A stretch of 62,375 nt of DNA, counting the filler, from Babesia bigemina (lineage: Eukaryota): NCBI RefSeq assembly GCF_000981445.1. It is 13 parts of 13 records of this genome, joined end to end, with 100 filler letters (N's around TTAATTAATTAA, not from the genome) between each part and the next. Parts side by side here need not be neighbours in the genome. Positions count along the whole stretch, not along the records: positions 47,132 to 54,158 come from NW_012236916.1; 12 more parts are not named here. The stretch is one strand, 5' to 3'. Shown here piece after piece: positions 1 to 62,375 of the stretch. The number at the start of each line of letters is the position of its first letter. Positions within the stretch are counted from its first letter, which is position 1. The notes under the pieces were generated by a model, which was not told where the DNA came from, ran no database searches, and worked only from the letters and a program-made list of their open reading frames with translations. The translations under genes and the position numbers were made by a program.

Positions 1-150
1 GGGTAAAGATCCTATCTATGTTGGCACATGTACAAACGTTGCTGCGGGTGCAGACGTGACTGTCGAGACGCGGATTGAATACCCCGTCCCGATGATGCTA
101 CGCAAATTCGTGTTGAGGATGAGTCCGATTCCTCCCCCTGCACTGAAGCC

Positions 151-3100
151 ATGCAGGAAAATCAACATCCGGAAATGGATGAGGTGTATACTACTGTGAA
201 ACCTCTTCTACAGCTGAAGATACACCAACGAAGTGCATCTGAGTTATTGGATTCACCATCCGAAAGCGAGACGGGTAGCGATTCGTCCGTGAGTGCTCGC
301 CAAAAACATTCGTCGCGGAGCTTTCCATGCGACACTGCAACTCACGACGAGCCACTTTCCCAGCAACAATCTTTAGAGTTGAGTGAGAATACCGCCGCTT
401 CGACCGACCGTGACGCGTATGCAAATGATTCGCCAGCCACTGAGGCTGTGACTCCGCCAATCTCCATGCGCACCGAAAAGCTGAATGAAACCGGTTCCAC
501 TTACCAACACGATACCGTGGAAATATCGGAGCCGGATATCACATCAAGCAGGACAGAGAGTAACGCGCTTCTTTCAGAAACGGACAGCAGTGAATTAGGT
601 GCGGAGAACGATTTGGCGAGCGACGTGGAACATTCGATCGACTCTGTAGATGTACACAACGGCGATGACGATGTGGCCAAATCATCCACACCAAATGATG
701 AGTCAGCTGAACCAAAGCTTGTGAATCGTGCGGCGGACTCAGGTCGCGGTTCTCCAGCCCCATGCAGCGCATCTTCGGTTTCAGTTGGTGCAACAAACAA
801 TTCGGATGGTGCGTCGAACTCTACAAGTCCTAAGTTGCAGTCGGTGACCACTTCAGTTGATTCACCGCCACTAAGCTCTGGCAGACCGGGCAGTGACGCA
901 ATGGCATCTGCACCACCTACACTTACGAGCGTGGACAGCTACATTGTCAGCGACCCAGCAAGCGAACGTGCATCTGCACGATCTGTTGGAAGTGAAGGCC
1001 ATCGCCCTTCGCCTCGTTTAGAGAATCCTGAGCACCAAGAGGTGGTTGGTATGGTTGAGGATACGCCTCATACTACTGAGTCCAAGATGACTGAGGAAGC
1101 AACAACTGTTGAGACGGCTGGCGCATCGAATGATCCTGCGCCGACACACGACATTAAGGAGGGCAATTCATCCGCTGATGAGATAGAAGCCACACCGGCA
1201 GAGTCTTCCCTTGTTACCCCTCGATCTGTTTCGTTGTCTGCTGCTGATAACGTCGACGCTGACTCATCCATTGAAGGGTCATCAGATCAGGGCGGTGCCC
1301 TCCAAAGCGATTTAGCGTCAGATACGGATGAGTATGAGTCCGATTCACAGTTGCCAATGACGCCCCAACTTTCATCACACCTCGGAGATGACGAGGAAGG
1401 CGAATCAGTGACAAGCTCACCGCACGTTGCCACCTTTGGGGACGTTCAATTGTCCCCTGAACCTGTTGAGATGATCCAACCGTCTTCCGAGGCCGAGGAT
1501 AACGTTGAATCATCTATGGAGGCTGCGGATGATAGTGTTGCAAATATGCCTACTGAGGTTGAAGAAGACGTTCAGATGCCTACGGGTACTGCGGATGAGA
1601 GTGTGGCCGAATCGTCTAGTGAGATGACTGAAGAAGACGTTCAGAGGCCTACGGGTACTGCGGCCGAGAGCGTTTTCCCACATCAGCCGAGAAATGCGAT
1701 CAGAATGTTGCAGCAACACCCGCAGATGGCGGCGAGATGTTATCGAATCACCTACCTCTAATGCTGGGGACGATATGGACCTATCTATGGGCAGTGTAGA
1801 AGGGGCAAACGATCAACAAAATACTGATAACGTGGAAGATGGTGTTATGGAAATGCCAGCAGAGCCAGCTGAGAATGTTACTGAAACACCCATCGGCAGT
1901 GAATACGTTGTTCAGCCGTCTTCTAATACTTTCGATGCGGATGTTCCCGACACGCCTACGGAGACGGTTGTGGACGATGTACTAACATCTACCGAGACGG
2001 CGGAACAAGTTGATACACAACCACCAGCGGGCACCACGGATGTTAATATTGCCGATAGCGCTGGGAACGCAACCCAGCAGCCTGCAAGTACTGCAGATAT
2101 TCTTATTACCCAACCATCTGTGGATGAAGCAGAGGATGCTACTCTGACGTGCGCTGATACGGTTGGCGATGCTGTCGCCGAAATATCCGCCGACACTTCG
2201 GATGGGAATGTTAGGGGATCGACCACTGAGGCCGAGGACGCAGACGACACAGAAGCGTCCGATGATACTGTAGATGAAGATGATGTTCAAATGTCCAAGG
2301 ACACGGAGGATGCGGAAAACGCGCAACTACCTACTGATGCAATTGAAGCGGATGATATACAAATATCTGCTGTTAGCGGTGAGTCGAACGCTAGTGCGGC
2401 GATTTCCGAAGAGGAAGCCGATTGTGTGTCTGCTGAAGCATGCGGTGATGCATGTCAGGCGGTAGATGATGCGAGCACCCAGAGCATTCGTGATTTTGTC
2501 ATCCCCGCCATTCATACCTCAACTCCTTCGCGGAAGGCGAGCATTGTTTCGCACGATTACGTCGGTGTACCCGAGGTATCAGTATCAGATAAGGGAACCC
2601 CAAGGCATGTTCAAAATGATCCGAGTGTAGCTGATATAAGCCGATATCCCTCGTTGCCGAGCGATGGGGTCAAGGCAGACGCACCGTCATCATCGTCCTC
2701 TGCCGAGGCGGATGCTTCGTTGCCCTCGAATAACGAAAACGTAGGGGATTTATCATCACGGTGTTCAAGTCTAGCATCCGGTGAGAGCAGTGTGCGTGCT
2801 GCTGAGTCACCCATTTCTTACCGGCACGAGGATACGCTGAGTGAGATGGAGGAATCATCCTCATCAATGATTGCAACAGATGCCGCGGATGTTGCGAATT
2901 CAACAGTAACTGCGGAAGACGCTGAAATCCCGAAGGTAGATACGAGTCCGGAGAATTCACCATTTCGCGTTCCGCATGAGGTAGAGGATAAGAACCTTGA
3001 GTTGGAGTCTAACGCGGCGTCATCCGAACTAGGTAAAGTAGATGAACGTATCAGCGATACGCCGTCGTCCCCGCGCATCACCGAGCAACTTACTCAAGAC

Positions 3101-4874
3101 GTGGAGGATGCCGCAGAGGGCATTGAGGATAATGTGCAAAGTCGCTCCTCTTCCGACGTATCGGATGCTGATGTGGAACAATCCGAGCCTTCGCATCTGT
3201 CCCAATATTGTGGCACGCCAACTACCCCCGACGCTGATCCGGCTATTGGCACTGCCTCCGATGATCAGATTGGCGTTTGCGGGGACCCGCAACCACCCGA
3301 GGATAAGGTCGTCTGCCCCTCAGTGAATGCTGTTGATACAAGCGGCTCTCCGTCCGAAGCAACGTCACCGCGCAGCGTAGTCGGCGAGTGCAGTAGCAAT
3401 GAGGTGGAATCGGGAAATAGCGAGGAGGAAACAGCCGTCTCTAAAGAATGCCCGGCGGTGGCAGATGACTCGTCCACTTCCGTATTAACTGGAGAGATGA
3501 AACTTTTGCATACTATACGAACGGATCAGCCCGAAGATGCCGGTAACGGTGATGAAGACCCCTTGGTACCCACCAGCGATTCTGCCGATGTTCCGATGTT
3601 AGCTGACGACAATGCGCTGAAGTCAGGGGAGGGTGGGAGTCTGACCACAGTGAATATCTCATCAGATACGGAGTCGTCTTCCTCTAATGTGCAAATAGAT
3701 GAGTCGACGCCGTTGAACGGTGATTCGGATGACAACGCAACGGAGTCGAAATTCAGCGATGTGTTAAAGGCTGAACCTAGTGAGGGATCTGACGATATTC
3801 CTTCTGCGGTAGTGTCGGGCGAATCATCACATCCAACACCGCGGTCTGCAGATTCTTTGGCCTCTGATTCCCACAGCCAATCTGAGTCTGAAGCATCTGC
3901 GCCTCCTCCGCCCTCGGAGTCTACTCCCGTATCGGAAGGGGTTACTGATTTGGTCGGCGAGCATGAAGTATCGGTAGAAAGGACTGCTTCGTATTGTGAT
4001 ATTAGCGACGATGTCCGTGATTCGCCGTCTGCTGTCCCCGAATCTACTACTGTCGAGATCGGGGCTATTTCTGGAGATACCCAGGACGCAGCATCCACAG
4101 ATGCTGAGCACGCATTATCTGCCGATGCAAACAGGCTGTCTACACCCAGGAGCCCCCGTGGAGCAGGCGCCGGGTTGCGAGACCATTCCAGAGATTGCAG
4201 ATTCCCACAGCGTAGCCACGCCCAGGTCACCGTCGCCGACGTCCGGCGTCGTGCAGGAAGAGGGTTCAGAGGACGGTCGCTCATCCGCCGCGGAGGATGC
4301 AGCGGATGACACCGGCATTTTGTCATCTGCTATTTCCGAAAGCGAATCCGTTGCTTCTCCGTTGCTGTCGGAATCCCCAAGAAGCGATGCCACGCCGCAA
4401 CTTGAGAGTGACTACGCCACGGATAACGGTATTTCGTACTCCGACTCCTCGCCGTTTTCTGCTGAGAGCTCGGATGTTCACAGCTTAGGATCTTCACCAC
4501 GTGAGTATGGAGATGGCGAATTAGCGGACGGCATGCCGAAGAAGGCGAAGACAAACGTGAAAGTTGGTGATGCGTCTGATGCATCGGCCGACTTATCCCC
4601 TAATGATGGTGCGGAATATCACACCGACGCTCTGGTGACGGATGAAGAAGAGGAGTCTCATCAATCGAGCGCGTCCCTGTTGGACAGTGACAATGGTGAT
4701 GGCGCCGGGCACTCTCCGCCGGCTGCCGTGCCGCACGGGCGCCTAGCCGTTAGTAGGGCCGGAGAACCTGCTTCAATTTCTAGGGCGTCGTCCTCATCGA
4801 CTATTGATGCCAATTTGCCGAATCAAGAGGAAGCGGAAACGAATTATGCGTCGTACCTGATGTCGTTTTTCTGA
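151..4874 (+). CDS. Very large acidic Ser/Glu/Asp/Thr-rich low-complexity (disordered) protein, broken by frameshifts; 5' end probably beyond the window
   Basis: Three consecutive overlapping ORFs (151-1761, 1694-4309, 3996-4874) share the same composition. Frame switches at ~1675, ~1735 and ~4150 give one continuous acidic protein ending ..NYASYLMSFF*. Confidence 0.7.
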
Positions 4875-5257
4875 GGCGTCTGCTAGCTGCTCGCAATCAG
4901 TGTGCTCCGACAATCGTGTGTGCCAATTGGACTTTGTAGTTAATGTTTAGTGTACAATTATCAGCACTCGTTATATATTTACACTGAGGTCGCCGTCTGT
5001 GGTGATGCACGGATGCAGGCGGCTTGCCAACCGATGCTCGGGGTATCTTAACAGCGCGATTTGACTCACCTTGCCACCGCTTGCGCTTGGAATGGCCACC
5101 AGGTCGGTGGACAATGCCTTATTTGTGAGTTACAGTATATAGTATGTGTCACTGCAGGCCCCAGCTACGTTGCACTGCACTTGGTGTGCCACAGCACGCC
5201 ACGTAATGTAATTTCACGGTTGACAAATTAATCTGAACGTTAATAGGTTCACACACG

Positions 5258-5677
5258 CTACACGTATCGCTCAGGATTCACACTGTTCGTATACGGCGCG
5301 TTTTCTAGTATGATTTGCTTGACACTCTTCTGCTCAATGGGGTCGGTGGTGTTGTTCTGCAGCAGTTTCGTTTTCGCCGAGTCCCATCGGATAACCACGC
5401 GTTCCGTTGGTGATATGAGTTCGGTTCCATGGCTATACGATCCTGTGCCCATAAATATTCTTGTTGGAAGCTGGTCTTCTGTTGCGTTGTCCGATGTGGC
5501 CCGTTTGTCGGAGTCATCGTCATCGCTTAGCAGGATCTTCCAGTGATCTTTACAAGGCTGCGAGGGCGGTTCGTTGGAATAGGCTTCGCATATATCGTCC
5601 ACGTTGAATTTTTCTGGTGGCACGTTGGTCCAGGTTGCCCTGCAGCTGTAGAGCCAGAGGGTATGGACCTTGTGCAC
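5258..5677 (-). CDS. Hypothetical protein, probable 3' part of a gene truncated by the contig end
   Basis: 139-aa ORF with protein-like composition, convergent on the acidic gene; no recognised motif. Confidence 0.4.
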   Translation of the reverse strand: MHKVHTLWLYSCRATWTNVPPEKFNVDDICEAYSNEPPSQPCKDHWKILLSDDDDSDKRATSDNATEDQLPTRIFMGTGSYSHGTELISPTERVVIRWDSAKTKLLQNNTTDPIEQKSVKQIILENAPYTNSVNPERYV

Positions 5678-5788
5678 ATGAGAATAGCAGGGTTTCCTTG
5701 CTTTTGACGATGTTGTCCGTGCAGTTTTTCCCCGCCCACAAAGTGTGTTAATTTCTTAACCCACACCCTGGTGCAAATCTTTTCTCCC

Positions 5789-5888
5789 NNNNNNNNNNNN
5801 NNNNNNNNNNNNNNNNNNNNNNNNNNNNNNNNTTAATTAATTAANNNNNNNNNNNNNNNNNNNNNNNNNNNNNNNNNNNNNNNNNNNN
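5789..5888. other. Artificial contig linker (N44-TTAATTAATTAA-N44), first of 12
   Basis: Identical 100-nt spacers at 5789, 8593, 10541, 15851, 18875, 24954, 27878, 30342, 33670, 36777, 47032 and 54159. The core puts stops in all six frames. Adjacency across linkers has no biological meaning. Confidence 0.99.
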
Positions 5889-8485
5889 CTCAACAACATC
5901 AGTTATGCACGGGGATCGCGTGCCGCGTGTTACCCGGTCAGTTGTGAATGCGATGGATGCGTTGGGAGACCGCTGCGCATGCGCGCAACTGACCGTGCGG
6001 CTGCCGCAGCGTCCGCACTCGAGCCCATCATCATCAACGACAGGGGCAGGAACGGCATAGACACCAGGATCTTGCAGACGATCCCCCAGCTCTTCAACAC
6101 ACTCAACCCGCAGGTATTGAACATGCTGCACACGGCGGAGCGGTTCATAATCTCCACCGCACCCACTGCCTCCCAACCGCCCTCATCGACGCCCGAGGCT
6201 CCCGCTCGCACCGACTCCCATGCGATCAATACGTGTGAACGCGTGATTGAGAACGCGGTGCGCTACATCCCGCACTCATCCTGCGAGCAACGCGAAGAAC
6301 CGTCTGGGGATGTGATTTGCCAAGTGCTCGACACATGTCGCGGCCCCAGGAACTATTTCGCCGAGGCGGACATCGTGGCCATTTGCAAGATCATCTACCT
6401 GAAAGACGAATTAAACAAGAAGATCTACTTCAAGCTCTTGCACAACTTGCTGCTGATGGACGAGCAAACCTGCCATACCGTGCTGAGGTGCTTCCTGTCC
6501 ATCATGCACGCATCGATTTTGGCGTTGACCAACAACTACGTCTCGACCATAAAGACCGACAAGTTCTTCAGCACGCTGCCGCGCTTGTGCAATTCGAAAA
6601 AGGATGACTTCCCTCCTGCCCATTTGTATGGCAGGTTGCCATACAGGCACGTCTCGCTTGACGGCCGTTTGGATGCAGACGCCAGGCAGCACAACTCCTA
6701 TTTCATGGGCACGGTATCTGAAGCCGTGAATATGGGATGTGTGGATATGGGCATCGGATGTTCCAGTTACGTTTCCTGTGAGCGTGTGCTGGAGCAGCTG
6801 CGCAGCATGCTGATTGCCTTGCCTGGCGCCATGCAGTTCTTCGGAATGCCAATCGCGCTGTCGGCTTCTGACGAGGGCTCGTCGCGTTCGGATTCCCGCA
6901 GCAAGCGCTGCAAGGTGTCGGGACTCAAGTCCGAGAAGCGGTCGCCGCATCGCCACATGTATCCCATTGGGTTCCTCTTCATGGCAACGGCAACCAAAAT
7001 GTTCCAGTCGTCGCCGAAGTTGATGAACCACCTCATGATGGTGATCCAGCACCTGGTGGTGAGCCCCGAGACTCTAAACGTCCACGGCGCCTTGGTGGCC
7101 CCCGTTTCACTCGATGACTCGTCCAACGCCAGCCATGTCGCTGGCGCCACGCCTCCCGAGAATCACGACTCGGTCGAAATGGCGTCGGGTGACGAAGATG
7201 GGAGTGCCGGCCGCGGAGACGACACGATGAATACTTCGGTAGACTCGTCGCAGGCCTCGAACTCGCACAGAAGCCAGGATGACAGCATTTTGCGCGTCAA
7301 GCAGGATATCCTGAACAAACTGGACAAGGACGCCGTCAACTTATTTTTGGACATCCACACGTCGTGGTGTCACCGCAGCAACTGGTTGCTGTCTTGCAAC
7401 ACCATGCGCGACGGTTCCTCCAGTGCCCATCTGCAGCTTGTGGCCCGGATCATGTCGGCGCTGCTGTTGAGCGAGAAACATGCGTCTAACGTGCGGGAAT
7501 TCTTTATCAGCAGGTTGAACGAGCTAATCGGCGTGTTGTGTAAGTCGTCGCTGGACATGCAGGCGCAAAGGGGCGAGATCATTGAGGCCGACAATGAAAA
7601 CGTCATTCTTTTCGAGGGCGTCAGCATATCCGCGCTGGAGCACCGCATCGCCGCCATGGTGCGCATCGTGACCTTCGTCAACGAGATGTTCACGGAGGTG
7701 CACAAGGCTGAAACTGCTGATTCATCGGTTAAGTCCAACCGGCCAGCGATGTTGAACGAGTTTTACAGCAACGTGAACCTCGACCGACTCTGGCGCGCTC
7801 TTGATTACACGTTGACCGACCTCGTCAGGTTGGGAGGCAGCAGAGAATTCCGACACCAAGGACCCGCGCTCATCGCAGTCGCTGAACGGCCGTGACGTCC
7901 TGCTGGACAACCCCAATATCGTCGAGTGCCCTGATGATGCTGGTGCCGCTCATCGATGCCTTCATGAACGTCACCCAAATTCGCGTGGCCCTGGACTACA
8001 TGCTGGATGACGTTTCCGAGCTCGATAACGCGATGTCGTTCGTCAACTTAGACTACGAACTTCCGGATGGCAACCTGGACTTCATCGCGGTGTGCCATCA
8101 GTAGCGTGTGCATCCCAAGAAGGAGCCATGGGATTGATGACGAGAGCAGCGTAGAGATCTTGCCGAACCACCTGAGTATGATTTAGTTCACGGAGAGGCA
8201 GACGTGTGTGCTAAACTGCAAATCAAGCAAAAGCCGTCGCTGCTGTGTACCATCTTCGCCCGCATTGTCCGCCTGGCCCCCAACTGCTTGAACTTCGATA
8301 TCAAGCGCCATTATTTCAGGCAGAAGATGAAGGAAGCCCGGCAGGGGTTGCGCCTGGATGCCGATGGGGATCACCGTGCGACGGGATCAAGTATTTTTTG
8401 ATTCATAGCACCAGATGCGAATGTGCACCGGAGGAGATAGGAAGGGCAAGCTTCATTTCACGTTCGAAGGCGGAGAAGGGTACCG
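5889..8485 (+). CDS. HECT-domain E3 ubiquitin ligase (HUWE1/Tom1-like), internal fragment with frameshifted low-quality 3' part
   Basis: Open frame from the contig start to 7895. It is followed by LVPLIDAF, KQKPSLL..NCLNFDIKRHYF and, from 8370, ITVRRDQVFFDS..KGKLHFTFEGGEG, the pre-HECT and HECT N-terminal motifs. Confidence 0.8.
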
Positions 8486-8715
8486 ACAGAGCCCAAAAAG
8501 CTCGAGTCAGCACCATTCGTTTCATTTGATGATCATGAGGGTACAATTAAAGTAAATACTATTAACGTTATGAGGAAGAAGAAGGGAAACCCNNNNNNNN
8601 NNNNNNNNNNNNNNNNNNNNNNNNNNNNNNNNNNNNTTAATTAATTAANNNNNNNNNNNNNNNNNNNNNNNNNNNNNNNNNNNNNNNNNNNNTGAGTACA
8701 TGAGTCCCTAGAATT

Positions 8716-10540
8716 CTAGGGTTAGGAGGCCAGGTCACTGGGCTTAGGTTTTTAGGTTTCTTAGGTTCTTAGGTTCTTAGGTTTTTAGGGTTTTTAGGGT
8801 TTAGGGTTTTAGGGTTTAGGGTTTTTAGGGTTTTTAGGGTTTTAGGGTTTAGGGTTTAGGGTTTAGGGTTTTAGGGTTTAGGGTTTTAGGGTTTTAGGGT
8901 TTTAGGTTTAGGGTTTTAGGGTTTTTAGGGTTTAGGGTTTTAGGGTTTTAGGGTTTTAGGGTTTAGGTTTAGGGTTTTAGGTTTTAGGTTTTAGGGTTTT
9001 AGGGTTTTTTAGGTTTTTTTAGGATTTAGGGTTTTAGGGTTTTAGGGTTTAGGGTTTTAGGGTTTTAGGGTTTAGGGTTTTAGGGTTTTTGGGTTTTTAG
9101 GGTTTTAGGGTTTTTAGGGTTTAGGGTTTTAGGGTTTTAGGGTTTTTAGGGTTTAGGGTTTTAGGGTTTAGGGTTTTAGGTTTTAGGGTTTTAGGATTTA
9201 GGGTTTTAGGGTTTTAGGGTTTTTAGGGTTTAGGGTTTTAGGGTTTAGGGTTTTAGGGTTTTAGGGTTTTTAGGGTTTTTAGGGTTTTTAGGGTTTTTAG
9301 GGTTTTTAGGGTTTTAGGGTTTAGGGTTTTTTAGGGTTTAGGGTTTTTAGGGTTTTAGGGTTTAGGGTTTTAGGGTTTTTAGGGTTTTAGGGTTTTTAGG
9401 GTTTAGGGTTTTTAGGGTTTAGGGTTTAGGGTTTTAGGTTTTTAGGGTTTAGGGTTTAGGGTTTTAGGGTTTAGGGTTTTTAGGGTTTAGGGTTTTAGGG
9501 TTTTTAGGGTTTAGGGTTTAGGGTTTAGGGTTTAGGGTTTAGGGTTTTAGGGTTTTAGGGTTTTTAGGGTTTTAGGGTTTTTAGGGTTTTTAGGGTTTAG
9601 GGGTTTTAGGCTTTAGGGTTTAGGGTTTTAGGGTTTTAGGGCTTTAGGGTTTAGGGTTTTTAGGGTTTTTTAGGGTTTCGCGTTTTTAGGTTTTAGGGTT
9701 TCTAGGGTTTTAGGGTTTAGGGTTCTAGGGTTTTTAGGCTTTTAGGCTTTAGGGTTCTAGGGTTTTAGGGTTTTAGGGTTTAGGGTTTTAGGGTTTTTGG
9801 GTTTTTAGGGTTTTAGGGTTTTTAGGGTTTAGGGTTTTAGGGTTTTAGGGTTTTTAGGGTTTAGGGTTTTAGGGTTTAGGGTTTTAGGTTTTAGGGTTTT
9901 AGGATTTAGGGTTTTAGGGTTTTAGGGTTTTTAGGGTTTAGGGTTTTAGGGTTTAGGGTTTTAGGGTTTTAGGGTTTTTAGGGTTTTTAGGGTTTTTAGG
10001 GTTTTTAGGGTTTTTAGGGTTTTAGGGTTTAGGGTTTTTTTAGGGTTTAGGGTTTAGGGTTTAGGGTTTTTAGGGTTTTAGGGTTTTTAGGGTTTTAGGG
10101 TTTTTTAGGGTTTTTAGGGTTTAGGGTTTTAGGGTTTTAGGGTTTTAGGGTTTTTAGGGTTTAGGGTTTTAGGGTTTAGGGGTTTTTAGGGTTTAGGGTT
10201 TAGGGTTTTTAGGGTTTTTTAGGGTTTTTAGGGTTTAGGGTTTTTAGGGTTTTAGGGTTTAAGGGTTTAGGGTTTTAGGGTTTTAGGGTTTAGGGTTTTT
10301 AGGGTTTTAGGGTTTAGGGTTTTAGGGTTTTAGGGTTTTAGGGTTTTAGGGTTTTAGGGTTAGGGTTTTAGGGTTTAGGGTTTTAGGGTTTTAGGGTTTA
10401 GGGTTTAGGGTTTTAGGGTTTATGGTTTTTTAGGGTTTTAGGGTTTAGGGTTTTAGGGTTTAGGGTTTTTAGGGTTTTTAGGGTTTTAGGGTTTAGGGTT
10501 TTAGGGTTTTAGGGTTTAGGGTTTTAGGGTTTAGGGTTTT
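8716..10540 (+). repeat. Telomeric repeat tract T(3-7)AGGG with degenerate proximal repeats
   Basis: About 1.8 kb of TTTAGGG/TTTTAGGG/TTTTTAGGG; proximal variants TTCTTAGG. The G-rich strand runs toward the contig's right end. Confidence 0.97.
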
Positions 10541-10640
10541 NNNNNNNNNNNNNNNNNNNNNNNNNNNNNNNNNNNNNNNNNNNNTTAATTAATTAANNNN
10601 NNNNNNNNNNNNNNNNNNNNNNNNNNNNNNNNNNNNNNNN

Positions 10641-10802
10641 AGCGGACACCTTACGGCTCCGGCTCGTATGTTGTGTGGAATTGTGAGCGGATAACAATTT
10701 CACACAGGAAACAGCTATGACCATGATTACGCCAAGCTATTTAGGTGAGACTATAGAATACTCAAGCTTGCATGCCTGCAGGTCGACTCTAGAGGATCCC
10801 AC
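10641..10802 (+). other. Cloning-vector end (pCC1FOS/pEpiFOS type): lac promoter/operator, M13-reverse site, SP6-like promoter, MCS to half Eco72I site
   Basis: TATGTTGTGTGG-AATTGTGAGCGGATAACAATT (lacO 10679-10699), CAGGAAACAGCTATGAC, ATTTAGGTGAGACTATAG, HindIII-SphI-PstI-SalI-XbaI-BamHI, then CAC|insert. Confidence 0.97.
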
Positions 10803-11316
10803 CCATATTTGAAGTACGCAATCATATGTGTGTGGATTAAGTGATTTCGTGTGGGCTGCAATAACGCGGGTGTGCCTCGCCGATGAGCGAGTATTGGTTG
10901 GCCTCAGTGTTGAGAGCATCACTGATGACACATTCACCGTTGTTTCGATCTGCGTACTTCGTTCGCGTCATTACAACAATGGCATCATAGTGGAGATTTG
11001 ATATCAATCGTATTGCTATTACATTGCAATATTAAGTAATGCCCGCACGTTGCGGCGCGTCGCTAATTGATTCCAGTCAAAGCGTCCATTAGCGCCGACT
11101 TTAGCAACGTTTTCTAGTCACCTATTTACTTATTTTATAGCAATATGAATCGCTATTCTGCAGGGGTTACGCTTATGTGTAAGGTTTCGGGTAGTGCTAG
11201 ACCCTTACACCTGTGAGTAGACATTGTTTCCACACATCTCTAGTTAGTGTAACTACTGATACACACCATCGCTATTTGCTAAGCTCGAAACCAATTGGTG
11301 GCGCCGAGAAGGCATC

Positions 11317-12590
11317 ATGAGCCGACAGCAGGAGGCTACTCCCGGTGACCAAGCGGTTTCCGCCTCTGTGCGTGAGGAGTCGACTAACGTGGCGAAAGAG
11401 AGTTTTGTGGCTAAGGATGTACATCAGGATGACTCAAAGGTGCTTTATAGCTGCATCGATGCGGAAGATGAGCCTTACAAGTACGCTCTCATGTGCGCGC
11501 CCACTTATGCTTGAGCAGAAGGAGCTACGAGGATGTGATACACTGCGAAATCGAACTCCCCGGCAAACGTAAGGTGGTAAGAGTGCATAACATGCCTTCA
11601 TGAGTCATGCTGGAGCAGATTGATGCCGCAGAGGCCAAACCGGCGAAGACAGAAGAGGGGCAGGTTACCCCCAACGAGGATCGCATATCGCGACCATCGG
11701 GCGGTAGTGGCGAGACAGATGAGACGAAGTCAAATGTACTGGAGAAGGCAAAAGGTGATGACCCAGCTGCGGAAAACACGACAACAAAGCCAAAGGATAA
11801 CCAGGCAGCGTACGTAGCTTTATTCATCATAGCACCTACATGCAATTTAGGCCTATCCAACCCCCCGTGACCGCATTCGGATTCAACAAGGACTATGTGT
11901 CCCCTTTCAGCAAGCTTGTATGTTGGCGCAGTAGGCGACAAACTGAATGCCGTGCAGCTTGAGTCCAGAACCACGAACAGCTTCTTGGAGGCCAAAGTTG
12001 GAGAAGACAACCCAACAACAGAAGACGTCGGCGACGACTCGGATCAGCTTGAACCAGCTGAGGCAGCTCCAAAAACGTGGGATTTGCAGGCGGCACTAGG
12101 GGACGGCGAGTCGCTCTTGTACGAAAGCGTATGTTTGGGGGCAGCAAAGGGTAAATGCTTGCAGAAGGCGTGCAGCCTGTCAAGATACAATGACACAGAA
12201 TGGAGCACTCCGATGCCGGTTGTCCTTCAAATAATCGCTAAAGAGGTAGGCACCTAGCACCATTCCGATTGCACGTCATTGCTACAACGGCGGCGAAATT
12301 GGTCGCACCTTTATTTTATACATACCTTTTAAAACAATGCAGGAGTCGGATGAGAAGCGTATAGTTTGCTACCAGGCCGGAACAGGAAGAATACAGTTGA
12401 ATACTACGGTATTACCAACGATGTCAGTAAACAAGCTCAAAACGAAGTCAATCATCTTCGTCGGCCAATTGATCGGTAGGGACGCGCATATAAATTGCAT
12501 AGCAGCTCAGGTGATGAATCCAAGCTTGCGCCTCACCGGCTCATCTTCCAAGACCAACTACAGAGAGATGATTGTCACGAGCTATTTTAA
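11317..12590 (+). CDS. Multi-exon Ran-binding-domain protein (Nup50/Nup2/Yrb2-like)
   Basis: Removing short GT..AG introns (e.g. 36 nt at 12129-12164) gives a disordered N-terminus with PVTAFGF. The C-terminus reads GDGESLLYESKACSLSRY..TEW..KRIVCYQAGTGRIQLNTTVLPTM..KSIIFVG..HRLIF, a RanBD1-like pattern. Confidence 0.6.
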
Positions 12591-13102
12591 TCTTTAGACA
12601 AAGTACTAGTCACTTCAGAGAGCAGCTTCTGCCGTTGCTTGCGTTCCACATCCGCCACCTCGTTTGTCGTACGCTCGGCGCGCAAACGGCCGCCGGCCAG
12701 ATGCGGTACCTGACGTTCGAGAAGCACGCACTCCATGGCCTGCAAACACGCATTTGCGGCAAACTGAGATCCACTTACTCGACCGATCATAATGAACTGC
12801 TCACATGTGATGCTAGGGTAGAAAAGACGTGCGTCCAGGCCGCCTCGAGGGTTGCCGCGGATGTTCTTAGGGCCTCCGACCATCAGTGCGTGGCTGCGAA
12901 GCCCGCAGCGCACATCGACGCCGCGCAAATAAAATTCGTTCATAAACTCGGCGCTCTGCTTCGCGGTGCTGTCCGAGTCGCCGTAAAAGAGCCGGGCAAG
13001 CTCAGATAGAGCTCGGCGCAGTGGAAGGCGACCCTTACCGGCAGCGGCGGACCGGAACGCTCCCACCAACGCACCTTCGGCGCAGCGCTTCAGCACGGGC
13101 AT
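12587..13102 (-). CDS. Hypothetical protein (probably spliced), likely start MPVLKRCAEG
   Basis: Part of ORF 12587-13249; ATG at 13102 followed by protein-like sequence with in-frame intron-like segments; no recognised family. Confidence 0.45.
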   Translation of the reverse strand: MPVLKRCAEGALVGAFRSAAAGKGRLPLRRALSELARLFYGDSDSTAKQSAEFMNEFYLRGVDVRCGLRSHALMVGGPKNIRGNPRGGLDARLFYPSITCEQFIMIGRVSGSQFAANACLQAMECVLLERQVPHLAGGRLRAERTTNEVADVERKQRQKLLSEVTSTLSKD

Positions 13103-13419
13103 CAAAGCTACATTTAGAACAAGAAAATCAAACGTAATGCACGACTGTGTTCGAAGCCTCCGCAGTGTGTATGCTGATTGCCCGCTACACATACAACATG
13201 CCAACATGATAGACACGCCGCGTAACGACTCTAAATTTAAACACGGCAACAGCCAGTGTGTGTCTCGTGGTACTCGGCGTTTAATACCGTCTCGCTTTGC
13301 ACAGACACGCCTGCAGTCACCTTGGCGACGCTCGGCGATAGCGCAGCGGCCAAAACTCGGCCGTTACGTCGAAAATACAACACTGCCGTTGCACCCGAAC
13401 AACGCGCACGTGGTCACGC

Positions 13420-14364
13420 TTAGTCTGAATCTTCAGAGGGGTCCTCTTCGTCCAGATTCTCGCAGCACTGCACAGTGTTATCAGCAGATGCCAATAACCA
13501 ACCTCGGTGGTGATGGCATCGCGCTTTAGCAAGGCAGCTCGCAAGCTGTGGACGCTTATGTTATCACCTGTCATATATTAAGCAGCCGTTGCCTAACTGC
13601 ACCTTTAAATTCCTCGAAACCGATGAACACATGCTTTATGTTGCCGTCCAACACGCTGATCAGCGTGGGCAGAATTTGCATCTCCAGCTTTTTAGCGAAA
13701 AACGGCGAGTCCGCGGCGGGCATCCTAAGTGAAGATGAAAAGCGGTGCGCCAGTGGTCATAGGATGGAGCCACGCTCACCTGATGAACTTCACTTCCAGA
13801 TGCTTGGCGGCCAGAGTGGTCAGATGGCGGTCCAGAATCTTGCACCTCGTAAACTCCTCGTTATAGAAGTGGCATATCTACGCGACGCTATGGTTGCTGG
13901 AACCGCGCAAAACAAACCACACGCTTGTGAGAGTTGCACGTGTTTATCACTTGCTTTTCGTCAGCCATCGTCTCGACGGACCCGTGGCCCTGCTCCAGAT
14001 AGTCACGGGATTTGTTTCGCATGCGCTGCAAAACTAATGAGACAACAGCATTAACCAAAACCAACCTTGATGGCCGCAAGGCGTTCGCGGCGCCAGTACT
14101 CGAGGTCGTCACGGGGCACATGAACTGCAACGGAGTTAAGACGTAACGCGAATCCACTAACCTGGCTGAGGAGCAGATTCCTCGACTTCAGAAGTTGCTG
14201 TCTGTGTCAGTTCTTGCAAGCACTTCTTCTGCGCAGCCTCCTGACGAAGTGTAAGACCCATCATTTCATTCAGATAGTTAGAACAGAGGCGGCAATGTGC
14301 AAGCTCGACATACCATAAGGTAGGAGGTGTTGGCGAAAGACAACACATCCTTAGAAATCGTCAT
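13420..14364 (-). CDS. Phosducin-like / thioredoxin-domain-containing protein 9 (PhLP3/Plp1 family), about 8 exons
   Basis: Spliced translation MTISKD..DDLEYWRRERLAAIK..QGHGSVETMADEK..ICHFYNEEFTRCKILDRHLTTLAAKHLEVKFIR..SPFFAKKLEMQILPTL..FIGFEEFKG..DEEDPSEDSD*, with canonical short introns. Confidence 0.9.
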
Positions 14365-15131
14365 CGTTATAGTCGTATCAGGAAGATTCTATCAAGTGAA
14401 GGAAGGTTTGTGTTACAACGGAAGCTCAGCAGTGGCTGCGGCGCGACAACATGAAGCAAAATTTCGGCGATAAGAGTCAATAAGATACAAGACGCGCATT
14501 AAACTCGTGCACGCTCTGCCAAACACGACGATGTGATGTCTACAGGGTACGGACGCACGCGGCGTAGACTTAGGTGCACACTGCCGTCTCAATAACGACG
14601 CGTCTGCATGTGAATCCCGTATATAACCGGTATCAGAACCTTAAATAACTTCTGAAATACTATTACTAGCGACTAAGTCGCATAAATACGCATCCAAGTC
14701 GTTAGGCGGAAAGTGTAATCCTGGAAGGTCCGACGGTGTTAGATCATGTTCTTTACGCGTGTGAACACGAAAAAAAAGACGCTTTCGACTCGTATAATAT
14801 TTCTGCTGCACTTTTGTCACGGTAAACCGGAGATAATGAGAATGGTGCGGATTCTGGTCGTCTCGCGCAACGAAGCAGCGTAGAAGACGGCGACGAAAAG
14901 TGGCACCCAGTGTGCAGCCACAATACGGCTATGCATCCGACAACTATCACGTAGGACACCCAAAGGTACTAGCAGCGTCTGATTTGCGATAGGCCGGGTG
15001 GGATATAAGTCTGTACGGCGGCTACAGAGGGTAGATGCACTCCACCACATAAGCGCCAATATAAGTAACACCTTAACATAATACAGCCTTCCTCTCGGAA
15101 AGCGTATCTCCAACAACATAATTTGCACATA

Positions 15132-15850
15132 ATGGACGTACCGGAAGATAGCGGCAACCTGCTGATTGCCGAGGCGCAGCAAATGGCGGACGAAAAGCGG
15201 CTGGAAGGCAACCGCCATTTCGCAGACGCTGATTACTCAGGCGCCATAGAGTTCTACACACATGCCATTCATTTATTGAGATGCGCGGTGGAAGCCGACT
15301 CCGACGCTGAGAATGGCGCCGACGAGGGCAGCTACGCGTCGTTGTATGCGCAAACAAACATCCACCAGCTGTACACAAACAGGGCACTTTGCCACGTCAG
15401 GATGGAAAATTATGGTAAAGTGCCTACCGAAGCTATACACAGCGCTTAGGGCTCGCCGTGCTGGATGCGGACATAGCCATTCAGATGCAGCCTGGCTACT
15501 CCAAAGCGTACTACCGACGTGGCTGTGCCTACCTCTGCCTCATGAAGTTCAAGGAAGCGGAAAAAGGTGAGCAGAGTTTACCATAAGCGCATGTACACAA
15601 CCTTTGTGATACCTAAATCACACGTCATTAGCGGCAGCATTACACGGCTGCCTTCACCCACGGAACCCCCGTGCCGACAGTAATGCGCCGTTCTCACCGT
15701 TATGCAGACTTCGCCAAGGTCCTGTCTATACAGAATGATGCGCTCACTCGCACCAAGCTCATGCAATGCCGTGCGATGCTAAGGGAGAAGCAATTCCAGG
15801 AGGCCATCATGATCGGTGAGTTAGCCGCAAAACAACCGCACCTCGGCACT
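15132..15850 (+). CDS. PP5: Serine/threonine protein phosphatase 5, N-terminal TPR region (truncated by contig end)
   Basis: ADEKRLEGNRHF..YSGAIEFYTHAI..LYTNRALCHVRMENYG|LAVLDADIAIQMQPGYSKAYYRRGCAYL..FKEA|DFAKVL..KLMQCRAMLREKQFQEAI matches the PP5 TPR1-3 and following helix. Confidence 0.85.
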
Positions 15851-16235
15851 NNNNNNNNNNNNNNNNNNNNNNNNNNNNNNNNNNNNNNNNNNNNTTAATT
15901 AATTAANNNNNNNNNNNNNNNNNNNNNNNNNNNNNNNNNNNNNNNNNNNNAAAAACTAACAAAGCACTGCTAGGGTGTCTCTAGCATACTGTCATGGGTC
16001 GAATAGGCTCAATGTGTGGGTCAAGAGACCCTTAACTGACGCGCTGGACAGCCAGATACGCACCGGACACGTACCACAATCCGCGAATCGAGCTTTATTT
16101 GACTGCATTGCTTGTTACAATATCTGCGCACAATACCGCCATCGGCTTTGTGAAATCATGCATTTCGTGGAATGCGGTGTCCACGCTACACAGCGTTTGC
16201 CACGTTGAAGACGACGACAACGACGCGAGGTGCCA

Positions 16236-18874
16236 TTATTGGCATATGCGGAGCGGGTCGCGCCATTTCCAGTGCAACTGATTAATCTCGCGCTCCATGA
16301 GATCGGTCACGCCGAGGCACGGGTTCAAGCAGTGCAGATTCTCGCGTAACTGGTACATGTCGTTCACCCCAATAATCTGGCACAAGCATAACGGCGATCT
16401 GGCAAGCTACTTACCGTGCTGCAAATGAACGGACGTGTTAACACCCAACGCATAGCAAGGGCGCACAAATTAGGGTACTTGTAGGACATCGCTATGTCGT
16501 AATACTCCTTCACAGCACGTGCAGCCAGCGAGCCGCTGCGCATCGTTACTCACGCCGATCCTCAACTCACCGATAACGTTTCATGTATGACGGGTAACGC
16601 AACAAACGACCGGATGTGGTGGTGTCCACGTATTCCAAATATTTACCGGTCAGCACGCCGCCAGCCAGAGGGCCGTACGCCAGAATGCCAATGCCTGCAA
16701 CAGCTAAATCGCATTGAAACGGCTCAAATAACCTGTGTTGTGCGGGCGGCATAGCTCCACAAAGCCCTTCTCAACATCGTTTCGGCAAAGCAGGTTGTAG
16801 TTCAACTGCACTGAAACGGGACCCTCAATACCTGCCTCTTTGGCCAGCTGGGTGAATCGCAACACCCCCCAAGGGGTCTCGTTCGACAGGCCCCAGTGGC
16901 GAATCTAAACCACATGTTGCAAATACAAATGCTAGTAGCACACCTTTCCCTGAGAAATAAGCGTTCGAATTGCGTCCACTTGCTCCTCCATCGGCACCGA
17001 ATCACTGCTCTCCGCACGCTGCGCATATACGGTGCACCCCTCTGAATACAGTAAACCAACCTCAGCATCGAATAACACGTCGCTGAAATCGCCGCTCTCA
17101 TGCATTGGCACGTAGCGGTCCGGCCAATGCAGCTGGAGCAGGTCGATATAATCGGTCTTCAGACGCGACAAACAGCCATCAACCGCCCTTATTATGTGTG
17201 ATTTAGACAGTTCACAGGCGCTAAAAATGCGTGACTGGCATAATAGTAAGAAAACTCACCTGGGGCGTAGCCACGATAAATGTGGGCTGCGACTTGCGAT
17301 CTTCGTAGCCAGCACCATCTTCGATCTCTCTAAAGGTCCACGTCGCGAAATCCACCTGCCCAGGAACGACTCGCATACCCCGTGACTATCCTCAGACGCA
17401 GGCAAAGGATATAGTTCGGAGGTGTCCTGCATAGAGATGAGCATTGACGCGCAACAACTAACGATGAAATTTACTCCAAATTCGTCAAACGCAAAGTCCA
17501 GCAGACGTGCAGCACACGCCTCATCTACAGTGTTGCCAAACGTCATTGTGCCCAAGCAAATATCAGAAACCACCAAATCGCCTTTGCCAAGTCGGCGATA
17601 ACGTACAATGGCGCCAGACTGATGCTCACGTGTTGAAACCGTCTTCCAAAAGTTTTGGTAGGTTTGCAAGTAACCGAAGGGGGCTTTCGATTTCGACGAT
17701 TCCAGGGCGTGGTCACGGTCCATGTTACGCATTTTTATATTCAACACATCATCCAGCTTGGGCAACCGGAAAACGCCCGTGTCTAACGGTTTACGTGGAA
17801 AGAAATGGGTCACATTCTGTGGAACATTAAAGAAATCAACCGGCACGAAAGGTTTGTACTTAGAAACACATTCGGCGCGGATTGGCCTTATGCCAGAAGC
17901 AGTTAATTCGTATAACTCCAAAGCGCCCTTCCCATCAAAAGATGACGCTCGCTGGCGCGTAGATTTCTCATACGTCCACGTGTAATTGCGCTCAGAGTCG
18001 TGCAACACAGTGACGTACTCGTACCCATCTATGTCGCTGCGGTGCTCAACTACTCGCACATTCGGCAGATACGACGCCAGTGCGCCTGGCAATGCCAACC
18101 ATCTGGTGCTGTCTTCCAAAAATGGAATGCGATGATGAATTGAATTGTCTAGCATAGAAGCTGCTTCTATGGAACCTGGTTCGAAACAACCCATTAACTT
18201 AATACGATTGGCTTCATCAATGAACCATGGTAGACCTAAGCCGCATTGACGAACCTCAATCTCGCAACCGTGCACATTAATCCGCGTTATCTTCGCACGA
18301 GATATGCGCTCATAGAAGTCGAAATCGGTTGGGATGGATGGAAAACGATGTTTATACTTCTCCCAAAGCTCACTCAACACTGAAGATGGTAACTCCTGGG
18401 GGGTATCCGTCAAAACGGCATCTTTAGCGTCGGAATACAATTTTCTTATTACTCCGTCGCCCGTGTCAGGATTTCCCCACTCAATAGTATCACCACGAAG
18501 GCCGAAGCGATGCCTAATAAAGGGAATGCGTAGTCCAGACAAGATCGATACTTGATGCAACCCTAAAAAGTTATAACATGGCAATCAAATGCTTCACAAT
18601 GATGGAGCACGGCACATATATACTTAGCAATTGTCCCCATTCCTCGTAAACGCCGTAACAGGTTGGTTTCGCGGGCAACGGGGTCAAGGTGCAGCTAGCA
18701 GAGTGGCATACATTAGTGCTGCACCGGTACAAGGTGCGGCTGACAGTGCAGACACCCACCTGGCCATGGTCCGCTGCAATTAGGGACCTTCAGACGCACG
18801 GAAGGCAGGACGCAAGGCTCCACAACCTCGCGAACTGCACGGCGGCGCTCATGCGGGACACACGTGCCGAGGAA
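16236..18874 (-). CDS. Aldo/keto reductase (Tas-like) with long N-terminal extension; multi-exon, 5' end cut by contig end
   Basis: YRRLGKGDLVVSDICLGTMTFG, GVNFI|DTSELYP, RLKTDYIDLLQLHWPDR, ILAYGPLAGGVLTGKY, ALAMRWVLTRPFICST|IIGVNDMYQLRENL; stop at 16236. Confidence 0.92.
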
Positions 18875-20229
18875 NNNNNNNNNNNNNNNNNNNNNNNNNN
18901 NNNNNNNNNNNNNNNNNNTTAATTAATTAANNNNNNNNNNNNNNNNNNNNNNNNNNNNNNNNNNNNNNNNNNNNACGCAGCGTTGCTGTCGCAGTTGGTG
19001 TATATCGCACTGTGTGTAGTTTGAGTAATGATTGCTCATCATCTGCGGTGTGCTGAGGCGAGTCCACATGCCGTACAATGAAACGGTGGCTCAACCATGG
19101 CCAACGTAAGGGGTGGATAATGCAGCATGTATAACGGGACACAAGCTGCGAACGGAACGATGGATGTAGGGTATATGTATCGTGAATAGAATGAAAGGAT
19201 AAAGCTGGAGCAGTTAGGCTGAACAACGGACGAATTACCGCAGCCTCAAGATGCTTGTAGTCAATGCGTAGGCCTTGTGGCACGCAGATTAGACACCTGC
19301 ATGAAACCACGACACATGAATGTGTGGTTCGGACATTAAACTCGGCGTTGATTAACGCGCGACATGATTAAGCGCGCTTTAAACATGGACTATGTCGTTG
19401 CTCAACGCAACTACGGACAACAATCATCGCTGGCCGTGGCACGACGCAGATTGCGATCCGGCGAAAGCAAACGACCGTAATCGATGGTCACTATAAGGTG
19501 CTGCACTGGCAACCGGGGAGCTGTGGAACTGTCCAGGCAGCAACGTGAAGAATCGCAGCACGCAGCATCACCCATAAAACCGGACTTGGCGCCGAAAAAT
19601 CACCGTAACAAAAAATACGGCGTAACACTTGATTTATTATTTGTACAGATACGCATGGAAATTCGCTTTCGTGGCGTTGCGCCGAACAACACGGATAAAG
19701 ACACGTTGCATCATTCCACCTTAAATACGCCTCGTAGTGGTATATTCCCGTGCGATTTTTGATTCAGACGTCACATTTCATATTTTAACTGGAGTGTTCG
19801 TTGTATGTGCACAATATATTGTGTATTCTGGGTCGTACAGTCGCTGCACATACACACACGTACGAGTAAGGTGCATAAAGCCCGGATTCTTGCGATATAG
19901 TCGTCACCGATTGGACTGTGCGTGTTACCTCTGCTATAGTGAGCGTTTAAAAACTGGTATCAAACTTCTCTCGGCGCTGCTGGAAAAGTGGACGTAGTCG
20001 GTATCCGCCCCGACGTCCGACAGTAGCACCGACTGCGAAAATCTGCGGGAGCCTCCTCGTCCGATTGAAGCGGTTGGTGGAAATGTCAAGCATAAGATGG
20101 TGTCCATGGGGGGCGAGGTGTACCCCCGCTTTTTGCCTGTTGCCTGCAGCCAGGGTTGTCTGACGCATTAACGCGGAGCACCCACAAGCATACGATATAC
20201 AGGGCATTCGCAAACATTGGAACGACGAA

Positions 20230-20436
20230 ATGGCATCTGTTTTCATCAGCACATTATCTCTATACTTGACTGTAATAATCTATGCTCTTTCTAATGTGTC
20301 AGTAGCGGTAGGGTTACAAAAATATGGAAAGAAGGATCTCGGATCGGCATTATTCTTCATCGGTTCAGTGTCGTTCTTTGTTGGTTCATTGGCGTACGTA
20401 ATCGTTCCATTTATTACACCGCCATCTGGCGCTTGA
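20230..20436 (+). CDS. Putative small two-TM membrane protein (68 aa)
   Basis: ATG in an A-rich context; two hydrophobic segments separated by QKYGKKD; no homology recognised. Confidence 0.35.
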   Translation: MASVFISTLSLYLTVIIYALSNVSVAVGLQKYGKKDLGSALFFIGSVSFFVGSLAYVIVPFITPPSGA

Positions 20437-21170
20437 TGCATTTCTGGCTACAGGAGTCAAATCCACAATATTCGATGGTTTATCGAATGCATAGGCACCT
20501 AGATAACTGGAAGTTGTTTTCAAACTGCATTGTGTTGACCTATTAAACGAAAGAAGAATCTCAATGGTGTGATGTGCCAAAAAGGTGAGCAGAGAATGGC
20601 TATGCGATGCACATAAGTGGCGTCAAGCGCTGACGCGTCTCGTCCATGCCGGGTTGGCTATGCGGTTTGCAAGCTTTAAATGATGGCAGTTCAGTGGAGA
20701 CTTGCCATAGTACCGTGATCAATCGAATGACGCCGCCAAATTTGTGTTTCGGTTGTGACCCACGCACCGTCCAAGGAAAACGTGCAACAATTGTAAGAGT
20801 AGGTGGGTGCTGTTTGACATTTCAAGGGTAACCGCCGTACCCATGAGATACCATACACAACAAGTATAGGCAATACGTGCATCAACTGCCCGACTATCAT
20901 TGCGTTGGAGTCAAAGGAGTCGAGAAACTAAAGGTGTGAATACCAGAAAGTCGACGGAAGCAAGGTTGGAGCGATAAGTCGAATAAATGCTGATGATTTG
21001 TTATGCATGTCGATTCGCATTATGGCTAATATGAAAGCTCGCTGTGCGGGCAATAACCACAGGCGAACCGATTTCTAAATGTCTACTAGTACACGCAGAC
21101 AAACAAATAGTAAAATACCTCGTATATGGCGCAGGTACGCATTTATGCAATCGTAAAATGAGTCGTACAA

Positions 21171-21557
21171 CCCCATTCCCTGTAAACGCCGTAACATTCT
21201 GGTTTCGCGGGCAACGGGGTCAAGGTGCAGCTAGCAGAGTGGCATACATTAGTGCTGCACCGGTACGAGGTGCGGCTGACAGTGCAGACACCCACCTGGC
21301 CATAGTCCGCTGCAATTAGGGACCTTCAGACGCACAGAAGGCAGGACGCAAGGCTCCAAAACCTCGCGAACTGCACGGCGGCGCTCATGCGGGACACACG
21401 TGCCGAGGAAGCAGAAGCCACCGAATTGGCGCACGCATATCGCGCTTACACATGACAGCAACAGGCACAATGCGCTCAAACAAAGCGTCAAATGCCGCAC
21501 GGAAGGACGGTGGCATGTGGAAGGCAACACGGCGGTGCGCAGACACACCGGCCGCAT
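21171..21557 (-). other. Second copy of the aldo-keto reductase 5' region, with a signal-peptide-like segment
   Basis: 21171-21410 is ~96% identical to 18635-18874. ORF 21249-21557 has RHLTLCLSALCLLLSCVSA followed by an Arg-containing stretch. Confidence 0.7.
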
Positions 21558-21808
21558 CCTAACGCGCTCCCGGTCCTACATCGCAGAACACAACAGCAGT
21601 GCGCAAATAATATCGAGAAGTAGTCGCCAGGTCCTGCTCACGCGATAACGCGGCCAGCACGAACGCCGACAGGGGCCACACACTCGCGCTACAAGCACGC
21701 ACATCCCAAACGCCGCGGTGCCGGCGTACCGCAAATCGCAAACATCATACACTCACAGACATCGCAGAGAAAATATATCGGGTGGCTATACTCAATATCG
21801 CCACCGAA

Positions 21809-22984
21809 ATGGTCGCAAAAGATAGGAAGGCACTCAGCATCCAGCACATCGACTTCTTGCAACTTCCAGAGGCGGACACTAGCACGGTCAAAATAGGCGA
21901 AACACTGTTGCACGCAAAATGTAGAATCGATGGTAGAGGCGTCAACCAATGTAGATCTCTTCGTGTTAAGACATATTCGAAGCCCGGGCACGTAGGTTTA
22001 TGACTGACGTTCATTGACGCAACGACTTAACCGAATGTCGTGGAGTTTCATATATATATAATCGTCATTGTGATGCAAGATTAACGCAACGCAGGTGTAT
22101 CTTTCACTAGGCAACACCGATGTGTTCGTAGCAGTCAACGGTGAAATATCTGAGCCCAACCTGGAGAGGCCGAATGAAGGAACACTCGCTTTTTACGTGG
22201 AGGTCGCGCCAATGTGTTCACAAGTTTACGAGCCTGGCAGGCAAACAGAGCATGAGCTTCAGATATTGCAAATACTAGAAAAGGCGTTCAAGGATTCCGG
22301 TGCCGTCGACGTGGAGTCTCTATGCATAGTAGTGGGAAGATATGTGAGTAACAAAACACCAGTCAAACATTCAAACGTAGGTATGGTCTCTCAGGATTGA
22401 CGTGAGCGTTCAACAAAATGACGGGAACCTTCAAGACGCTTGCGTACTCGCGGTTCTGGCTGCGCTGATGACATTCAGAAAACCGGTAGGTTGCCTGCGG
22501 TTACGCGCGCTTATATCGCGCAGGATACTTGTCCTTCAGCAGGTGATGCTGACGCCATTCAGCTTAACGCATATTACACGTCGCCGCTAAGGTATGGGCT
22601 CCGCATCAGACGTCTCCATCATGCGCAGCATGTATCACACGCCAATACACGTGTCCGTCGGATTATTGGAAGATGCAGAGCATTGTATCGTCGACACAAA
22701 CTCGTTTGAAGAACTATTCGTTAATACGCATGTAAGAACGCAATCAATATCGCACAAATCCGCGCCTTAGGTATCGCTCCTGTTCAACAATTTCGGGGAC
22801 CTATTCGCAGTGCAGAAGCACGGCGGAGGTGCAGTAACGTTGGAACGGATTGAACAAGCAATAGAAGTACGTTTTGGCGATTGTATATCAACTTAATCAG
22901 GTTGGGAGACAAACGGCAGTTGACCTATACAAGACCATGGCGGCACAGGTGTCAAAGACATGCACTATGAAGGCGGTTGTATGA
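21809..22984 (+). CDS. RRP45: Exosome complex RNase PH-like subunit RRP45 (EXOSC9), multi-exon
   Basis: RIDGRGVNQCRSL, LGNTDVFVAVNGEISEPNLERPNEG, DSGAVDVESLCIVVGRY|VWSLRIDVSVQQNDGNLQDACVLAVLAALMTFRKP, YHTPIHVS, QKHGG. A paralogous RNase PH subunit is not fully excluded. Confidence 0.85.
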
Positions 22985-23613
22985 TCGATCCGCTTCGTCG
23001 CTACCCTCGGATGTCGTTCACAATGCAGTTTCGATTGTGCAAATGCCATCACTGTGGTGCAGTTCGTTTTATATCAACGTCCACTCTGTCATTCCAGTGA
23101 CAATTCAACTTGGACTAAACATATAGTCTTAGAGTAGCAAACGTCACAGGTAACGGCATCAATTCCTTTACAATTGTCATTTGCGGAATTTTGTCCACGT
23201 GTGCCTTACAACTCTGGCTGACAACGACGCTCAGCTGTAACAATACTTCTCGTACATTTGAACCGAAAGTCGCCGTCCTATTTGACCAGACGACTTCAAG
23301 AAGTCTCCAATGCTTTCAGACATATAACCGCCGGTTGTGATACCGGGATATGATACAAGTGTTGTGAGTCGTCGAATTTTATTGAAATTTTTTAAGTTCG
23401 TCAAAATTCATACGTGTGGCTGGGGCCGACGCTCTTTTTTACAAGGCTACTGCCTCACGCTCATGACGCAGATGACGAGGATTATGACGGCGGCGATGGC
23501 GATGATGTAAGGGGCAGGTGTCATGGTTAATTCACTCCTCATGTGATTGGTCATCAACTCAATCACTACTCTGTCTAGACATTAGATATCAGTTGCCAGT
23601 TAGGTTAGTGTGA

Positions 23614-24099
23614 TCAGCTGCGCAGTAGATACCGCACCCTGTGGAACGGCCGGATGCGGAAGTAGACCATGACGCAGATGACGACGATGATGAGAGCGAC
23701 GGGGACGGCGGCGATGATGATGGGAAGGATGGCGGGGGATGACGTCGAGTCATCGGTGAGCTGCTGTTGACTGGCAGTGTGAGGATCTGCACGGGAGGAG
23801 GTGTAGTGACCGGGGGACTGTGCGGCACTGCAGTTAGTAACTTGTTCACTTGAACACTTCTTTTTACAACACTCACATTGACATGTAGACTCTTTGCCTC
23901 TACATTTGGTATTACAATCGAAAGTTTCGCATTTGTAACTCGGGTCTGCGTATGTAGTGCGCTTAAGGTAATGTGGCTTACATCCCTTGCAATTACCGTT
24001 ATTCTTACATTTTTTACAACACCACGGACAACAAATACAGCTAATACCCATTACACATCCAGTATCACATTCACAATCGTGCCTCAGCAACCCCGACAT
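23614..24099 (-). CDS. Small Cys-rich single-pass membrane protein, copy 1
   Basis: CxCxxGC..CxCCPWCCxxC..C..C..CxCxCC..C, S/T/Q stalk, TM LPIIIAAVPVALIIVVICVMVYF, tail RIRPFHRV; paralog at 49908-50342. Confidence 0.75.
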   Translation of the reverse strand: MSGLLRHDCECDTGCVMGISCICCPWCCKKCKNNGNCKGCKPHYLKRTTYADPSYKCETFDCNTKCRGKESTCQCECCKKKCSSEQVTNCSAAQSPGHYTSSRADPHTASQQQLTDDSTSSPAILPIIIAAVPVALIIVVICVMVYFRIRPFHRVRYLLRS

Positions 24100-24953
24100 C
24101 TTCCCGCTCCCCTCCCAGTCCCCTCAACGTGCAAACATATGTCAATCACTTAAGCAACGCACTCACCGACCACTCATGAACACGCACCTCAGCAACGCAC
24201 TCACCAACCTACAACATGAACACGCGCCTAAGCAACGCACACTGACCGTCGCCCATCTGCGCTCCGAACAACCGGATGGGCGCCATTCGGCGCACAGGCA
24301 GCCACTTCGCTACTATGCAGCTATCACAACATCAAAACGTTATAAGCTACGCATGTGGATGATATCCCTGCCGTGGCATGCAGTTAAACCGGTGCCAGTA
24401 GGACAGTCCATTTTGCATCACAGACAACGCCAACCCTGTAACAGCCTGCAAGTGCCGTGATGTTTGTGCTTTGTGAAGCAACGCTGTACACTAAAGCACA
24501 TTCAGCGAAGTCACCACTTACTGTCATGCCTACTACAAACTCCCCGTTGCCGTGCCACCCAGTCGCCACCCCGTCGGATTGCCCCGGCATCAGCCACCAT
24601 CTCTACCAACGGTGCCAATCCGTTGGTTGTACACGGAATCAATCGTTAGATGATACGGTATGGTGGCGCGGTATGTAGGCCATTCCTTAAGCCAGGACGG
24701 CAGTCGTCAGACAGCAACATAGAACAACACCCACCACGTCCACAGTCCACCCTGTCACACATCCTTGGTTAGGTCCCCATGACGCTCAAAAAACGTTTTA
24801 CAAACGTATGAGTAACTTTTATCATGAGGTCAACACGCATCACCAACTCAGTTTTACGTCTGGCGTCCAGGCCGCCGGGGGGAGTGCATTAGGGTTTCGG
24901 CTGGGTGAGGTGTACTGCACCGAAGCAGTGACGGGGGTTGGGGGAGTTATCGT
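24100..24953 (-). promoter_or_regulatory. Conserved upstream module of the Cys-rich TM gene (putative 5' UTR with mini-introns plus promoter)
   Basis: Collinear similarity with 50343-51432, including a perfectly conserved core GACCGTCGCCCATCTGCGCTCCGAACAACCGGATGGGCGCCATTCGGCGCACAGGCAGCCACTTCGCTACTATGCA. Confidence 0.55.
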
Positions 24954-25053
24954 NNNNNNNNNNNNNNNNNNNNNNNNNNNNNNNNNNNNNNNNNNNNTTA
25001 ATTAATTAANNNNNNNNNNNNNNNNNNNNNNNNNNNNNNNNNNNNNNNNNNNN

Positions 25054-27560
25054 CTCCTTAACCCACTCCACATCGCGCCTTACCCACTGTACGTCGCCCC
25101 TTTGTCCACTCTACATCGCCCCTTTATCCACTCTACATCGCCCCTTTGTCCACTCTACATCGCCCCTTTACCCACTCTACATCGCCCCTTTATCCACTCT
25201 ACATCGCTCCCTAACCCACTCTACATCGCCCCTTAACCCACTCTACATCGCTCCTTAACCCACTCTACATCGCCCCTTTATCCACTCTACATCGCTCCTT
25301 AACCCACTCTACATCGCCCCCTAACCCACTCCACATCGCCCCTTTACCCACTCTACATCGCTCCCTAACCCACTCTACATCGCCCCTTAACCCACTCAAA
25401 ATCGCCCCTTAACCCATTCAAAATGGCCCCTTAACCAATTCAAAATGGCCCTTTAACCCCCTCAAAATGGCCCCTAAACCAATTCAAAATGGCCCTTAAC
25501 CCACTCCAAATGGCCCCTTAACCCATTCAAAATGGCCCCTTAACCCACTCTACATCGCCCCTTTACCCACTCCAAATCGCCCCTTAACCCACTCAAAATC
25601 GCCCCTTAATCCACTCTACATCGCCCCTTAACCCACTCTACATCGCTCGCCTTATCCACTCTACATCGCCCCTTTAGCCACTCTACATCGCCCCTTAATC
25701 CACTCTACATCGCCCCTTACCCACTCTACATCGCCCCTTAACCCACTCTACATCGCCCCTTAACCACTCTACATCGCCCCTTTATCCACTCTACATCGCT
25801 CCCTTACCCACTCTACATCGCCCCTTAACCCACTCTACATCGCTCCTTTATCCACTCTACATCGCTCCTTTATCCACTCTACATCGCTCCTTTATCCACT
25901 CTACATCGCTCCTTTATCCACTCTACATCGCTCCTTAATCCACTCTACATCGCTCCCTAACCCACTCTACATCGCTCCCTAACCCACTCTACATCGCTCC
26001 TTAACCCACTCTACATCGCCCCTTTATCCACTCTACATCGCTCCTTAACCCACTCTACATCGCCCCTTTACCCACTCTACATCGCCCCTTAACCCACTCC
26101 ACATCGCTCCTTAACCCACTCTACATCGCCCCTTAACCCACTCTACATCGCCCCTTAACCCACTCTACATCGCCCCTTAACCCACTCTACATCGCCCCTT
26201 AATCCACTCTACATCGCTCCTTAACCCACTCTACATCGCCCCTTAACCCACTCTACATCGCCCCTTAACCCACTCTACATCGCTCCTTAACCCACTCTAC
26301 ATCGCCCCTTAACCCACTCTACATCGCCCCTTAACCCACTCTACATCGCCCCTTTACCCACTCTACATCGCTCCCTAATCCACTCTACATCGCCCCTTAA
26401 CCCACTCTACATCGCTCCCTAATCCACTCTACATCGCTCCTTTATCCACTCTACATCGCTCCCTAACCCACTCTACATCGCCCCTTAACCCACTCTACAT
26501 CGCTCCCTTATCCACTCTACATCGCCCCTCTATCCACTCTACATCGCCCCTTAACCCACTCCACATCGCTCCCTAATCCACTCTACATCCCTCCCTTATC
26601 CACTATACATCGCCCCTTAACTCACTCTACATCGCCCCTTTATCCACTCTACATCGCTCCCTTATCCACTATACATCGCCCCTTAACTCACTCTACATCG
26701 CCCCTTTATCCACTCTACATCGCTCTCTAACCCACTCTGCATCGCTCCCTTACCCACTCCACATCGCCCCTTTACCCACTCTACATCGCCCCTTAACCCG
26801 TTCTACATCGCCCCTTTACCCACTCTACATCGCCCCTTAACCCACTCTACATCGCCCCTTAACCCACTCTGCATCGCCCCTTTACCCACTCTTCATCGCC
26901 CCTTTACCCACTCTACATCGCTCCCTTGTCCACTCTACATCGCTCCCTAACCCACTCTACATCGCCCCTTTACCCACTCTACATCGCTCCTCTATCCACT
27001 CTACATCGCTCCTTAACCCACTCTACATCGCCCCTTAACCCACTCTACATCGCTCCCTAACCGACTCTACATCGCCCCTTTACCCACTGTACATCGCCCC
27101 TTTATCCACTCCACATCGCTCCTTTATCCACTCCACATCGCCCCTTTATCCACTCTACATCGCCCCTTAACCCACCCTTCATCGCTCCCTAACCCACTCT
27201 ACATCGCTCCTTTACCCACTCTGCATCGCCCCTTTACCCACTCTACATCGCTCCCTAACCCACTCTACATCGCCCCTTAGTCCACTCTACATCGCCCCTT
27301 TATCCACTCTACATCGCCCCTTAACCCACTCTACATCGCCCCTTTATCCACTCTACATCGCCGCTTATCCACTCTACATCGCCCCTTTATCCACTCTACA
27401 TCGCTCTCTAACCCACTCTACATCGCTCCCTAACCCACTCCACATCGCCCCTTTATCCACTCCACATCGCCCCTTAACCCACTCTACATCGCTCCTTTAC
27501 CCACTCTACATCGCTCCCTAACTTACTCTACATCGCCCCTTTACCCACTCTACATCCCTC
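25054..27560 (+). repeat. 22-bp ves-associated minisatellite (CCCACTCTACATCGC[C/T]CC[C/T]TAA), ~110 units
   Basis: Direct tandem repeat, immediately 5' of a ves1-like ORF. Confidence 0.97.
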
Positions 27561-27618
27561 CAATTACCTCGCCATATTACCGCTATGACCTCTTTAAACC
27601 ACAATAATAACTTGTGCC

Positions 27619-27877
27619 TTGTCACCCTTCCCTTACCTTCTGACTGAGTCCATAGACTGGTTGATCCAGGTTAGGCATGGGAATGGTGGCAGTGATGGTC
27701 TTACCAAGTTGTCTCAAGCTTTGAAAAAGTTGATTGAGGAGGCTATTGAGAAGGCTACTAAGTCCCTCCAAGCCGAAAAAAATAAACTTGAATGCCCTGT
27801 TAAATACAAGGGAAATGAGTCCACTTGCCAGTACTACCAGAGGAAAATTGATGAACTTGAAAAACCTGGAAAATCTG
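27619..27877 (+). CDS. ves1: ves1-like variant erythrocyte surface antigen, 5' fragment with no ATG
   Basis: ESIDWLIQVRHGNG..GLTKLSQALKKLIEEAI, nearly identical to the start of 54753-60605; truncated by the linker. Confidence 0.8.
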
Positions 27878-27977
27878 NNNNNNNNNNNNNNNNNNNNNNN
27901 NNNNNNNNNNNNNNNNNNNNNTTAATTAATTAANNNNNNNNNNNNNNNNNNNNNNNNNNNNNNNNNNNNNNNNNNNN

Positions 27978-28813
27978 GCTCCCTAACCCACTCTACATCG
28001 CCCCTTTACCCACTCTACGTCGCTCCCTAACCCACTCTACATCGCCCCTTTATCCACTCTACATCGCCCCTTTATCCACTCCACATCGCTCCTTTATCCA
28101 CTCCACATCGCCCCTTTACCCACTCTACGTCGCTCCCTAACCCACTCTACATCGCCCCTTTATCCACTCTACATCGCCCCTAATCCACTCTACATCGCTC
28201 CCTAACCCACTCTACATCGCTCCCTAACCCACTCTACATCGCTCCCTAACCCACTCTACATCGCTCCCTAACCCACTCCACATCGCCCCTAATCCACTCT
28301 ACATCGCTCCCTAACCCACTCTACATCGCCCCTTAACCCACTCTACATCGCTCCCTTATCCACTCTACATCGCCCCTCTATCCACTCTACATCGCCCCTT
28401 AACCCACTCCACATCGCTCCCTAATCCACTCTACATCCCTCCCTTATCCACTATACATCGCCCCTTAACTCACTCTACATCGCCCCTTTATCCACTCTAC
28501 ATCGCTCCCTTATCCACTATACATCGCTCCCTAACCCACTCTACATCGCTCCCTAACCCACTCTACATCGCTCCCTAATCCACTCCACATCGCCCCTTAA
28601 CCCACTCTACATCGCTCCCTAATCCACTCTACATCGCTCCCTAATCCACTCCACATCGCTCCCTAACCCACTTTACATCGCCCCTTTATCCACTCTACAT
28701 CCCTCCCTAACCCACTCTACATCGCCCCTTAACCCACTCCACATCGCCCCTTTGTCCACTCTACATCGCCCCTTTGTCCACTCTACATCGCCCCTTTATC
28801 CACTCTACATCCC
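27978..28813 (+). repeat. 22-bp ves-associated minisatellite
   Basis: Same unit as 25054-27560; 5' of a ves1-like ORF. Confidence 0.97.
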
Positions 28814-29001
28814 TTCAATTACCTCGCCATAATACCTCTATGACCTCTATTAACCATAGCAATAACTTGTGCCTTGTCACCCTTCACTTCCCTTCTTCCA
28901 CCTCTTGCCACTGCCATGTCCCATCATGTTCACCTTAACTCCAAATCCCTCGAATTTGCTCGTCTTATTAACGCTATCACCTCTTTAAACCACAATAATA
29001 A

Positions 29002-30341
29002 CTTGTTGATACTGACCATTCTCTTACTGACGATGCTACTAGAAGAGCCTTGAATGACATTGACTCCAAGCTCATTAGCCTTGGTCACCTTGCTGGACAG
29101 CTTGGAGGATTTGTTGGTGAGAGTGAGAGTGTTAAGAAAGCCGTTGAGAATGCTATTATCGCCCAAATTACCAGTAATGAAGAGCTTAAAAATGATTACT
29201 CTTCTCTTGTTACTAACCTTTCTGTGTCTGTCAACTCTGTTGGCAAGGCTGATGACACCGGTGAAATTAGTGAGCTTAGTGAGCGAGTTACTCAGCAAAT
29301 TAAGCTTTTTGAAGATGAACTTAGTAAGCATAATAACCTTAATAAAGATGCTTCTCCTTCTTCCCCCTCTCCCTCTGCTGAGCTAGCCAAATTGCATTCC
29401 AAGTTGGAGGCTTTGAAGGAAGTGGAGAAGCTTTGTGGATTTTTGACTAATTCTAATAAGCAGCAAAATAACCCTACTAATAATATTTTAACGCATTTAT
29501 GTGACGGCCTCGAAAAATTCCTCGGCTTCAACAAAAACTCCAAAGGCTACGATGGCACTGGGATTGTCTACTCTGACATTGATAGGCTGTGTGACGCGGT
29601 GATGGGATTTTTGAGTGGTGTGCTTGGTGCGGTGAAAGATGAAAATGAAGTGACAACTTATGATAATTACATTACTGGAGATGATAAAAAGCTTAAAAGT
29701 GTTCTCAAACTTGTAGATAGTAAAATTGGCTCCGGGCGCACTGGGCTTGCGGCGTCTGTCGGCGCGGTGAAGGAGTGGTTGGAGGGGTATGAAAATACAT
29801 TAACTGAGAAAACTAGTGAAGTTACTAAGCACTTAGATACACTTATTAATGAGATTGACAGCGATATTAATGATGTTCAAGGCTTAAGTACATATAGACT
29901 TTTTCAACAGTATGACTCTTGTTCTCTAATCGCCACGAGGATGACCGGGCATATCCATTTGGCGGAAAAGGACTTGAAGAATGTTGATAGTGAAATGGGA
30001 GATAAGTTAGCACCGTCGATGAAGTCACTGCATCAAGCTGTCAACAACTTTAAAAAATCGGCAGACAATAAGGATATTGAGGAGTTGAACAAGTTTGCAG
30101 GGAGTGAGTTGGATACATTGAGGTGCAGTGTGGAAGGGAAAGTAACTCATCGTATTATTAGTGTCAGAGAAACTTTGCAAACTGAATTTCAACAGAAAAT
30201 TGAGGATCCCATCAAAAAAGTGAAAACGAAATTAACCAGTGTCGATGAAGATTTAAAAACATGGATTCAAGCTGCGAAGAAGTTGCTGCAGGGAGCGGTG
30301 ACTGCAGCTGGCGATGTGAATACAGATTTAGATCCCCTTAC
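29002..30341 (+). CDS. ves1: ves1-like antigen, N-terminal part, no start ATG, truncated by linker
   Basis: ISLGHLAGQLGGFVG and NILTHLCDGLEKFLGF..GYDGTGIVYSDIDRLCDAVMGFLSGVL motifs; the frame opens after TAA TAA at 28996-29001. Confidence 0.85.
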
Positions 30342-30441
30342 NNNNNNNNNNNNNNNNNNNNNNNNNNNNNNNNNNNNNNNNNNNNTTAATTAATTAANNN
30401 NNNNNNNNNNNNNNNNNNNNNNNNNNNNNNNNNNNNNNNNN

Positions 30442-31395
30442 GGGCGCCGCTTCTAGAATGGCCTCATTTTCTCTATACCTCAGTTGGAACCGAGACCTGT
30501 CCAGGTTAAGCACCATTTTATCGCCCTTATACAATACTGTCGCTCCAGGAGCAAACTGATGTCGTGAGCTTAAACTAGTTCTTGATGCAGATGACGTTTT
30601 AAGCACAGAAGTTAAAAGAGTGATAACTTCTTCAGCTTCAAATATCACCCCAGCTTTTTTCTGCTCATGAAGGTTAGATGCCTGCTGCTTAAGTAATTCC
30701 TCTTTATCTGTAAAGGCTTTTTGAAGTGCATCACCTGACCGGGCAGATAGTTCACCGGGGTGAGAAAAAAGAGCAACAACTGATTTAGGCAATTTGGCGG
30801 TGTTGATACAGCGGGTAATAATCTTACGTGAAATATTTTCCGCATCAGCCAGCGCAGAAATATTTCCAGCAAATTCATTCTGCAATCGGCTTGCATAACG
30901 CTGACCACGTTCATAAGCACTTGTTGGGCGATAATCGTTACCCAATCTGGATAATGCAGCCATCTGCTCATCATCCAGCTCGCCAACCAGAACACGATAA
31001 TCACTTTCGGTAAGTGCAGCAGCTTTACGACGGCGACTCCCATCGGCAATTTCTATGACACCAGATACTCTTCGACCGAACGCCGGTGTCTGTTGACCAG
31101 TCAGTAGAAAAGAAGGGATGAGATCATCCAGTGCGTCCTCAGTAAGCAGCTCCTGGTCACGTTCATTACCTGACCATACCCGAGAGGTCTTCTCAACACT
31201 ATCACCCCGGAGCACTTCAAGAGTAAACTTCACATCCCGACCACATACAGGCAAAGTAATGGCATTACCGCGAGCCATTACTCCTACGCGCGCAATTAAC
31301 GAATCCACCATCGGGGCAGCTGGTGTCGATAACGAAGTATCTTCAACCGGTTGAGTATTGAGCGTATGTTTTGGAATAACAGGCGCACGCTTCAT
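30442..31395 (-). CDS. sopB: F-plasmid partition protein SopB (vector contamination; 3' end low quality)
   Basis: [38 protein letters not shown].. is the F SopB sequence. Confidence 0.98.
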
Positions 31396-32570
31396 TATCT
31401 AATCTCCCAGCGTGGTTTAATCAGACGATCGAAAATTTCATTGCAGACAGGTTCCCAAATAGAAAGAGCATTTCTCCAGGCACCAGTTGAAGAGCGTTGA
31501 TCAATGGCCTGTTCAAAAACAGTTCTCATCCGGATCTGACCTTTACCAACTTCATCCGTTTCACGTACAACATTTTTTAGAACCATGCTTCCCCAGGCAT
31601 CCCGAATTTGCTCCTCCATCCACGGGGACTGAGAGCCATTACTATTGCTGTATTTGGTAAGCAAAATACGTACATCAGGCTCGAACCCTTTAAGATCAAC
31701 GTTCTTGAGCAGATCACGAAGCATATCGAAAAACTGCAGTGCGGAGGTGTAGTCAAACAACTCAGCAGGCGTGGGAACAATCAGCACATCAGCAGCACAT
31801 ACGACATTAATCGTGCCGATACCCAGGTTAGGCGCGCTGTCAATAACTATGACATCATAGTCATGAGCAACAGTTTCAATGGCCAGTCGGAGCATCAGGT
31901 GTGGATCGGTGGGCAGTTTACCTTCATCAAATTTGCCCATTAACTCAGTTTCAATACGGTGCAGAGCCAGACAGGAAGGAATAATGTCAAGCCCCGGCCA
32001 GCAAGTGGGCTTTATTGCATAAGTGACATCGTCCTTTTCCCCAAGATAGAAAGGCAGGAGAGTGTCTTCTGCATGAATATGAAGATCTGGTACCCATCCG
32101 TGATACATTGAGGCTGTTCCCTGGGGGTCGTTACCTTCCACGAGCAAAACACGTAGCCCCTTCAGAGCCAGATCCTGAGCAAGATGAACAGAAACTGAGG
32201 TTTTGTAAACGCCACCTTTATGGGCAGCAACCCCGATCACCGGTGGAAATACGTCTTCAGCACGTCGCAATCGCGTACCAAACACATCACGCATATGATT
32301 AATTTGTTCAATTGTATAACCAACACGTTGCTCAACCCGTCCTCGAATTTCCATATCCGGGTGCGGTAGTCGCCCTGCTTTCTCGGCATCTCTGATAGCC
32401 TGAGAAGAAACCCCAACTAAATCCGCTGCTTCACCTATTCTCCAGCGCCGGGTTATTTTCCTCGCTTCCGGGCTGTCATCATTAAACTGTGCAATGGCGA
32501 TAGCCTTCGTCATTTCATGACCAGCGTTTATGCACTGGTTAAGTGTTTCCATGAGTTTCATTCTGAACAT
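31395..32570 (-). CDS. sopA: F-plasmid partition ATPase SopA (vector contamination)
   Basis: [22 protein letters not shown].., deviant Walker A KGGVYKT, ends LIKPRWEIR. Confidence 0.99.
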
Positions 32571-32898
32571 CCTTTAATCATTGCTTTGCGTTTTTTTATT
32601 AAATCTTGCAATTTACTGCAAAGCAACAACAAAATCGCAAAGTCATCAAAAAACCGCAAAGTTGTTTAAAATAAGAGCAACACTACAAAAGGAGATAAGA
32701 AGAGCACATACCTCAGTCACTTATTATCACTAGCGCTCGCCGCAGCCGTGTAACCGAGCATAGCGAGCGAACTGGCGAGGAAGCAAAGAAGAACTGTTCT
32801 GTCAGATAGCTCTTACGCTCAGCGCAAGAAGAAATATCCACCGTGGGAAAAACTCCAGGTAGAGGTACACACGCGGATAGCCAATTCAGAGTAATAAA

Positions 32899-33145
32899 CT
32901 GTGATAATCAACCCTCATCAATGATGACGAACTAACCCCCGATATCAAGTCACATGACGAAGGGAAAGAGAAGGAAATCAACTGTGACAAACTGCCCTCA
33001 AATTTGGCTTCCTTAAAAATTACAGTTCAAAAAGTATGAGAAAATCCATGCAGGCTGAAGGAAACAGCAAAACTGTGACAAATTACCCTCAGTAGGTCAG
33101 AACAATGTGACGAACCACCCTCAAATCTGTGACAGATAACCCTCA
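32899..33145. promoter_or_regulatory. incC: F-plasmid incC iterons (five 19-bp RepE-binding repeats)
   Basis: CTGTGA-N7-CCCTCA-like copies at 32899, 32982, 33073, 33105 and 33127, between repE and sopA. Confidence 0.9.
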
Positions 33146-33147
33146 GA

Positions 33148-33669
<522 letters not shown>

Positions 33670-33905
33670 NNNNNNNNNNNNNNNNNNNNNNNNNNNNNNN
33701 NNNNNNNNNNNNNTTAATTAATTAANNNNNNNNNNNNNNNNNNNNNNNNNNNNNNNNNNNNNNNNNNNNTTTTCCTGGGGTTTCAAAATTTTTTCCACAT
33801 TTCAAATAAGAGCTCAAGAAATTGGCAATTTTCAATACGTTTTTTGGGCCTTGTTTTCAGCCTTGGGGGTAAATTTTTGGCAGTTTCAATCCACTTGGGA
33901 AAAGC

Positions 33906-36032
33906 TTAAACTGGGTTTAAAGCCGTCATTGGCTTTTGAAAATTCCGTCTAGCAGTATCCATTTTATCAATTTCACTGGCCAGCGTCGATTTACCTTTTG
34001 CAGGATCCAACGCTTTATGCAACTCTGCAGCCCTACTAACCGCTATATCAAGCACAATTTCCGCCGCCTCTCTCCACTTCTTCAGGTCGTCGTTAGCCTT
34101 TTGTAACTCCGCATCCACTTGAGCAACTGCGTCCTTAGCTGCATTAATCTGCTTGATGCCTTGGCCAATCGGCTGCTGTCCATCTTTGTCATCCAACTTC
34201 TTGTGCACTTCCTCAGCCCTTTTAACCGCCTCCCGAATCACTTTCCCAGCCTCCTTATTCCAATCCTCCAGATTTTTGTCAACACTATTCAGCTCCTTAT
34301 TAACATTTTTAATCGTCTTGTTTGCTTCCTTAATTTCCCCGATTTTCTCACTCAGTTCCTTGTGAACTTCCAAGCTCTTGTAAACCTCCTCAGCTTTGTC
34401 CTGTGCTTTTTTGCGGATATCATCCGCATCGGTGATCCACGTATTCAACTTCTCAACTTGACTTTTGAGTTGTTCATTTTGCGGATGAAATAGCCTTTTC
34501 AGCGGTCTCAATATTCTCAAGGTTCTTGCCAATTGGATGGGCATCACCATGTTGTGACGGATCCAATTGCTTACTCACCTCTCCAGCCTTCCCAGCAGCG
34601 CTGGTGAGCACACCGTGCGCGGCATCTTTCCGATCTTCCAAATCACTGTGAACAGTTTTAAGCTCGCTACTCACGCTCTCAACTTTGCTTCTTGCAGCTT
34701 CAATCTTCTTAAGTCCTCCACCAATCGTCGTACTGTTATCCCTATCCAACCTCCCATAGACATTTTCCGCCTTCTCCTTAACCACACTGACGGCTGTCTC
34801 TGCCTCAGTGATCCACTTATTCAACTCCTCAACTTTCTTGCCAAGCTCACTATCAATGTCCGCGGCGGCCTGATCAATCGCCTTTCTATGCTCTCCATCA
34901 AGTTGCTCCATGATGTTACCAACATACTTTTTCACATCTTGAATATACTTTTTTGCCTTACCCATCCACTGTCCGAGTTCCTTGACATATTCCTCCAGAC
35001 TGGCAGTGACACCTTCCAACTTCATTTTAATCTCACTGGCACGGTCCTTCGACAACACGACAACGGCATGCACTTCTTGTCGAATTCTGTATCTAACTGC
35101 CTTTGCGAGCTTTTTAAGCCTGGTCTTGATTTTCTGTACCATCTTGTCCAACCGCTTTTTCTGCCCCTTCTTGGACCACCTGCTCAGCCAGTCGACGTGG
35201 TTGAAAAAGCTCCTCCTGGCGTCCTCGAGCTTCCTTTTCAGCTTGGGGTTCAGGTCATTAATGGCATTTGTTGCCGCCGTCAAGCTCTTAGAGAAGACCC
35301 GGGCAACCTCTTTGCAGTCCTCCACCAGTGAGGCAGCGGACTCGACAGTTCTCTCATCTTGAGTGGACGTAGATGTCTCCGTTATCTGCAAAGCTTGTAT
35401 ACCTTTACGCAACTGACCATCCGGTGCCACGTAATCCAACACAGTTTCAATCGGCTCCTTGACTTTCTCGTTAGAAGCCTCGACAGCGGCGTTGTACCTC
35501 TGGAGGCCAGTGACCACCTTGGGGATGGCTTGACGAAACCCCTTGTGACCACGCCATAGTTGGGATTTTAACTCCACAATCACATCATGTAATACATCTC
35601 TACCAGCGACGTACGGCTGGTTACCATGTACATCACTGAACACGGCATACAGGAATGCCAAGATGGCATCGCACAGGCGGGAGGCGTTGCCGTACACAAT
35701 CCCAGAACCGTCGTAGGTACCAGGAAATTGATCACCTAATAGGCTGCCAGCGGAGGCACAGAGATTATGTATAATGTTTTTATGAGGATTCTCAGAGTCT
35801 TTCGGAGCAGAGCCTTGAAGCGTTGACAATCGTGAAATGACATCGCATAAGTACGGCTCTTCTGATGCGGTTCGAGACGACAGACATCCTTCAGTGTTAT
35901 GAACAACATTGTAAAACGGCTTGCAGAGATCGTCGGACAGTGTCGAAGTCTTGGCACAGTGCCGCACCTGAAGTATACAGCCAGTCGCTGCTCAAAGGTA
36001 CACTAGTCAAAAGGTATATCACTGCGACTTCA
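33906..36032 (-). pseudogene. Divergent ves1-like gene with tandem helical repeats; disrupted 5' end and a frameshift at ~34480
   Basis: NIIHNLCASAGSLLG..YDGSGIVYGNASRLCDAILAFLYAVF is the ves N-terminal motif. DWL..QVRH is split across frames at ~35975. An extra A in GCAAAATGA joins ORFs 34474-35967 and 33906-34550. Read error is possible. Confidence 0.65.
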
Positions 36033-36876
36033 TGGCATCTACCATTCAACGCTGACGCAGTCTATCAATAACACATCAGTCCAACTAACAAACAACACAC
36101 CGCCTAACCTACCTCCTAACGCAATGTCTAATGTAGTCAACCCATTAAGACGCTTGTCGTTTGGGATGTTGAGTTGTAAAACACTTTTTATATGTGACGG
36201 TGCTCCCCAATGACTACAGTAGTATGCGAAGCTTAGTTGTGTATCATATAGGCTAGCGGTTAATAGGTATCATCATCTGAGGTTTTTGTTCATCAGTCTC
36301 ATATATGTATGGTATGGTGTGGCATTGATTTGATTCGTAGATAGGTGATGAACGCCAAAGTCAACTATTCCGGCGTGACAACCGCTAGGCGGCGTGGTAA
36401 CGTGGCGTCAGTGGGCTAGACAGTAACGATCACCAACATGGCTACCCCACTTTGCCCCCACAGTGGTCTGTCTAGGCGGCCGGGAAGGCAACAACAGCTT
36501 GGTTAGTAGTAGTAGCGTTGTCTATACCGGGTAGAGTAGATACAAGACGATGACCATGTCTGTTGATACGCATGTTACGGCAAAAAATAAAATTCACATG
36601 CATTCATCTCACTGGTATATCCGTGGTGCAAGACGCGCAGCTGTCGTGAGGCGGGCGGTCGGTTGGATGCCTTTGTTGTAAACTCGGCCGCATACGCTGT
36701 GGGATCACGGTAAGGCACCCTCAATGCTAGTGCGTTATCTCATTCCGTCCCCGGTGCGTCTAACCGCCCGTGCGAANNNNNNNNNNNNNNNNNNNNNNNN
36801 NNNNNNNNNNNNNNNNNNNNTTAATTAATTAANNNNNNNNNNNNNNNNNNNNNNNNNNNNNNNNNNNNNNNNNNNN

Positions 36877-37897
36877 TGTAGAGTGGATTAGGGAGCGATG
36901 TAGAGTGGATAACGGTTCGATGTAGAGTGGGTTAAGGGGCGATGTGGAGTGGATAAAGGGGTGATGTAGAGTGGGTTAGGGAGCGATGTAGAGTGGGTTA
37001 GGGAGCGATGTGGAGTGGTTTAGGGAGCGATGTAGAGTGGATAAGGGAGCGATGTAGAGTGGTTAAAGGGGCGATGTAGAGTGGGTTAAGGGGCGATGTA
37101 GAGTGGGTTAGGGAGCGATGTGGAGTGGATAAAGGGGCGACGTAGAGTGGATTAGGGAGCGATGTAAGGTGGGTTAGGGAGCGATGTGGAGTGGATAAAG
37201 GGGCGACGTAGAGTGGATTAGGGAGCGACGTAGAGTGGATAAGGGGCGATGTAGAGTGGATAAAGGGGCGATGTATAGTGGATAAAGGGGCGATGTAGAG
37301 TGGGTTAGGGAGCGATGTAGAGTGGATAAAGGGGCGATGTAGAGTGGGTTAAGGGGCGATGTAGAGTGGGTTAAGGAGCGATGTGGAGTGGATTAGGGAG
37401 CGATGTAGAGTGGATAGAGGAGCGATGTAGAGTGGGTAAAGGGGCGATGTAAGGTGGGTTAGGGAGCGATGTAGAGTGGGTTAAGGAGCGATGTAGAGTG
37501 GGTTAGGGAGCGATGTAGAGTGGGTTAAGGAGCGATGTAGAGTGGGTTAAGGAGCGATGTAGAGTGGGTTAGGGAGCGATGTAGAGTGGATAGAGGAGCG
37601 ATGTAGAGTGGGTTAAGTGGCGATGTAGAGTGGGTAAAGGGGCGATGTAGAGTGGATAAAGGGCGATGTAGAGTGGGTAAAGGGGCGATGTGGAGTGGGT
37701 TAAGGGGCGATGTAAGGTGGACAAGGAGCGATGTAGAGTGGGTTAAGGGGCGATGTAGAGTGGGTTAGGGAGCGATGTGGACTGGATAAAGGAGCGATGT
37801 AGAGTGGGTTAGGGAGCGATGTGGAGTGGGTTAGGGAGCGATGTAGAGTGGATAAAGGGGCGATGTGGAGTGGGTTAAGGAGCGATGTAGAGTGGAT
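36877..37897 (-). repeat. 22-bp ves-associated minisatellite (reverse orientation)
   Basis: GATGTAGAGTGGGTTAGGGAGC tandem units. Confidence 0.97.
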
Positions 37898-37916
37898 TAT
37901 AATCACCACTAGTGTC

Positions 37917-38033
37917 CATGTCATCGCTGCCGTAACCAGTAACCATGTCATCGCTGCCGTGACCATGTCATCGCTGCCGTGATCATGTCATCGCTGCCGT
38001 AACCTTAACTTGGTAACCATGTCATCGCTGCCG
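37917..38033 (-). repeat. 20-bp repeat (CACGGCAGCGATGACATGGT)
   Basis: About 5 interrupted copies; same family as 60845-61025; abuts the 22-bp array in both places. Confidence 0.9.
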
Positions 38034-39157
38034 CGCCCAGTCCCCTCAACCTACTAACTTATCAATCACTCAAGCAGCACTCACCAACTGCAACACGTAC
38101 CACTGCCGCTCCCAGTCCCCTCAAGCTGCAAGCATATCAGTCACCTAGCAACGCACTCACCAACTGCAACACGTACCACTGCCGCGCCCAGTCCCCTCAG
38201 CCTGCAAACATATCAATCACTCAAGCAGCACTCACCAACTGCAACACGTACAACTGCCACTCCCAGTCCCCTCAACCTGCGAACATATCAATCACCTAGC
38301 AACGCGCTCACCAACTGCAACACTACCACTGCCGCTACCAGTCCCCTCAACCTGCAGACATATCAATCACATAAGCAACGCACTCACCAACTGCAACACG
38401 TACACTGCCGCTCCCAGTCCCCTCAACCTGCGAACATGTCAATCACCTATGCAAGCACTCACCAACTGCAACACTGCCACTGCCGCTCCCAGTCCCTTCT
38501 GCCTGCAAACATATCAATCACTCAAGCAACGCACTCACCAACTACGACACGTACCACTGCCGCTCCCACTCCCCTCAACCTGCAAACATATCAATCACCT
38601 AGCAACGCACTCACCAACTGCAACACGTACCACTGCCGCTCCCAGTCCCGTCAAGCTGCAAGCATATCATTCACCTAGCAACGCACTCACCAACTGCAAC
38701 ACGTACCACTGCCGCGCCCAGTCCCCTCAGCCTGCAAACATATCAATCACCTAGCAACGCACTCACCAACTGCAACACGTACCACTGCCGCGCCCAGTCC
38801 TCTCAACCTGCGAACATATCAATCACATAACCAACTCACTCACCAACTGCAACACTACCACTGCCCCTCCTAGTCCCTCAACCTGCATAAATATCAATCA
38901 CCTAGCAAGCACTCACCACCTGCAACACTACCACTGCCGCTACCAGTCCCCTCAGCCTGCACGCATATCAATCACCTAGCAACGCACTCACCAACTGCAA
39001 CACTACCACTGCCGCTCCCAGTCTCCTCAGCCTGCGAACATATCAATCACTCAAGCAGCACTCACCAACTGCAACACTACCACTGCCGCTCCCAGTCTCC
39101 TCAGCCTGCGAACATATCAATCACTCAAGCAGCACTCACCAACTGCAACACGTACCC
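38034..39157 (-). repeat. ~75-bp tandem repeat, 15 units, each a 34-36-nt GTGAG..YAG intron-like segment plus a 39-41-nt exon-like segment
   Basis: Minus-strand unit GTGAGTGCGTTGCTAGGTGATTGATATGTTTGCAG|GTTGAGGGGACTGGGAGCGGCAGTGGTACGTGTTGCAGTTG. Confidence 0.93.
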
Positions 39158-39660
39158 TCACCGCTGTATCCCCCCAGCCCAGGCCACCGACACCCACGCT
39201 GCCCAGGATACCACAGCTGCAACTGACGCGACGCATGTCATCAGCACCAACTGTCACTCTAAATTATTCACTATTCGCAACGCCATCAAAATCGCAGCGA
39301 ACCCCGTGCGCTCAACTCCCACAGTGCAGCAGCACCGTGCTACGAGCCGCGGTATCGGCGCCATGCTGGAGGAGCGTGTTCTCTACGTGCCTAAATGTGA
39401 TATTAACAATCACTACATCGATGCCTATAAATGCTAAATAACCTGGCCAACGCCGATTACGCCACCCTGCCAGTGACTCGCAACACACGACTTAGGTCAC
39501 CCGCTGCGGCACTCACGACCGCCTACGTTAGCGATCAATCACCCAGCCTCACGTGACACTCACTCAATGAGCAACGCAAACGCCTCTCACAGTCAACGCA
39601 CAACTCAACGCACCAGGCAATCAACGTGCTACAACAACTACCAAATCACGGTTCATCCGC

Positions 39661-40853
39661 CAGCTTTACACTTTGCCTGGTTGCTAGGTCAGCACTTTGC
39701 CTGGTTGCTAGGTCAACACGTTGCCTGGGTGCTAGGTTAGCACTTAGCCTGGTTGCTAGGTCAACACGTTGCCTGGTTGCTAGGTTAACACATTGCCTGT
39801 GTGCTAGCTCAACACTTTGCCTGGTTGCTAGCTTAGCACTTTGCCCGGGTGCTAGCTTAGCACTTTGCCTGGGTGCTTGCTTACCACTTTGCCCGGTTGC
39901 TAGCTTAGCACTTTGCCTGGTTGCTAGCTTAGCACTTTGCCTGGTTGCTAGCTTAGCACTTTGCCTGTGTGCTAGGTTACCACGTAGCCTGTGTGCCAGC
40001 TTACCACTTAGCCTGCGTGCTAGCTTAGCACTTTGCCTGTGTGCTAGCTTACCACGTTGCCTGGGTGCTTGCTTAGCACTTTGCTTGGGTGCTTGCTTAG
40101 CACTTTGCTTGGGTGCTTGCTTAGCACTTTGCTTGGGTGCTTGCTTACCACCTTGCCTGGTTGCTAGCTTAGCACGTTGCCTGGTTGCTAGCTTATCACT
40201 TAGCCTGTGTGCTAGCTTAGCACATTGCCTGGACGCTAGGTTAACACTTTGCCTGAGTGCTAGCTCAGCACTTTGCCTGGTTACCAGCTTACCACTTTGC
40301 CTGTGTGCTAGCTTACCACGTTGCCTGTGTGCTAGCTTAGCACTTCGCCTGGTTGCTAGCTTAGCACTTCGCCTGGGTACTAGGTTAACACTTTGCCTGG
40401 GTGCCAGCTTACCACGTTGCTTACGTGCCAGCTTAGCACGTTGCCTGGTTGCCAGCTTAGCACTTTGCCTGGGTGCCAGCTTAGCACGTTGCCTGCTTGC
40501 TAGCTTACCACGTTGCTTACGTGCCAGCTTAGCACGTTGCCTGGTTGCTTGCTTAGCACTTTGCCTGTGTGCTAGGTTAGCACTTAGCCTGGGTGCCATC
40601 TTAGCACTTTGCCTGGATGCTAGCTTAGCACTTTGCCCGGGTGCTAGGTCAACACGTTGCCTGGTTGCTAGTTTAGCACTTTGCCTGGTTGCTAGCTTAC
40701 CACGTTGCCTGGTTGCTAGCTTAGCACTTTGCCTGAGTGCTAGCTTACCACGTTGTCTGGTTGCTAGCTTACCACTTTGCCTGGGTGCCAGCTTAGCACT
40801 TAGCCTGTGTGCTAGCTTAGCACTTTGCCTGGTTGCTAGCTTAGCACTTTGCT
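39661..40853. repeat. 24-bp minisatellite (CTTTGCCTGGTTGCTAGCTTAGCA), ~50 units, 3' of a ves1 gene
   Basis: Tandem units without indels; yields octapeptide ORFs on both strands (LALCLVAS / AKLATRQS). Confidence 0.95.
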
Positions 40854-40998
40854 TCGTCGTTCAGTCATCACTTTATTTTAACGCTATCTAGTTCACAGGT
40901 TGCCGCTAGAGTAATTCGAGACATTAGACTACGTTTGGTTTTTAGGTGAGTAGGTGATATGTTAGGTGAGTTGATGTGAGTTACAGATGTGAATACAA

Positions 40999-43900
40999 TT
41001 ACGGTTGTAGATACGATATCTTGGCAAGCCTTCCGACTTGCGCTGTAGTCAACAATGACTGCGCCGTTATCTTGTGCGATGACGGTATCCTCAGGTGTGA
41101 GCGTATGTGGAGCACATCCAGTCTGCCGACCATTACGCAAATGAGGTAGAAGAGGGATAGTGACCAGAGTGCGAGGACGAGGTAAGTGAAGGGTTCTCTG
41201 ATGGTCCAAATGAAGTTGTCACATTCCGTGAATAGCTTTTTGAAATATTCCGATTTCAACACCCTGTCCAGCTGAGAGCAGAAATCAGAACACTTCTTAG
41301 CCGATGTCTCATTATTTAATGTCGCCGCGTTACCAAAACAGAAACCGAACTGGTACAGTGTTGCGGATACACCCTTGCACTGAACCATCGATGGACACTT
41401 GCAATGAGGCTTTGCAGGCTCACCTTCTTTCTGCTCGACGAGCCCATGCTGTCCACGCTTACATTTATCAGCACGCAGACACGTATGACAGCCCCAGTCT
41501 TGGCAGAAAATGTTCTTGAATGCGTTACACAAATTGTTCAGTTGAGTCCAGAAATCCCACGGCAGGTAGACAGCCCATGTAAGGTACGTGGCAAAGTTCT
41601 TATGAGCAAGATATTGATACGTGTCCGAACACAGTGTGGATAGGTATGGAGCGCAGCGCATATAACTGTCCTCGCAACTTCTAGTCATGCATAGGCTAGA
41701 TACATCGGCATAGACTTCGAGATGATTCAGATGGCGGTGCTCATGCTGACTGTTGCCATAAGCGTCACGAAGTGCATTGGTAAGATTACCCGTGTCGGTG
41801 TAGAGCTTAATGGAGAGTTTCTGAATAGATGCTTCAATCTTAGTTTGTGATACTGGTTTTATACCTACATTATTTAGATAAGATTTAACATTGACCCACT
41901 TATTAACCAAGCTTAACCCGAAACCGAAATGCTCCGGCAGCGTCTTCGGCGGAGTCGGTGACAAGCCGAACAATGATGAAACCACGCCACTACCTAAGAA
42001 TTCTCGAATCATCTCACCTAGCTGACGGCCTGTTTTCGTCGACCCAGAAAACGCTCTGAAACCCAGCGGTGTGACGCACGGCATTCCCAGCCTAGAAGTG
42101 GAGGGGCAAGTGGAGCATTTAGATTTGCATCCAACAGACTCCAATCTGTGTGGCAGGTAGCCGAGTAGAGAGTCACTTAGGTAGTTCATCAATGGCGATG
42201 TTGGTTGACAATTTGGTTTGCAGTTTGGTTGACAGTTTGGTAGGCACGCTGCTTCGTCCGTTGGCTTGATGTTGCAGTGCGATTTGGTTGTAGGTACGTC
42301 CCTGCCGTAGTGACAGTCGGCCCATCCGTAGTTCTTGTCTGCGACACTGCATCGTTCAAACAAAAATCTGAGCGGCTGCAAAATTCTGCGCAGGAAGTCA
42401 AGCAACATCTGCAAACAATCTTCGCCGGAGCTCGGGTAGTACAAATTCAGCGTGTTATTCGAATAGTCGCAAGCGTAGAATGTCGCCGCGTCGCCGTGGC
42501 CAACAACGGTAGTGAGCAAATCGTACGATTTCGAACAAAGGTAGTCCAGTACCTTGCATATGTTCTTATACGTGATCTTCTGCGGGTGCGCCTCCAGGTA
42601 CGACTTCTCAATGTCAAATACGGTTATCTCTCCGTCGCCAGCAAGCGGCGTATCCGGATTATCAAGCACGTTGGTGAACCCGTCTGATAGCAGCGCCTGG
42701 TACGCGGAAGTGTAAGTGAGCCCTGAAAGCCACACCAGCATCTCGAATACGGTACATGGCGTTCTAGGTTTGGGGAGTATAGCGATGTGACACGCTTCGT
42801 TGTACTTGTCTATGTGATAAAGAATGCATTTGAGAATGTCAAAAAGATTAAAGAGGACGTTAGACTTGCGTTCATTCGACTCACACTGCTTAAGATGATC
42901 GTTGTCTTTCGCACCGGTGACCCTAAAGCTAAGTCTGTTGGCGACGTATTCGCCGTTTATGACGTCCTTGTTCTGTAGCTCCCAGTGCTGTTTGTCGCTC
43001 TCTGATACTCTGAAGCCGTGCCGTAGGAACAACCTGCCAAGATCAGAGGTCGAGTGAATTTGGTGACCCTTCAGACTGTTGCAATTTATCCTCAAGTCAT
43101 GCACAGCATCGTAAATTGTGGAAAAAGCGGTCAAAAATATTTTGGCGCAGTATGTAGTCTCCGGGTTATTCTCCTGCTCCCAGTTGATATTGCTGGCGCC
43201 GTCGTAGACGGAGACGTATGCCTTGGACAGCTCCCCTGCCAGACCGTGGAGACCGGACTTGAGCACATCTAGCATCGCATTGGACAGATCGCCGAACTGT
43301 TTAGGTGCGCAATGCTCCAGTTTGCTAACGAGGTCACTGATGTTCTGGCTGAATGTGTGATCGAAGTGGTGAGATGTGTTAAGGTCATTGAATAATCTGG
43401 ATACAGCAGAAAATGGCGACGAGAGACGTGCAACGTCTGCGTCTAAATTGTTCTGTGTTTTCAGTTCTTGGACGAAATAGTTGATACTATGGCTGAACTT
43501 CGACGACAAATCGTGGAGAGTCTCCGGTGGATTGGCGGCATAACCGCTAAAATTTGGATTAAAAGTGTATTCAAACCTGTGCATGAATCCGTGGAGGCCG
43601 ATGACCAGATCGTGATCCATCTCCTGTGGCAGCCCAGTAAGCTCCTCGGCGACCTTTGTGGAGAAGAGTGTCAACATGTCGCTGACGAAAGAGACGTACT
43701 GCTTACGAGCTTGCTGCGTGATCGTGTACACTGCACGTTTCACTTGTTGATTGACCTGCTCTTGAGTCTGCTTCACGTATTTGTCACGCACGTGGTCGGC
43801 GTATGTATTCAGGAGGTATCTGAGTTTAGTGATGGGCTCGGCCTTCACGTCGCTGTGAAGTGTGTCTAGTCTACCCTGTAGAGCTTGAAGGCTGTCGGTT

Positions 43901-46020
43901 ATATTAGGCTTGTCTTTCGATATCTTCTGTTTTAGGTCGTTCAGTCTGCCTCTGAGCCTGTCGTTCACTTCCTTTTCGTCATCCGTCGTTAGCGCTTTCA
44001 TAATATCATCAGATAGCGCACGAAGGTGTTTGGTTAGATTTTGAGCATAATCTATAACGCCCTGTTTAGATTCCTCGGCAAACGTGGCAAACTTCTCTAC
44101 TTCATCGTTGAGGGGCTGAAGATGTTGAATAACAATCTCATCAATTTCCGTCTGAAGATTTGCCTCACCTGTGATGGCGGCACCTATGAGGAGCTCGACA
44201 AATTCTGAATTAACGGCTGCGGTCTTATTGCTGAGAGCTTCCTTGACTGCTTGGAGCGTCTGGATATATATTTTAGATGCCGGAGGATTCTCGCCCTCCC
44301 ACGTGCTCACAGCTGCTTGGATATTCGTAAAGAACCTCTCCAAATTCTTACCAAGAGTGGGATCCCCATGCTTCTCATTGGCAGTCTCTAGCAATCCTCC
44401 CACATGTCTTATCTTCCCCAGCGCAGTACCACCCAAAGCATTAAGACCCGGAGTTTGACCATCCATTGCCACAGCTGCTGTCGCCGCTACTTTCAAAGAA
44501 TCCACTAATTCTCCAACATATCCTTCAACGTTCTGCTTAATTTTGCTCATGAGCTTTTCAATCTGAAGTGACAGATTCCAGTCGCCTTCCTTCCACTTCT
44601 CCAACTGTTGTGGCTCCTTTACTTTGCTTTGAACCTCATTAAGCTTCTTCATAACGCAGTCTTTATCTTCACCATCTCCATCCTTCCCTTTAATGAGCGT
44701 AAAAACCTTATCGTATTCAGATTTAGCAGCTTCGAATTGTCCGTGCAGCACACCGGCCTCAACCTTCAGCTTATCGGCAACATCTTTTATTTTATACGGA
44801 TTAGTATCCGAATTGTCATCCTTAAGCGCATTTAATATTTCCTGAACCAGTTTGTAAGATTCTTCTACAACCATGTCTGCCTTCGTTATCCAATCCGTAA
44901 GACCATTAATGCATTGCTTAAGTTTTTCATTGATGCTGTCGAGATTCTTCACAATAACCGAAATTTTCTCCTTCAAGTCGGCGACAAGTTTCTCCACATC
45001 TATCTTAATTTTTTCATTCACATTGCAATTAAGTCCGTGAAGAGTCTCCTTAATAATTTTCTCCGTGGCCTCCAAACCTCTCTGCTGCTTTGCGTGGATA
45101 TCTTCGAGTTTCTTACTTTCATGGGCAATATTAATTTTTACACGCTCAATATTTTGACGTAATTGAGGATTCAAATCGGCAACATCTTCGTGTGCCCTTC
45201 TAATATTTTTGCCGAATTCTCTGGCATTTTGTCTGCATTCCTTAACTAACTTCTCAACCTTAGTGACCTGGGCATCCTTAACTTCCGGGGATCCAGCAAC
45301 ATCGTCTACGCGAATGCCATTGAAATCTCTATTAAAATTACCGCCATGTGTGACGTATTTGAGTAGCTTACTTGTAATAGTTTTGACATTTTCATTTGAC
45401 CTCTTCACCCTCTCATTATACCCCCGCACCCCTTCGACCACACTTCCAATCGCAGCATTAAAACCTTTTTTACCGGCGTGTTTATTGGTGTTAAGAATGT
45501 TAATTGCATTATTTAAAGTATCTTTATGCTGCCCTAAATGCTCTTTGATGTTACTGAGAACGCCACTCAAAAATCCCATCACCCCGTCACACAGCCTATC
45601 CAGGTCAGAGTACACAATCCCACCGCCATCGTAGCCTTTGGAGTCAGAGTTGAAGCCGAGGAAGGTTTCGAGGCCAGTGCATAGGTTATTAAGCAAATCA
45701 TGTGGATAATTTGTGTTGCTTTCATTTGCTTTTTTAAAGTTCTCAAGTTTCTCTATCTTCTCCTTGATGCTCTGACAATTCGAAGGATCTTGACAATCAA
45801 GATTATTATGAATATCATTTTGAAAGTTTTTACACTTTTTTTGCCGTTCAGTAAGGATATCTAAAGCATTCTTAACGGCTTTCTTAACACTCTCACTCTC
45901 ACCAACAAATCCGCCAAGTTGACCAGCAAGGTGACCAAGGCTAACAAGCTTGGACTCAATGCCATCCAAGGCTCTTTTAGTAGCATCGTCAGTGAGAGAA
46001 TGGTCAGTATCAGCAAATTC
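40999..46020 (-). CDS. ves1: ves1-like antigen, near full length (~1670 codons), YLQP tail class, no start ATG
   Basis: N-terminal LCTGLETFLGF..GIVYSDLDRLCDGVMGFL, coiled-coil middle, Cys-rich C-terminal domain, TM (FTYLVLALWSLSLFYLICVMV), tail RLDVLHIRSHL..SSHKI..YLQP. The frame opens after TAA at 46021-46023. Confidence 0.92.
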   Translation of the reverse strand, partial: EFADTDHSLTDDATKRALDGIESKLVSLGHLAGQLGGFVGESESVKKAVKNALDILTERQKKCKNFQNDIHNNLDCQDPSNCQSIKEKIEKLENFKKANESNTNYPHDLLNNLCTGLETFLGFNSDSKGYDGGGIVYSDLDRLCDGVMGFLSGVLSNIKEHLGQHKDTLNNAINILNTNKHAGKKGFNAAIGSVVEGVRGYNERVKRSNENVKTITSKLLKYVTHGGNFNRDFNGIRVDDVAGSPEVKDAQVTKVEKLVKECRQNAREFGKNIRRAHEDVADLNPQLRQNIERVKINIAHESKKLEDIHAKQQRGLEATEKIIKETLHGLNCNVNEKIKIDVEKLVADLKEKISVIVKNLDSINEKLKQCINGLTDWITKADMVVEESYKLVQEILNALKDDNSDTNPYKIKDVADKLKVEAGVLHGQFEAAKSEYDKVFTLIKGKDGDGEDKDCVMKKLNEVQSKVKEPQQLEKWKEGDWNLSLQIEKLMSKIKQNVEGYVGELVDSLKVAATAAVAMDGQTPGLNALGGTALGKIRHVGGLLETANEKHGDPTLGKNLERFFTNIQAAVSTWEGENPPASKIYIQTLQAVKEALSNKTAAVNSEFVELLIGAAITGEANLQTEIDEIVIQHLQPLNDEVEKFATFAEESKQGVIDYAQNLTKHLRALSDDIMKALTTDDEKEVNDRLRGRLNDLKQKISKDKPNITDSLQALQGRLDTLHSDVKAEPITKLRYLLNTYADHVRDKYVKQTQEQVNQQVKRAVYTITQQARKQYVSFVSDMLTLFSTKVAEELTGLPQEMDHDLVIGLHGFMHRFEYTFNPNFSGYAANPPETLHDLSSKFSHSINYFVQELKTQNNLDADVARLSSPFSAVSRLFNDLNTSHHFDHTFSQNISDLVSKLEHCAPKQFGDLSNAMLDVLKSGLHGLAGELSKAYVSVYDGASNINWEQENNPETTYCAKIFLTAFSTIYDAVHDLRINCNSLKGHQIHSTSDLGRLFLRHGFRVSESDKQHWELQNKDVINGEYVANRLSFRVTGAKDNDHLKQCESNERKSNVLFNLFDILKCILYHIDKYNEACHIAILPKPRTPCTVFEMLVWLSGLTYTSAYQALLSDGFTNVLDNPDTPLAGDGEITVFDIEKSYLEAHPQKITYKNICKVLDYLCSKSYDLLTTVVGHGDAATFYACDYSNNTLNLYYPSSGEDCLQMLLDFLRRILQPLRFLFERCSVADKNYGWADCHYGRDVPTTKSHCNIKPTDEAACLPNCQPNCKPNCQPTSPLMNYLSDSLLGYLPHRLESVGCKSKCSTCPSTSRLGMPCVTPLGFRAFSGSTKTGRQLGEMIREFLGSGVVSSLFGLSPTPPKTLPEHFGFGLSLVNKWVNVKSYLNNVGIKPVSQTKIEASIQKLSIKLYTDTGNLTNALRDAYGNSQHEHRHLNHLEVYADVSSLCMTRSCEDSYMRCAPYLSTLCSDTYQYLAHKNFATYLTWAVYLPWDFWTQLNNLCNAFKNIFCQDWGCHTCLRADKCKRGQHGLVEQKEGEPAKPHCKCPSMVQCKGVSATLYQFGFCFGNAATLNNETSAKKCSDFCSQLDRVLKSEYFKKLFTECDNFIWTIREPFTYLVLALWSLSLFYLICVMVGRLDVLHIRSHLRIPSSHKITAQSLLTTAQVGRLAKISYLQP

Positions 46021-46203
46021 TTATAATGGTTTATAGAGGTCATAGCGTTAATAAGACGAGCTAATTCGAGAGATTTGGAGATAGGGTGAACATGATGGGA
46101 CATGGCAGTGGCAAGAGGTGGAAGAAGGGAAGTGAAGGGTGACAAGGCACAAGTTTTGAGGATGGTTTATGGAGGTCATAGCGGTATTATGGCGAGGTGA
46201 TTC

Positions 46204-47031
46204 GAGCGATGTAGAGTGGGTTAGGGAGCGATGTAGAGTGGATAAAGGGGCGATGTAGAGTGGATAAAGGGGCGATGTGGAGTGGATAAGGAAAGATGTA
46301 GAGTGGGTTAAGGGGCGATGAAGAGTGGGTTAGGGAGCGATGTAGAGTGGGTTAGGGAGCGATGTGGAGTGGAGTAAGGGGCGATGTAGAGTGGATAAAG
46401 GAGCGATGTAGGGTGGATTAAGGGGCGATGTAAGGTGAGTTAGGGAGCGATGGAGAGTGGATAAGGGAGCGATGTGGAGTGGGTTAAGGAGCGATGTAGA
46501 GTGGGTAAAGGAGCGATGTAGAGTGGATAGAGGAGCGATGTAGAGTGGGTTAGGGAGCGATGTGGAGTGGGTTAGGGAGCGATGTGGAGTGGGTAAAGGG
46601 GCGATGTAGAGTGGATAAAGGGGCGATGTAGAGTGGGTAAGGGGCGATGTAGAGTGGATAAAGGGGCGATGTAGGGTGGGTAAAGGGGTGATGAAGGGTG
46701 GTTAAAGGAGCGATGTAGAGTGGATTAAGGGGCGATGTAGAGTGGGTAAATTGGCGATGTAGGGTGGATTAGGGAGGTATGTAGGGTGGATAAAGGGGCG
46801 ATGTAGAGTGGAGTAAGGGGCGATGTAGAGTGGAGTAAGGGGCGATGTAGAGTGGATAAGGGAGCGATGTAGAGTGGATAAAGGGGCGATGTAGAGTGGG
46901 TAAAGGAGCGATGTGGAGTGGATAAAGGGGCGATGTAAGGTGGATAGAGGAGCGATGTGGAGTGGGTAAAGGAGCGATAAAGGGTGGATAAAGGGGCGAT
47001 GTAGAGTGGGTAAGGGGCGATGTAGGGGGAT
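46204..47031 (-). repeat. 22-bp ves-associated minisatellite 5' of the minus-strand ves1
   Basis: Same unit, oriented with the gene. Confidence 0.97.
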
Positions 47032-47133
47032 NNNNNNNNNNNNNNNNNNNNNNNNNNNNNNNNNNNNNNNNNNNNTTAATTAATTAANNNNNNNNNNNNN
47101 NNNNNNNNNNNNNNNNNNNNNNNNNNNNNNNAT

Positions 47134-48870
47134 GCTGCGCCGAAATTAGGGCGCCCTAAAGTTGACGATTTAGATGATCTTGCGCTGAAGGATGCTGAGG
47201 GTGCAAAAATGTATACCCCCCTGGCCGTGTTTCCCGGGCAATCCCCGTTTGATGACAACCCAAACGTCTGCCAAGCTCCCTGGTACGTCCCCGAGCATTC
47301 CAAAAATCTCATCCCTCCGATCGTAACCCCTCCCCCAGTCACCGATCATCTGCATTCTCCCAAAACGGTCCGAGAAATGCTCTATTGGCTGGTCGGCGTT
47401 GTCGAATTAGGGTACATTGGTTTTATTCGGAAGCATGTTGATGTAGTTTTGGATGATGTTAATACGGACTCCTTCCTGCCTACTAATGTGCTCTTAGTCA
47501 CCAGGAATCTTACAACCGTCACCTCACACGAGATCTCCCAAACCCTCACCGCGGCGTGTCACTATGCGGCTAAAGTTCTACACAGGCTTAAACATAGAGA
47601 CGTTTCGAACGAGACTTCAATTCCCGAGTTCAATGCAGAGTATCGCAATTATTATTACTCCTCTGACCCCGACGGGCTTCTCTGCCAGCTGCGGGACTAC
47701 GCCTACGCCTCCCACCACCAGTTGGAGTTCCTGAAGGCGCAGTGTAATAGGGATAAATCGCTTGGTGGTTGGCAAAGTCATGAGTATGGCAGTGGTATCA
47801 AGGAGCAATCTCCACTCCAGGCGTTCCTGACCGACAGCTGGGACTCCACCTTCCACACCCACTTTTTCGACCCATGTAACATCTGCCTCAAGAGCCGCAT
47901 CAAGATGGGATTTAGAGACAAGGATTTGCCTAAGACATCGCAACAGGGCAGTGTCATTTCTGCCATCCTCACTCCCAGCTGCGGCGGTGAGGACCCCTTG
48001 ATGACGTTGTCCTCCTACCTCAACTGCCTCACCAGGCGGACGCCGCGCACCACTGGGGAACTCGTCTCGTTCTTCCAGCATTTCGGGAGTGAGATGCTCA
48101 ATGGTAGTGATCAGACGTTGACTAACCTAGGAAAGGCCATCACCGAGCCTCCAGCGCTCTACCCCAATTGGGATCATTTCGAGGCTCACGACCTACGAGC
48201 GGTGCGGGATATACGGCGTCCCGAGTCTCCTGTCTCCAAACACGACAATGACCACGCCGGGACGCTGTCGACACTGCTGGGCTGCGACAGTGTTACTTCC
48301 AACGGTCCTAAACTTCTGTCGCCAATCACCTACCGGGCATATGCCCTGTACTCCCCGGCCTTCGCCCAGACATACCTCAGCTGGACGGTCTACCTGGCCG
48401 ATGTACTCCGAGACTCACTGGATCGGCTGCGATATGATTTCAAGACGCATACATGTTCCGGGAATAAATCATTCAACCAGTGTGACATGGCTATGCCCCT
48501 CCTCTACCTACACGGGCTCACGCCACCGGAGGGCATATCGCAGTCATCACTCGCGTGTTCGGAGCTCATCACCAAGCTGGAGGAAGTGGTAAACGGTGGA
48601 CCTATCGCGAAGCTCATCACGTGCATGGATGAGTTCCTCTACAGGGTACGTGGGCCATTCATCTACACGGTTATCGCACTGTGGTCCACCGCATTCCTCA
48701 TCTTCGCCAAAACGATGATCTACCGCTTGGACGTGCTCCACATCCGCTCACACCTTATCCGCTCCACGGCTTCACACCGCATCGACGTCAAGGCCTTACT
48801 CACGAAAGGACGCAAGATGCTCTCACTGTACGGCGTCGACTACTTCGACGATGACCCGATGCTCTCATAG
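47134..48870 (+). CDS. ves1: ves1-like antigen, C-terminal part, second tail class (..VDYFDDD); 5' truncated by linker
   Basis: PKTVREMLYWL, SPLQAFLTD, MGFRDKDLP, TPRTTGELVSFF, YLSWTVYL, TM, RLDVLHIRSHLIRSTASHRIDVKALLTKGRKMLSLY; the frame is open from the contig start. Confidence 0.88.
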   Translation, partial: AAPKLGRPKVDDLDDLALKDAEGAKMYTPLAVFPGQSPFDDNPNVCQAPWYVPEHSKNLIPPIVTPPPVTDHLHSPKTVREMLYWLVGVVELGYIGFIRKHVDVVLDDVNTDSFLPTNVLLVTRNLTTVTSHEISQTLTAACHYAAKVLHRLKHRDVSNETSIPEFNAEYRNYYYSSDPDGLLCQLRDYAYASHHQLEFLKAQCNRDKSLGGWQSHEYGSGIKEQSPLQAFLTDSWDSTFHTHFFDPCNICLKSRIKMGFRDKDLPKTSQQGSVISAILTPSCGGEDPLMTLSSYLNCLTRRTPRTTGELVSFFQHFGSEMLNGSDQTLTNLGKAITEPPALYPNWDHFEAHDLRAVRDIRRPESPVSKHDNDHAGTLSTLLGCDSVTSNGPKLLSPITYRAYALYSPAFAQTYLSWTVYLADVLRDSLDRLRYDFKTHTCSGNKSFNQCDMAMPLLYLHGLTPPEGISQSSLACSELITKLEEVVNGGPIAKLITCMDEFLYRVRGPFIYTVIALWSTAFLIFAKTMIYRLDVLHIRSHLIRSTASHRIDVKALLTKGRKMLSLYGVDYFDDDPMLS

Positions 48871-49907
48871 ACCATCCTAAATGATTACGAGTATTGCACG
48901 TACAACAATGCTTCATGTAGCATACAAATTAGATTCGCATCTTCATGGTCTTAGTTGCAGCCACAGGTGCCTAGTCGTGTAGACACAACATATAGGGAAA
49001 GTAATTGCAGAAATTAATTGAAATGTAGCATCAATAGTGTCGCATATCGGAGTGTTCATAACGTGCATGATGTGCCTTGATGTAGTATTTTGCAATTCAT
49101 ACGCCACGATTCACAGCCCAGTTGGCGACCAACATGGTACCAGACAGGAGATCAGGGGCGCGACCAGAGAGCCAGGCGAATTGCGAGGTAGGAGGGTGCA
49201 CAGGGGTGGTGCAAGGGGCATTAAGGTGCGTGAAAGGAAGGCGAAATAGAATACGCAGAAGGGAAAGTGGACGTGTATGAAGGGGAGAGGAGTGAGCAGG
49301 GAGGCAAGGAAGAGAATAAAGTGAAGGGGTAGAATGGGTTGGGAGAGGCGAGGAGGCGAGAGAGGGTGTTGAGAAGATGCTATGGCAGTGTAAAACGGTG
49401 GGGAAAGAGTGGGCGAAAATGTCAGGGGATTTGAAGAGTCGGCGACGTGGCGATGTGGCATAAGATAGGGAGCCACGTTAAGGGGGACCGGGACAGGTGG
49501 GAGAGGTTGAACAGGATGGAAAGCAAAATTATGAAAATAATGATAGCATCACGGACGGCAAATCAGCACCGGCTCGGGACTTATCCGAAAAGTGTTTATG
49601 ATGCCGTGCAGACGGGATGCCACCAGCATCGTGGAGGAGTCGTCGACCAACACGGGTTTGAGGGGACGGTTCAGCGGTTCAGTTGCTTATTGACTGTCAC
49701 CGTTGAGCAGATTCGGTGGCCAAACAACTTTTGGCAACCTACGCCAGTGGGTGAAACGCTAGCCAGGGAAACGCGAAACCCGGGTCAAGCCAAACGCGGC
49801 AGTTTAGACACTGGATGATAGCGAACTAGGGTGTAGGGATTATTGATGAAACAGTGTGCTGTCATTTCAGAGTACCGTGCGATAAGTGCGATAATACAAA
49901 GCGTCAG

Positions 49908-50342
49908 TTAGTTGTAAAATGCGATGCAAAACGGTAAATCACGGACCCTGTGGAACGGCCGGATGCGGAAGTAGATCATGACGCAGACAACGATGATGAC
50001 GAGGGCGACGGCGGCGATGATGATGGGGAGGACGTTGGGGGAATTGGCGGTAGGCTGTTGCGTGTCGGTCCGACGCTGAGCGGTGGGGAGAGAGGCGGCA
50101 CTGCAGGCGGGAATTTCTCCACGTGCACATTTCGCTCTACAACAATTACATTGACATTTAGACTCGTTGCCTTTACATTGGGTGTCGCACCCCGACGGAG
50201 GGCATTCCTTGCTTTTTCTGCGCAAATTTTTAAACAGCAAACATGCAATGCAATGGCTGCTATTATTACATCCCGAACAGCACCACGGACAGCACTTACA
50301 CTCCTTAAGAAATGTACATCCAGTACCGCAATCGCAGTCCAT
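49908..50342 (-). CDS. Small Cys-rich single-pass membrane protein, copy 2
   Basis: DCDCGTGC..CKCCPWCC..CDTQCKGNESKCQCNCC, TM LPIIIAAVALVIIVVCVMIYF, tail RIRPFHRV; paralog of 23614-24099. Confidence 0.78.
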   Translation of the reverse strand: MDCDCGTGCTFLKECKCCPWCCSGCNNSSHCIACLLFKNLRRKSKECPPSGCDTQCKGNESKCQCNCCRAKCARGEIPACSAASLPTAQRRTDTQQPTANSPNVLPIIIAAVALVIIVVCVMIYFRIRPFHRVRDLPFCIAFYN

Positions 50343-50371
50343 CTTCCCCTTCTCCTCCCACTCCCCTCAAC

Positions 50372-50723
50372 CTGCAAGCATATCAATCACCTATGCAAGC
50401 ACTCACCAACTGCAACACGTACCACTGCCGCTCCCAGTCCCCTCAACCTGCAAACATATCAATCACTCAAGCAGCACTTACCAACCTACTACATGAACAC
50501 GCACCTCAGCAACGCACTCACCAACCTACAACATGAACACGCACCTAAGCAACGCACTCACCAACCTACAACATGAACACGCACCTAAGCAACGCACTCA
50601 CCAACCTACAACATGAACACGCACCTAAGCAACGCACTCACCAACCTACAACATGAACACGCACCTAAGCAACGCACTCACCAACCTACAACATGAACAC
50701 GCACCTAAGCAACGCACACTGAC
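50372..50723 (-). repeat. Mini-intron array: six 40-bp units (36-38-nt GT..AG plus GTTG) followed by two introns of the 75-bp family
   Basis: Intron-like segments at 50686-50723, 50646-50681, 50606-50641, 50566-50601, 50526-50561, 50486-50521, 50448-50481 and 50372-50406. Confidence 0.9.
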
Positions 50724-51432
50724 CGTCGCCCATCTGCGCTCCGAACAACCGGATGGGCGCCATTCGGCGCACAGGCAGCCACTTCGCTACTATGCATCTA
50801 TCACAACACTGATATGTTTTAGTTAACGCATGTGGCTGCTGTCTTTGCCGTGGCATGCAGGTCAACCAGTGCCAGTTGGGAAGGCCACTCTGCATCACAG
50901 ACAACGCCACCCCTGTAACAGCCTGCAAGTGCCATGAAGTTTCTGCGTTGAGAACAAACGCTGTACACTATAGCACATTCAGCGACGTCACTACTCACCT
51001 TCGTGCCTCTTACAACCTCACCGTTACCGTGTCACCCAGTCGCCACCCCGTCGAATTGCCCCGACATCAGCCACCACCTAGACCAACATTACCAATTCGT
51101 TGGTTGTACACGGTTTTAGTCGTCAGATGATACAGCTTTGTGGAGCGGTAGATAGGCTGATACTTCACTTAGCACGGCAGATGGTCATACGGCAACAGGG
51201 GCCAGCACCCACCACGCCCACAATCCACCCTGCCACACCGCCTTAGTCAGGTCCCTTTGATGCCTATAAGCGTGCAATGTTATGATGTTCTGTAAAGACT
51301 GATAATACGCCAACATGATTTTGATGCTTATTTTGTTTTGGACGTCCAATCCGCTGGGTGAGGTGCATTAGGGTTTAGGCTGCGTGAGGTGGACTGCGTC
51401 GGAGCAGTGACGGGGGTTGGACGAATTATCGT
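50724..51432 (-). promoter_or_regulatory. Conserved upstream module of Cys-rich TM gene copy 2
   Basis: Collinear with 24247-24953. Confidence 0.55.
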
Positions 51433-52800
51433 GGTAGCACAAATTAATCACTGAGTAGATATGTTATGCTGCAGCTGGAGTGCGTGTTCGAATCTATAAT
51501 CGCCCATCCACTGGTTTGGTGTCATGTAGGTCGGCCACCTTGCCGGGTCCCAGCCACCTAGCAATCATCACAGTGGGTAGTGCGACTGGAGATAGGTCAT
51601 TGAGGTTAAGCAGCGCGGGGTGTCGGCGTATAATAGCAGAAGTGACTGGGGGTGGCGCCGTGATTTGCCGCTGTTGTGCCACGTCCCTCACTGTTGCAGT
51701 GGGCCATGCGGTCGATGCGGCGACTAGGTGATTAGCGGTGGTACTTGTGATACGCATTAATTTGAGGTTAATGCGGCACAAATAGCGAATGTTAGGCATC
51801 AAATGACGAGTGCTTGCTATGCTGAGTTGGTCAGACTCATGTCCAGCAGGACGCTCACAGGTGGAGGCACCGCCAGCTGCAAAACGAACGCCATCCATGA
51901 GGTGGGAAACCGCTGGCTGTGCACGGACCATCACTCTAGAGATGAAGCAGGTAGTCAACAGAGGATGATCCTTGTGTTTCAAATGTTTTGCAGACCGACG
52001 GAGCTGAGGAGCCGGGTCTCGACTTTGCTGACGAGCACTTGTGACATCAGCTTGGCGGCGTGTCTCTTGATGAGGCAGGGGAGAGCATGTCGGCCACTGA
52101 TGAACGCGTCAAGTAATGAGTTATAATGATTACTATGTAGTGCTAGTAATTCAATTTAGTAGGGAGGCGGAATGAGGTGTGACATTCCGGCCATCCCCTC
52201 TCGTTGTCAAGATCGCAATTAACATCAGGCATATTAATTTAATGCGGAGAGGACATTGGTGCGTGTTTGTGTTTATGATGTGCGTTGTTTATGTTGTATT
52301 TGCTGCTTGGTTCAAGTCGTGTGGAGTGTGGCTTGGTCAGAGCGTTGCCTGGCACCGTGGTTAGGTCTTTGGTGGGCCTTTTGGGTAGCGCTTTGGTGAG
52401 GTGTTTCGTTCATGTTATGCTTTATTGGTTGGTTGTGTAGTTGATTATAGTGGTGGTAAAGGTGTTGGTTAATGTGCTGTGCAGTGATATGTTGAGTGCT
52501 TAGCTTTTGTGTTGGTCACGTCGGTGGCTGCGGTCAGTGGCATGGCGTGGCGGTTAAGCGCCGAAATAATGACACTGAGTAGCGTCACAGTAACGTTGAA
52601 TAGGCACACGGGTAGCGCAGTCATAGCGTTGTTAGCGGCGGGAATAGTTGCGTAGTTGCGGTGGCAGTCTATCCGTCCCACCCAGGCAGCGGTGAGTCAT
52701 GACGGTGGAAAAGGGCTTGGTGATTAAGGTGGTGGACTTGTAGGCGAATTGTACGCTGAGTTAGGCGGCACATAGTGATTGTACGTGCATAGTGAAATTA

Positions 52801-54158
52801 CAATAACAAGGCAAATTAGAATCAAGGCTTATCTAAGGCCAGAAACAGGAAGATGAGTAGCTGAATAAGATAAGATGAGTAGCTGAATAAGATGAGTAGC
52901 AATAACAAGGCAAATTAGAATCAAGGCTTATCTAAGGCCAGAAACAGGAAGATGAGTAGCTGAATAAGATAAGATGAGTAGCTGAATAAGATAAGATGCG
53001 TAGCTGAATAAGATAAGATGAGTAGCTGAATAAGATAAGATGAGTAGCTGAATAAGATAAGATGAGTAGCTGAATAAGATAAGATGAGTAGCTGAATAAG
53101 ATAAGATGAGTAGCTGAATAAGATAAGATGAGTAGCTGAATAAGATAAGATGAGTAGCTGAATAAGATAAGATGAGTAGCAATAACAAGGCAAATTAGAA
53201 TCAAGGCTTATCTAAGGCCGAGCGAAGTGAGGCCAGAAAAAGGAAGATGAGTAGCTGAATAAGATAAGATGAGTAGCTGAATAAGATAAGATGAGTAGCT
53301 GAATAAGATAAGATGAGTAGCTGAATAAGATAAGATGAGTAGCTGAATAAGATAAGATGAGTAGCTGAATAAGATAAGATGAGTAGCTGAATAAGATAAG
53401 ATGAGTAGCTGAATAAGATAAGATGAGTAGCTGAATAAGATGAGTAGCAATAACAAGGCAAATTAGAATCAAGGCTTATCTAAGGCCAGAAACAGGAAGA
53501 TGAGTAGCTGAATAAGATAAGATGAGTAGCTGAATAAGATAAGATGAGTAGCTGAATAAGATAAGATGAGTAGCTGAATAAGATGAGTAGCTGAATAAGA
53601 TAAGATGAGTAGCTGAATAAGATAAGATGAGTAGCTGAATAAGATAAGATGAGTAGCTGAATAAGATAAGATGAGTAGCTGAATAAGATAAGATGAGTAG
53701 CTGAATAAGATAAGATGAGTAGCTGAATAAGATAAGATGAGTAGCAATAACAAGGCAAATTAGAATCAAGGCTTATCTAAGGCCGAGCGAAGTGAGGCCA
53801 GAAACAGGAAGATGAGTAGCTGAATAAGATAAGATGAGTAGCTGAATAAGATAAGATGAGTAGCTGAATAAGATAAGATGAGTAGCTGAATAAGATAAGA
53901 TGAGTAGCTGAATAAGATAAGATGAGTAGCTGAATAAGATAAGATGAGTAGCTGAATAAGATAAGATGAGTAGCTGAATAAGATAAGATGAGTAGCTGAA
54001 TAAGCTAAGATGAGTAGCTGAATAAGATAAGATGAGTACCTGAATAAGATAAGATGAGTAGCTGAATAAGATAAGATGAGCCGCTGAATAAGATAAGATG
54101 AGTAGCAATAACAAAACAAATTAGAATCAAGGCTTATCTAAGGCCGAGCGAAGTGAGG
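52801..54158. repeat. Higher-order satellite: runs of 22-bp GATGAGTAGCTGAATAAGATAA separated by a constant 51/66-bp spacer
   Basis: Spacer CAATAACAAGGCAAATTAGAATCAAGGCTTATCTAAGGCC(GAGCGAAGTGAGGCC)AGAAACAGGAA starts at 52801, 52900, 53180, 53448, 53745 and 54106. Confidence 0.96.
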
Positions 54159-54258
54159 NNNNNNNNNNNNNNNNNNNNNNNNNNNNNNNNNNNNNNNNNN
54201 NNTTAATTAATTAANNNNNNNNNNNNNNNNNNNNNNNNNNNNNNNNNNNNNNNNNNNN

Positions 54259-54693
54259 AACGCACTCTACATCGCTCCCTAACCCACTCTACATCGCCCC
54301 TTTATCCACTCTACATCGCTCCCTAACCCACTCTACATCGCTCCTTAATCCACTCTACATCGCTCCCTAACCCACTCTACATCGCTCCCTAACCCACTCT
54401 ACATCGCCCCTTAACCCACTCTACATCGCTCCCTAACCCACTCCACATCGCTCCTTTATCCACTCTACATCGCTCCTTAACCCACTCTACATCGCTCCCT
54501 AATCCACTCCACATCGCTCCCTAACCCACTCCACATCGCCCCTTAACCTCTTCTAATCGCTCCCTTATCCACCCTACATCGCTCCCTAACCCACCTTACA
54601 TCGCTCCTTAACCCACTCTACATCGCCCCTTAACCCACTCTACATCGCCCCTTTATCCACTCCACATCGCTCCCTTATCCACTCTACATCGCT
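54259..54693 (+). repeat. 22-bp ves-associated minisatellite
   Basis: Same unit; directly 5' of ves1. Confidence 0.97.
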
Positions 54694-54752
54694 TGAATTA
54701 CCTCGCCATATTACCGCTATGACTACTATAAACCATTAGAATAACTTGTGCC

Positions 54753-57700
54753 TTGTCACCCTTTACTTCCCTTCTGACTGAGTCCATCGACTGGTTGATC
54801 CAGGTTAGGCACGGAAATGGTGATGGTAAGGGTCTTACCAAGTTGTCTCAAGCTTTGAAAAAGTTGATTGAGGAGGCTATAAAAAAAGCCGAAACTAGTC
54901 TTAGTGACCGCTATTCCAAGCTTATTTGCACTGGAAAAGAGCCATATATACCCTCTTCTACCTCCGCTTCAGGAAGCGTTGCCTCCTACTGTCAGTCTCA
55001 GGAGACTGCAATTCAAAAAGCTAATGAACAACTTAAAACTCTAGAATCTAATAATCCTAATGACTCTAAAAAGCAAATTGATGAACTAAACGCTAAAATC
55101 GAGAAACTTAAAGCTGCTAAAAATGACTGTGCTAAGACCCATCACCTCCCTGAGGAGGAGAGGCAGAAGGGATTGGCTGAAGTGAAGCAGCAGATGAAAA
55201 TTGTTGAGAAACTTAAGAAATTTGCTACTGAACTTGGTGAAAATGATAATATTTTAACGCATTTATGTGACGGCCTCGAAAAGTTTCTCGGCTTCAACTC
55301 TGAGTCCAAAGGCTACACTGGCCAGGGGATTGTGTACTCTGACCTGGATAGGCTGTGTGACGGGGTGATGGGATTTTTGAGTGGTGTGCTTGAAGCAGTG
55401 AAAAACGAAAATGAAGTGACAACTTATGATGTTAACCGCGAAAATAAGCTTAGTAAAGTGCTTACAACTTTAAACGACAATATAGGTAAAGGCAGTAAAG
55501 GCCTTGAGACGGCCCTGGGCGACGTAACCTGGTGGCTTGGAGATTATGAGATAGACTTGATTAAAAAAACCGAGCGAGTGACGGAATATTTGGGTAAGTT
55601 CGTACATGATTTGGGTGATAAACATTTTATTTCTGTTTCAGGCAAAGACTCAAGACCTCTGGTAGAGCAGCTGCACGCGTGGAAGACTACAGTTTATCAA
55701 ATTGATAAAGACATTAACAACGCTGAGACAAATTACATTAATGTGTTAGACAGTACTCTAAAATCTAAAATTAAATGCGAAACACATATGATTAGCGAAG
55801 CTGTTAAAATGTTTAATAAGAGTGCTTGGGATGAGGTATTCGAGGGGCAGGTGAAACAGGTGGATGAGATTATACGTGATGAGCAAACAAAATTGTTGAC
55901 AGTGGTCGGCAATCAAGTGTATCAACTGGAGGACAGATTGGATCGAGAATTCACCAAAATCGACAGCAAAATCGTCGACCTTGAGATGACTAAAAAATCA
56001 GAATTCATCGACTTTGAAAGGGTTCTGAAGGAAGCTCGAAGATTTTTGTATGAAGATTTTGACAAGGATTATACAAACAACATCGCATTTAAGTTCACAG
56101 AGATAATCAGGGCAGTTGAGAAACTGCATGGAGATCTCTTCGTGAAAAAAGCGGAGCTCGAAGGATTGGTCAGCGAAATGCAAGGGACGCTGAAGATGCT
56201 GTCGGACAATTTCGAGACCGATGTGAAAGCAGGTGTAAGGGGAAATTTAAGTGAAATGAAAACGTCAATTAACGAGATAAAAAGCCATATCAATGACAGT
56301 ACAAATAACGGTAGGGGTTTGCTTGGCGCTCTGTTGAAAGATATCGAAAACGTCCAATCAGAGGTTGTAAAGAAAGTTAGCTTAATTGAAGAGAAGTCTA
56401 AAAGCTTGGATAGTAAGTACAGCGGTGATTCCGAAAAGTTTCATGAACAATTCATTAATTTAACGTCGAGTGTAGCAGATCTACACACGTCTGGAATCAG
56501 TAGTGGGCTGCGTACTTGGGTTCACAGGGTTGGTGGACAGTTGAAGGAGCTTGAAAAGATTCATGAGACGGTCCATGGAGAGGTAATGCAGTCGTTAAGT
56601 CAAGTAACGACTGCATTGAGCGAGCAAATAGTGAGCCTCAAGAGGCAGATTAACGAGAAATTGGTGGCGTATGTAAACAAGTTGGCGAATGCAGATGATA
56701 GTGACCTAAATGAATGGGAACAAGTCTTCACCGATGCCAAAGTATATCCTGGAAGAAATAATATACGTGATATGAAAGCCGCAATAAAGAAGGACTCTAC
56801 CAGAATAGCCGGGCAGCTAAATGCTCAAGTTGAGCAGGCAAATGAAGACATCAACAGTTTTGCAACTGCGGCAGCGAAAGAGGGTACCAATAAATTTAAA
56901 GAGACGCTTGACAATAAAATTAACAAGCATAGTAACAATGGTGTGAGTGGGGGTATATGTGGGTTAATTAAAAAGGAATTTGATAAACTCATAGGACCAT
57001 TCAATGACAGCGAAGTACATCCTTTCCGCAGGGCATTTAGGGATTTCGATAAGCAGCTAAAGAAGTTGAAGAAACAGTCTTCAGCTACGCTGGAGATAGA
57101 GTCAGAAATCAAATCACTTGTGGGATACTTGGGTAGTGCTGTTACTAACCTTGAACAAGACATTGAGAAATTTGGCAGTACTGCAGCTGCACATACGAAG
57201 AATTCGGCCAGAATTGCAATCGGAGAGGCTGCGTCAAAAATAGCCGCGGAAATTGAGATGTTCGAAGAAAACCACGCCGACGCGTTTGTTGGTACTCAAC
57301 TCGGTGCGAAGGTACAAGAACTAAGAAAACACATAACCAAACTAGAAACGTATGTTACAAATGATGGTAAGGGGGCGATTGATTCAAATATTAAAGAGAT
57401 ACATACGAAAGTTCTCGATAGCCTTGGCAACCTTATTAGAGAAAATGATGGTGTCTCAGGCGGTGAGCAGTCCGATTTAATAAACAAGAAAAGGGTTGAA
57501 ACGCATAAGAAAATGGAAGCTCTGAAAAACGAAATGAAGGATAAGCTATATGCTATGGAATTAGAAACTGCGGAAGCAAGTGACAAATTAGCTGCCGTTA
57601 TAAAACGCGTACAGATGTCTCTTCAAAAAGCCCACAAATCGTCGACTGATGCCGTCATTAAGATAAAAAATGAGATTACCGACGCCGTCACAAAAGCGTT

Positions 57701-60605
57701 CCAAATAATCACAGAGGAAGTACAAAAACTTTTCGCCAGGCAAAAAACAGCTGACCTTTTGGCTCTGAAAGATCTAGTTAACCGACAGTTGAGAACGGTA
57801 AAACGCATAATTAAGAAAGATTTAGAAAGCGGTAACAAAGGCTTCCTAAAGACCTTGGCAGATAGTGTAACTAAATCGTCGATTGGAAATAAAGCGCATA
57901 TTAAGTTTCTGGAAGCTCCGGATACAAGAACGAATGTTCATACAGCATCCGATGCATTCCGCAAATGCTACTGGGGAATTGAGGCGTATTTAAAAAAAGA
58001 GATCACCAGACTGCATAACGACAATACGTCAAGCACCAACCCTGTGAACGCAGATGAATCAAGTTACACTAATCGATTCACCGGTGTAGGTGGCGCATTA
58101 ACGACATTACTTGAGCACATTAGCGAGCAAAACAAGTACGACCACCGCGTCCCCTCCATGCTGTCCGACCTCCGCGCCGCTGTCACGGCCCTCAAGCCTG
58201 ACGGCTTTTCCACGCCGAACGCTGCCACGTTGGACTGCATCACGAGCGGGCTCACTAAATTCGCAGATGAGCTGGACAAGGCGTACGTGTCGGTGTATGA
58301 TGGGCATCCAGATCCAATTGATTTCAGTCAACTGATAGTAACTAAGCCAGCACCTGTACCTAAAGAACCTAAACAGAAAGTTGATAATTCACAACCATCT
58401 CAGGATGTTTTAACTGCGGAGGGTGAGAAGTTGTGTAAAGTGTTCTTCACCTTACTAGAGATTTTGCTTTATGATTTTACGTATTTAAAGGAGGAGTGTG
58501 GTGAGCGCTGGAAAACTGAGAAACTCTGTCAGAATGACGGAGGTAGAGAAAATCCCCTCGGAATATATTTACAGCGCTGCGGTTACGAAGTCGCACAAAA
58601 CGAAAGTTCCAAGGATGGTGAATTGAGGTGCCACGAAGAGATGAAGGGTGAGAAGATACATAATACATTTATAGTCGGTGCATATCCTGCATTATTCGAC
58701 ACCGATAAAGATGCAACACGCGCTTTCCAAACACTTGCCGACTGCCTAAATCTCTATTACCAAGTGTGCCACTACTCCACGTTATTCTCGAAGAAGCATC
58801 CATCGTCCGTGTACCAAATGCTCACGTGGTTCAGCGGCCTGCCACATAGTCCCGTGTATGATGACCTATCGCTCAACGGTTTCGGAGGCCTATTCAAAAA
58901 GCCGGAGCACGACGACAGCGAGGAGCCTACTATCTCGTTTGGAGATGTAAGTTACGAATCACATGATGCCTACCCTGCGCCTATTACAGCAACAGGTCTG
59001 TCACAAACGCTGACCGAAGTATGCACCAACGCCCATTCTACACTGACCGCCATTCTGGGTCACGGACACGCAGGAGGCACATACGCCGTTGACTACAATA
59101 CCAACGCAGCCGGACTAGCGTATCCAGCCAACCCAAGTCAGTGCTTAGACCTGCTGGTTGAGCTGGCACTCAGGTTGTACCACCAGTTGTGTTTCCTACA
59201 CGTTCAGTGCTCGCGCAAAGACTACGCTGTATCATGGCGTGACTGTTACTACGGTCGGTACGTCGCCGGGTCAGACTGGAGGTGCAATGACAAGCAATGT
59301 GTCAACCAAATGGGTAACCAAATAGCTGACCAAAAGGCCAACCAAACGTGCGGTCAAACGTGTGAGCAACATCCAAAGTGCGGACTCAAGTCACCACTCC
59401 AATCATTCCTGGAAGATGGGCTGGCCGGTTTCATACCGCATCCATACAGCAAGGCTAACTGTAAGTTATCATGTGATATGGCCAACCACCGTGGCTTGCC
59501 GTGCAAGACTCCGATGGGATTCGGTGAAATTAGCGTCAAAGCCTCGCATACGCAGAAGGGTGAGCATATTGCAGAAGCATTAGCAGATTTTTGTGGCAAG
59601 CAAAACTCGCCCCTCGTTAAGCTGTGCGCTCAACTCACGTGCTTACTACAACGAGTGCCGCAGACCTTAGACGATCTGTTCTCATTCTACTACAACCTGC
59701 TCAATGGGTGGGATAATATGAAGATTAAGAAATGTATGCTGCACAGGGAGAAAGCGTTAGAGGCTGCAGTTACTGGCGCCTACTTCGGCGAAGCATACCC
59801 GGAACTGGACATCACTCCGATGTTTAAGAGCGGTGAGAAAAACGACACTCAGCATTCTAAGGGCAATGTGTTGTGCGTCGTAAACTGCAATAATACCTCG
59901 CCAACTGCTACCTGCGGCCGGTATCTCTTGCCTCTTAGCGTCAACGCGTGGAGTGTTTACTCGGAAAAGAACGCCGACAAATACCTCTCGTGGATCGTGT
60001 ACCTCACCGAGACATTCTATCAATGGCTGCAACAGCTGTATAATGAGTGTTGCAATTATTGCAATAAGCCGGGCAGCAGGTGTTTCGGCAAAGTCTGTTC
60101 CAAAACGTGCCCCGTTAAATCTGCTTATGCATCCGAGGAGGCAGCCACTAATCTTGTCGGCAAAAAGCATACCAGAGACTGCAAGTCCATTGCCAACTGC
60201 CCCTCCACTCGTCCCACTTTATGTAGATACGGCTTCGTATTTAACAGCTCATCGAATCTAAGCGGCGCTAAATTTGACGAGACCAAGCGTACGTGCAACG
60301 ATATCTGCCAAGCTTTGCAGAAAGTGCTCAGTGACAAAGAAGCTGACGAAGCTCCACTCGCGGTACTGATATACAGAACCATACCGCAATTCCTTTGGGA
60401 CATCAGACAGAAATTCTTCTGGCTCAACGTCGCCCTCTGGTCACTCTCGTTCCTCTACCTCATCCACATCATGGTCATCCGCCTCGACCTGCTCCACATC
60501 AAATCGCATTTGCACTCACCATCATCACATCGCATTGCTGCTCAATCACTACTTGCTGCTGGACGTGTTGGCAAGCTTAACAGAGTGTTTTACCTGCAAC
60601 CATAA
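54753..60605 (+). CDS. ves1: ves1-like antigen, near full length (1950 codons), YLQP tail class, no start ATG
   Basis: ESIDWLIQVRHG, LCDGLEKFLGF..GIVYSDLDRLCDGVMGFLSGVL, AYVSVYDG, KSPLQSFLED, PCKTPMGF, YLSWIVYL, TM, RLDLLHIKSHL..YLQP. The ORF call starts at TTG, with an upstream in-frame TAA at 54729. Confidence 0.93.
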   Translation: MSPFTSLLTESIDWLIQVRHGNGDGKGLTKLSQALKKLIEEAIKKAETSLSDRYSKLICTGKEPYIPSSTSASGSVASYCQSQETAIQKANEQLKTLESNNPNDSKKQIDELNAKIEKLKAAKNDCAKTHHLPEEERQKGLAEVKQQMKIVEKLKKFATELGENDNILTHLCDGLEKFLGFNSESKGYTGQGIVYSDLDRLCDGVMGFLSGVLEAVKNENEVTTYDVNRENKLSKVLTTLNDNIGKGSKGLETALGDVTWWLGDYEIDLIKKTERVTEYLGKFVHDLGDKHFISVSGKDSRPLVEQLHAWKTTVYQIDKDINNAETNYINVLDSTLKSKIKCETHMISEAVKMFNKSAWDEVFEGQVKQVDEIIRDEQTKLLTVVGNQVYQLEDRLDREFTKIDSKIVDLEMTKKSEFIDFERVLKEARRFLYEDFDKDYTNNIAFKFTEIIRAVEKLHGDLFVKKAELEGLVSEMQGTLKMLSDNFETDVKAGVRGNLSEMKTSINEIKSHINDSTNNGRGLLGALLKDIENVQSEVVKKVSLIEEKSKSLDSKYSGDSEKFHEQFINLTSSVADLHTSGISSGLRTWVHRVGGQLKELEKIHETVHGEVMQSLSQVTTALSEQIVSLKRQINEKLVAYVNKLANADDSDLNEWEQVFTDAKVYPGRNNIRDMKAAIKKDSTRIAGQLNAQVEQANEDINSFATAAAKEGTNKFKETLDNKINKHSNNGVSGGICGLIKKEFDKLIGPFNDSEVHPFRRAFRDFDKQLKKLKKQSSATLEIESEIKSLVGYLGSAVTNLEQDIEKFGSTAAAHTKNSARIAIGEAASKIAAEIEMFEENHADAFVGTQLGAKVQELRKHITKLETYVTNDGKGAIDSNIKEIHTKVLDSLGNLIRENDGVSGGEQSDLINKKRVETHKKMEALKNEMKDKLYAMELETAEASDKLAAVIKRVQMSLQKAHKSSTDAVIKIKNEITDAVTKAFQIITEEVQKLFARQKTADLLALKDLVNRQLRTVKRIIKKDLESGNKGFLKTLADSVTKSSIGNKAHIKFLEAPDTRTNVHTASDAFRKCYWGIEAYLKKEITRLHNDNTSSTNPVNADESSYTNRFTGVGGALTTLLEHISEQNKYDHRVPSMLSDLRAAVTALKPDGFSTPNAATLDCITSGLTKFADELDKAYVSVYDGHPDPIDFSQLIVTKPAPVPKEPKQKVDNSQPSQDVLTAEGEKLCKVFFTLLEILLYDFTYLKEECGERWKTEKLCQNDGGRENPLGIYLQRCGYEVAQNESSKDGELRCHEEMKGEKIHNTFIVGAYPALFDTDKDATRAFQTLADCLNLYYQVCHYSTLFSKKHPSSVYQMLTWFSGLPHSPVYDDLSLNGFGGLFKKPEHDDSEEPTISFGDVSYESHDAYPAPITATGLSQTLTEVCTNAHSTLTAILGHGHAGGTYAVDYNTNAAGLAYPANPSQCLDLLVELALRLYHQLCFLHVQCSRKDYAVSWRDCYYGRYVAGSDWRCNDKQCVNQMGNQIADQKANQTCGQTCEQHPKCGLKSPLQSFLEDGLAGFIPHPYSKANCKLSCDMANHRGLPCKTPMGFGEISVKASHTQKGEHIAEALADFCGKQNSPLVKLCAQLTCLLQRVPQTLDDLFSFYYNLLNGWDNMKIKKCMLHREKALEAAVTGAYFGEAYPELDITPMFKSGEKNDTQHSKGNVLCVVNCNNTSPTATCGRYLLPLSVNAWSVYSEKNADKYLSWIVYLTETFYQWLQQLYNECCNYCNKPGSRCFGKVCSKTCPVKSAYASEEAATNLVGKKHTRDCKSIANCPSTRPTLCRYGFVFNSSSNLSGAKFDETKRTCNDICQALQKVLSDKEADEAPLAVLIYRTIPQFLWDIRQKFFWLNVALWSLSFLYLIHIMVIRLDLLHIKSHLHSPSSHRIAAQSLLAAGRVGKLNRVFYLQP

Positions 60606-60729
60606 TCGTACTCACGTGTTCACTGTCTACACTCACCTAGCATATCACCTACTCACCTAACTTATGAATTGTGCTTTAATGTGTTGCATCACTCATTCAT
60701 CGTTGTAAGTGATTGTGTAGTAGTTAACT

Positions 60730-60845
60730 AAAGTGTTGACCAATGTGCTGCCCAATGCCATGACCAAGATGCTGACCAATGTGCTGACCAAAGTGGTGAC
60801 CAATGCCACGACCAAAGTGCTGACCAACGTGCTGACCAAAGTGGT
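60730..60845 (+). repeat. 12-bp repeat (GTGCTGACCAAW)
   Basis: About 9 degenerate copies 3' of ves1; resembles half (CAAAGTGCT) of the 24-bp unit found 3' of the other ves1. Confidence 0.85.
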
Positions 60846-61025
60846 GGTCACGGCAGCGATGTCATGGTTACGGCAGCGATGACATGGACACGGCAGCGAT
60901 GACATGGTCACGGCAGCGATGACAGGGGACTCAGCAGCGATGACATGGTGACGGCAGCGGTGACATGGTCACGGCAGCGATGACATGGTGACCAAGTTGA
61001 TGACATGGTCACGGCAGCGATGACA
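60845..61025 (+). repeat. 20-bp repeat (CACGGCAGCGATGACATGGT)
   Basis: About 8 copies leading into the 22-bp array. Confidence 0.9.
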
Positions 61026-61049
61026 GTGGTGACCTAAGTGGTATTTATC

Positions 61050-62375
61050 ATCCACTCTACATCGCCCCTTAACCCACTCTACAACGCCCCTTAACCCACT
61101 CTACATCGCTCCCTAACCCACTCTACATCGCCCCTTTGTCCACTCTCCATCGCCCCTTTACCCACTCTACATCGCTCCTTAACCCACTCTACATCGCTCC
61201 TTAACCCACTCTACATCGCCCCTTTACCCACTCTACATCGCCCCTTAACCCACCTTACATCGCTCCTTATCCACTCTACATCGCTCCTTTATCCACTCTA
61301 CATCGCTCCCTAATCTACTCTACATCGCTCCCTAACCCACTCTACATCGCCCCTTAACCCACTCCACATCGCCCCTTACTCCACCTTACATCGCCCCTTT
61401 ATCCACTCTACATCGCCCCTTTATCCACTCTACATCGCTCCCTTATCCACTCTACATCGCCCCTTTACCTACTCTACATCGCCCCTTAACACACTCTACA
61501 TCGCCCCTTTACCCACTATACATCGCCCCTTGGTCCACTCCACATCGCCCCTTATCCACCCTTCATCGCCCCTTTATCCACTCTACATCGCTCCTTTATT
61601 TACTCTACATCGCCCCTTAACCCACTCAGCATCGCCCCTTTATCCACTCTACATCGCCCTTTAATCACTCTACATCGCCCCGTAACCCACTCTACATCGC
61701 CCCTTAACCCACTCTACATCGCCCCTTAATCCATCCTACATCGCCCCTTATCCACTCTACATCGCCCCTTTATCCACTCTACATCGCTCCTTAACCCACT
61801 CTACATCGCCCCTTTATCCACTCTACATCGCTCCCTAACCTACTCTACATCGCCCTTTAACCCACTCCACATCGCCCCTTAACCACCTTACATCGCCCCT
61901 TTCTCCACTCCACATCGCTCCCTAATCCACTCTACATCGCCCCTTAACCCACTCCTCATCGCTCCCTAACCCACTCTACATCGCTCCCTAACCCACTCTA
62001 CATCGCCCCTTTACCCACTCTACATCGCTTCCTAATCCACTCTACATCGCCCCTTAACTTCCTCTAATCGCTCCCTAACCCACTCTACATCGCCCTTTTA
62101 TCCACTCCACATCGCCCCTTAACCCACTCTACATCGCTCCCTTATCCACTCTACATCGCTCCTTTATCCACTCTTCATCGCCCCTTTATCCACTCCACAT
62201 CGCTCCCTTATCCACTCTACATCGCTCCCTAATTCACTCTACATCGCTCCCTTATCCACTCTACATCGCTCCTTTATCCACTCTTCATCGCCCCTTTACC
62301 CACTCCACATCGCTCCCTAACCCACTCCACATCGCCCCTTTACCCACTCTACATCGCTCCCTAATCCACTCTACA
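61050..62375 (+). repeat. 22-bp ves-associated minisatellite, running off the window
   Basis: Same unit and orientation as the arrays preceding ves1 ORFs. Confidence 0.97.

Follow-up and report, generated by a model that had tools for sequence, protein, structure and literature searches.

What is the tandem repeat that lies directly upstream of the start codon of a small Cys-rich membrane protein gene in Babesia bigemina, a parasite of cattle, and might its units, each with the outline of a short intron, be removed by splicing? The window, which is the whole stretch of DNA that was analysed, comprises 62,375 nucleotides in 13 short pieces with N spacers between them, and ves1-type genes are present in it. 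Paralog DNA was confined to the window, and paralogs beyond it were known from protein models alone.

The original prediction placed eight intron-like segments in 352 bp on the minus strand, and its coordinates and anatomy, spacers included, were borne out. TRF gave a period of 40 bp in 6.1 copies with 98% identity at 50474-50717. Between 50723 and 50372 (352 bp, minus strand), eight GT...YAG segments of 38, 36, 36, 36, 36, 36, 34, and 35 nt were found; six GTTG spacers and one 41-nt spacer lie between them, and 29 nt follow up to the ATG at 50342. The array runs in the orientation of the sense strand of the gene. The segments and spacers may be read as introns and micro-exons, both terms being interpretations. 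The features of this locus (locus A) and of the gene facing it are listed below.

47132..48870, plus strand: ves1-type gene (3' portion) that converges on locus A; its C-terminus is common to two other ORFs of the window
49908..50342, minus strand: locus A ORF, 144 aa, with a Cys-rich domain, a Ser/Pro/Thr linker, a predicted TM helix, and a short basic tail
50343..50371, minus strand: last leader segment, 29 nt, purine-rich, with an in-frame TGA at its start and the family-conserved GGGAAG at its end, before the ATG
50372..50406, minus strand: unit 8, intron-like and 35 nt long; its ATG is in the frame of the main ORF and is followed by the TGA after 4 codons
50407..50481, minus strand: unit 7, of the 76-bp type, a 34-nt intron-like segment plus the 41-nt spacer; 72 of 75 nt match unit 13 of array C
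50482..50525, minus strand: unit 6 with both flanking GTTG spacers; the 36-nt segment lies at 50521-50486 and ends TAGTAG
50526..50685, minus strand: units 2 to 5, four identical 36-nt intron-like segments with a GTTG spacer before each, 12.1 bits
50686..50723, minus strand: unit 1, intron-like, 38 nt, GTCAGT...TAG, with unit 1 of paralog B as its ortholog; splice score 9.4 bits
50681..50792, minus strand: block of about 110 bp with an upstream ATG (50763) and unit 1, 97-100% identical between A and B, identity being mostly 70-95% further upstream
50961..50998, minus strand: single-copy intron-like element present in A and B, starting GTGAGT or GTAAGT and closed by TAG (31 nt) or CAG (38 nt)

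The claim of a uniform 36-nt unit stands for units 2 to 6; it does not extend to unit 1, which is 38 nt long with a GTCAGT donor, or to units 7 and 8, which belong to a different, 76-bp-type unit. An ATG with a stop 1-4 codons later is found in every unit of locus A (8/8), and 11 upstream ATGs were counted between 50800 and the main ATG. The ATG at 50797, present in locus A only, had been missing from the earlier description, as had a 15-copy array at 38028-39156. This array (array C), its upstream block, and the paralogous locus (paralog B) are as follows.

23614..24099, minus strand: paralog B ORF, 161 aa, intact, with 21 Cys
24100..24246, minus strand: paralog B array, with unit 1 intact, units 2 and 3 without YAG, and then a 29-nt last segment
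38028..39156, minus strand: array C, 15 units of the 76-bp type, all with GT...YAG
39159..39236, minus strand: upstream block of array C, matching the N-termini of models P0007 and P0018

Three units, two of them with damaged acceptors, had been described for paralog B, and this was confirmed. No YAG occurs there from the unit-2 donor to the ATG, and the ORF is nonetheless intact; either B is silent, or it tolerates retention, or splicing is not required. In array C, each unit consists of an intron-like segment and a 40/41-nt spacer. No Cys-rich ORF follows behind array C, whose junction with a ves-associated minisatellite of 20-bp period lies at the microhomology CGGCAG; the match of its upstream block to the N-termini of P0007 and P0018 marks it as an orphaned leader of the Cys-rich family. 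No homology was found between the upstream regions of A and C (107/200 shuffles were equally good). The 76-bp unit was also considered as a dimer of the 40-bp unit, and this was rejected, the first half being clearly homologous (0/200 shuffles) and the second borderline (9/200).

The protein of locus A has one long hydrophobic helix, predicted at residues 105-126, and 17 Cys are invariant in the alignment of nine family members. It had no significant Pfam match, and neither the A nor the B protein matched a VESA domain of Pfam. Homology of the Cys-rich protein to VESA was rejected (hhalign probability 2.9% over 9 columns against the VESA C-termini of the window), and so was membership in ves2, whose products are secreted and lack a TM helix, the helix here being at 105-126. 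Structure prediction was uninformative: two low-confidence models (pLDDT 56 and 62) gave no PDB match. Two homologous tail types occur in the family (23461-23507 and 49908-49960); both are combined in the hybrid tail of A, and a remnant second transmembrane segment lies downstream in B. Across the family, several upstream block types are combined with the two tail types.

Profile searches returned 36 and 56 family proteins, making 61 distinct public models in all. The 59 named models are all labelled Babesia bigemina, the others being P0006 (paralog B of the window) and P0033, and family models carry the label 'hypothetical'. By a regular-expression count, the array spacer is translated in 33 of the 61 models and at least twice in 19. 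The spacer motif is lacking in the other 28, many of which start no earlier than the main ATG, so that the leader is out of view. With the spacer present in 33 models, the array appears to be family-wide and placed directly before the start codon, judging from predicted models. Many of the public models (P0002-P0061) are mis-predicted: gene finders have translated the leader array in them, and part of the Cys-rich domain is lost. The public B. bigemina gene models are described as ab initio in the text of PMC4066756, so their use of array introns does not count as independent support. RNA-seq libraries of the kind that could show junctions are also described there, mapped with novel junctions switched off.

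Family tags were also found close to VESA tags. In one VESA peptide group, 5 of 9 tags have a family tag within three gene numbers, and the same holds for both of the genes named as dominant VESA1B genes in the parts of PMC4066756 covered, which ties at least some of the family to ves genes. A search for 17 family locus tags in the supplements of PMC4066756 (file 1 excluded) found none of them and did find a VESA control tag; the 17 stand for 17 of the 61 models, many of which are mis-predicted. Neither the array nor the family was found described in searches of open-access literature or in the parts of PMC4066756 covered. In metagenome contigs, the unit pattern gave 0 matches, and P0019 gave 329 pattern matches with 0 confirmed locus.

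Other features of the window were recorded alongside. One of the ORFs sharing the C-terminus of the convergent ves1-type gene has a weak Pfam VESA1_N match (E=2e-4, below the cut-off). ORFs at 30442-33669, which we take to be F-plasmid SopA, SopB, and RepE, and a lac promoter/polylinker stretch at 10641-10800 are cloning-vector DNA and represent assembly contamination. A telomere-like array at 8744-10540 (TRF unit TTAGGGTT, 226 copies) forms a piece of its own. A 22-bp pyrimidine-rich minisatellite is found at 25056-27556, 27978-28811, 46204-47025, and 54259-54693, and also at 36877-37899 and 61052-62375; at four loci its end lies some 30 nt upstream of the first ATG in a ves1-type gene, and it is a candidate for a promoter or a conversion element. 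Another 22-bp minisatellite, this one with higher-order structure, lies at 52801-54106, about 2 kb upstream of locus A. Directly 3' of two ves1 genes, at 39662-40852 and 60733-60843, are minisatellites with units of 24 bp and, related to them, 12 bp; the two strands of the 24-bp array have open frames of 404 and 444 codons, and the 404-aa frame is without a Pfam match. In two ves1-type genes, a duplicated 5' piece with in-frame stops precedes the long ORF (46020-46180 and 28830-29000) and may be an intron, a frameshift, or a pseudogene. A near-identical segment of about 240 bp was seen by eye in two pieces (18630-18874 and 21170-21410).

The position of the array relative to the start codon was considered next to the family models. 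As had been predicted, an in-frame TGA lies upstream of the main ATG in both A and B. The conserved GGGAAG-ATG is in the frame of the TGA in 26 of 31 readable models and in other frames in 5, with 3 more being unreadable. Both loci and those 26 models thus have the same in-frame TGA ahead of the ATG, which supports the predicted placement of the array in a 5' leader. The last segment measures 23 or 29 nt (counted from model peptides), well within the median B. bovis 5' UTR of 152 nt given in the portion of PMC4148916 covered, and this fits a leader position. The single-copy element at 50961..50998 is a hint that the non-coding upstream region may be a spliced leader. The conserved upstream region was rejected as coding sequence, having stops in all frames and no codon-position bias, and the leader was rejected as a structured RNA (fold z=-0.04, 0 Rfam matches). 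None of the B. bovis promoter motifs is conserved in A and B.

For the comparison with introns, a reference set was inferred in the housekeeping genes of the window by reading-frame continuity, with Pfam pieces as help and not from RNA. One of 15 candidates was dropped for having no open junction. The remaining 14 are 34-42 nt long with degenerate donors, and the predicted agreement in size between the units and the introns of the window was upheld against this set. Across arrays A, B, and C, GT...YAG ends and a length of 34-42 nt are found in 24 of 26 units, a figure that counts copies and not events because the units are related by descent; both broken units belong to B. Intact locus A units score 9.4-13.5 bits, and the leave-one-out median of the inferred introns is 10.5.

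A GT-rich repeat whose period equals intron length easily appears intron-like, and chance controls were run with dinucleotide shuffles. The position-weight score of the 40-bp unit was matched by 101/1000 shuffles and that of the 76-bp unit by 44/1000, and GTRAGY plus YAG at intron distance occurred in 432/5000 shuffles of the 40-bp unit. By the splice score, an unrelated 24-bp minisatellite reaches 12.4 bits. An ATG in the last 14 nt is found in 7 of the 14 inferred introns versus 116 of 658 background YAG sites (p=0.006), and such an intron-end ATG is present in 23 of 24 intact units. A strict rule combined the splice signals with the intron-end ATG, the ATG part being added post hoc, after the data had been seen. 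The strict rule was passed by 75/5000 shuffles of the 40-bp unit and 246/5000 of the 76-bp unit, and by 0 of 4 other ves-associated minisatellites. With shuffles passing the strict rule at 1.5-5% and looser rules at about 10%, the intron resemblance appears to exceed chance moderately. The original prediction would be refuted if GT/AG positions were no more conserved than others; in the 15 units of the 76-bp type, their invariance was not significant (P=0.10), with 44 of 77 columns invariant anyway. The changes at +3 (G/A) and -3 (C/T) in A and C are of kinds that splicing tolerates. On this evidence, the units are likely but not certain to be of intron origin. That an intron-derived unit was multiplied by tandem duplication, as originally proposed, is probably correct given the splice scores, the unit comparison, and the chance controls.

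Which splice sites would be used, if any, depends on the parse. Each unit offers several donors, so the 4-nt exons of the original prediction are only one possible parse. Use of GTGAGT would give 4-nt exons; use of GTTGGT, which lies right at the AG|GT boundary and scores 11.7 bits vs 12.1, would leave no exon; and splicing from a first donor to a later acceptor would remove several units together. One of the 14 inferred introns starts with GTTGGT, and the spacer of unit 7 holds two more donor-like sites, GTACGT at 50422 and GTTGGT at 50410. The public models place four different donors in the 76-bp unit, and the public model of locus A crosses the 40-bp array as one intron. For fission yeast, an EST in which the removed stretch of a tandem repeat is longer than annotated is reported in the part of PMC3629103 covered. 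Some form of splicing of the array seems somewhat more likely than not; splicing unit by unit with 4-nt exons is less likely than not.

The arrays have a visible history. Unit numbers differ between loci, being 3 in B, 8 in A, and 15 in C. Units 2 to 5 of locus A are hybrids, with the left part of unit 6 and the right part of unit 1. The counterparts of A units 1 and 6 are retained in B, where a diagnostic G is common to unit 6 of A and unit 2 of B. Units 2 to 5 are thus likely to have arisen by recent slippage between two ancestral units. Exchange between loci is indicated as well, by the similarity of A unit 7 to C unit 13 (72/75 nt) and by the 97-100% identical A/B block. That block, about 110 bp long, is likely to be a recent conversion tract or a constrained element.

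The explanation considered best, which we hold with about even confidence, is an intron-derived leader minisatellite that recombination reshuffles and splicing would buffer. In a gene family for Cys-rich membrane proteins, one or two ordinary short introns of the leader would have given rise to the array; it would have been multiplied by slippage and by recombination among paralogs, and upon transcription its units would be spliced out, each together with its short uORF. As splicing would remove the unit ATGs, expansions would be nearly neutral and copy number would be free to drift. The array is explicable in this way without any switch. A role at the DNA level, with the array providing homology for gene conversion between ves-linked paralogs, its intron likeness vestigial or incidental and the units mostly unspliced, is somewhat unlikely. 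The rise of A/B identity to 97-100% beside the array fits such a role, as do the unit variants common to A and C, the loss of the gene behind C where it shares a microhomology with another minisatellite, and the joining of several upstream block types to two tail types in the family. The ves loci of the window moreover carry 12-, 20-, 22-, and 24-bp minisatellites, and dead acceptors are tolerated in B. However, recombination is expected at any repeat and does not show function, the array abuts the ATG so that it would be in the pre-mRNA, and the other minisatellites of the window fail the strict intron rule. A conversion tract and a buffered leader minisatellite can both hold.

The remaining alternatives give the array a part in expression or in the protein. 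Retained units might act as a dose-dependent translational brake, a string of 1-4-codon uORFs, with protein output set by how many units there are or by incomplete splicing. We consider this improbable: each unit of A does have its ATG and a stop 1-4 codons on, with 11 upstream ATGs from 50800, the ATG is kept in 23/24 intact units, and B could not remove its units 2 and 3, but ordinary introns of the window often carry this ATG motif at their 3' end as well (7/14), hence no translational role is needed. Little credence is likewise given to a wider version, in which some 60 ves-linked genes would share a leader with a variable number of mini-introns, each containing a short uORF, and with 0- or 4-nt exons between them, array splicing would gate translation, and copy number would tune expression; recombination, by altering unit number and acceptor integrity, would then let splicing decide which paralogs are translated. 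The original prediction had proposed a splicing-based switch, in which inclusion or skipping of a 4-nt exon shifts an uORF beginning MAPIRLF so that it stops before the main ATG or reads across it. Its arithmetic is correct, with a stop 68 nt before the main ATG for six spacers and 35 nt after it for five; the block with the upstream ATG hardly differs between A and B, and 5 of the 61 models have N-termini like it. The switch is nevertheless unsupported and very improbable, since the MAPIRLF block is not family-wide and is only one of several upstream block types, B is unable to form the same isoforms, units 2 to 5 appear to be recent slippage, a further ATG lies at 50797 in locus A, and both the 4-nt exons and their regulated skipping are putative. 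Lowest in standing is the possibility that the spacers are coding micro-exons of a variable Gly/Ser-rich N-terminus, as the public models imply and as is the case in the micro-exon genes of schistosomes. The spacers are translated in 33/61 models, and P0013 and P0015 run from the spacer frame into an intact Cys domain outside the TGA frame. Against this, the in-frame TGA blocks read-through in A, B, and 26/31 readable models, the spacers, at 4, 40, and 41 nt, lack frame symmetry, and the use of four donors with frequent loss of the Cys domain identifies the models as prediction artefacts; we regard this possibility as hardly credible.

If the units of the leader minisatellite are spliced, the locus would present intron multiplication within one species with the source sequence in view, and a natural test of the minimal spacing of 36-nt introns (0 or 4 nt). 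If they are not, the array counts as a further minisatellite of the ves-associated kind. Independently of splicing, it marks a family of small Cys-rich membrane proteins with about 60 members, of which several are encoded next to ves genes.

In B. bovis, ves1-beta genes carry mini-exons and an intron that is hypervariable. According to the parts of PMC4066756 covered, the intron number of B. bovis ves1-beta varies, up to 11, and ves2 genes derive from ves1 5' ends and lack the membrane anchor. The family described here resembles the ves families of that account in occupying the same loci and in having a single C-terminal membrane anchor as in VESA1; the array and the Cys-rich family are not described in those parts of its treatment of ves1, ves2, and smORF genes. 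The array also shares with the 70-bp repeats of Trypanosoma brucei VSG genes the placement of a similar-sized repeat 5' of variable family members (here three arrays in the window and the spacer in 33 of 61 models) and signs of recombination at the array. The function of the VSG repeats was shown experimentally, and intron likeness is not stated for them in the sections of PMC4858185 covered; a conversion role like theirs is putative here. SmPoMuc of Schistosoma mansoni is likewise a parasite multigene family with a 5' array of exon plus intron, variable copy number, and ectopic recombination, its units being about 1 kb long with a coding 27-nt exon and cDNA support, as given in the text of PMC2576457 covered. 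Unlike those of SmPoMuc, the B. bigemina spacers are frame-asymmetric and lie behind a stop codon; a micro-exon gene of the SmPoMuc type was rejected, the spacers being 4, 40, and 41 nt long with an in-frame TGA before the ATG. In the tandem-repeat introns of Schizosaccharomyces SPOG_01682/SOCG_00815, the repeats are exonic coding repeats of 24 nt, whereas the B. bigemina unit is itself intron-sized (PMC3629103, parts covered). That an existing intron can be multiplied through tandem duplication has a precedent in Arabidopsis TOUCH3 (Gao and Lynch 2009, PMC4974935, in the portion covered). As in TOUCH3, a whole intron-like segment with its flanking bases is duplicated head to tail, here at the sequence level; unlike in TOUCH3, the B. 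bigemina unit measures 40-76 bp, is present in up to 15 copies, is non-coding and family-wide, and is putatively spliced.
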